This document shows positions 1 to 64,000 of a stretch of 64,000 nucleotides of DNA, one piece after another (the first letter of the stretch is position 1; every line of letters starts with the position of its first letter). Position numbers and translations under genes: made by a program. Source of the stretch: Eledone cirrhosa. Taxonomy: Eukaryota. The notes under the pieces are model-generated. The model was not told the DNA's origin, did not search any database, and worked only from the letters and a program-made list of their open reading frames with translations. The stretch spans positions 88,412,001 to 88,476,000 of the forward strand of contig OZ024742.1 of assembly GCA_964016885.1 (NCBI GenBank), given 5' to 3'.

Positions 1-1005
1 CCTAGGTCTCCTAACGGTGTGGTTTCCCCCTTAAAATCGGTCCAGAGATTCTTTCCTCAGACATTCTAAACACATGCTCATAGTATTGGAGCTGCGATTC
101 TACAATTCGGAGAAGTACCGACTCTTTCTTGAGTGACTGTCTGATCTCTGCACTACGAACATTTTCGAGCAACGTTACTCCAAGTACCATACGGCGTATT
201 CCATTTCCGCTGCTTGTATTCGTGAATCTATGATTTCGGACATTACACAAGATTCATGACCATAGGTAAGGGTTGGCATGAATACTGAATTGAAGACAAC
301 GTGTTTGGCTTTTACGGCTACCTCCCTTTTTCTGATTGCCTAATGTTGAAACTGGGGCATTACTACACTAGATCCTTCCTTCCTAGCACTAGCTTCATCC
401 CCCTGGTTTCCATCACTCATGAACACGGCCCCGAGATACTTGATCTCCTGCACTTACTTCAATGGAACTCTGTTCACATATAGAGTGCACTGCACATGCT
501 TCCCCGAGAGGACGAGGGTCTCAGTTTTCGCAGCACTCATTTTTATTCCAGCCATGCAGCACTTGGCCTTAAACCTATCAAGTGAAAGTCGAAGATCATA
601 TTCTGTTGAGTTAAGTGGCACCATCTCGTCTGCAAATTCTGCCGATTGATTTTACACCCACCAGTCATGATACCACTTCCACCGCAGGTGAGCATGTCAG
701 TCCTGTTCATGTAAATAATGAACATGAACAGGAGAGATGACAGTACACTCCCTTGGCGGAGTCCGACACCCACATTAAATGGTTTCGACTAAGCACCATT
801 TATCCGAACACAAATAATTGGGCATTCATATAGAGACATCATGGCAGCAAGTAGATGACAATCAATCCCATAATCCTGCACAACCTTCCACAGCAGGTCC
901 CGAGTAATGAGATTATATGCCTTTTTAAGATCGATGAATCAAGAATATATTTCTTGGCAATACTTCCATAGTTTCTCTAATACCTGCCGCTGTGTGAATA
1001 ATTGT
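1..1005 (-). mobile_element. Decayed RTE-type LINE fragment (RT domain and C-terminus)
   Basis: Minus-strand frames give GVGLRQGSVLSSLLF (RT QG motif) and LLRIVESQLQYYEHVFRMSEERISGPILRGKPHR (RTE-like C-terminus); frameshifted. Confidence 0.75.
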
Positions 1006-1334
1006 AGGCTGTGCTGCGCCCGGAGCGAAAACTATACTCTTCATCAACTAGTTTGGACTTTAGCATTGACTTTACAGAGGAGGATTAATTGGAGATCCTT
1101 GTATAATTGTAATAATCTCTCTTCTCTCCCTTTTTGAAAATATCGCATTATCAATCACGATTGCCATTGCATAGGTGTCTTTCCATAGATCCAGGCCACC
1201 CGCCATACAGGTGTCAGCCATAGAATACCTTCTATATTTAAGGCGTTTAACATCTCTGGCTGGATTCATCATCCCTAGCGGCTTTGATACAGTTGAGCAC
1301 TTTAATAGTTCTTGCGACATGAGCCTCTGATAGG

Positions 1335-1876
<542 letters not shown>

Positions 1877-2480
1877 CAGAATTGTCGCAAGAAATAATCA
1901 CATATATACACATGCATAGTTGTAGAAGTATATTTAAATGTTAAATGTAAGCACTTGAAAATAATTGTTTTTTTTTTAACTAAAAATTCGTGGCAGTTTG
2001 ATGTTAAGAGGATTAATATAATAGGCACGTCAATCCCTACATAACTGAAAACATATTGCAGACAGAGTATATATAAAATCTTTAATGTGCCAATGTTTGA
2101 CATTTCTTCACAAATTACGTACAGTAGAAAACAACGATTTGTGCTATTTCTTCTCGCTAATGATATATATTTTGCAAACGATGTGGTAGGGGGGACGGGT
2201 GTCATAGATCTACATGATATAAGTGTCGGGTTTTCAGAATAACTATGATATTTATTTTTCTAATCATACACGGGTTAGGAAGTCGTGTGATTATTTCTTT
2301 ATATTTCATATGCGTAATAATGATAGTCTCTCCTGCATTTAGACTTCCCAAGCATTCAATTCGAAGTAGAACATGCATATTATTGTCCTTAAAATTCATG
2401 CTTACACTTATAGCTTTCTACGTCTGTCGCTGTATATGAGACCAACTAACGATAGTTCTGAGTGAATGGTTTCCAATTTC

Positions 2481-2809
2481 TAGAGTGTAATCTGAATTAT
2501 ACTTTTAGAATGTCTTTATATCTGTAATATAGACGTAATATATCAATTCTATTTATGCTCTTTAGAGTATAATCTGAATTATACATTTAGAATGTCTTTA
2601 TATCGGTAATATAGACGTAATATATCAATTCTATTTATGCTCTTTAGAGTATAATCTGAATTATACTTTTAGAATGTCTTTATATCTGTAATATAGACGT
2701 AATATATCAATTCTATTTATGCTCTTTAGAGTATAATCTGAATTATACTTTTAGAATGTCTTTATATCGGTAATATAGACGTAATATATCAATTCTATTC
2801 ATGCTCTTT
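2481..2809. repeat. Minisatellite, 4 x 82 bp
   Basis: Unit tagagtataatctgaattatacttttagaatg...tttatgctctt starts at 2481, 2563, 2645 and 2727. Confidence 0.95.
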
Positions 2810-3110
2810 ATGTATGGTGACAGTTTACTACATTTATATTAATGCCTTATAAACAGCTCCTGATCGCCATTTCATATAGATCTGAAGCCCTGATGGATCT
2901 GATGGTTATCATTACTGATGAATTAGGTTAATGAATGTGTTACACATACCTACATTTATATATATATACTATATGCATGGTTGTGTAACTAAAAAAAACG
3001 TTTGTAAATCAGTTCATTACATAAAGTGTATGAAACACTTTCAGTTACGTCTAAAGCTTATACTAACACACGCAAACACACAAGCACACACATACATACA
3101 TATATATATA

Positions 3111-5996
3111 TAAGGAAAAAAGATGAAATCGAAAACGCAACTGGAGTGTCATTTTTTAAAAATATATATTTATTTGGTTCCTTTACCGGTTTCGCAGTCC
3201 TTCTGCTTTCCAAAAGTAGAATTGAGATGGAGGGTTTGTAGTTTTTCTCACATCTGGTTGGTGTATGAATGTTACTTCTGTTTTATTTGGAAAAAAGTGG
3301 CTCGAAATGCTAGGTTTTTACAGAAGTAATTTGGTTGGTTGGTGAATAAGCATAATAACTTTCGCACCAGTTCGCGTTACAAAGTTCTTATTATATGTGC
3401 CTTCAAAAAGGGGGGGGGGGGGGGGCTCAGGTTTTTTTTTCATATATGAGTGAAGTTTGGTTGGTTGATGCAGTCACGTGATTAAGCACATCAGCTTTCG
3501 TGCCAGTATGTGTTTGAATTTCTTTCTACTTAAAAAAAAGGTGGCTCACGAAGGCTTTTTTTTTTTATCAATGTAATTTGATTTGTTATAAATGATATTA
3601 TGACTGTCACGTGAAGAAATACATTCAATTTCGCGCCCGTATTTTGGAATTTGTTTGCAGTGAATATGGCTGGTGTGCTGGGGTTCAGAATTCAGACATT
3701 CTATTGAAATAAAGAAAGTAGAAATATGTATGTTTATTTGTGTGCTGGTGTGTATGTGTGTGTGTGTGGGGGGGGGGGGGGGATGATTCTATTAGTAGAA
3801 ATGGTGGAGGGAGTTGTGTGTGTGTATGGGTGTTATGTATATCTCTGTATGTATGTGTGGGAGTATGGTTAGCATGTTAATATGGAGAGAATATATATAT
3901 TTTGTGTGTTGTGTGTGTGTGAAGAGAAATAATTCACGTATTAGAAATGGGGGAGGGACTATGTGTGTGTGGGGGGGGGGGGGGGGTTAGCATGTTAAGG
4001 TGTTAGAATATTAACGTATGTTAAGGTTTATTTAGTTCTGGCTTTTATTTTCTAAAATAGGTGTTAAGTGTGTGTGTATGTATGTGTATTGTTGGATGGT
4101 TAGCATGTTATGGTGTTGACATAATGTATATTAAACTATATTTAATGCTGGTCTATATTTTTGAATAAACATATTTTCCTTATTGATTCCTATTTGTTCT
4201 GTTGTATTGTCAGCGCAAAGATAAAATGGGAAGACTTGGAATTTGGGTGTCCTATTACTTTCACATAGTGGTATCTGTCTCGTGGTTGGATCTCGTAATT
4301 GTTGGCTATGAACTGTCATTCTGTTTCTCAGTGTGAGTTTAGTTTGTCCTATATAATCTTCTTTGCATTCTTTACATTTAATGGCATGAAGTAGAATTTT
4401 TGATGAGCATGTGAAGTGATTTTTTTACAGCAAAATGTTGTCCTGATTGAAATGTATACGTGTTGCCTTCAGTGAGGTGAGTGCAGGTTCCACAATTAGA
4501 GCGACCACATTTTTGACAGTTGATTGTGGGTTTGGGTAAGTAATTTGGCATTGGTGAGTAATGTTTTTAATGTTGTCTTTTGCTTTTGATTATTTTGTGT
4601 GTCTCAAGGGCTTTGTTCATTCTTGGGTCTTGTTTCATTCTTGGAATCTTGTGAATAGTGTTGTAAGCTTCCGCATTTCTTGGGTTGTGTGTTGAGATAT
4701 ATGATATAATATTGGACGTACCTTGAATTTGTTTCTGCTTTCGTAACTCATCAATGCCTATTGCTTTAGCCTTTCTATTCCATTGTTTATTAGTAATGAT
4801 GGGTACTGTCTTTCGGTTAGAATTTCTTTTAATTCTAGAAGTCTTTTATTTCGCGTTTCATAATTGGAGAGAATTGGGCATATTCTTCTTGCTAGGTTAA
4901 AAGGGATGTCCATCTTCGTGTGCATTGGATGGTTGGAGGTGAAAAGCAGGTATTGTTTGGAATCTGTTGGATTGTAGTGTATGTCAGTTTCAATATTTGT
5001 GTCTTTTTTATGATTAAGATGTCCACAAATAGGAGTTGATCTTGGCTGTATTCCATTTTGAATTCGATGTGGTTATTGATGCCGTTAATTAAATTTTTTT
5101 AATCATTTAGTTGGTCGAGTGTGTGAGACCAATGAATGAGACAATCATTCAAGTAGCTTTACCAATTCTCTGATAAATGTTTGTGGGAGTTCAATCCGTA
5201 TTTTAATTTGGACTGTTCATATATCTGGACTGCCATGTATGCCATGACTAAGTTGGCATAAGATGGAGCGACTTTTGTACCCATCGCAGTCCCTGATATT
5301 TGCTTGTTAGTACTGCCATCGAAATCGAAAAGGTTGTTCGTAGAATAAATTTTAATCGCTAGGTGATGAACATTTTTTCGAATCTGTCAGGTATCTCATT
5401 CGGATATTTCTCTAGCCAGAATCCTATTGCTTCTAGTCCGTATTGGTGTCGGATCGTTGTGTAGAGATTCACTACATCGAAAGACACAATGATAGTGTCG
5501 TTGTTGACATGTTTGGCGGGGTTGTTTAAGAGGTCCAGACCGTCTCTTACATGGCTTGGTATGTGTTTGAGAATTGGTTGTAATAGTACGTCTATAAAGT
5601 TGCTTAGTCTGTGTGATTCACAGTGTGGGCCCGTTACAATTGGTCTTAATTTAAGGTATGTGCGGTATTGTGTGTTCACGCAGGTTGAGGTGGATTGTTT
5701 ACAGGCATCGTTAATTATTTTACACTTGTGGATCTTCGGAAGTCCGTAAATGTTGCTGGTTTTGTATTCAAAATGTGTTAAATTATCGCGTTCCTTTTTA
5801 GTTTAGTCTTCCTGGTGTCGACAAATGAATGTGTTTTATCTGGTCATCGTTTTTGATTGCTGGTTGTTTTTTTACTCTTTCATAGTATTTAGTATCTTGT
5901 AAGAGAGAGAACATAGAATGTTTATATTGTTCAGCATCCATAATGACGACAGTATTTCACTTGTCCGCTTCCTTAATTATAATGTCAGTATGATTT
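3111..5996 (-). mobile_element. Neptune-like Penelope element, 5'-truncated and decayed (RT + GIY-YIG + 3' UTR/pLTR)
   Basis: RPIVTGPHCESHRLSNFID, VSFDVVNLYTTI, GTAMGTKVAPSYANL, CKECKEDYIGQTKLTLRNRMTVH; HHR-like motif at 3180-3217; 3' end abuts TA repeats. Clade assigned from motif memory. Confidence 0.85.
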
Positions 5997-7459
5997 TAAT
6001 TGGTCAAGCGTGGTGAGTACGGATAATCACTGACCTGACCAAAACGAAAACAGAAAACGGTGGAGATCAATGAGGGAGGGTTTCCTCCCGTAAGAGTGAA
6101 AAGTCCTGGATTTAATATATGATTGAATATATATAAATATACCGTGACTTTCATAAGAAAAATGATATACCTTTCTATCTTCTTCAATACAGTGGCTAGT
6201 AGAGAGTTGACCTTACATCGCTATCGTGAATAGGTAATCATTTCCAACCGGGAAACATTTGCTGTCAAGTACAGCTGCGACTTTAATAATACCTGGATTA
6301 TGTGGCCCCTCAGTTTTCCCATACTTAAATTCAGCCTACTGGTGTTGAAGATGATGCTAAGACAATGCTGCTGTGGGTATTGAACTCACGGATATCTGTC
6401 ACTCAGTAGCCTGGTCATTAAAGTAGTTCTGTACACACAGGTTATGGTTTATGCTTTTTCTGTTTTGCCTATTGGTGCGGAAGCTATTATACAGCCTGTC
6501 AAATTCGCTGATTACCCATCTGCTCTCAACCTCCTTTCAATTTTGATATATGCCGAGATAATGCACCACATGTCACTCGACTGAAGGACAATAACTAGTT
6601 ACTTTTTTCCAAAGGTAATGTGAGGAGGGTGATAATACTTCCGAAGCGCAGGCATCACTTGATAATCCTACTCTCTAAACTACGAGGATGTTTTCGGCAA
6701 GGAAAATCGGAGCTATTCATTGATAGTTGGGGCAATCAGATTTCATTCGTTCTTGTAATTGCGGTGATGATTCCATTGTGGACATGATGAAATTTGATAT
6801 GCAGTGCTGGTGTTCCATTCTTCCAAATCTCTGGCAGAATTATTCCAGAGTCCGCTCCCTATCCATTCATGTTTCGGATGTATTGTAGCCCATTTAGTTT
6901 CTTCCATAACTGGCGTCTCGTCTAGCATTGTATCCATTCGATTTTAAGAGATGTGATGTTTCCTTTAGATGTGGACCATGTAGGTGATTCTGAGGAAAGT
7001 CTGTAAATAGTCACTCATTGAGATATGCCGGTGGCCATGCGCATCCAACCATCTACTTCACCACGAGAATGGAACTGAAAATCATGGACTCAACGTAGCC
7101 AACAAGTTGACTTGGTTAGTGACCATTCTTGTATCCGTGGCTAAAACAAAGACATGTTGGTAAAACCTTCCGGAAAAGGAAAGACAGTTAAGATTGAGAA
7201 GGAGCTCAGCAAGCCGGAGAAAAGTAGAAGTAATAGGATAGTGCGTAGGCCGTAGATATGAAAAAATATATCAGAGCGCACGGAGACTGTCATCCTGAGG
7301 GGTGATGATGTAGAGAGTGCTGATTTACATGGTAAAGAGAAGGCGAGAGGTGCCCGAATAGAATGAGATGTCAAACCGTCGTTCCGTGGATGTATGAGGG
7401 GATGTCATTTACTAGGGGTGGGAATTTCGGAGGATGTCAAGATATTGGTGGTAATTTTA

Positions 7460-7521
7460 GTATATATATATATATATATATATAATATGAAAGTATTGCA
7501 CCATGAAAAATATAGACTCCC

Positions 7522-7555
<34 letters not shown>

Positions 7556-7760
7556 CGTGTGCGGGTGTGGGTGTGTGTATGTGTATGTGTATGTGTGTGT
7601 GTATCTGTGTGTGTGTATGTGTGTACGTGTGCATGTGTGTGTGTGTATATGTATGTGTATTGGTGTGTGTATGTGTGTATGTGTATGTACGTGTGTATGT
7701 GTGTGTGCGTGTGTGTATGTGGTGGGGATTGTGGTATGTGGGTGTGTGTGTGCATATGTT
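7460..7760. repeat. (TA)n/(TG)n compound microsatellite
   Basis: Direct reading. Confidence 0.9.
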
Positions 7761-8157
7761 ATAAGCAGAAACGCCACATTGATATTTATCACCACCAGGC
7801 AATTGCGTCCTTCATCTGGTCAGACAAATTACTGGCAGTGTATTTTATCCCATGAATATGATACTGCACTTATGATGAGAGTTTAACAACACCTCGGAGA
7901 CAGTAATATTGGTGTGTTGCATATAAGATAATAACAAATACAAGTATAGACATGGAACTTGTAGGATGGTCTTATCGACTAAATTTTAATCTAGAATTGA
8001 ATGTACAAAATATCGCGCATGTAAATGTAAAATACAAACGCCAGAAGCTGTTGGAATATGACGTTCTTCGGTGCAAAACAGAGCGAAGCAATGATTTCCG
8101 CCATTTAGATGTGCTACCGGCTGAAAGACCAAATTATTGGCATAGCAAACAGAATTA

Positions 8158-8158
8158 G

Positions 8159-8219
<61 letters not shown>

Positions 8220-8257
8220 CAGTAGTAGTAGTAGTAGTAGTCGTAGTAGTAGTAGTA
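8158..8257. repeat. (TAG)n microsatellite
   Basis: About 33 near-perfect TAG units. Confidence 0.95.
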
Positions 8258-8438
8258 GACAAGCAAGAGATGTTGAAAATAGTTGATAAAAGCCGAGAAA
8301 AAGAAAATATGGAGTGGAGGAAAAACGTAGAAATAAAGGTAGTACAGTTCAACCAAATGGAAACAGAGTGTGTATGTGCATGTTTAGATGGATGTATATA
8401 TATAAATATTGCGATAGTGTACTGTTGTGGGATACATA

Positions 8439-9171
8439 TCTGTATATATATACAATTAAGTATGTGTGTGTGTCTGTGTATTATCTATAGGGGCCTACAT
8501 CTTACGACCGATCTTCATGAAACTTTACAGGCTCATAGATTAGTCATTGGGAGTATTTTCTCTGTATCAATGTATTTATTTTTTTTATTCCAGGGTCATT
8601 CTGCAGATAAACATCAATAGGTTGGGAGGTCACCTTTTTTTAGGTATCGAAAAATAAGATGTTTGGCTCTAGCTCCTACATTTTGCCACCGATTTCGTTC
8701 AACTGTTAAAGCAAAATATAATTTATCATTGCACATTCTGTAATGGCTTTATGTTTTGATTTCGTTCAAATTCGAAACTTCAGCTCCACCTCACACATAA
8801 ATCAATTTATTTGGTTCAACTTTTATACTACGATAGAACGTATCATTGCACATCTTATAGATAGTCAAAGGGAAAAGGATGGCCACTGACGTCGTCTGAG
8901 CGTTTAGTTGTGTATTTGAGAATTCATCGGTTTCCAATCAAGTAGCGTGAGGAAATTTGGCTTAGTGTTAGAGGTCATTACCTCCCTTCCCCAGCTTGGC
9001 CCTTCGTCAGTCACCCGCGTTTCTCAGTGATAGAGGTCATCACCACCCTTCCCCGCATTGCCTGTGTGTGGCCATAGATGAGCCATCGAGAAGCAGTCGC
9101 TAAGATCAACACCTTTTCATCAAAGCAGATATTATTTTACCTACCCAGGCAACGCTGGATACTGCGGCTAG
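8439..9171 (+). mobile_element. Non-autonomous Helitron
   Basis: Starts TC at 8439 after an A; ends with hairpin ccaggcaacgctgg then CTAG (9168-9171) followed by T, i.e. an A|T target; internal ccgatcttcatgaaacttt motif typical of invertebrate Helitron derivatives. Confidence 0.65.
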
Positions 9172-9358
9172 TAATATATAAAGTAAGTAGAATCGGAGTC
9201 AGTTACAGCATATGTAGAAACTTTACTGGCATACTACAATAGTGTCAACATCGATCAACTCAGTGTATTATCTGAATGACAGGAGCTCGACATCTCCTCA
9301 GATCTTTTTCGACATCTCAGATATTCAAGATTATAATAACAAAGACGACGCATCCATA

Positions 9359-9411
<53 letters not shown>

Positions 9412-9444
9412 AAGAAATTAATAGATGGTTAACAAAGTTCCATA

Positions 9445-9514
9445 TATTTTATTATGCGCATTTCGAAAACAACATCATCCTGGGACAAAAATTGTGTGCT
9501 CATCAGATAAAATA
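9445..9514 (-). ncRNA. Type I hammerhead ribozyme (family of 63468)
   Basis: Reverse complement: tattttat-CTGATGA-stem II-GAAA-tgcgca-TA-ataaaata; 8-bp stem I; palindromic stem III. Confidence 0.85.
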
Positions 9515-9668
9515 AGGTAACACGATATGAGGCCTAATATAACTTGTGAACAGGAAAGTGTCCAGTCTACATATGACAAAAATATAAGAAAAAATAGAAA
9601 AAATAAAGAAAAGGAAAAAGAAATAGAAGAGAGGAAAAAAAAAGGAGGAGAGAGAAAGAGAAAGAGAA

Positions 9669-9713
<45 letters not shown>

Positions 9714-10349
9714 ATGTGTGTGTGTTTCTACCAGTTAATGCATTCTTGATTATCTTATCCTTATATATGGCACCACATTAACACACCTATGTCAAATAAA
9801 ACTATTGCTATTTGTCTCCCGAATGTAACGTTTTTTATTCTTTTTCTTTTTCGGATATAAATGCAAATATATTCCTATTATTGTTTTATACATTCTGATA
9901 TATATTCTTTGACCAAGAAAAAATACAGAATAAGGCAAATATGTCTTAGCATGTCTACTTTGAGCATTAATAAATTTACATTTTTGCCACCAGCATGTAA
10001 TTCATGAGAGACGCAGCCAAGTAACTCTACATGCATAACGTATTAAAGGGTGATGCAGATCTGAGGTTCATCATAATTTAGACTTTCCTGGTTCGAATCT
10101 CATGAACGAACATGAAATATATATGAACCCCATCGTCTTTAGCGTTGTTTAATTACATGTTCAAGGAATATAAACCCATACGCGTCTCTGACCACATTCT
10201 CATATCTGCATGAATCATTTACCCATGTAGGTCAACTTTAATTCATAGTTTAATTCAACTTTAATTCAATGAACTGTCTATATTTTGACACGCAAGCACA
10301 CACATACACACACACACACGCGCGCATACATATACACATATACATATTA

Positions 10350-10444
<95 letters not shown>

Positions 10445-10473
10445 TGGGTGTGGGTGTGTAAGTATATATATAT

Positions 10474-10680
10474 ATAACAAAGAAGGTGTGTTAAGATACC
10501 AGGTGGACGCAACAGATTACACGTTACTTATGGCAGTAGAGTGGGCAATATGAAAAGAGGCAGGACCCCGACGGCTGAGCTCCGGCCATTTCGAGAGCTA
10601 GATACAAACTCGAATTTGGAACTAGCTGTCGAAACAGCCGGAGCTCAACCGTTTGCCGTTTGGGTCCTGATCCTTTTCAT
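10474..10680. mobile_element. Mini fold-back of the Naiad-like terminus (family of 26957 and 37543)
   Basis: ggaccccgacggctgagctcc... is inverted as ...ggagctcaaccgtt..gggtcc; left arm about 75 nt longer; (TA)n on both sides. Confidence 0.75.
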
Positions 10681-10744
10681 ATATATATATATATATATAG
10701 TGACGAAACATAAGTCAATTGCATGAACTGATAATCCTTTATTT

Positions 10745-10800
10745 ACTGCTATATATATTTCGATGATAGCCATTGAATGGATATTACCTCATCAGGCAGT
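10745..10800 (-). ncRNA. Type I hammerhead ribozyme (family of 15516)
   Basis: Reverse complement: actgc-CTGATGA-ggtaatatccattcaatggctatcatc-GAAA-tatata-TA-gcagt. Confidence 0.8.
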
Positions 10801-10859
10801 TAGTCAGTTCTTAGATATGCCAGTTCTGTGTGTTTAGTGTTGATGGTATCAGACACTTG

Positions 10860-11536
<677 letters not shown>

Positions 11537-11565
11537 GTGTGTATGTATATATATATATGTATATA

Positions 11566-11975
11566 TAATAAACAAATGCTTTATCACTCTACACATTGAG
11601 CTGAATACAATAAATGTAATCTGTGTTTTGCGAATATTAATAATACTATTCGATTCGTTTACAATTATACAAACCGCCTCTTTAAAGCTATGTCTGTAGA
11701 ATGAAGCCATCTTTCTTCTTCTTGTGTTGACATATAAAAAGAACTGCAGACAAAAATTATTCTGGGTGATAAGACTTCATCATTGCGGTATACTGCTTAT
11801 CTGCCAAGTTTCAGAGCTAGTGAAAAGATATGATATTTTCTCAAATATACAGTGAGTGATCGGCCTGATTTGCATATCAGCAGATAGACTAGTCAGTTTC
11901 ATCTGTAGGAGCTATTAACGGCGGCTTTGCCATATTCAAATAACGAACAAATGCTTTATCGCTCTACATGGCTTG
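11566..11975 (-). mobile_element. PLE-type terminal fragment with degenerate HHR (family of 59307)
   Basis: Shares gagctagtgaaaa..tgatcggcctgatttgcatat with 59512-59577; decayed HHR at about 11743-11790. Confidence 0.6.
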
Positions 11976-11980
11976 ATATA

Positions 11981-12079
<99 letters not shown>

Positions 12080-12317
12080 GTTTGTATTTGTAAAGTCACA
12101 ACAATGCAGGTATGTACATAGAATATAAATGGAAATGCAAAAGATATCATCTCGAAAATTAAGGACATTTAAATAAATCTAAGGTAAAAGACTAATTGTC
12201 AACAATACCTTTGGCATTTGCATTTTTATTCTATGTCCATAGCTGCATTGTTTTGGCTATATAAATACAAACGTTTATACCTCATTACATAATGCTTCAA
12301 GTGAACCATGACTTCCT

Positions 12318-12388
<71 letters not shown>

Positions 12389-12489
12389 AAAATGTGCATA
12401 TGTATGTAAAAATGTGCATATGTATGTGTATATATATACATATATATACATGTATGCATATGCATGTATATATATATTTATATTCATAT

Positions 12490-14385
12490 ATTCGGAATAA
12501 CAGGTTTTCGTTATAGGCAGTCCACTTAGAAGTAGTCCAGTTAGAGTACTCCTTGTAATGGAGAGCATTAACGTGTGGCTTAGTTTGACTCTACAAGACG
12601 TTTCCATAACGATGATGCGAGTTCGCGGTGATTTCTATGTACTTTATACTTGGAGTAATAATAATTCAAGAAAGAAGGGTGACATGGTTCGTTATACAAT
12701 AAGGGCTTTATTCACATTGCTGACAATTGTTTCTTTTATCTGCTAGGTCTAGAGTTGGCTACCCGCTTGATTTTGCGTCAATCGATCTCCAATGCTTTTT
12801 TTATAACCAGTCGTTTTCATCAGAGCACGCGAAAGTGAAGAAGATACACAAGGAATGGCTTTTATATAGGAGTGGTATTAAACCAGAACAATAATATCAA
12901 TAATAAAATAAAATAACTAGATAGTAAATAGTTAAAATCATAACATCAATATAAGTAAGAAATAGAGTATAATGATGAATCTAGCATGTTAAACGAACTG
13001 ATATGATACAGATGTATGAAGCTGATATGTGAAAACTGATGTAGGGTACATTTGATATAGTGTTAAGGTGGCGAGGAGATAACAGTAACAACTAAAATGT
13101 ACTTGGAGTCTGGATTTATGAGGTATATGCTTTGTTGTAAGTATGCTGGCAATAAACCGGAGATTTACTTATTGTTTGACAGATAAACGTGTTCGTTGTA
13201 TTAATTTAGAGAGAATGATAGTTTTTATGTGGTGTTAAGTGGAGTTGTAGATTTGTCATTTAAGTGGCCTATACTAAAAGTAGGGATTGTTAGTTTGAAT
13301 CATGGGGACTTTGTTTTCACAACATCAATAACAAATCGTGTATAAATAAGACAATAATAACATCAATAATACAGACAATAAAGGTAATAAAATAGTAAAA
13401 TATGCATGGTAGATATAGAGAACATGATGAATAATATTAGGGATACATTGAGATGTTCATAATAATAATAATAAGAAAGTAAGATTTCAAGGAGTGTAGG
13501 AGTAATAAGGTAATGTACTTAGAATTAAGTTGATCTGTTAGAGATGGTGAGTGTTAATGTGAGATATAATTGTTTGATCAGAACGAGTGAACAACAGCAA
13601 ATATGGGATTGATTTATGGACTGATAAGATAGTTGTAGACATTACTGCCACATCTCAGTGGTATATAATTAGGGAGGCTAGAAGGTGTTTATAGAAGATT
13701 GTGGGCTGGGTGAGAATGCGGATTTCATATGTTAAATGTTAAGTGATGTTGGTTCGAATCACGGTGATTTAAATCTCGCGAATTTTGTAGCAATCCTATG
13801 TCTGCAGAAAATTGACCTTTCTATTTTGTTGTTGAGTAGCATTTTATCGTTCCTCAAGATATGCAGCGATTCAAGGTTGCAGAGCCCTCAATGGGACATA
13901 CCGCTGCAATATGCCTTTGCGGCCGCCAATTTCGACCAGCTAATATTGTAATCAAAGTTTATGTCCTTAAGTTGCCAGATTTTATTGTCAACGGTTGTAG
14001 AATTTACCAGTGCACGGTTCTTCATTGAATGTCTGAGGCACATACCATCTTGTTTGAAAAACACCCGCGGTGGATCCAATGTAGTACCAAGTGGAGTTGC
14101 CCGAGTTTACAGTACACATGTACACTAGGCTTGAATCAAGGCACCTATTCGTTAATGGGAACTTATCCGGTAGGTGACAATTGCAGTTCGAGGTATTACT
14201 CCGTGCAGCTTTCACATTTCGGTTTTGCAAACTGTTATATGTGGGTTGTGATTCATGCCTATTGAAGTTTTGCTGTGGTGCGTTCATGTGCGTTTGTGGT
14301 TGTGATACGGTAATGTGTTTGTGTTTAGTGTTTGGTGCTATGTTGCGTATAGGTGGGATATCTTTCCTAGAGGTATTCATATATA
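12490..14385 (-). mobile_element. Naiad-like PLE 3' part (GIY-YIG + long 3' UTR) with HHR at 12718-12827
   Basis: CNCHLPDKFPLTNRCLDSSLVYMCTV..YYIGST; NSTTVDNKIWQLKDINFDYNISWS; tgct-CTGATGA..GAAAC-aatt-GTC-agca. Confidence 0.75.
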
Positions 14386-14389
14386 TACA

Positions 14390-15317
14390 CATGGGTTGGA
14401 CAAAATAATGGAAACACCTAGCATCATAGCATCATCATTTTGAAATTTCTATAAAACCGTGAAAACCTTATTTATTTTCATGTTTTTTTTATTTATTATT
14501 AGTGTTGCTTAATATGTTTTGTTAAAATTGCTGTTTATTTTCAGATATCATCAGAAAAAGGTAATTATAATGACAGATCTATCGGACTTTCAAAGAGGTC
14601 AAATTGTTGGTGCTCACATGGCAGGCGCTAGCGAAACGAAACAGCCGAAATGTTTGGTGTATCAAGAAGTAGTGTCTCGAAAGTAATGACAGCATTGAAT
14701 AAAGAGGGAAAAACCTCATCGTCGAAACCAAACTCTGGAAGAAAACCAAAACTTTCAGATAGGAACCGTCGGACTCTTACGCAAATTGTTAGAAAGGATC
14801 ACACAAGTACAGCTCCTAAAATTACTGCAGAGCTTAATGAAAACCTCGAGAAACCAATTTCCAGAATTAATAGTCAAGACCATTTAAGCATTTTACATGA
14901 TCAAATTCATGCTATGGTTGTGGAACTGTTTCAGGAAGGAAACGCAATCTTTCAGGATGATAATGCACCAATTCACACAGCTAAATTTGATACACAATGG
15001 CACGAGGAACATTCTAATGAAGTTGAACATCTTATCTGGCCACCGCAGTCCCCAGATCTCAATATTATTGAACATTTATGGTGCATTTTAGAAAAAACAA
15101 GTAAGGAATATTTAGCCGCCGCCATCATCACTACAAGAACTGGGGACTGTTTTAGCTGAAGAATGGACAAAATTTCCTTTCGAAGCAATTCAAACTTTGT
15201 ACGACTTTATAACACTTATAGTTCAAGCTGTAATTACTGCCAAAGGCGGTCGCACCCGATATTAAATTAAATTTGTTTGAAATTTTAAGGTGTTTCCATT
15301 ATTTTGTCCAACCCCTG
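14390..15317 (+). mobile_element. Tc1/mariner transposon (D36E spacing), internally deleted
   Basis: TIRs ca(t/g)gggttggacaaaataatggaaacacct at 14390 and inverted ending 15317, followed by TA; MTDLSDFQRGQIVG start near 14570; SGRKPKLS; FQDDNAPIHT..WPPQSPDLNIIEHLW; first catalytic D region deleted. Confidence 0.93.
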
Positions 15318-15321
15318 TATA

Positions 15322-16010
<689 letters not shown>

Positions 16011-16047
16011 TAAAAAATAAAAAAAACATATACATATATATATATAT

Positions 16048-17550
16048 AAGTACCCAATACATAGCAGAGTACAAATATTTAAAATAATATTGAAATGGCT
16101 TCTACAGGACTAGTACTGCTTCATTCGGGGAAATCATCTGGAAGCTGACTGTCCAAGTAATATGGTGGTATTTATATGTCGAGTTTGGTCAGCATATTTT
16201 TTTGATGATATTGAGTACCTTACATACAGTGGTTACTCTCGATTGAAACCTGGATAAACTTATATTATAGCACCTACTGTGACCCTCCTAACCATAACCA
16301 AGCAGCCATGCTGACCAAACTTGACATATAAATACCTCTAGAACCATCTGTGTTCAGAGAACGTTAGGCCGCCTGTGAGACGTGGGACCGGCTGGTACTT
16401 AGCCCAGTAGATGTCCCTCCTCCTTCACCCCCTGTTGACGTCAATTCCCCCCACCGCACTTGGGATGCCATCCAGTGCAACCTGACCTCAGACAGGCCCA
16501 CGCGCCAGCTCGACCAGAATCGCCTTGCTTGTTTTCGTGCGACCTCCAAACCCCAAAGTGGTTCCTGACTCCATGCCCTGCCCTCCTTCTCCACAGGCAC
16601 GCAGATAGACAACCATAGTCTGCGCATCGGCGTTTCCCCTAGGCTCGGCCGCCGGATCTGCCAGCCACACCAATGTCGCTGCGGTTCCAACGTGGACTCT
16701 TTCGGCTTCCACCCGCTTTCCTGTCGCCACAGTGCCGGCCGCATTCCACGCCATGCTGCCCTCAACGAGGTCATTAAGCATGGCTTGGATGCTGCCGGCT
16801 TCCCTTCCCAGCTCGAGCCGGTGGGGCTGGATCGAGGGGACGGCAAAAGGCCAGATGGCATGACCATCTTCCCGTTCCTTGGTGGCAAACACCTCGTCTA
16901 GGATGCCACTTGCACCGACACTTTCTGCAGCCGCAACCTCTGCTGTCTGCGACTGACCCAGGTTGTGCTGCACGTCGGGCTGAGGGGGCCAAACTCCTCA
17001 AATACCGGTCGCTCTCCGACAAGTTTGCGGTCGTAACCCTGGCAGTGGAGCCCCTGGGCTACCTCCTTATTCACCACAAAAGGCGCTGAGCTGGAAAGCC
17101 GCCTGTGTGAGCCCCGCGAGTTGGAGTGGCTTTTCCAACGCGTCTCCCTTGCCGTCCCCCGGGGAAACGCCTTTTCCCTTCTGGCTGGTGGAGCTGTCGG
17201 TGGGCCCCACCGCATACTGTTGTAGTTGTTGTAGAAGAAAAAGGAAGACAACATTATCTGTATAGTTGTTGTTATTTAAAATAGAATTGTTTACGATTTA
17301 GAAATTGTTATTACTAAAATCTGTTTTGCACTGTCTCTTCTAATTAATATACAACTTAACTTTATTATATGCTGTTTACCTCTGTGGAGATGAAAGTCAA
17401 AATCGTTAGTGCAATGAAACTATATTTAATTACTAATAAAATAAACTTAGAGCTGTTAATATGTGTTACCATATTACTTGGACAGTCGGCTTCCTGGTGA
17501 TTTCTCCCGAATGAAACAGCTCTAGTCCTGTAGAAGCCATTTCTATAATA
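16048..17550. mobile_element. Fold-back PLE-type element interrupted by a CRE-like LINE; HHR-like motif at 17488-17538
   Basis: Left arm 16090-16195 is inverted at 16308-16336 plus 17468-17545; ggcttc-CTGGTGA-..-GAAAcag..ctGTA-gaagcc. Confidence 0.7.
16337..17467 (+). mobile_element. CRE-like non-LTR retrotransposon 3' fragment (Zn knuckle + restriction-like endonuclease)
   Basis: CRCGSNVDSFGFHPLSCRHSAGRIPRHAALNEVI..EPVGLDRGDGKRPDGMT..DATCTDT; QRVSLAVPRGNA; GC-rich. Confidence 0.8.
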
Positions 17551-17759
17551 TATATATATATATATTATTATACTTGGGGAGGGTCATATTTGTGTAATAA
17601 TATTGCCAGAATTAATAACAGAACACACTCACTGTTTGGTTGGTTTTCGCTTCTGTCATTTATATCGGTTAATTTAATTTATTCGGTCCTCAATGTTACC
17701 ATTGACTGACCAACGGTCATAAAATACAGATACAATATAGACACAAACACATATATATA

Positions 17760-18750
17760 TAGTCTAACAAAGTTCTTTCGTTGCACATCTGCATCATCGT
17801 TAGTGGTGCTATTATGTTTCCTCCCGTTGATTTGTATGCCTACGCCATTTTTATTTAGTCTGTTTATTTATTTATTTACTTGTTTATATTTTTGTCTTCT
17901 CTGCGTATGCGTTTGCGTGTGTGTATAGTGTTTTGTTTGATGTGTGTTCGTGTTTGGGTGACTGTGTATTGGTTATTGTATTCTATCTTAGTTTACTAGT
18001 GTGTGTTTATATGTGTTTGTTGTTATTGTGCTTGTGTATGTGTTTATTTATTCATACTTCTCTTAGGTCAGTGTTGTTTGTTTCGGTGTTGTTTTTATTC
18101 CATTCAGTTCTTCTGTTTAGCCTTGGCCTTCTAAGCCCTATTTCGCTGACCTCTCTGATTTGCCTATCTGCTGGGTCATTTCTATGTTTAGATATTATTC
18201 TAATTTCTATGTTGGCTATGTTACCGTCGTGTTGTTGTCTGGCATTTTCGTATTGTACTGTACCATTTTTTCATCCTTTTAGTTCCCCCCAATGTTGGTC
18301 TATCCTTTCACCTATGTTAAGATCTGTCTCGCCTATGTATGCTGTTGTCATGTTTCTGCAAGTAACCTCTGTACATCTTATGCTATAGACTACGTTTCTA
18401 GTTTTACAGTTTATCCGGGGGTTTACTTTACATATGATACATTTCCTATTAGTACAGTGGGTTTTCTGAAAAGGGTAGGTTTTGCTGATCAGGGATTTTA
18501 TGGTGGTTCCCGGCTTTTCTACCACCTTATTCTTTAAGTGGGTCTTTCTCAGGGCCTTTCTACACTGGTTAGCTAATTTCCCTCCAGGGGTGGCGTCCAC
18601 ATACATGACACTTTGGTATCTCTGTTTGTCGTACCACAACTGGAAAGCCAACTCATGGTACCACAACCAGAGATACCAAAGTGTCATGTTTGTGGACGCT
18701 ACCCTTGGAGGAAAATTAGCTAACCAGTGTAGAAAGGCCCTGCGAAAATA
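17760..18750 (-). mobile_element. PLE 3' fragment (Cys linker + GIY-YIG; possibly Nematis-like) with short 5' inversion
   Basis: VMYVDATPGGKLA..KVVEKPGTT..CTNRKCIIC..NCKTRNVVYSIRC..C..AYIGET..GERIDQH; 18550-18637 is inverted at 18658-18745. Confidence 0.75.
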
Positions 18751-18999
18751 AAATAGCAAATAAAATTCCTGATATTATTATCACATTTCAACATTATCAC
18801 GTGCTACATCCAAATACTCGAAACCCTCTGTCTTCATCGTCTTTTAACTTCACCTTTTCCCATTTTCGTCCACCGTCCTCTTCCGATGTTACTTAATTTT
18901 TATATTTATTTTAGCGAGACTCATGATGTTAAATTTTGTTTTGAAACAAATAATGTTGTATTGTGGCAGGGTCATGCTTACAATCAAATAAAAACACCT

Positions 19000-21850
19000 T
19001 TTTATTTCTGTTCCAAGCACAATTAGCACCACTCTTGCATGCATATTTCATATTCTCTCGACATATATTCTAAAGTATTTATACTTATTAATTTTCTCGT
19101 TTTCTTTACCATTAGTGTAATAGTCTCCTATGCAAGCTGCCTTCATTCAGTATTTTTTCCACCAAAGTAATACCACGCCTTGTAATTTCAGGAACTCAAA
19201 GAGTGTAGATTGTAAAGTCCCACTATACTTTCACAGTCTTATTGTTTAGTACCTTTTCTGGTTTGTACTGATACCATTTCTCGGGGATTGCAAATCCACA
19301 CCTCATGCATAAAGATCAATGAAGGTATAAGAACATTTTATCGTGAGGCCCTTTATATTCTCCCTGCGCTCATGTTTGTCGAACTGTCCACATTATTCTT
19401 GCATAGCTCTACTGATTGGTTTCATCTGGGTTATATATAGTCCCTATCACGGTCGTCTGTAAAGTTTGATCTTGAGGAGCTGTTAATAAACTTCCTGTCG
19501 CTCTCTTAAGATAACATTTTGTCAACCAATTCCATGACGATCCTTCAGATACCTAAATCCTTCTACTGTGTAGATGCCTACCTCTCTTCATATTTAATCT
19601 GCCACTCTTTGAGATACTAAATTCCATCCTAATATCCCCGCAAACTGGTCAGTTTTGAACAGTGAGTCAACCTAATATTCAATATTGTTAAAGAGCTTCA
19701 GATCATCCATGAAAAGTAGATGATTTACCTTAAGTACTCTATTTTCGCATAACTGTATCTCGTAAGACCATTGATAGAGGAATCATGGGAATGAGAAAGG
19801 GCAATGCTGCGAATGGATACCCCTGAAATATTTCTCTTCTTATATTGACCACACCAAGGTGCATATTTCATGCATATAGTCTTGTAATGAATAAAGGTAT
19901 GCTAGACAACATTTTATTAATACCAGAGTCTGCTATCCCAAACATTCTCAAACATTTCAATACCCGTGAGTATGGCCCATGTCAAAGGTTTTCTTAAAGT
20001 ATAATGAAGCCTTGCATAAATTCGTTACACGTATTTTTCAGTTTTTCGCGGTTGCATTGTCAACAGCAAAATGATTTTGGTTCCGTGGGAACGTTTCCTA
20101 CACCACTTCTCCTCGTCCGGTAGCATCTCATTCTGAAGCAAATGATCATAGTCTTTTGCAAAGAATTCAGTCAACAGCTTTCAAGCAAATTCAAGTAAAT
20201 AATTACCCACTAATATCCAACTAACGGAACTTTCATTTTATACTTCTTTATGAAGGTTTCCCATTCAACAGGGGACTTCTACTTGTATTATACAATCATT
20301 TAGATGATCCCTCGAATATAATGAATACTTTTAAGTCCCTGAATCCCATCCGGATAAGGATATTTACAGCTTCGCATTTTCCTAATGAATGTCTGCCTTT
20401 GAAATATTTTCCCACCTGTGTTTTTGCTCATCATATAACTCAAATTCATTTTTCCATCTCACATCTTTGCTTGCTCTTTTGCAATTCTCATAGATTTGAC
20501 TAAAATTGTGCGGATTCTAGAGCATTATGTGCAATTTCTGCTTTATTTTCCCCGACAGTATTCTTTTCTGTTTCTATTGTTTTTTTTCTTCTATTCCCCT
20601 AATCCGATTAGATTTTGCCTTAATTCGCTGCTTTTTCCATCATTATATTCAAACTTTCCATCATTATATTCAATCATTATATTCAATCTAAGGGCGGTGG
20701 ATTGGCAGTATTGGTAGAGGGTCTGGCGCCATGCTTTGAAGCATAGAGTTACCTCTCTTTATGATCTGAGTTCAAATCCCGCCGAGGTTAAATTTGCCTT
20801 TCATGCTTACGGGGTCAATAAAATAAAGTACCAGTAATGCACTGGGATAATTGCTTGCCTGGTGCCAAAAGTAGAAACAATTATATTCAAACCTTCCAAA
20901 AGTATTTGATATTTCATGCCCATGCATCGTTTCTTCCCTACTTTTATCCTTCTTCTGCTTTCATCTATGCTATTCATTCTGTTTACCAATATCTTCTCTG
21001 AGTTATATCACACTCCAATCTAATCTTCTCCCTGGTTTCCTTATGTTTCTTCCTTTTATTTCGCTTAATACTTAATAGCTCACTCACCAGAAACCCTGCA
21101 GCACTAATTAACTTTCTCAAGTCAGTTATACCCATGGTTTACTTTGGCTGTGTCACTTGCTGAACGACTTCTCTCTAGAGTCCAAAGATTCAGCGGTGTC
21201 GTATTGATTCCAGGTCATTAAACAAATCTCTCAATATTTTGACGATCAATCTTGTTTCTTCCTTTTATTCCTTTTAATTTCCATTCACATTTTCAATATC
21301 CTCACCTGATTCTCCACTCTCTCTACATTCAGCAAGTTCATAGTATTCCCCTTATCAGTATTTGGGCTTGTTAATTCTCCAATTGATTTATTTTCATTAT
21401 GATCTCTATGATTCCCACTTTTCACATTACCATTATCTAAGTTACCTTCAGCATTAACATTCATACTTTGAACGTCAACCTCTAGGACCTCTAATTCATC
21501 TTTGATGAATCCATTACTCGAATCTTCCTTATCTATCCCATCACGTAGTGTTAAAACGTTCCATTTTCCAATACTGAAGCATCCGTTCAACCACACCTCG
21601 TGCTTCTCCCTCTTTTGCAATATCGTGATACGTGGTAGCAAGTTTATTATCTTCTTTGCTCCATTTTCTTGTACTCCCTCTTTCATTGCGTCATCTTACT
21701 TCTCTTCAGATATAAGCTTTAGGTTTATTCTGAGGCATATCTGTTTGATAAGGGCGTCTGGACGACGGTGCCCCCTGTGGACAGCTGTTATCAACTGCAT
21801 TCCCATCACACTTGCCCTGCTTGAAGGCTAAACCACTGGTTTCCCCCAAT
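19000..21850 (-). mobile_element. Decayed R4/Dong-like LINE
   Basis: VNHLLFMDDLKLF near 19700; VNIRREIFQG near 19830; N-terminal ORF 21285-21686; many stops. Confidence 0.65.
20692..20884 (+). mobile_element. tRNA-derived SINE (OR-like family)
   Basis: A box tggcagtattggtag; B box gagttcaaatccc; core tttgcctttcatgcttacggggtc; 3' end gccaaaagtagaaacaattat; flanking duplication attatattcaaac(t/c)ttcca. Confidence 0.85.
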
Positions 21851-22566
21851 AGACACCTATTCAGAATTCCGCTGCATAGCAGTTTGAATTCATATTTCTT
21901 CTCTTCATCTTTTTCTTGAAGTTTGCGTTTATGGGGTTGCGAAACAACCAGTGATTTTATTGTGTTCATCAACACCATGGATATCACCAACCAAACCCAA
22001 TGACCACATTCTAGACTCTTGGCTGGTGTAGCTACTTTGCAGCTATCAATGAGGCAGTGATAGCAGTGCTGATGGTGGTGGCGTTGCACAAAGTGTTGGT
22101 TGAAGGAATATGAAATTTGACGGGAGCAAATCTGAACCTGGAAATGTGCCAAGCTGCAAGTGCAGCTTGTCACATAGAGATGCAAGTATATACTGTCCAA
22201 CAGCCTCGTCGGGTGCTGGACGGACGGACGAGTAAAGATGCCTGTGTTTTTTCGGGGGGGGGGGGGGGGGGTGCACTAACGCTGCGGCATCTACAAATAA
22301 TCTGCCTAAACGGTAAACAGGTGTGTTCACCGTTGGTGGTCACTGCTCTCTACCAGGCGAGCGATATGAGGAGGGGAACTTCTATTAAGTGTGTGTGTGT
22401 GTATGATTCTGTGTGAGTGCGCGTGTGTGTATGTATGCATGTATATATGTATGTATATGTAGAATATATCCGTAGGTGTGACAAAGCAGAATGGAAAACT
22501 GTGATTAATCGGGGGAAAGAGCTGATATGTTGCATAAATTAACTTTGTTGACACATGGAAGAAAAA

Positions 22567-22650
22567 GCGCTACCCAATGTTTCAAAGCATAATATTGATC
22601 ATATCTGTAAATTGTAAGAGGGATCAATTTTGTAAATAATCTTCAGGCGT
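22567..22650 (-). ncRNA. Candidate type I HHR with long stem II
   Basis: Reverse complement: cgc-CTGAAGA-..attgatc..gatcaat..-GAAAC-attgg-GTA-gcg. Confidence 0.55.
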
Positions 22651-22762
22651 ATATACGTCTGAAGATTGGACCAAAATGTTCATCTCTCTTACAACCTGGA
22701 TACGGTTGGCGCATTTGTTCCCTGCATGGATGTAAATCAATAATATAATATAATATAATCTC

Positions 22763-22849
<87 letters not shown>

Positions 22850-22854
<5 letters not shown>

Positions 22855-23485
22855 CGTCAATGCATGAGACGACATCGCATTTATAAATATGTCATTCACC
22901 AGGCATTTGTTTTCGAGTGGACACGTTTCCTTATTGTGCAGTTACACAATTATCCCATCCAGGGGTGGGTTTCAGAGGTAGTAGGCCTATTTCATTTAGC
23001 AGTGTTATGTTTGCCTATATTGCTAGCCAAGTTAGGTGTAGTGGAGTAGGCGAGACATACCGTATTCTTATTAAAAATAGTGTAATACCTATGTTTTGTG
23101 GGGAAGTTTTTATACAGCAATTTGAAGACATTTTTTGAGAATAAATGTACCTTGATAATAGGAGTGCCTGCTTTTGTATCCCTCTGTATCACTATGTATT
23201 TTTCTCTAAATATAGTTTTATCAAAGGATCCTCATTCATTAAATCAATCAGCCAATGACCTCCATCCATCCCAATCAACACCTTCCCCTGCCAACATAAA
23301 ATGTATAAATACCACCATATTACACTGATAATCGGCTTTTCCTGATGATTCAGATTGAATGAAACAGTTCTACTCCTGTAGAAATCATTTCTATATTAAA
23401 TATTTATACTCTGCTTTGTATTGAGTACCTTAGTTACCGTGGTTACCCCTGATTTAACCCGTGACACACACACAGACCCTCCCCC

Positions 23486-23490
<5 letters not shown>
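22850..23490. mobile_element. Naiad-like fragment (-) joined to an inverted HHR-bearing terminus; HHR at 23334-23386 (+)
   Basis: KLLYKNFPTKHRYYTIFNKNTVCLAYSTTPNLASNIGKHN (-); tttc-CTGATGA-ttcagattgaat-GAAAcag-ttctactc-ctGTA-gaaa. Confidence 0.75.
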
Positions 23491-23553
<63 letters not shown>

Positions 23554-23619
23554 AGAAAGGGAGAGAGTGAGTGAGAGATACAGTATGAAATATTGTATTA
23601 GGATAAACATGCAAAGAGT

Positions 23620-24960
23620 GGGGACAAATTTGAGTGGAGATTTTATGTTTACAATTGAATATTCTATTCCTTTCTAGAGTTTAGTATTTTTTTCGGGTTC
23701 TAATTTCCAACACTGTCGTCGAACAAAATCCTTCTTTTTTTGCGTTGATAGATGTAGGTGAAGCTTAGAATCAACCACGACAGATCGTACTCCATTGTTC
23801 TGCTTTAAGTCCCATATATTTTAGCCAAGGCGCTAGATTTGTGAAGCTCAGGATTTTTTGAAAGAGTGGGTGTGCATACAACGTCTTTTCTTAAAAGAAG
23901 TTAGATGTGGCTCCCACATATTTTTAAATCCCTATGCTTGTAAATGTTGTACTTGTAACCGATGTGGTTAATCATGTATCTACTCGATAGGGGGTATCTA
24001 CTGTGTTGTCTGCAGTTACATTGTACCAGTAGGTTAAGGTATTTTTTCGTCCCGATATTTACGGTATTGATAGATGTGCCAACAGGCTGTCACAGGTATG
24101 CACTGTGTTATTCTAACCGGCATTATTAATATTATTGGTTTGAAAGAAAGAGTATAGAGGAAGACAGAATACTTCATCGAGCTAAGGTTCCCGTATTAGT
24201 ATTGTGGTCGTCAAAGCGTTCATTGTTTAATATTGCTATGAAATCTTACAGGTTATTCGTAGTAGACCTTTTCTATTTAAGATTGTATAGCAGCTCTGTG
24301 ATGCCGGAAGCTTTTTATCTAATAACGTAAAGAAGTTAGTGCGTAATTCATTCCTAATTAAGTTATTTTGTGGAGGATAGATAAGACCTATTGCAGGATT
24401 GTCTGGTTGTTTTTCCTGCTAGACAGTTTATTCTAAAGTAATCAGTTATTTCATCCGGTTTAACTCTCGAATTTTTATTCGTGGGGTTAATATTTACACT
24501 CGGGTTACGACGATGGTATACGTGGTTATTTCACCCTGGATAGGGATGGTTTTGGTGATATATTTGTTCGACTGTTGTATTAGGTATATATTCTAATCCA
24601 TCCTTATAAACAGCTTTCCGCAGTGCCGCTTTGTAGAAGTCTGCGTGTGTATTGAATGTACTTATGGAGCTTGATAGTCTCGAAATCATAAGCGACTTAG
24701 ATACATAGGTTAATTTATGTGCAGTGGTTCAATACTTGAAGCAGAGCATTTTCATTTTTTCTGCAGTGAAGTATTATGGTTGTATGTAAATTTTGAGAAT
24801 ATTGAATGTATTTTATTAGAAATAGGTTTCCATCTACTAATTGCATTTCCGGTAAATTCTAATGGTTTTAAAATTCAAAAGGATTTGCGTTATTGTATGA
24901 GATTGGTGATTTAATAAATTTTCAATCTGGAAAGATACAAATCCAGCTTGTCTTACTCAT
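23620..24960 (-). mobile_element. Highly decayed Naiad-like PLE
   Basis: Minus-strand remnants RLSSSISTFNTHADFYKAALRKAVYKDGLEYI and NPELHKSSALAK..EYDLSW. Confidence 0.55.
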
Positions 24961-24995
24961 CTATACGTAAATGTGTGTGTATTTATATATGTGTA

Positions 24996-25087
<92 letters not shown>

Positions 25088-25091
<4 letters not shown>

Positions 25092-25740
25092 TAAACGGAA
25101 AAGAAAATGCTGACAAATTGTTCACAGTGAAAAATAGTTTAATTAGGAATAAGGGAAAATTAGTAATAGTATTGGTTAGTATTCAGTTTTTGGTTTTACG
25201 TTTTACCGGTTGCGCATCTCTAATGCTTTTCAAAAATAATTTTGAGATAGAGCGTCCGTGATGTTTGCTCTAATCTGATTAGTTTTGGAAATTCTACCTG
25301 TTTTTATGTTAAAAAAGTGGCTCCAGCGGTATTAAAATAAGTTTTGCGCCAATTCGTGTTGCAAAAATTATTGTGGTCAAAGCAATTTTGATTGGTCGTT
25401 AGAGGTCATGTGAATGTTAAAAATTGATTTTGCACCAAATGTAGGTTTGTGTCGGCTGATTGAGAAGTCACTGAAAAATAAGTATTTCAAAACAAATATG
25501 TGTGTGTGTAGTAGTAATAGTAAAGAGGTTCGTTGTTGTGATAATGTTCAGCAGGGATGTCTGTGCGAATCCGCAGCGTGTTGACAGTTCAAATGCCTAT
25601 TAAGACAAGTGTGTGTGTGTGTGTGTGTGTGTAGCAGAGTAATTCGTGGTAGAGGGATGGTCAGTAGGAATGTGCCTGTAAGTGTGTGGGGGATATTTTA
25701 ACATGTTAAATATATTTTTCAGCTCTTGACTTATACGGAG

Positions 25741-25773
<33 letters not shown>

Positions 25774-26906
25774 TCTTTGTATCTTAATGTACGCGTGTGT
25801 ATGTGTGTGTATATATATGTGCATGTGTGCGCATACACGTGTGTGTGTGTGTGTGTGAATGTGTGTGTGGGGTGGGTTGGGTGGGCTGTGAACCAGTAAT
25901 TATTTTGTGATACTGGTGAAATGGTGTACATTATCGATAGTTTCAGTAAAATCGATTCTCTCAATAGAACATCAACAACCTAAATAATAAAAGGTGTGAA
26001 ATGATATATAGTATTGCCATAATACCATGGTGTGTGTGAGTGTTTCCAGATTGTACGTACTGCAAGGAGAATCCATTAGACCTTGCCGTATTGGAATACC
26101 TGTGTACAAATATGTATCTGGATTGTGTCCAGAAATTGTATACCTGTGTACAAATTGTATACTTGTGTACACATTGTATATAAGTATCTGGAGTGTGTCC
26201 AGAAATTGTATACTTGTGTATAAAAATGTATCTGGAGTGTGTCCAGATTTTACGTACTCCAAGGGGAATACACACACGCACATATATACACACACACACA
26301 CATACACATGCGTACATTAACATACAAAGATACATATATACACACACACACACACTTGTCTTAATAGGAATTTGAACTGTCAACAGGCATCGCACACACA
26401 TCCCTGCTTACCATTATCACAACAACGAACCTCTTTACTACTACTACACACACACACACATATTTGTTTTGAAAGACTTATTTTTCAGTGACTTCTCAAT
26501 CAGCCGACACAAACCTATATTTGGCGCAAAACCAATTTTTAACATTCACATGATCTCTACCGACCAATCAAAATTGTTTTGACGACAATAATTTTTGCAG
26601 CACTAATTGGCGCAAAACTTATTTTAATACCGCTGGAGCCACTTTTTTAACATAAAAACAGGTAGAATTTCCAAAACTAATCAGATTAGAGCAAACATCA
26701 CGGACGCTCTATCTCAACATTATTTTTGAAAAGAATTAGAAATGCGCAACCGGTAAAACTTAGCACCAAAAACTGAATACTAACCAATACTATTACTAAT
26801 TCTCACTTATTCCTAATTAAACTATTTTTCACTGTGAACAATTTATCAGCATTTTCTTTTCCGTTTACCAATATATCATAACTTGTGTGTTACACCTCTA
26901 TTCTTT

Positions 26907-26910
<4 letters not shown>
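25088..26910. mobile_element. 1.8-kb fold-back PLE-derived element; variant HHRs at 25201-25236 (-) and 26723-26758 (+)
   Basis: Arms from 25088 and ending 26875 are inverse; right arm extends about 35 nt (aacttgtgtgttacacctctattctttt); (TA)n on both sides. Confidence 0.88.
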
Positions 26911-26956
<46 letters not shown>

Positions 26957-26959
<3 letters not shown>

Positions 26960-27159
26960 CGAAGGAAATGTGGTAAGGAACCAGGTGGACCATAACGCAC
27001 CAAAGTACTCAATACTTAGGGTAGTATAGTGGGTAATAGGAACAAGTAAGACCCCGACGGCTGAGCTCAAGCCGTTTCGACGACTAATTCTGTACTCAAT
27101 TAGTACAGAATTAGCCGTCGAAACGGCTTGAGATCAGCCGTCGGGGTCTTACTTGTTCC

Positions 27160-27161
<2 letters not shown>
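26957..27161. mobile_element. Mini fold-back of the Naiad-like terminus
   Basis: ataggaacaagtaagaccccgacggc..gtact / agtac..gccgtcggggtcttacttgttcctat; left arm about 78 nt longer. Confidence 0.85.
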
Positions 27162-27209
<48 letters not shown>

Positions 27210-27237
27210 TATATATATATGTATATATATATATAGA

Positions 27238-28077
27238 TATGCAGATAAATCTACAAAAATATACGGTAGTGTCCAATCTGTATGAAGAATAAAATGTAAT
27301 CCAAATATCCAAATATCATGAAAAGAGAAGATGTATTCATGATCTAATTTAATTGATAAGTAATTAATTTAATTTCTTGTTATAGATCTAAATTACTTGT
27401 GTTTTAAATAAGATTGATATTTCTCACTAACACATTTACCCTAAAATGTTATTCTCCTTCGATTTTAACATTAGCATTATTCTTTAATAACATCAAATTT
27501 TCGTGTAAATTTCACCAGCTTGACCTCTTTTCATCCCCAAAGGAATCCTTTCATTCAAAGTATTCTTTCCATTCAATACTTAAGTCTGCATTCCTCTACC
27601 CCTAAATTAATTTTCTACTACTACTGTTCTATTGGTCAATTCAAAACCTGTTCCCAAACAAACCTATTATATTAAATCTTTGTTGGTGTTTTTCAATAAA
27701 CAAATATCATTAGGATTGGCAGTATCGGTTCAGGCTCGGACGCCATGCTTTCCAGCATAGTTACGTCCCTTTACGATCTGAGTTCAAATCCCGCCGACGT
27801 TGACTTTGCCTTTCATGCTTACGGGGTCGATAAAATAAAGTACCAGTAATGCACTGAGGAATTGCTGGCCTTGTGCCTAACGTAGAAACAATTATTTCTA
27901 AAGACAGTATATATATGTGTAGGTATGTATATTTCCTCTGATAGTTTGTAAAATGTTTACATAGATCTATATGATATACATACCGACACACACCTATATA
28001 TCTTAGAAACGATTGTAAAATGATGAATGTTTTAATATAAGGAACTGTTTCTTTGTTTCTATTCATTGTTTTTATTA

Positions 28078-28080
<3 letters not shown>
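27238..28080. mobile_element. Diverged copy of the 52576 family with a SINE inserted just before its HHR
   Basis: Left end gataaatctac..tacggtagtgtccaatc matches 52580; 27891-28080 matches 57014-57210. Confidence 0.7.
27711..27897 (+). mobile_element. tRNA-derived SINE (OR-like family)
   Basis: Homologous to 20692-20884. Confidence 0.85.
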
Positions 28081-28118
<38 letters not shown>

Positions 28119-28123
<5 letters not shown>

Positions 28124-28503
28124 TTGACCACAAGAATTTTTGCTGGAGCCACTTTTTTAACATAAAAACAGTTTTGGCGTAAAATCAATTTTTTACATTC
28201 ACATGACCTCTACCGACCAATCATAATTGTTTTGACCACAAGAATTTTTGCAAATTGGAGCCACTTTTTTAACATAAAAACAAGTAGAATTCCCAAAACT
28301 AATCAGATCAGAGCAAACGGCACGGACACTCTATCTCAAAATTATTTTTGAAAAGCATTTAGAAATGCGCAACCGGTAAAAACTTAAAAACTTAAAACCA
28401 CAACTGAATACTAACCCATACAATCACTAATACTCTTTTATTCCTAATTAAACCATTTTTCAACTGTGAACAATTTGTCAGCATTTTCTATTCCGTTTAC
28501 CAA
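28119..28503 (+). mobile_element. Single-arm copy of the 25088 family; variant HHR at 28345-28382
   Basis: ttt-TTGAAAA-gcattt-ag-aaatgc-GCAA-ccgg-TA-aaa; ends tttaccaa then (TA)n. Confidence 0.8.
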
Positions 28504-28529
28504 TATATATATATATATATATGTATATA

Positions 28530-28830
28530 ATAACAATAATAATAATTAAGTCAAATATGTAAAATTTGGCTTCGTTTATTATAAATTATAGATATACTGG
28601 TATATATATTTCGGTGACAGCCATCATGATGGCGGTGATCTCTTCAAGCAGTCCAAATTGGTGTGGAAAAGACAGGTGCACATGTGGTTGAAGTGTGTTT
28701 TACTCCGTCAATACATCGATGTATGCCCAGCTCCAGGTTGTGTTGTTATTCCTCCGAGGAACTGGAATCGTCGAGTGCTCCAATCTGCTTGCTGAGGTGT
28801 CGGTAAACAACCAACATATACTAACAAATA
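28530..28830. mobile_element. Copy of the 15463 family (inverted arm + tail) with degenerate HHR
   Basis: tttcggtgacagccatc..tcttcaagcagtcc and tail tcgtcgagtgctc..ctgaggtgt match 15531-15574 and 15948-16000. Confidence 0.75.
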
Positions 28831-28920
28831 TATATATATATGCTATTGCATATTCGTATATACACACATATGAATGCTCTATAATATATATATATATTTA
28901 TATATATATATATATATATA

Positions 28921-29895
28921 TTAGAAAGTGAGGTTTTTTTTACAAAATGAAAAATAACCGAGGTGTCCTACACGAGTGAAAGTATAAAGAAAAAGAGATG
29001 AAATCGAAAATGCAACTGAAGTCTTATTTTTTTAAAATATATATATATTTATTTGATTCCTTTACCGGTTTCGCAGTTCTTCTGCTTTTCAAAAGGTGAG
29101 TTGAGATGGAGGGTCTGTGGTTTTTCTCACATCTGGTTGGTCTCTGAATGTTACTTGTTTCATATGGTTAAAAGTGGCTCGAAATTCCAGGTTTTTCGAG
29201 AAGTAATTTGATTGGTTTGTCAATAATTATAATAAATTTCGCGCCAGTTCGCGTTACAATAGTTCTTCAAATAAGAGAGGGGGGGGGTTGTCACAGGTTG
29301 TTTTTTCATATATGAGTGTTTGAATTTCTTTTTACTTGAAAAAAGGAGGCTCACGAAGGCTTTTTCTTGGTTGGTTATAAATGAAATTTGGCTGTCACGT
29401 GAACAAGTTTTTATTACATTTTTGCGCCCTTATTTGGAAAACTATTCTGTAGTCTTTATAGTGAATGTTATGACAATGGAGAGATAGTGGTCAAGAGAAA
29501 AGGGATTGGGAGAAATGTTCTGGTTCAGTGAATATGGCCAGCTCGCCGGGGTGTCAGAGTTCAGATTTTCTATTGAGACTGAAGATATGTATGTTTATTT
29601 GTGTGCTTGTGTGTGTGTATGTGTGTGTGTGTGTGTGTGTGTGTATTGGAAGATGATTCTATTAGTAGCGATGGGGGAGGGAGTTGTGTGTGTGTTTATA
29701 TGGGTGTTATGTGTGTGTGTGCGAGTATGTTAAGATGGAGAGAATATATATTTTGTGTGTGTGTATATATATATGTGTGTAGGAAAGTGGTTCTATTAGT
29801 AGAAATGGGGAGGGAGTTGTAGGTGTGGGGGTTGTTATGTGTGTGTATGGGTGTTATGTGTGTGGGAGTATGGTTAGCATGTTAAGATGAAGAGA

Positions 29896-29926
<31 letters not shown>

Positions 29927-30450
29927 GTGTGTATGTGTGTGTGTAGGAAAGTGATTCCTTTAGTAGGAATATTTTTGAATGAACATATTTTCCTTACTTT
30001 TTCGTGTTTGCCAGTGCAAACGTATGTTAAGGTTTATTTAGTTCGGGTTTTTATTTTCTAAAGGAGAAGGTGTTATGTGTGTGTGTGTATGTCATATTGT
30101 GGTGTTGACATAATGTATATTAAACCTTATTTAATGTTGGTCTATATTTTTGAATAAACATATTTTCCTTATTTATATAGGACAAACTAAACTCACACCC
30201 AGAAACAGAATGACAGTTCATCGCCAACAATTACGAGATCCAACCACGAGACAGATACCACTAAGTGCATATCTAGACATTTGCGCAAGTAATAAGACAC
30301 CCAAATTCCAAGTCTTCCCATTTTACCTTTGCGCTAACAATACAACAGAACAAATGCGAATAAATAAGGAAAATATGTTTATTCAAAAATATAGACCAAC
30401 ATTAAATAAGGTTTAATATACATTATGTCAACACCACAATATGACATACA
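28921..30450. mobile_element. Neptune-like 3' fragment (-) with inverted GIY-YIG piece (+); U3-A8 HHR at 29059-29096 (-)
   Basis: Colinear with 3111-4180; plus-strand YIGQTKLTPRNRMTVHRQQLRDP..KYRPTLN; cctt-TTGAAAA-gcag-aagaa-ctgc-GAAA-ccgg-TA-aagg. Confidence 0.85.
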
Positions 30451-30999
30451 CATTTGAGATCAACTAATATACAACTTATATAAATCTTCGTGTTTCTATA
30501 TCTTTAACTTATTTGGGTTTCATTCATTTAATTTATTTTAAATTTATCTTATTTCATTGTATCTTAATTTATTCTGTCTCCTTTAATATTTCCTGTTGAT
30601 ATCATTTGTTTTTCCCCCTGTTTTGGTGTTTTAATCGCGAAATATTCTTTGAACGATATTAATTACTAATATTTATAATTCAATTTGACCGGTCCTTCTC
30701 TCTGTATTTCTATTTCTCAGGCTGTCTCTGTCTCTCTTCTTCTTCCTTCCTCTCTTTCTATCTCTCTCTGTAGATCACACGAGATCTCTCTCTCTTTCTC
30801 TAAATCGCACCTTCAATTTCTCGCTGGACTTACCTATCTCCTTCTCTCTTCCCCTAACCTTTTCCCCCACTCTTCCCGCTATCTCTCTCGCTCCTCTCTT
30901 CTGTCTCTCTCCCCTCTCTTTTCTTCTGTTTCTTTTTCTTTTTTCTCTCTCTCTAGATCGCACTATCTCTCTCACTCTTTTTTTCCTCTAAATCGCTCC

Positions 31000-33900
31000 T
31001 CCACAGCGAAATGGACTGCATACAGGGAAAAGGTGAAATTAGGAGTCAGCGAAACTGGTCAAAGATGGAACTAGCGGTTTTGATCAAGGGGTGGAGCCAT
31101 GCTGATGCTTCACCACCAAGCAAAAAGATTGAGGAGACCCTGAAGAGCCATGGGTTTCTCAGGACCCTGGCACAAATAGAGAGAAAGAGAAAATAAATCG
31201 AGAAGGCCTATGTCCTTACAACGCCACATGTGGCGATGCTAAGCGGTGTCCTCAGGGAGGAGAAAAACGAAGAGAAAGGAGAAGAAAAAGAAAAGGAAGA
31301 TAGCACAAGCACGGACCTGAAAGAAAATGAGATATCCGCCGCCACAGTCAGGGAGGGAAGGCCGGGCAACCAACAAGCAAAAGGTAAAGGTGAGAAGCGA
31401 AATCACATTCCGAAGGAAAATCAAGCGCAGAGGGACCAGTGGACAACTGTTCAAAGGAAGAACAGAAAGCACCGATACACTGGGAACACGAAAACCCAAG
31501 TAATGTGCAAGTTTTTCAGGAACCGGACCTGCTGTCATGGAGAGATAGGGATGGGCTGCATATTCGCCCACCCTAGGTCTTAAACGAACTATGCCCATCC
31601 TACTCATGCAACATGCCCCAGCCAAATCCAAAACAGGCCGCTCCAGAAGTATGCTGATGTCGCGCGTGCCGCGCCAACAAGGAGAATGCACGCACATGCC
31701 GACGAGATACAGATGGCAGCAGCAGAGCAGAACAATTCTTTAGTGATGGCAGAGAAGATTGTGGGACAGCTGACCTGCCTGCAAAGTTTCCAGAGCCAGG
31801 GTCACCGACACCATCACTCGAGACCACCACAGCTAAGGGACCCAGAGTGGCCGCCGCTGATACCAGAGCAGGTCTCATACCGACAGCCATTACTGGCACC
31901 CCAAAAGTTGCAGCAGTGCTGCTGCTGAATGTAAGAGGCCTGGTGAAAGTCAGTAAAATGGGTAAAATTTCCTACTTGGGACACTTAGCCATAAGCAATC
32001 AAGCATTATGCATGGCACTAACCGAAACGCACCTGACAAGCAGTATAGAAGATGCAGAAATTCATATACCGAAATATACTGAATTTTGTTCAGATAGGAA
32101 GGAGAGAATGCATGGTGAGGTTGCTTTGTATATCCGTGAAGATGTCACACCAATTGTACAGTTGACACATTCAAACTCAGTCTGTGACACACTGATAGTA
32201 CATATGAAGCAACTACAGACAGTAATATGTGTCACATATCGGCCGCCCGATGCCCCCAATGATGAAGGTAAATTTGAGGATTGCCTCAGTAGGATAGAAG
32301 AGGTCCTTTACAAACTGAACCAGGGTCTCAACATTCAACTCCTGGCAAACTTCATCCTACCAAAGGTAAAATGGCCTGAGGGCCACCTCCTCCCTGGAAT
32401 GACGTCAATATAACAGAAACAGACGGAATCCCTGCTGGCCCTCCCACACAGGCTGTTCATGGAACAAGCAATACTCCTCCCAACAAGAGGCGAAAATGTC
32501 CTAGACCTCTGTTTTACAAACAACGAAGTGCTCATCCACAATGTAAAGGTGACATCAACAATGTTCTCGGATCATAACTTAGTAGAACTAATGATATGTG
32601 GTCCGAGAGAACCAACAGAGACAAAACCATCAAGAAGCACTGGGAGGTTATCCAGCCTTAACCTCTACATGGCTAACTGGAAAAAGATCAAGAGAGAAAT
32701 CCGGAAGCAAACATGGAGCGAAAACACCGCCACACAAGTCAACAACACACAATTTCAACACTTTATGACAACGATACACACTATATGCAAAAAGTGTGGC
32801 CCGGAGAAAAAGGCAAACATACACAAAAATCTTATTCCCAGATATAGGAAAATCCTTACGAGACGTAAACGCAAGCTCTCAAACCAGTTGAATGCACAAC
32901 AAGAAAGCAAAAACAAGAAGGAATCCTATTTGAAACCTGCACTACTTGGCACCGAGATTGCACTCAAACTTTCCCATGAAAATGAGAGTGCATTAAAACA
33001 AAACATTAAAACAATACCTAAGGCCTCCTTTAAATTTGCAAAAGAAACTGCCTCGGTACACTGCAAGATTGGGCCACTCTTCCATACAGACGCTTCATTA
33101 ACCGAGAATCCCCAAGTGATATGTAAAATACTGAACTAACAGTACAAAAGTGTGTTCACATGTCCACTGAGGCACATGAAAATAACAAAGCCAGAGGAGT
33201 TATTTGATGCCACAACACAACATGAAAAATGGCGACCATCAACCACATAGACATAACGGAGGAGGATGTGGTGTACGTCATATATGAAATTAGAACAGAC
33301 TCCGCTGTTGGACAGATGGATTACCAGCAGTCCTCTTAAAAACATGTAAACGGGCCTTAGCAACTCCACTCAAGATGCTCTTCAGAAGCTCCTTGGCTAA
33401 CGGTATACTACCCAGGGAGCTGAAAGAAGGCACAATATGCCATATCCATAAAGGAGGTAGCAAAAACTATAGGCCAGTCTCCCTGACGTAGCATATCAGT
33501 AAGGTCATGGAGCGAGTCATCAGAAAGAAACTGATCACTTTCCTCGACGAAAATGACCGCCTAACTAGCACGCAGCATGGCTTCCGCCCAGGAAGAAGCT
33601 GCCTTACACAGCTGCTACATCAATACGACTGGGTACTGAAACAACTGCTAGACAGCTCATATGTGGACGTGATATATCTTGACTCTGCGAAGGCCTTTGA
33701 CAAAGTCGACCACGGAATGATATGTCACAAACTACACGGACTCGGCATAACTGGAAAAGTAGGTGAGTGGCTGCATGACATCTTAAAGGAGAGAAGCCAG
33801 ACAGTCGCAGCAAACGGGGCCCTCTCAAAGGAAACACCAATAACAAGTGGGAAACACCAATAACAGTCCTGGGACCACTACTGTTTTTGGTGACTCTCTC

Positions 33901-34940
33901 AGACATGCCCTCTGTAGTACATACACCACCATCCCTCACTAGCTATGTTGATGACACTGAGGTAGCGCAGGCAATAAAAAACCCGGCTGACGCTGCCCTT
34001 TTACAACAAGATATGGATGCCATATACAAATGGGCGAAGAAAATAACATGCAGTTCAATGCTGACAAATTCCAAGCCCTACAATACAAACCTGCAAACAG
34101 TACAACACAGTTACGCAGGACCAGGAGGGACCGATATGCCCGTGACCGATATGCCCGTGTCAAAATCGATACGAGATATGGATATAGACATGAGCGATGA
34201 TGCATCTTTTTACTCACACATTATGAAAGTTGCGACAATGTGCAGACGACTCGCTGGCTGGATCTTGAGGACTTTCCGGACAAGAGACCGAGGTACCAGG
34301 CTGACACTATGGAGGACATTTGTCCTAAGCCTCCTGGACTATTGCCCCTAGTTGTGGTCACCACATAGTGTCAAGCTAACCACGAAGCTCGAGGCAATCC
34401 AGCGAAGCTACACCACGATGAAGGAGATACTCTACTGGGAGAGGCTAAAAGCACTGAACCTCTACTCCTTGGAACGAAGACGGGAGAGATACGCAGTGAT
34501 CTACATGTGGAAAATCCTGAAGCGACTAGCCCCAAACTTTGGCATTGGGAGCTGGACCAACCGTCGAACAGGACGTCACTATGAGGTGACAAAGGCCCCG
34601 TCTTCCACATCTAGAATAAGGAGCAGATATTGCAATAGCCTGGCATTCAAAGGCCCTCAACTCTTCAACAAGCTGCCGAGGGATCTGAGAGATCTGCATG
34701 GTGTAGAGGTGGATGTCTTCAAGAAATATCTCGACACCTTGCTCTCTAGGATCCCGGATGAGCCCACAGCAAGGCACGATGGAAACCAAAGTGCAGCAGC
34801 AACATCCTCCCTCTTACACCAGTGGCCAACCAATACAGGCTGGAGATAAAATGTGTAGCTACAAGGGCGTTGCCCCAGCATGGCCCTTGTAGATACACAT
34901 AGCCGGATGGCTGGAACAGGTAAAAGAGTAAAAGAGTAAT
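31000..34940 (+). mobile_element. Near full-length, inactivated CR1-like LINE (ORF1 with CCCH finger; ORF2 APE + RT)
   Basis: CKFFRNRTCCHGEIGMGCIFAHP; LLNVRGL..ALTETHL..YRPPDA..PTRGENVLDL..SDHNLV; QHGFRPGRSCLTQL..DSAKAFDKVDH; YVDDT; LYSLERRRERY; multiple stops and frameshifts. Confidence 0.92.
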
Positions 34941-34957
34941 ATATATATACATATATA

Positions 34958-35670
34958 GAAGCAAAAGTTTATACGGTTCGTTGATTATTCAACGGATTCG
35001 ATTTTACAATAGACTAGAAGCACTCGACAATTAATGTTCCTGGAGTATCTATAATAGTATTCAAAATATTAATAAATGAGAAATATCATAACCAAAGTAT
35101 TTATTTTATCATACATATTTCAAAGTTACAATGGTGCTTCAGTACGTTTTTATCAGATAAAATATGTAAGAGATTGGATATACGACATAACGCTAATGTA
35201 CTTGTATCATCAATTCCTGTAAAATATGGTAATTCACTGATAAATGATATGAACATTTAAAAAAATTTTGTAGTTTTGTCTAGCATTTGAAAACAACGGG
35301 TTTTTGTATTCTCTCCTTTACTTTATTTTTCCTTTTCCTTTTCTTCTTTTCTTTATTTCCCTTCTTTTCTCTCCGCATCTTCCCTTTTCTTCTTTTCTTT
35401 ATTTCCCTTTTTTCTCTCCCAATCTTCCCTTTCAACTCCCCTTCTATATATTATTTGTGGTATATAAATGTTGAGGGTTGGTGCAATAACTTACTGCCAC
35501 TACAGGAATTGATGATTCAAGTACCTTAGCCTTAAGTCGCATATCCAATCTCTTATATATTTTATCTGATGAAAATTTAAGAAATACCATTGTAACTTTA
35601 AATAAGTATAATAAAATATATACTTTGGTTATGATAATTCTCATTTATTAATATTTTGAATAATATTATA
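34958..35670. mobile_element. Fold-back element with decayed HHR-like core
   Basis: 35051-35222 is inverted at 35500-35670; left arm about 90 nt longer; ctgatga..gaaa at about 35566-35584 without clean stems. Confidence 0.7.
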
Positions 35671-35679
35671 TATATATAT

Positions 35680-36284
35680 GTCAGGTCACCAGTTGGTGCT
35701 ACTGGTAACATGTAGCCCAGTACAACCTGTCTCATGGTCGGGTCGTTGGTGACTAAACTGGCAACCCCACCAAGGTTTCTTGGTGAGGAGGGTGACTTTG
35801 GACATTCTGCAGGACTAAAAACAAAACCTGTCAAAGGGCAAAGGAGCTCTTAAAAGTCAATGGCCATCCAAATTCACCGGGAGAGATGGCCCCTTAGCCT
35901 TTGTCAAGGCAGAATTCTAGGAGAAGGAAAACTCTGATATAACACCTGCAACCCTGATGTTATCCAATGATGTTGACTTGTTCTACTTTTTGTAAATATC
36001 ATCTTGGTTAAGAGAGTGGGACTGGCTTTGTGCAGTGCCTTTGCTCATTATAAAAGCTTCACGGCATAGGCATGGCTTTATATCTGGAGATCTCTCTGCA
36101 CTTGTCGTCACATGGTACCATGGGCCCAGCACTATGTGTCAATAATTGTCACAAGTGTAGTGTTTGTACCAGAGTTTTCAATTCACTGGCTGGACTAAAA
36201 GGTCACACTCGTTCAGCCCATCGGTGGGGGTTCTCCTACATGGATATGAAGTAGTGGCCGCACTCGAAAACGAGTTGGCAGCCA

Positions 36285-36286
<2 letters not shown>
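35680..36286 (+). mobile_element. Non-autonomous RTE derivative (5' UTR joined to C-terminal C2H2 finger and 3' end)
   Basis: aggagaaggaaaactctga resembles RTE 5' UTRs; CSVCTRVFNSLAGLKGHTRSAH; no RT between them; TA flanks. Confidence 0.55.
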
Positions 36287-36363
<77 letters not shown>

Positions 36364-36391
36364 AAATAACAGGAGGCTGGACTAATGTTCC

Positions 36392-36431
<40 letters not shown>

Positions 36432-36465
36432 AGTGTATAAAATAACAGGAGGCTGGACTAATGTT

Positions 36466-36505
<40 letters not shown>

Positions 36506-37504
36506 TAAATATAAGTTGATATACACATACATATGTGTCTGTTGTGTCTGGTGTATGCGATGTGTGAATAGCATTCCTACTCTACTTAGAAGGAAAAGTA
36601 TTCTCCTCTCTTAGAAACTTGTATTTTTGCTGTATTTGTCCTTGATGCTTTCCCTAGAAGCGTATCATACCTTTTACTCTTTGCTTATTGTTGCCTAAAA
36701 GGATTATTCCAGCTGCTGCATAAAGGAAATGTCTCATGGAAATATTTCTCACGAATATTTCATATGCTATGTAAAGCAAATGCATTGTCAAAATATAACA
36801 CTTTTCTCACAGCAATAATTTTAGTTGAAATCTCTCTTGGCGTTTTCAATGTACTATTTATTCTGACCTTGTTTCTGGCTTATTTTTTTCTTGATTGTGT
36901 ATATTTACATTCCATGATATAACACATCTGTTATATGAAATACTAGATATTATTTCTTCCTTGCTTCAACATTTTTATGGGCAAAATATATTGATATATA
37001 GCTTATAAATATACATTTTAATGTGAGTATTCTCTTGCGTAAGGGAGAATATTATAAATGTAGTGAACTTAAGCCTTTCTCTAAAGGCCATATGATTGAC
37101 CTTCAGACATTTCCTTGCAGAATAACTCCAATGATATCCTCGTTTCTAACATGCTTTTAAAACCTGCATTCACATTTTGGCCGGATAGCTGGCTGGTGTA
37201 ACCGATTTCGCTTCCTAACCGTCCATTCCAGCTTCAGTCATAATGCATGGAACCTCGAGTAAATGTACCCTACTATAGATCCAAATTTATGCGTGAAATG
37301 TACTATGAGGAACCTTTGTGAAAGACGGGTGTATACATCTGGTCTCCCACTGTTATAATATTGTAGTAGTAGTAGTAGTAGTAGTAGTAGTAATAGTAGT
37401 AGTAGTACTAGGAATACTTTCATTTAAAGTTGATTACATATATTCCTGCATGTTTCTGTATTATATCATTAAACAGAATTTCCTACACACAAATACACAC
37501 ATAT

Positions 37505-37542
<38 letters not shown>

Positions 37543-37546
<4 letters not shown>

Positions 37547-40500
37547 CAAAGGAATTGCGGTAAGGAACCACATGGACCATAACGCACCAGAGTACTCAAT
37601 ACTTAGGGTAGTAGAGTGGGAAATAGGAAAAGGTATGACCCCGACGGTGGAGCTCAAGCCGTTTCGACGGCTATTTCGGGACTATATTAGAATGTTTAGT
37701 CTGGTGAATAAATAGGCGAACTTCTCAAGGGGGTACTTCCTTATATGGGAAGATTGTAGTTGTCAAGAGTATTGGTTAAAATCTGTTGTAAACACAAATA
37801 ATCTATTATGGCATTTGGTGGGGGGTAGGGGTGGCTCAACTTACCTGTAGAACAATAGGGGAGTGAGTGGAGTGGTCAAGCGTTGAAAGTGCTATATATA
37901 CAACAGATTCTAAGCATAGTGTATGAAGTGGAGGAGGGAGGTTATAGAATAGGTAAATAGAATGAGAGTAGGAGACAATAAAAGATAATAGAAAGAAAAA
38001 AAATATATATAGTGAGAAATGAATAAAAAAAATCACAATGCTATCTTACAATTACAGGTTAATATGTTGAGAATAGAAAAAACACTTGTAGAAATTGAGT
38101 ATTACCAGAACTGATACAAAATTAAAGGGGTTTAACACTTCTGCTATAACTAGTTAGTAAAACGTATTCAGCCAATTCTATCTAAAAATTCCAGGGGTGT
38201 GGGAAATGATGCTACAGAGGCCCGATGTGCCGCATCGGGGTAGGGGAAAGGGGAAAAGCGGACGAGGAAGAAAATAGGGGGTGGAAGTGATAGGACAAGA
38301 CAGGAGGAAGAAGAAGACAAAGAGGAAAAGCAAAGAGATACATCTACCTAAGTAAGCTGGGATTTCCTCTAACTTATTCGGCAAGTGGGCGGGGGGAGGG
38401 GGAGGACGGGGGGTAACAGCCTTTGTCTACCCACTCGGGTCGTTACGGGGTTTGAGGGCGAGGTAAGTCCTACGCAATCTGTGTTTGCATGCGGTAACCA
38501 ATTCGTCTTTCTTGTTTAGGAGTTGGTCCTTCGAAACAGCATTTATAATGTTTCCTCCAAGCATAAGTTACACGGACGGCGTCCTCCCGTGTAAGAGTTA
38601 TCACTGGACAGTAAGCTCCAAGTGAAATTTTAGGTTACATTATTATCTTGGACGTCCCAGATGTGGCACGAAAGTGTAGAGGCATGTCGCAGGACCGGGT
38701 TTCGGAAAGTATGCCGTTGTTGGTAGAGCCGGATCTTGAAGGTTAATCCTATATACGCTTTGTCGGAGGTGTCCGTCTTCACGTTGCACTCGTAGAGCAC
38801 ATTAATTTCTCGGCATTTGTTGTTGTGGGGGCACGTAGATCTATCAGGGCAGTTACACCTCCTGGTCGGCTCTCCGCTGATGTCTAGGTTATTTCTTCCA
38901 TAGGGGTTGAGTTTTTTTATGTTTGATGAGACGATGTTTTGTGCAAAGTTAGGTGTGGTACTGTAGGAGAGTTTGATGGCGTTTTTGTTGATTATGTTGT
39001 GGTAGTGGTGTTGTAGTGGGAAGTGTTTTTCGAGGAGTCTAAAGAAGATTTTCCCGATAGGTGTTGCCACCTCGGCATTATGGGGAGGATTGAACCACGT
39101 TACGTTGCGTGCGCGGCGGTGTCGCCTGCTGGTTCCGCTAAGGGAAGCTGGATAAAAGGATATTTCCTCCCGGAAGCCACTTCAGAGTGAAGTAATTAAT
39201 CCGTGGGTCTGGGGGTTCAGTGCGGGCGGTGACTCCGAGGCTGGAGGTATTTGTTGTCCATCTCGATTTATGTCCTTGATAATTGAATGGTTAGCCTTTT
39301 TTATAGGTGGAGTTTAGGCTGCTCCTGATCAGTGTGTGATATCTGTCAGGATTGACGAAGAAGATGTTTCCAGTTTTGTCCGAGTGCAGGAAGACAGTCC
39401 TACTTTTCGACAACTCCAAGTGGATAAAGAGAGCTCCCGACTCTCCCTTCGACGTCAGTATGGGCGCGACGGCTTCGGCCGAGGTCACAGATCTTATAGG
39501 ATTATTCCTACTATTTAAACTCTCCGAAATGTTTCCTCCATTCGGCGGTGGATTGTACCCGGATGATGGGCTCCTTACCCTCAAAGGGTACAACCCCAGT
39601 AGTACAGACCGGGTCTGTAAACAACTAATCAACTTCTTCCGGGACTGGGGATTTAAAATCACCATACAAAGGTCCATAACCCGAGTCAATTTCCTGGACG
39701 TTACCCTTAACCTCGATAATGAGCTGTACTACCATCGAGGAAACCAAACGACAACCAGCACTACATCCACCGCCGGTCTAACCATCCTAGAAACATCACC
39801 AATAACCTGGTTAAAAACATCTCCCTCTGCATATCTCGTTTGTCCGCTAATGAGCAGGCCCTCAAGCGGAGTGGCTTCCGGGAGGAAATATCCTTTCATA
39901 CAACTTCTCTTAGCGGAACCAGCAGCCGACACGGCCGCTCACGCAACTTAAAGTGGTTCAATCCTCCACACAATGTCGAGGTGTCAACATCTATCGGGAA
40001 AATCTTCTTTAGACTCCTCGAAAAACACTTCGCACTACAACACCGCTACCACAACATAATCAACAGAAACTCCATCAAACTCTCCTACATCACCACACCT
40101 AACATGGTACAAAACATCGTCTCCTCAAACAAAAAACTAAACCCCTATAGAAGAAATAACCTAGATATCAGTGGAGAGCCGACCAGGAGATGTAAGTGCG
40201 CTGATAGATCTACTTACCCCCTCAAAACAAATGCCGAAAACGTAAAGTGATCTCCCAGTGCAACGTGAGGACGGACACCTCCAACAAAGCTTATATAGGA
40301 TTAACCGCATGAGACTTCAAGACCCGGCTCTACCAGCACCTACATACTTTCTGAAACCCGGTCCGACGACAAGCACTACACTTTCGGGCCACATCTGGGA
40401 CCTCCAAGACAGTAATATAACCTACAATCTCACTTGGAGCTTACTGTCCAGAGATAACTCTTACACGGGAGGATGCCGTCCGTGTAAATCATGCTCGGAG

Positions 40501-41427
40501 GAAACATTACAAATGCTGTTTTCGAATGACAAACTCCTAAACAAGTAAGACGAACTGGTTACCGCATGCAAACACAGATTGCATAGGACTTACCTCGCCC
40601 TCAAACCCCATAACGACCCGGGTGGGTGGACAATGGCTGTTACCCAACACACACACACACTTGCCGAATAAGTTAGGGGAAACCCCAGCTTACGTAGGTA
40701 GACGTATCTCTTTTCTTTTCTTTTCCTCTTTGTCTTCTTCTTTCCCCTGTCTCATCCTATCACTTCCTTCCACCACCTATTTTATTCCTAGGCTACTTTT
40801 CCCCTTTCGCCTACCCCGATGCAGCCCATCTGGCCTCTGCCGCATCAGTTCCCCCACCCCTGTAATTTTAAGATAGAATTGGCCGAATACGTTTTACTAA
40901 CCACGTATAGCAGAAGTGTTAAACCTCTTTAATGTTGTATCAGTTCTGGTAATACTCTATTTCTACAAGATTTTCTATTCTCAACTTATTAACCTGTAAT
41001 TGTAAGATAGCATTGTGATTTTTTTTATTCATTTCTCACTATATATATATTTTTTTTCTATTATCTTTTATTGTCTCCTACTCTCATTCTATTTACCTAT
41101 TCTATAACCTGCCTCCTCCACTTCATACACTATCCTTAGAACCTGCTGTATACATAGCACTTTCAACGCTTGAGCGCTCCACTCACACCCCTATTGTTCT
41201 ACAGGCAAGTTCAGCCACCACTATCCCCCACCAAATGCCATGATAACCTTATTTGTGTTTACAACAAATTTTAACCAATCCTCTTGACAACTACAATCTT
41301 CCCATATAAGCAAGTACACCCTTGATAAGTTCGGCTATTTATTCACCAGGCTAAACATTCGGATATAGTCCAGAAATAGCCGTCGAAACGGCTTGAGCTC
41401 TGCCGTCAAGGTCATACTGTTTCCTAT
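37543..41427. mobile_element. 3.9-kb head-to-head Naiad-like PLE fold-back; U3-A8 HHRs at 37638-37734 (-) and 41317-41412 (+)
   Basis: FDVSMGATASAEVTDLIGLFLL, GLYPDDGLL, VNFLDVTLNL, WFNPPH, CNCPDRSTCP..AYIGLT; 37622-39180 is inverse to 39870-41427. Confidence 0.92.
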
Positions 41428-41446
41428 ATATACATATATATAATAT

Positions 41447-43620
41447 AATATTGTAATAAAATGGCAGGAGGCTGAACTTGTGTAAATCCTTGAAAGGTTT
41501 ATTATACTATTTCAATGACCGGGTTCCGTATCAATCCGGTGATATCATCGGGTATTTGAAATATAATAAATGATTTTCAGCCTCATGGATTTTATCTATT
41601 ACATTCATTTATTATATTTCAAATACCTGATGATATCACCGGACTCATACGCAACCCGGTCATTGAAATGATCATAGTATAATAAACCTTTCAAGTCCAG
41701 CCTCCTGTTATTTCAGTATAATATTTAACTCCGTACTAGCACAACCAACTACAAAAACGAAGACGGTTGAACTGCTTTACGTTGAGTACTCTCCATATTA
41801 TTACATTAAGATTGACCATACGGAATTGACCAGCTCTATCCAGTGGTGAACCTTCAAACCTGATTAAATAATGCTCCTGAAATGTTGAGCACTTACAAGT
41901 GTAATAATGAACAGCGGCATGGGACTGAATAGATATAACCGCCATTCCGATTTTGGATACTCTGAGCTTTGTCTACCGCCCACCTGTCCCAATGCTACTC
42001 CCCTCTCGGAATATTCAGACTTCGACAAAATTCTACGGATTATACCATAACCTGAATTGTAATGTACTGTAGTGACTAAACTCTCTACCCTATACTTCAG
42101 GGCCTGTGTAATTCACACTGAATTCTCAGACTCGAACACACACTGATTCCATTTCCATATCTATATGCATTATCTGACTGCAACTTGAACTATATTGTAT
42201 TTCTCCTGTGTTTTGATTTCTCCATGTTACTCCACCACCACTCTTTTTTGTTTATTTATATCTTTCTACCTTGGCTTTATTAATGTGCTTTGTCCACGTA
42301 TTCTACTTCTATATATCCATGTATTTTTTACTCCTCTTATTAGGACTTCTACACGCTTGTACCCATTAGCACACGGCACTAGAATGACCGTCACATAGTA
42401 GCTTTAAATTGTAGACCTAATTATAATTATTAGATGTATCACGCCTCCCTCTACTTAAACAAATACCCCTCCTGGGTAAATTAATAGTACTGGTTTGGTA
42501 CAAGGATGGCCTCACGATGAGGGCTGACTTCCAACTGGCGCACATGAAGCCTGTTATACATTACTATAGTGCTTGGAAAAATTGATTTCCATATCTTAAG
42601 CTAGGCGATCTCACTCGGAAGGGCTGACACGCGGTTAGGATGGGCCGTCGGAGCCTGTAGTCGCCTCATGCTGTTTGACTGCTAAACAAAGACATAATCT
42701 TTACTCTATAATACAAGTTAAGTTTCTTCATAAAAGAATCTTTCTTTACTAAAACCTCGCAAACAAAACCTTAAACATTTTAAACTGTTTAATTTTCAAT
42801 TTTCTAATTTCTTTAATTTTATGATGTTAATATTTATTAAATTTGTGCAACTTCATCCTATAAATCTAAACAAAAATTTAACGTTCGAATCTTCTACTCA
42901 CACATTGTAACATGCAGACCTCAACAATATTGACCTCTGTTATAATATATATCTCTGTTAAGATACGGGTCCTTTAGAATACATTTTTGCGCCATTCCTG
43001 GCCTGACTAGCTTGGCATTAGTACGGACTTTTCTTCCTCTTTCTTTCTGTCTTTCTCCTTGTAGCTCGACATTAACGCTGACTTTTCTTCTTCTCCATTT
43101 TCTTCCCCCTTCTTTCTGTCTTTTTTCGTGTAGCATGATATTAACGCTGACTTATCTTCCTCTCCCTTTCTGTTTTTCTTCTATTTGACCGGAAGGGTAG
43201 TAGCACACTATAACCTTTACTCCCCTCAACAGATACCCTCAAGTACACTGAATAGCCGGCACTTGATGGCGCCCGGCTAACGTGGAAGATGCTAGATGGT
43301 CGGTCGTCCTCCGGTCTTTGATTTTCATGCCCATGGATTTTATCTATTACATTAATTTATTATATTTCAAATACCTGATGATATCACCGGATTTATACGG
43401 AACCCGGTCATCGAAATGATCATAGTGTAATAAACCTTTCAAGGATTTACACAAGTCCAGCCTCCTGTCATTTCATTATAATATTTAACCCCGTACTAGC
43501 ACGACCGACTACAAAAACGAAGACCGTTGAACTGCTTTACGTTGAGTACGCTCCATATTATTACATTCAGATTGATCATACGGGATTGACCAGCTCTATC
43601 CGGTGGTGAATCTTCAAACC

Positions 43621-43624
<4 letters not shown>
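41447..43624 (+). mobile_element. ORF-less retrozyme-like PLE: inverted stub + pLTR(HHR) + 1.45-kb body + pLTR(HHR)
   Basis: Direct repeats 41584-41862 and 43332-43622; HHRs at 41623-41680 and 43371-43428 (atac-CTGATGA..accgg/ccggt..GAAA-tgatca-TA-gt(a/g)t). Confidence 0.88.
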
Positions 43625-43657
<33 letters not shown>

Positions 43658-43662
<5 letters not shown>

Positions 43663-44288
43663 AAAGAATAGAGGTGTAACACACAAGTTATTATATATTG
43701 GTAAATGGAATAGAAAATGCTGACAAATTGTTCACAGTTGAAAAGTGGTTTAATTAGGAATAAAAGAGTATTAGTAATTGTATGGGTTAGTATTCAGTTT
43801 TGGTTTTAAGTTTTTAAGTTTTTACCGGTTGCGCATTTCTAAATGCTTTTCAAAAATAATTTTGAGAGAGAGTGTCCGTGTTGTTTACTCTGATCTGATT
43901 AGTTTTGGAAATTATACCTGTTTTTATGTTTAAAAAGTGGTCCCAGCGCTACTTTGGTGTTGCAAAAATTCTTGTGGTCAAAACAATTTTGATTGGTCGG
44001 TAGAGGTCATGTGAATGTAAAAAATTGATTTTGCGCCAAGACTGTTTTTATGTTAAAAAAGTGGCTCCAGTGCTACTTGGTGTTTGCAAAAATTCTTGTG
44101 GTCAAAACAATTTTGATTGGTCGGTAGAGGTCATGTGAATAAAAAATTGATTCTGCGCCAAGACTGAGAAATGACTCCTTCACAACAAATATGTGTGTGT
44201 TTGTGTGTGTGTGTGTGTGTAGTAGTAGTAAGGTGTTCGATGTCGTGATAATCGTTAGCAGGGATGTGTGTCAAATGGCTATTAAGAT

Positions 44289-44347
<59 letters not shown>

Positions 44348-44588
44348 GAAGAGTAATTCGTGGTAGCAGGGATGGTCAGTAGGAATGTGTATGTAGGCAG
44401 TGGGGGGTAATTTAGCACTCTATCTCAAAATTATTTTTGAAAAGCATTTAGAAATGCGCAACCGGTTAAAAGTCAAAAACTTAAAACCACAACTGAATAC
44501 TAACCTATAAAATTACTAATACTCTTTTATTCCTAATTAAACCATTTTTCAACTGTGAACAATTTGTCAGCATTTTCTATTCCGTTTA

Positions 44589-44593
<5 letters not shown>
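43658..44593. mobile_element. Fold-back of the 25088 family; variant HHRs at 43820-43856 (-) and 44434-44471 (+)
   Basis: Left arm carries the long tail; right arm stops at tttaccaa then (TA)n. Confidence 0.85.
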
Positions 44594-44674
<81 letters not shown>

Positions 44675-44679
<5 letters not shown>

Positions 44680-45696
44680 GACGTAAAATAAGAAAATTTT
44701 AAAACTTAAAAATTAACTTACTTACTGAAATTTTCACTCCAAATAATTAGTTTCTGTAATGGGATAAAGATAGTTACGCAATGTAACCATCGGAATTCAT
44801 TACGTCATCAGGGAGTCTATTCTCAGCTAAGTCCCCAGGCAATGCGCGGACACTAGGAACTCATATAAAAATAATAATTCGGTGGATGGAACAGCTAGCG
44901 GGGACTGAATTCCATAGCACTGAAAAAGTTCACTGTCTCTGGTCAAGTGGCAGATTCTAAAGAATCAATCACGTGACACTGAGGCTAGTCAGTAGGAGTG
45001 GGATGGTATTATGTCAAGAGCCTACTACAGTGAACCTTTTCATATAATTGTTCTGCATCCACATGCATAGAACCACCTATGTACTATGACATAACTTATG
45101 TATTTGCTAGCATCAGTGTACATCTGTACGCATATGTTGGTAAATATACTAATTCTCTATATTTATCTCCAAATTATTTATTTGTTGAGCAAACTTGCCA
45201 AATCCACTGCTAACTCATTGTAGTGGTAGTAGGCTCTTGTCATAATACCATCCCACTCCTACTGACTAGCCTCAGTGTCACGTGATTGATTCTTTAGAAT
45301 CTGCCACTTGACTAGAGAGAGTGAACTTTTTCAGTGCTATGGAAGATCAGTCCCCGCTAGCTGTTCCATCCACCGAATTATTATTTTTATATGAGTTCCT
45401 AGTGTCCGCGCATTGCCTGGGGACTTAGCTGAGAATAGACTCCCTGATGACGTAATGAATTCTCGATGGTTACATTGCGTAACTATCTTTATCCCATTAC
45501 AGAAACTAATTAGTTGGAGTGAAAATTTTAGTAAGTAAGTTAATTTTTAAGTTTTAAAATTTTCTTATTTTACGTCTTTCATATAATTGTCCTGCATGCC
45601 CCTGCATAGAACCACCTAGGTACTATGACATAACTTATGTATTTGCTAGCATTAGTGTACATTTGTACGCATATGTTGGTAAATATACTAATTCTC
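44675..45696. mobile_element. Inverted arm plus 539-nt direct-repeat mini unit; HHRs at 44736-44816 (-) and 45439-45520 (+)
   Basis: 45041-45157 is repeated at 45580-45696; actcc-CTGATGA-c-gtaatg..cattac-a-GAAAC-taatta-GTT-ggagt. Confidence 0.88.
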
Positions 45697-45697
45697 C

Positions 45698-45754
<57 letters not shown>

Positions 45755-45755
45755 C

Positions 45756-45851
<96 letters not shown>

Positions 45852-45858
45852 ATGTATG

Positions 45859-45891
<33 letters not shown>

Positions 45892-45902
45892 GTATATATA
45901 TA

Positions 45903-46082
45903 TAAATGGAATAGAATGAAACGAAATTTCATTTCACACTCTTAGTACGGCACTTACTTAAATGTAAGTATGCATGTATAAATACATACATATATGTATG
46001 TACGTATACATACATACTTATATTTAAGTAAGTGCCGTACTAAGAGTGAGAAATGAAATTTCGTTCCATTCTATTCTATTTA
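45903..46082. repeat. 180-bp palindrome made of the 60190-family tail
   Basis: gaaatttcatttcacactcttagtacggcacttacttaaat is inverted at 46022-46062; matches 60458-60513 and 60896-60950. Confidence 0.85.
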
Positions 46083-46105
46083 TATACATATACATATATA
46101 TATGT

Positions 46106-46580
<475 letters not shown>

Positions 46581-46609
46581 TATGTATACATACATACATA
46601 CTGACTTAC

Positions 46610-46653
<44 letters not shown>

Positions 46654-47939
46654 ATATGTGTGTATGTGTGTGTGTGTATTCGTGTGTAAGATATATATAT
46701 ATATATATATATATTCTGATTATGGTGGAAACAACTTAATCTCTTACCAAAATCTAGTTTTATTTCAGTACTAAATTGATTAAGACACACTATATATTTA
46801 TAAGATTAAGATTTACATCTGCCCGTATATGCAAACGGTATCGAAATTAAGGTGGACAATAATGTATACACGTAAATACACGCACTCACACATACAAGAA
46901 TGGCAATGCATCTGTTATCATAGGTTTCATTAGGCATAAATATACACAGCTAGCTATTTAGTTCATCACCTGATAGATATGTCAATTAGAGACACTCTCT
47001 CAATTACAATGTCAAACTAATATGGAAAAGGTTTAGAAAGAATTAAGTATACATGCTAGATTCCTCACCGAAATTGAGTTTGGGAGTTAAGCAAACCTGG
47101 TTTTATCCTCAATGAATACATATTTTTGTTCTCAAGTAAACATAAATATCATAAACAGTTCACATCAGTTTAAAATTAGCTACCGTTTTTCACATATCCT
47201 CAGATCTCACTAAAATGAACCTACAACCTCTACTTCCCACCTACCCGCTTGAAGCTGCCGAAAAACCATCCGGTGTTTTCTCGTGAGATTTTGCTTTTCA
47301 AAGAATCCCATTGTAGCCGGAGTAACTACATAAGCTTCACTGTCCTCTGACATTAACTCAACATATATATTCGTTCACAGACAGGGAAATTCCCTCTCAT
47401 ATTCCTGTTATATGTATCGTTTCTATAAACAAAACATAATATACCAAAGATTACACTTGATACAAGTTTAAAGAGCCTCCTCTGCAAACCTTTAGCTAAA
47501 AATTCCAGCTTGGTATAAATGAGCAACCAACTGGTTCTATCATTGCGTGGGTGATAATGTAAATATACATTCTGGTACCAAGCAGGAAGACAGTCTCAAA
47601 AATATTCCTCCAAAACACAGATTTATTCCGTAAAAAGATGCGTTGGGGTGCTTTCTATTTCGCCAACCAAGATAAAGCTGATGCAAAACAGGATGTCTTG
47701 ATTTAAGACATACAAACATCACAGCCTTATTACTTTTCGAAAGGGATGAACTTCAAATCATACGGCATATCAAATTTCGAAAGATAAGCATTTTCTTCCT
47801 ACAGCATTTGAAGAATAGGATCCGATTGCTAAATATATCCTAATGTTGTGCATGTTCACATCGCTAAAACTGATAAGTTATACCAAGTCGAAGATGAGCA
47901 CTTTCATCAATTGTTACATAATGGTGTGGCCATAAATTA

Positions 47940-48118
47940 TCGGTGAATTGGCAGTATTGGTAGAGGGTCAGACGCCATGCTTTGATTCATAGAGTTAGGG
48001 CCCTTGCCATTCTCAGTTCAAATCCCGTCGAGGTTAACTTTGCCTTTCATCCTTACGGGGTCTATAAAATAAAGTATCAGTATGTTGCTAGACTTGTGCC
48101 AAAAGTAGAAACAATTAT
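47940..48118 (+). mobile_element. tRNA-derived SINE (OR-like family)
   Basis: Homologous to 20692. Confidence 0.85.
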
Positions 48119-48597
48119 TGGAAAACCGATCGGCATGATATTAACGACATCAACAACGCTGGTTTAAAAATCACTTCAGAAATGAAAATCCAGGACCGGA
48201 GAGAAACTTCGTATCGTATTTCTCTTCATTTTACTTTTCTGGGACATAAACCAAATTTCGTTAACAAACCATCTATTCGGCTCGTTCAGCTCGCTCTGTG
48301 TGATTTAGGTCATTTTGTAACAGAATTTTAGATAGGATATTACCCAAAACTATAAATATGGATCTTCTAGCCATGTGGAACAATTTTTTCGTGGGGACTG
48401 ACTTGTTTCCTCGTCCTACGTCCAATGTGTTTTCTTGCCGAATAGTCATTGCTGAACTATCGTGAATAGTCCTGTGATCTACAAAAGACAGCTGATGAGC
48501 GGGAATTGTCATTGTGTTTGTGTCTTCCGACTTATCTGATACCTTTCTTCCAATGTGTTAGTTTATATTTCCTATAAATTTAAATGTGCATTTAAAT

Positions 48598-48634
<37 letters not shown>

Positions 48635-49755
48635 GGAGATTTCTTCATAGAAGCCTTATTATTATAGCCTGGTCTATTCGATTTTTTTATATGGTTAATT
48701 ATGCTAATTGGGAGAGGAAATGGTATATATTTTATCTGGTGATTCTATAGACATGTTTTATGATATATATATATATATGTGTATATATGTATATATATAT
48801 ATGTGTGTGGGTGTGTCTATGTGCGTGTGTGTGTGTGTGTATGTGTGTGAGAGAGAGAGTGTGTGTATATGTGTGTCTTGTGTTTTGTATATAACTATAT
48901 ATATATGCATGTAAATATATGTATGCAATATATAATAATTAACGTTTGTCACTGATACTATTGAATGTAATTGTTGTTAAATCAATTAAGTTGTTAATAT
49001 GGTAATGGAAGTTAAAATTATACGTTAGAGGTAACGAAATCAAGTGATTCAAATTAGACATTCACTCAACATATGTGTGAATATATATTTGTTAATAGTA
49101 GGTTGAATATAATTCTCATAACTGTGTGACCAAGCAACTGATGGTGTTAAATACCTATGAAGTCAAGCTAAAATCCTCGAGGATTAAACACACACACATC
49201 TACACATATATATATAGACAATTAAACACACACACATCTACACATACAGATACATATGTGATGACAGATAGGTGTGCGTGTAAGTGTATGAGTGTGAGTG
49301 TATATGTGACCATTTTTTTTTATTTTAACGTTAGGCCTCAGAGAATTAAACACACATACATATAACATTATTAAGTTGCATACACATTATCGTCATACAC
49401 TGACAATTAAACACACAAAAAGACACATCTACACATACAGATACATATGTGATGACAGTTAGGTGTACGTAAATGTATTTCTGTGTGTCTGTCTTAGTAT
49501 ATGTATGTGAGTGTGTGAGTGTATACTAGAGTGTATCTGTGCGTGAGCAACAGTTTACTCATTTGGACACCAAGAGAAAATGACACGATGAATATTGTTT
49601 ACTCTATTGTGCTTCGAGTTTGACAGATTTTCATTACTAAATTCTATTATCATTACAATTTTGATATTTCTTTTTAGATATTTTGAAATAGTTAAGAGAA
49701 AAAAAAACCATATCTTCATATTTATTGTTTACTAATCTGAATAAGAACAGCAGTA

Positions 49756-49783
49756 ACCCGGGCAACGCTGGGTAATTCAGCCA

Positions 49784-49785
<2 letters not shown>
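49756..49785 (+). mobile_element. Helitron-like 3' end
   Basis: acccgggcaacgctgggt hairpin then aattcagccagt (CTAG changed to CCAG); similar to 9143-9172; 5' end not located. Confidence 0.5.
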
Positions 49786-49853
<68 letters not shown>

Positions 49854-50685
49854 ACGTGACTGTCGTGTGCGTCGTTTGCGTGTGTGTGTGTATATGTGCG
49901 TGTGCGTGTGTGTATGTATATTCATTGTAGTTGGTGGTTCACCACTGGAGAGAACTTTTCATTCCGTGTAGTTAATTATGATGTAATAGTATGAAAGCAC
50001 GCAACGCGACGCAACTCATTGTGGTGTAAGATACTGCTGGTGGTACATGGACGGTGTTAAACGTTATTGAATAAATTAACAGGATTCCGGAAATTTAAAA
50101 TTCCTTTAAAATTCTGCTGGCACTAAATATATTTCAATGACCAGTAAGATTTTATTGACATCATCAGGCGCATTGCTTAACAGTTATAAAGGAAACACGG
50201 TGAACACAGGTTGTGTAGAAGGAGACAAAAAAATAGAAATACTTGGTCGGAGCAGCCTACGTCAGGTCTCTTAGGCTTACTGCCTATACTTATATTTTAG
50301 TCCATTTTTTTTTTATTTCATTGGAATCAGCTACACAACTGATATTATTTAAGCGCATATTACGCAACCACGAAATATTTATATATGCATATTTCATTGA
50401 TACAATGGTCACAGAAGCGTTATATATATAGATTTCTCCTCACTCCACCTCAACCTAACATTTCCTGTAGAACTACAGCTGGACCCCCATTCAACTTATT
50501 TTCTGTAACTTAATATATTTTACAGTCTAAACAAGACTGACGCAAGTGCAGGGTATCAGTAATTCGAATACTACTGACAGCATCCCACTACCTATCAATA
50601 TTCAATATAAAGTTAGTCATTTTTATTCGGAGCCAGTAAGCCTAAGGGATCGGACATCAAGCATCTTCATCTTTTTTTTATTTTT

Positions 50686-50875
50686 CCGTGGATCGGCAAT
50701 ATCGGTAGAGGGTCGGACGACATGCTTTAAGTCAAAGAGTTACGGCCTTTGCCATTCTGAGTTCAAATCCCGCTGAGGTTAACTTTGCCTTTCATCCTAA
50801 TGGTGTGTGTAAGATAAAGCACTAGTAATGCACTGGAAAAATTGCTGGTCTTGTGCCAAAAGTACAAACAATTAT
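50686..50875 (+). mobile_element. tRNA-derived SINE (OR-like family)
   Basis: Homologous to 20692. Confidence 0.85.
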
Positions 50876-51056
50876 TTTTCTCTGTGTTCATAAGCTGTGA
50901 TTACTATGTTTCCTATATAACTGTTTTGCAATGAACCTCATGATATTACTGGAATCTTAGTTGTCATTGAAATATACATGTGCCTGCAGAATATAACTTT
51001 GAAGGAATTTCAACTTTCCGGCCTCCTGTCGCTTTATTCAGTAATGTGTGTGTGTG

Positions 51057-51089
<33 letters not shown>

Positions 51090-51714
51090 TTAGGAACTTA
51101 AAATAGTCTCTTACAGCAAAATAGCTCTAAGAAAGAGATATTTCCGAGCCGTATATTATAATAGAATATAAAAGAAAAACGAACACATACATTTACATAT
51201 ATGTGTTCAAATCGTAAGGGACCGGATTCCCTAAGGTGAAAAGAATACTAACTATAGACAATTGGGTATGCTTGTCTCAATTTAAGAAAAAATTAAGAAA
51301 ATAAATACAAACCGGAATTGTGATAACTACCAATCACCCATACGAATAAAGCTGGCTGCTATTTTTAGTGGTGTAAGTTAGTGAGACACGCTAAGATACC
51401 ATGTGCGCTATTTTATATATAGCACACTATTCAGTTTCTTAATATATTTAGTGGTGTGTAGGATACTAATTCATCACCCACTGATGAGCTTGAATTTGTA
51501 ATTCTATTCACAATTAACATTGCGTAACAACAAGCTGTCTGAGTGATTGGTAGTTACCACAATTCCGGTTTGTATTTATTTTCTTATTTTTTTCTTAATT
51601 TGAGACAAGCACACCCAATTGTCTAAAGTTAGTATTCTTTTCACTTTAGCGAATCCGGTCCCTTACGATTTGAACATATATAGGTATATGTCTGTGTTTT
51701 CATTTTTATTTTAT

Positions 51715-51720
<6 letters not shown>
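51090..51720. mobile_element. Fold-back element with HHR-like motif at 51475-51545 (+)
   Basis: 51161-51340 is inverse to 51540-51720; caccca-CTGATGA-gc..gc-GTAAca..tGTC-tgagtg; left arm about 70 nt longer. Confidence 0.8.
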
Positions 51721-51793
<73 letters not shown>

Positions 51794-51795
<2 letters not shown>

Positions 51796-52553
51796 GTGGG
51801 AAAGTGAAACATCGGAGAATAGACCGTTAAAACATGTTTATTTAAAATATCACCTACGTACGTTTCGCCCAGTTGGGCTTCTCAAGGGCATAAATAATCA
51901 CAAGTGTTCCTTATATAGTTCGGAAAGTTAAAAAGTGTTCCTTATATAGTTCGGATAGTTAAAAATATCCTTCTTTAGATGGGTTAAGAATGAAGAGTGA
52001 AATAGTACAATGGATCTCCCTGCAACAAGTCTTAACACCCCGGCGGGCAGGCGCAGCAAAATAACACCCAGAAAACAATCCTTGCATACCAGACCCAGCC
52101 TCAGACAAACGGATGCGGCGAAAAAAAAAAAGAAAAAAAAAATTATCCGGGAAAGACTGCCCTAACACCGGCCAGAGTTACCTCCCTTGACCTGCTGCAA
52201 AATCAAAACAAGATATTTTTGTGAGCAATGAATCTTGATGTGGATTTAACCCCCAAAACTCTTTCCGAACTATATAAGGAACACTTGTGATTATTTATGC
52301 CCTTGAGAAGCCCAACTGGGCGAAACGTACGTAGGTGATATTTTAAATAAACATGTTTTAACGGTCTATTCTCCGATTTTTCACTTTCCCACGTGCTTAC
52401 GCTCTGCTAACTCTCTAGCCCACTAAATATTAACACTTCGAATATTTAATACTGCCGGCACTAGTATCGAGCAGCTTTGGCATACGCTACTTGGCAAATA
52501 ACTATATGTATCACCTATCCCTACTTTTTCTCTCTTTCTCGATACGTAAATAC
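51794..52553. mobile_element. Fold-back element with U3-A8 HHRs at 51850-51891 (-) and 52297-52338 (+)
   Basis: 51794-51927 is inverse to 52261-52394; TTGAGAA-gccc-aact-gggc-GAAA-cgtacg-TA; right arm about 160 nt longer. Confidence 0.88.
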
Positions 52554-52575
52554 TATATATATATATATATATATA

Positions 52576-57630
<5,055 letters not shown>

Positions 57631-57761
57631 TATATATATATATATTTATACATATATGGAATGGAATGTGCAGTTACTTTAGGTTCAACCAAATCAGCAC
57701 CCGATGCGTAGTTTTCAGTCTGTAAAGAGGTGTTTAGAAATAAGCAGTGTAATTATAATAA

Positions 57762-58502
57762 CTAGCAGAAAACCACCCCTCGGGTGGTTTTCTGATACCA
57801 TGTGTAGTGTGTATGTTGATATGATACGCAGGTATATATACATGTAGATATGATATATCAAATAAAATAGTAATTCACAATATATAATAAATAGAAAAAG
57901 AACAAAGACTGCGTTACACGGCCTTATTTAATCATTAACGTAATCCACGATACATTAAAAAAGACGATATTATATATAAACTGCATTAGGAGAATATTAG
58001 TATGTTTATTTAAAAGATGGCCAACCGGAAGTGTTGACATTTCAGAAATTTTAAAGAAGTGAATCTTTAAATAAACGAAATATATTTAATCAACAGCCAC
58101 GAAATGTAGTAGATAAATTATATAATATTCATTCATTATTTATTCAAAGTAATCCAAGTTATGTTACTAATGGGATAAAACATTATACACTGTACGCAGT
58201 CCCGCGCTCCTTACTTTATGAAAGAACGATTCGTTATGTCTTCATTACGTTTATTGAGTAGTGAGGCGTGTTTCGCTATTGATCAGCTCAATGTTCGATC
58301 TGTATCGATGTAGACCGACTCTGGATTCAGAAGCACGTCGGACCTCTGCTGAGTTAATGAAAGCAGTGGTCGGACGAGCCTTTCGTTCAAGAGTCGGTCT
58401 AGATCCATGCAGATCGAACCTTGAACTGATCAATAGCGAAACTTGCCTCACTACCCAAAAAACGTAATGAAGACGTAACGAATCTTCCTTTTATTATATA
58501 TA
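57762..58502 (-). mobile_element. Non-autonomous Helitron with an internal 270-bp hairpin, in tandem with a second Helitron 3' end at 58503
   Basis: Minus-strand 3' end cagaaaaccacccgaggggtggttttctg-CTAG-T; head tatatataataaaaggaag; second ctagcagaaaaacc at 58503. Confidence 0.65.
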
Positions 58503-58669
58503 CTAGCAGAAAAACCGCCCACGTATGGTTTCGTGCTAGAAGATGTAGCGTGCGTATTGGTTTTATACGCAAATATATATGCTTATGGATATGATATCTA
58601 AATTGAAATGTAAATTGACAATATCTTCTTCTTTGCCCAGTTATTTCTGAGAAGGTCCCCTTCAAACAC

Positions 58670-59030
58670 TGTTTCCAGTTAGACTCTCAGAAACAAACAT
58701 CTCTAACTGATCCAGCTGGATCCCAAAGCGTGACCAGCCAAGCTCGTGGATGTTATCCAACTATCTTGCTCGGGATCTACCACGGGGTCTCTTGCCGATT
58801 GGTTTTGCCGGTAAAATCTGTTCAGCGATTCTTTCCTGAGACATTCTAACCACATGCCCATAGTATCGGACCTGTGATCTCTCAATCTGGAGAAGTAGCG
58901 GCTCTACCAGGAATGACATTCTGATCTCTGAGCTATGCCCTTTATCGAGTAACGTTACTCCAAAGACTTCTGAGGAATCCTATTTCTGCCGTTTGTATTT
59001 GCAACTGTATTATTTCGGTCATTACCTCAT
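58670..59030 (-). mobile_element. RTE-like LINE 3' fragment
   Basis: Similar to 1-270 (aacgttactcc, tctgatctctg); RPVVDPEQ-type C-terminal remnants. Confidence 0.55.
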
Positions 59031-59252
59031 GATCCTCGGTAAGAGTTGGCAGACATACCTGGAAGACAACGAGTTTGTGGCGATATACCGGAAGTATTGA
59101 AATGTGTATCCTTTAAAAGAAGTCAATCTTGAAATATGCAATCAAATTATGTAATATTCATTAATTATCTATTCAAAGCAATCTAACTAATTTTACTAAC
59201 CAGAATAAAAAATATATTCTGGACGTAGTCCGCACTCCTCCCTTTATTATCG

Positions 59253-59306
<54 letters not shown>

Positions 59307-59311
<5 letters not shown>

Positions 59312-59875
59312 GTGATCTGAGTTTTCGAATAATAATAATAACATTTGATTCGTTTGCAATTATGCAAACAAGCCCCATTTTTAAAGCCATGTCAGTAGAA
59401 TGAACTCTTCATTCTTGCTCTTGTGTTGGTATGTAAACAGAACTGCAGACACTAATGTTTCTCGGTATCTCACTTCATCAGTACAGTCACTGTTCAACTG
59501 CCAACTGTCAGAGCTAGTGAAAATATATGTTATTATCTAAAATATACAGTGATGACTGATCGGCCTGATTTGCATATTAGCAGACTGGCTGATCAGTCAG
59601 ATCTGCATAATAGCAGATCCACTGATAAGCTAGATTTGCATATCAGCAGACAATCGGCAGCTGAACAGTGAGTGGTAGTGATGAAGGGTTATACCCAGAA
59701 ACATTATTGTCTGCAGTTGATTACATGCAATAGCAAGAATGAAGTGTTAATTCTACTGACATGGTTTAAAAATGAGGCTTGTTTGCATAATTATAAACGA
59801 ATCGAATGTTATTATTGATAATCGAAAAACTCAGTTTACATTTATTTTATTCAGCCATGTAGAGCGAAAATTTAT
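59307..59875. mobile_element. Fold-back element with HHRs at 59442-59487 (-) and 59671-59717 (+, degenerate)
   Basis: actgta-CTGATGA-..-GAAAC-attagt-GTC-tgcagt; arms 59307-59500 and 59660-59845. Confidence 0.8.
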
Positions 59876-59907
59876 ATATATACATATAAATATATATATA
59901 TATATAA

Positions 59908-60124
59908 AAGCCGATCGACTTTCGTCAAATCGGACCGAGGGAACAATGTTTCCGTTGGTCTTTCCAATTGCTAATACTATCTATCGGTCGCAACTCCAGG
60001 TAGAAGGAGCAACGTGAAATAAAGTGTCTTGCTCAAGGACATAACGCATCGCCTGGTCCAGGAATCGAACTCACAACGTTACGATTGCGAATCCAATTCT
60101 CTAACCACTCAGCCACACGCCTTC
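59908..60124 (-). mobile_element. tRNA-derived SINE (OK-like family)
   Basis: Reverse complement of 57416-57630. Confidence 0.85.
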
Positions 60125-60125
60125 A

Positions 60126-60185
<60 letters not shown>

Positions 60186-60189
60186 TGTA

Positions 60190-60952
60190 TGTATGTACAG
60201 TAGTATGTATATATATATCCATACATGCACACATATATATATATATGTACGTATAGGTTTAACAAACACTTATTATAATGCTCGGTTTGTTTGTAAACAA
60301 ACACCCCGAATTAAGCCGTACAGTGTTTAGCAACCATCGTTGCCCTTTTGTTCAACACTCACAAAGGCGCGTACATATATATATGTGTGCATGTATGTAT
60401 ATATATACATACTACTGTACGTCTGTATACATATATGTATGTACGTATACATACTTATATTTAAGTAACAGCCGTACTAAGATTGTAAAATGAAATTTCG
60501 TTTCATTTTTTCCATTAATCGTTTTCGGTGCACCCGGCCGACTAACTTACTCGATATGAAAATTAGGCTGCTCAGCCGTTAATATGCATAAGGAAAGTAT
60601 ATACTTTCAGACGTTCAATCATCTGGCAGGGAGGTATACGATGCTGACGATTGCTAATAAGCTTGACACTAGTACATCGTTCCTTTCTCAGTGTTGAACA
60701 AAAGGGCTACGATGGTTGCTAAACACTGTACGGCTTAATTCGTGCTGTTTGTTTACAAACATACCGAGCATTATAATAAGTGTTCAGTACACTCATACGT
60801 ACATATATATATATATATATATGTGTGCATGTATGTATATATATACATACTACTGTATCTCTGTGTACATATATGTATGTACGTATACATATTATATTTC
60901 AGTAACAGCCCTACTAAGAGTGTGAAATGAAATTTTGTTTCATTTTTTCCAT
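60190..60952. mobile_element. Inverted arm plus 437-nt direct-repeat mini unit; HHR at 60638-60680 (+)
   Basis: 60371-60513 is repeated at 60799-60950; 60265-60359 is inverse to 60690-60784; acgatg-CTGACGA-ttgctaataagctt-GACA-ctag-TA-catcgt. Confidence 0.85.
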
Positions 60953-60985
60953 ATATAGAGATAGATAGATAGATAGATAGAGAGT

Positions 60986-61018
<33 letters not shown>

Positions 61019-61060
61019 GGGGGGGGGGGGTAGTAACACAACAGTAGTATTCACCATCCA

Positions 61061-61097
61061 GAGAACAGTTGTTTCAACTTATGCGTATCTTCAGCTC
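61061..61097 (-). ncRNA. Candidate minimal HHR
   Basis: Reverse complement: gag-CTGAAGA-tacgcataagtt-GAAAC-aact-GTT-ctc; stem II weak. Confidence 0.55.
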
Positions 61098-61951
61098 AGG
61101 CTGGTATGGTTATACAGAACAAGAAGTACAACCGTATGAACACGCATGGGCAGAAACGGTCACTTCACCCAAGCGATGTAAAACCACGGCCGAAAGGTGT
61201 AAGGATGATAATTGCGAATGTCCGGAATAAAATGTTAGAGTTGATTAGGAAATTATAGTGTTGTTGTTATTCAATCCAGACCTTTGTAGTTGTTGAAGAG
61301 GTGTTTCCAGACATATGGGCAACGTATATATATATATACAATATCGGAGAAAGCTTTTTAGCGATACTCCGGCCAAATTCCAACTCACTCAACAAACATT
61401 AGGAAATAAGTGATTATATTCCCAATTATGTGTTCTGGGTGCTAACTAAAAGTATTGCGTGGAAAATTGGCTGTATTATTTCAAATGAGACATATCTAAT
61501 ATATCTCTTCCCAGACGGACGTCTCGTTTCATTATAGGACTCCTACAATTTGGGTGAAATTATACCAATTTATGTAGGAGGTGGTATACCATCAATAGAT
61601 ATATATTCAAGTAGGCACCTATAATTCATCAGTGGGTGCTCCAATAATACTAATATTGATAATCTAACCAACATCAGCATTTAGCGATAATCACTTTCTG
61701 TGCCTGAGGTATCTGTCAGGTAGCCAGTCCAGCAGTTCTGAAAGAAGTGCTCGAACTGATTAAAAAAATGAAGAAGTGAATTACCGCCAAAAAAAACAAT
61801 ACATGCGCGTGACAATGAACTCTGAAAGGAATTCAGGCCACGTGCTAAGAACTCAATTGGAAATTGAAAAAATATCTATGTGTGTACAACATTTGATGAC
61901 ACACACGGTTAAATCAACAAAGAAGCCTTTAATACATTAAACATCTTTATT

Positions 61952-61994
61952 CGCTGACAATGTTTCGTCTCAGTAATTAGGCCTCTTCAGAGCA
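61952..61994 (-). ncRNA. Type I HHR
   Basis: Reverse complement: tgct-CTGAAGA-ggcctaattactgagac-GAAAC-att-GTC-agcg. Confidence 0.7.
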
Positions 61995-62418
61995 AGGAAA
62001 ATACAAAAAATATCAACGGCTAGAACAAGCCAAAATTCAGAAGAATAGAGAAATAGAAAAATAGAAATTTAAATGTTATTTAGATAATTTTTTCGGCTCT
62101 GTTTGATAACATTGAGCTATCTCTTGTACTGTCATTTCTCTAATGCTACGAGTGTGTTTGACTCTAATGCACTCAAGTGTTTTTATCTTATATATATATA
62201 TATATATATATATTGGTAAAATCCCGACTGTTGCGACAAGGTGTTCCGGTAATTTCACCTATCACTATACCCCCTCTGCATCTTCCCATGTGTTTAGTAC
62301 TCCCATGATTATGAGTTACCCGGTCTCAGCACCACAAACTTTTCTTTTCTGTCTGTCAGACTGTCTCACCTTATATATATATAATTATATGCACACACAC
62401 GCATGTACACACATACAA

Positions 62419-62469
<51 letters not shown>

Positions 62470-63467
62470 TGTGTGTGTGTGTGTGTATTATGTACGGATG
62501 TTATGGTACTTCTTTTTTACGTTTGAAAGAATGATATAGGGTATGTTTCTTAACAGATTTTTTTTCTATGGAATCACGTTTTTCCTGCGTCATTGGGTAA
62601 CATGAATATTGGTATACGAAATGTGTTTTTTGATGTTCGTTCTTGAAAGACGTGCAAGGTACTTAATAGGTGTGTTTTCTTTGCTGCACGTGAAAATTGC
62701 TGTAAACACTCTCGTATATTTATTGTTGATGGGTTGTTGTAAACCAATAGAGAAAAATCCATTTCTTAGCTGCACACAGGATTTCTTCAGTAATTTTTTT
62801 TTATTAGCTTCTAGGCACTATCTATAAACATATCTATTTAACTCTATTTCCCTCACTCATTTCATTTGAACACGTATGCCTCCATATTTCTCTGTTTGTA
62901 CGTAGCTGTGTACGACAAAGTAGACTCATATTTGCCTTCATATATTTGGTTATTTGTTTGTTTGGAGACCGTCGATTCATATTATTATACGTGATATTCC
63001 AGAGGTTTCTATATTCCATTTTTCAAGACTTGCCTAAGGAAATATATTTGATCTGAACTGCTATTTCAGGAAACGTTTTTCACTTATTCAGTTTATTCAA
63101 TTGCGTTGATCAATGATATGTACAAACAGTTGAAAGCTATTTTAATGTGAATAGAAAGGGAAACACTAAACGTTAAGTTTTCCTTTGTTTAATGATTTTT
63201 TTTTCTATTATTTTGTGTCTGCATTCTTTAGTGTTCAATTTTTTAAATCCAGAGTATAACATTTCTAAGAGCTTACATAAAAAATGGAAATGTTGAGTGA
63301 GAGCATTCATTTCAACTACCAATTTACATTTCTTTGCATTATATATATATATAATGTAGGAGGTGAGTTTTATTGTAGTACAATAAAGCAATGCAGATAT
63401 CGGATAATATGTTGATTTAAAACTGCACTATTCACAAGTGTTTTTTAACCTTCATATCATGTCTTCC

Positions 63468-63538
63468 TATTTTATCTGATGAAAACACAAATGTTATTGC
63501 ATGATGATATTTGTTTTTGAAATGCGCATAATAAAATA
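63468..63538 (+). ncRNA. Type I HHR
   Basis: tattttat-CTGATGA-aaacacaaat..atttgttttt-GAAA-tgcgca-TA-ataaaata. Confidence 0.88.
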
Positions 63539-64000
63539 CATGGAACTCTGTTGCAACGTTATTTGAAATAATATAAATTAATATATGATAAACACATAAG
63601 TGTTTGTAATTCAAAAGAAGAAGTTAGCTAGAATGAAATAAACTAATTAAAATAAATATAGTTTGTCTGTCTCGATATAAATCAATAAAAACAAACCCAT
63701 ATTGGCAAAAGCCGTGATTCCTGGACAAATTTCAATTTCAAAATCCAAACCTGCTCCGTAGATGAATTTGAACTTCAAAACCTAAATATGTTTCGCAATG
63801 ATGTTATAAAAAGTACATACGTACATACACAAGCATACACAAAACCTTACCATGGGTATACAAAACCACGCACATATAAATATGTGTGTATGCTTGTGTA
63901 CAAATAAATAAATAATTATATAAACGTATATAAGTAAATAAATACGTATATAACAAGCGCACACACGTACCTACATATAAATACACGAATGTTCGGAGAC

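What the first reader, a model, noticed from the sequence alone, without database searches (positions are those of the whole stretch)
25201..44471. Family-fixed double-variant hammerhead core: U3-A8 plus GCAA instead of GAAA
Seen: five copies (25201 -, 26723 +, 28345 +, 43820 -, 44434 +) read ttt-TTGAAAA-g(c/a)att..atgc-GCAA-ccgg-T(A/T)-aaa. The related family (29059, 3180) has the same layout with GAAA. GCAA in all five otherwise diverged copies means the progenitor amplified with it. Known: C3-G8 to U3-A8 is a tolerated compensatory change, while A13 is normally near-invariant. Inference: this is either a new functional core variant or a ribozyme fold retained without cleavage.
Basis: partly seen in the sequence, partly recalled or inferred. 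Interest (0 to 1): 0.7.

Follow-up and report, generated by a model that had tools for sequence, protein, structure and literature searches.

The report
Penelope retrotransposon with fixed mutant hammerhead
A young jumping-gene family with over 11,000 copies in this animal genome carries a hammerhead-ribozyme motif in which a normally constant core A is replaced by C; the motif is predicted to fold poorly and likely cuts its RNA only rarely, which makes the family a natural test of whether these elements need their ribozyme at all.

Summary
Observation confirmed, with corrections. All five motifs read U3-A8 plus GCAA, but they are 91-97% identical and form two inverted pairs plus one single copy. 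They are end repeats (pLTRs) of an autonomous two-ORF Penelope-like retrotransposon (RT plus GIY-YIG, Neptune/Nematis-type motifs). GCAA is family-fixed: 11,570 genomic matches against 120 with another base at position 13, across three subfamilies. A sister family keeps GAAA (14,288 matches). Minimal U3-A8 hammerheads in Penelope elements are published; I found no natural C13 core, but could not read the most relevant paper. Against activity: a 3-bp all-A-U stem I, a competing hairpin, a dimer fold 9 kcal/mol above the minimum, and 24 of 30 sampled copies spanning the uncut site. For residual activity: the block is invariant across subfamilies (0/42 vs 24/216 variable sites), stem II gained pairs, and copy starts show a modest excess at the exact predicted cut (18 vs 6 at matched sites; hand tally, one replicate not significant). 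Best reading: a weakened, rarely cutting ribozyme that most insertions do not need. The scan noted similar fixed core variants (A6C, U4A) and cut-site marks on other DNA. New variant of a known kind.

The parts
25087..26120 (-). Copy a: 3' part of the Penelope-like element (3' UTR plus pLTR), short 3' end in (TA)n; inverted partner of copy b
   Evidence: 89% to the element in L336 over 25077-26120; inverted repeat I3
25201..25236 (-). Minimal type I hammerhead motif, U3-A8, C13 at 25212, predicted cut after 25204
26323..26909 (+). Copy b: pLTR with the 30-nt tail, ending in (TA)n
26723..26758 (+). Hammerhead motif, C13 at 26747, stem II broken by a private change, predicted cut after 26755
28118..28503 (+). 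Copy c: 5'-truncated pLTR of the youngest subfamily between (TA)n runs
   Evidence: 100% identical 201-nt copies on other contigs
28345..28381 (+). Hammerhead motif, C13 at 28370, predicted cut after 28378
43659..44417 (-). Copy d: pLTR with tail plus 3' UTR; inverted partner of copy e
43820..43856 (-). Hammerhead motif, C13 at 43831, predicted cut after 43823
44416..44594 (+). Copy e: 5'-truncated pLTR, short 3' end in (TA)n
44434..44470 (+). Hammerhead motif, C13 at 44459, U at position 17
28983..29318 (-). Sister-family pLTR copy; hammerhead 29059-29096 with GAAA (A13 at 29071) and a 4-bp stem I
   Evidence: 14,288 genomic matches of the GAAA pattern
3109..3452 (-). Older sister-family copy; GAAA, private G at position 6
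1656..1693 (+). Third related U3-A8/GAAA motif, decayed stem II, 5-bp stem I

Best explanation
The motif is the minimal hammerhead in the end repeats of a young, protein-coding Penelope-like retrotransposon whose whole family carries C at core position 13; it is likely a weakened ribozyme that would cut only rarely, as a dimer and probably with help from the element's protein, while most new copies are made from uncut RNA. Shown: family fixation, pLTR position, an intact RT plus GIY-YIG frame in one fetched copy, insertion into (TA)n as inverted pairs, and most copies spanning the predicted cut. Inferred: two motifs pair through the ACCGGU palindrome to build stem III; C13, the 3-bp stem I and a family-specific hairpin over U3-A6 keep the ribozyme mostly off; occasional cutting after A17 leaves RNA 5' ends that are sometimes copied into the genome; this low activity, or the fold needed for it, is under purifying selection.
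For: Element identity: 784-codon open frame in L031 with RVT_1 and GIY-YIG above Pfam cut-offs, 455-codon ORF1 in L027/L029, direct pLTRs 4,805 nt apart and identical at 386 of 388 sites. Fixation: 11,570 GCAA vs 120 non-C (first 100 rows: T 53, A 32, G 15, my count); three subfamilies all GCAA; ORF2 pN/pS 0.16 between two subfamily copies. Impairment: dimer fold -8.7 vs minimum -17.9 kcal/mol in copies c/d, against -21.1 vs -22.5 in the sister copy; stem I probability 0.00 with a competing hairpin; A13 changes cost 10-100-fold (PMC4075628, passage). Mostly uncut template: 24 of 30 copies picked by a 3' anchor hold the whole motif, 0 of 30 start at the cut. Constraint: 0 of 42 sites in the motif block vs 24 of 216 flanking sites have a second state at 5% or more in 115 copies, p=0.018; none of 20 listed variant places falls in L029 6303-6363 in four runs of contigs; double-sided changes at stem I pair 3 (6 U-A, 5 C-G) and stem II pair 4. 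Cut marks (hand tallies): starts exactly at the cut in 30 of 117 GCAA rows and 26 of 97 sister rows vs about 13 of 135 control rows; 18 vs 6 at sequence-matched internal sites, p=0.011. Precedent: a PLE hammerhead that cuts only with its protein and whose mutants insert normally in vitro (PMC11167929).
Against: No cleavage was measured and no RNA data were available. The cut-mark excess is small (about 0.2-0.4% of copies, my estimate) and fragile: in the youngest subfamily positions 0/-1 gave 11 vs 9 at the matched site (p=0.41) and the exact site 8 vs 4 (p=0.19); TA-flanked joints are distributed alike at the cut and matched site, and several 'cut' rows are fold-backs in an A/T run; of 100 ORF1-linked copies 5 start within 2 nt of the cut but none exactly at it, two with extra repeat units. 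In the sister, +1 is nearly as common as 0 (21 vs 25). The invariant block runs from -50 to +13, wider than the ribozyme, and includes the inhibitory hairpin. Many of the 115 copies came from searches that required an exact core. Inverted pairs with U13, G13 or A13 in both arms exist, so position 13 does not gate mobilisation. The sister's stem I is also poorly predicted as a monomer (p=0.07), so folding energies separate the families less than they seem to.
Confidence: 0.5

Rival explanations
1. The motif no longer cuts at all; the block is kept for a non-catalytic job such as RT binding, RNA dimerisation through the palindrome, or promoter function of the pLTR.
For: Three handicaps at once (C13, 3-bp A-U stem I, hairpin over the core); invariant block wider than the ribozyme; hammerhead mutants do not affect PLE insertion in vitro; Naiad PLEs spread without canonical hammerheads (PMC8557442); matched-site test not significant in the youngest subfamily.
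Against: Every other core base, H17, the palindrome and stem II are kept through three subfamilies; pooled excess of starts at the exact cut, of similar share to the GAAA sister (26% vs 27%, p=0.88).
Confidence: 0.33
2. C13 and the stem I decay are neutral changes that hitchhiked in a successful master copy; the motif is a relic that has not yet had time to decay.
For: The lineage is young: subfamily majorities differ at 16 of 251 sites, copies are 1.1-3.1% from them; the conservation signal is only p=0.018.
Against: 0 of 42 vs 24 of 216 variable sites, same gap in independent contigs; the one stem II substitution between subfamilies adds a pair.
Confidence: 0.1
3. The RNA is cut or ends at this site by another agent: trans cleavage by the abundant GAAA sister hammerhead, which shares the ACCGGU palindrome, a cellular nuclease, or an RT stop at the palindrome.
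For: Identical palindrome in both families and 14,288 sister copies; cut marks of similar share despite the worse fold.
Against: The sister's stem I arm can form only 2 pairs with the GCAA substrate arm (read); the same UA context 7-8 nt downstream shows no peak at the matching base; a stop at the palindrome would favour -1, not 0.
Confidence: 0.07

Closest known systems
Minimal hammerheads (min-HHR) in pLTRs of metazoan Penelope-like elements, U3-A8 variant of Schistosoma mansoni Cercyon (Cervera and de la Pena 2014, PMC4209133; parts 1-2 of 4 and supplement passages read)
   Same: Type I layout in the pLTR, tiny palindromic helix III, U3-A8 core (one S. mansoni entry has the same seven-letter 5' core), opposite-strand pairs 100-700 bp apart, predicted dimer action, low activity.
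   Different: C instead of A at position 13, fixed in over 11,000 copies; stem I of 3 A-U pairs (4-5 bp there); stem II 4-5 bp without the extra unpaired base; competing hairpin over the core.
Neptune/Nematis-type C-terminal-EN Penelope-like elements (Craig et al. 2021, PMC8557442; passages and supplement search)
   Same: RT then GIY-YIG, CX2-5CxxC linker, CCHH motif, separate ORF1, (TA)n targets, inverted 5'-truncated arm, 30-40 bp optional tail.
   Different: No tree against named references was built, so Neptune vs Nematis is not settled; the paper calls canonical hammerheads universal in these clades, here the core departs from the canon.
PAc (Poseidon, Anolis) protein-assisted hammerhead (Frangieh et al. 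2024, PMC11167929; parts 1-2 of 4 read)
   Same: Two 3' ends about 30 nt apart at the pLTR-ORF junction, AT-rich targets, uncut RNA as main template.
   Different: PAc has a canonical C3-G8/GAAA core overlapping the start codon; here the motif lies about 185 nt before the first ATG of ORF1 and has U3-A8/C13.
Natural hammerhead core variants (Perreault et al. 2011, PMC3088659; section 8 and passages read)
   Same: U3-A8 covariation is natural; single core changes (A6C, U15.1-A16.1) keep low activity.
   Different: The text lists no substitution at A13 (only an insertion, U13a); its figures and Figure S7 of inactive variants were not seen.

Membership tests
Penelope-like element, C-terminal EN+ | RT followed by GIY-YIG endonuclease in one frame | tested here: met
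   L031 1364-3715: RVT_1 30.3 bits (cut-off 29.6), GIY-YIG 28.4 (22.6)
Penelope-like element, C-terminal EN+ | Pseudo-LTRs in partial tandem, inverted 5'-truncated arm, optional tail | tested here: met
   L027 direct pLTRs, L029/L036 inverted arms, two 3' ends
Neptune/Nematis clades | CX2-5CxxC linker and CCHH motif in the endonuclease | tested here: met
   Read from the L031 translation against the definition
Neptune clade | RT phylogeny groups with named Neptune elements | not tested
   No named reference proteins were fetched
Hydra or Naiad clades | Hydra: no CCHH; Naiad: N-terminal endonuclease | tested here: not met
   CCHH present and endonuclease C-terminal
Hammerhead ribozyme (consensus core) | 3-8 Watson-Crick pair, U4 G5 A6 A9 G12 A14, A15.1-U16.1, H17 | tested here: met
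   U3-A8 and all listed bases present in 5 of 5 window copies
Hammerhead ribozyme (consensus core) | A13 | tested here: not met
   C in 5 of 5 window copies and about 99% genome-wide
Hammerhead ribozyme (consensus core) | Stems I, II, III able to form, with covariation | tested here: inconclusive
   Stem II p>=0.95; stem III only as dimer; stem I 3 bp, p=0.00; 3 pairs with double-sided change among related families
Hammerhead ribozyme (consensus core) | Match to an Rfam hammerhead model | tested here: inconclusive
   No hammerhead family among the 150 listed of 228 matches at E<=5; 78 weaker rows not shown; the GAAA relatives are missed too
Hammerhead ribozyme | Site-specific self-cleavage after position 17 | not testable with these tools
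   Only indirect genomic start-site tallies
Non-LTR retrozyme | Non-coding, head-to-tail tandem units each with a hammerhead | tested here: not met
   No tandem array at these copies; the repeat flanks coding ORFs

The most novel reading that the evidence does not exclude
A U3-A8/C13 minimal hammerhead is a working, deliberately throttled ribozyme: once G8 is replaced by A, position 13 is freed, and an upstream hairpin keeps the core off until the element's protein or a partner RNA opens it; the genome preserves its cut marks at about the same rate as in the GAAA sister family. The two families would be a natural matched pair for testing what Penelope hammerheads do.
Probability: 0.3. Interest if true: 0.65.

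Novelty: new variant of a known kind. Interest (0 to 1): 0.45.

Why it matters
Why Penelope-like elements carry hammerheads is open: the ribozymes are slow, one study found them dispensable for insertion in vitro, and a large clade lacks them. Here two abundant families in one genome share the motif and differ at a core base thought near-invariant. If the C13 form cuts, the list of essential core bases shrinks and descriptor searches that demand GAAA miss large families. If it does not, a family of over 11,000 copies shows that cleavage can be dropped while the fold is kept, pointing to a non-catalytic role. Either result comes from one small bench assay.

Tried and rejected
Rfam scan: no hammerhead hit among listed rows, uninformative for minimal motifs. 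Apparent second copy starting at the cut (L035) was the edge of the fetched stretch; dropped. L056, first suspected of hyper-editing, has only 3 mixed substitutions. An ancestral A13 subfamily with this stem II: the 12 A13 loci printed span several subtypes and share no diagnostic change; A13 is somewhat enriched in the older subfamily (23 A vs 7 G, against 9 vs 8; my count), left unexplained. Re-reading the core through the GAAA in loop II: no stems form (by inspection). Retrozyme, Naiad and Hydra assignments rejected (membership test). RNA runs: no RNA holder listed. Runs X5 and X6 of other coded organisms hold near-identical pieces with no change at position 13, but their source is unclear and X6 is barely covered, so no claim on species range. 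Papers not held: Lunse et al. 2017 on small PLE hammerhead variants, Nelson and Uhlenbeck 2008, Scott et al. 2013; one search fetched an unrelated paper. PMC9901934, PMC3907566, PMC11014351 and PMC11300833 (passages) gave no A13C datum; the supplements of PMC9901934 were listed but not read; file 1 of the PMC4209133 supplement was not searched; bioRxiv supplements are closed. Sequence look-up of earlier findings gave nothing.
Full report
Observation. The GAAA relatives at 29059 and 3180 are on the minus strand, and a third lies at 1659. The five copies are 91.1-97.2% identical over the shared 168-179 aligned sites. Copies a+b and d+e are head-to-head inverted pairs, each with one short 3' end and one tailed end in (TA)n, so the window holds at most three insertion events.

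Fixation. The own genome has 3.0 Gb; earlier scan notes call it octopus-type, which I did not test. The long form of the motif with N at position 13 has 6,258 exact matches, reversed control 0; of the first 100 listed, 98 have C, 1 A, 1 G. A looser pattern gives 11,570 GCAA matches and 14,288 GAAA matches, nearly all of the first 100 with the sister's stem II. With this family's two main stem II forms only 120 matches have A, G or T, about 1% (the two patterns differ slightly). Of 103 copies joined to the ORF1 start I fetched 100; 67 span the core and all 67 have C13, two of them with a private change at G12. Three subfamilies differ in stem II and flanks and all have GCAA.

What it is. Twenty stretches around paired matches showed the repeat flanking a 455-codon ORF1 and a 784-codon ORF2. 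ORF2 of L031 is open and scores RVT_1 and GIY-YIG above cut-off; ORF1 has no Pfam match. The translation holds the CX2-5CxxC linker and CCHH motif that mark Neptune/Nematis elements; no tree was built. L027 has direct pLTRs identical at 386 of 388 sites, and ORF2 of two subfamily copies differs by 32 synonymous and 20 non-synonymous changes, pN/pS 0.16. The lineage therefore kept transposing under protein-level selection while carrying C13. Copies are a median 1.1% (91 long-form) and 3.1% (18 short-form) from their majority. The sister family's RT pieces are about 50-59% identical in protein, so the split is old and the date of the C13 change is not fixed by my data.

Known background. Minimal dimer-type hammerheads in pLTRs and the U3-A8 variant are described (PMC4209133). 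Natural core variants in PMC3088659 section 8 include U3-A8, A6C, U13a and U15.1-A16.1, not an A13 substitution. PMC4075628 cites 10-100-fold loss for A13 changes against over 100-fold for C3, G5, G8, G12, A14. A search for 'A13C' with hammerhead terms gave 0 papers; related searches gave no natural C13 case. Lunse et al. 2017, the likeliest place for one, was not held. PMC11167929 found that a PLE hammerhead cuts only with protein and that its mutants insert normally; PMC8557442 notes that Naiads spread without canonical hammerheads.

Evidence for impairment. Stem I is 3 A-U pairs in 5 of 5 copies against 4 pairs with two G-C in the sister copy; the double-hammerhead fold lies 9 kcal/mol above the minimum for copies c/d and 1.4 above for the sister. 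With 45 nt upstream, a family-specific 6-bp hairpin covers U3-A6 and the stem I arm; stem I probability is 0.00, though only 0.07 in the sister. Of 30 copies picked by a 3' anchor (of 9,478), 24 hold the whole motif, 7 start at -79 to -65 from the cut, none at the cut. Most insertions thus come from RNA that was not cut here.

Evidence for constraint. In 115 copies, 0 of 42 sites from -38 to +3 have a second base at 5% or more, against 24 of 216 flanking sites (p=0.018); part of this sample required an exact core, but contigs of four runs show the same gap. Across families, stem I pair 3 is U-A in 6 rows and C-G in 5, stem II pair 4 is U-A in 6, G-C in 2, unpaired in 3; stem I pair 4 is unpaired in 9 of 11 (12 related rows, one misaligned). 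The subfamily I take as oldest has a 4-bp stem II, the later ones 5 bp. The invariant block extends from -50 to +13, so it may serve something other than catalysis.

Cut marks. I counted by hand the printed rows of patterns that select copies lacking the upstream sequence. Starts exactly at the first base after A17: 15 of 65 (79 rows, 14 dropped), 15 of 52 (60 rows, 8 dropped), sister 26 of 97 (first 100 of 218, 3 dropped); control windows 3 of 35 and about 10 of the first 100 of 117; pooled p=0.001, families alike p=0.88. The controls differ in base context, so I used matched internal sites. Short subfamily (75 rows, 19 dropped, 3 ambiguous): 10 at the cut vs 2, and 16 vs 4 with the neighbouring base. 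Long subfamily (first 100 of 170, 3 dropped, 2 ambiguous): 8 vs 4, and 11 vs 9. Pooled 18 vs 6, p=0.011; 17 vs 6 after collapsing pairs, p=0.017. The sister shows 7, 25, 21, 13, 7, 7 from -1 to +4 (first 100 of 161). TA microhomology and TTAA fold-backs make peaks as large or larger nearby, and rows and 69/72 overlap. The signal is suggestive only.

Verdict. The element and the fixation are shown. Cleavage is not. I put 0.5 on a weakened ribozyme that cuts rarely, 0.33 on a non-cutting fold kept for another role, 0.1 on a neutral relic and 0.07 on cutting by another agent. It works like a Penelope minimal hammerhead but fails the consensus at A13, so it is a new variant of a known kind. Earlier scan notes report similar fixed variants at positions 4 and 6 and cut-site marks in other families; I did not check those, and they are not support.

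Noticed in passing
L019:1183(+) and L019:1655(-): Two family copies are hyper-mutated in one direction (T>C 26 of 36 changes; A>G 21 of 24), as expected if A-to-I edited double-stranded RNA was copied back into DNA.
   Followed up: partly
About 75 nt upstream of the predicted cut (window 26680 region); L036-L039, L217, L218, L227: Strong 5'-end hot spot: 7 of 30 sampled copies start at -79 to -65, and 10 inverted pairs spaced exactly 110 nt are among the first 100 rows; the sister family has pairs at 108-114 nt. Possibly the transcription start of the pLTR promoter or a fold-back site.
   Followed up: partly
L238, L244, L245, L252, L255, L261, L265: Extra copies of the 8-nt unit just after the cut site appear at 5' junctions (7 of 8 such loci printed lack the upstream motif), like template slippage at an RNA end or templated insertion during repair.
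   Followed up: partly
window 52303(+) and 51885(-): Another U3-A8 minimal hammerhead family with GAAA and a longer palindrome, as an inverted pair.
   Followed up: no
window 15811(+), 15567(-), 28647(-), 10795(-), 41627(+), 43375(+), 50167(-), 63476(+), 9506(-): Several further hammerhead-like motifs with C3 (one U3) cores in other repeats.
   Followed up: no
window 4140-5983(-), 30174-30407(+), 38630-40250: Broken RT and GIY-YIG pieces of other Penelope-like families (38-51% protein identity to ORF2 for the first two).
   Followed up: no
window 52716-57211: Large nested inverted repeat, arms of 594 and 492 nt at 98%.
   Followed up: no
L344, L345: Inverted pairs 2.6-3.1 kb apart carry A13 or U13 in both arms, so RNAs with other bases at position 13 also served as templates.
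   Followed up: partly
G000:C22:23088709-23088964: A tandem array of a 17-nt piece of the pLTR (12 rows).
   Followed up: no
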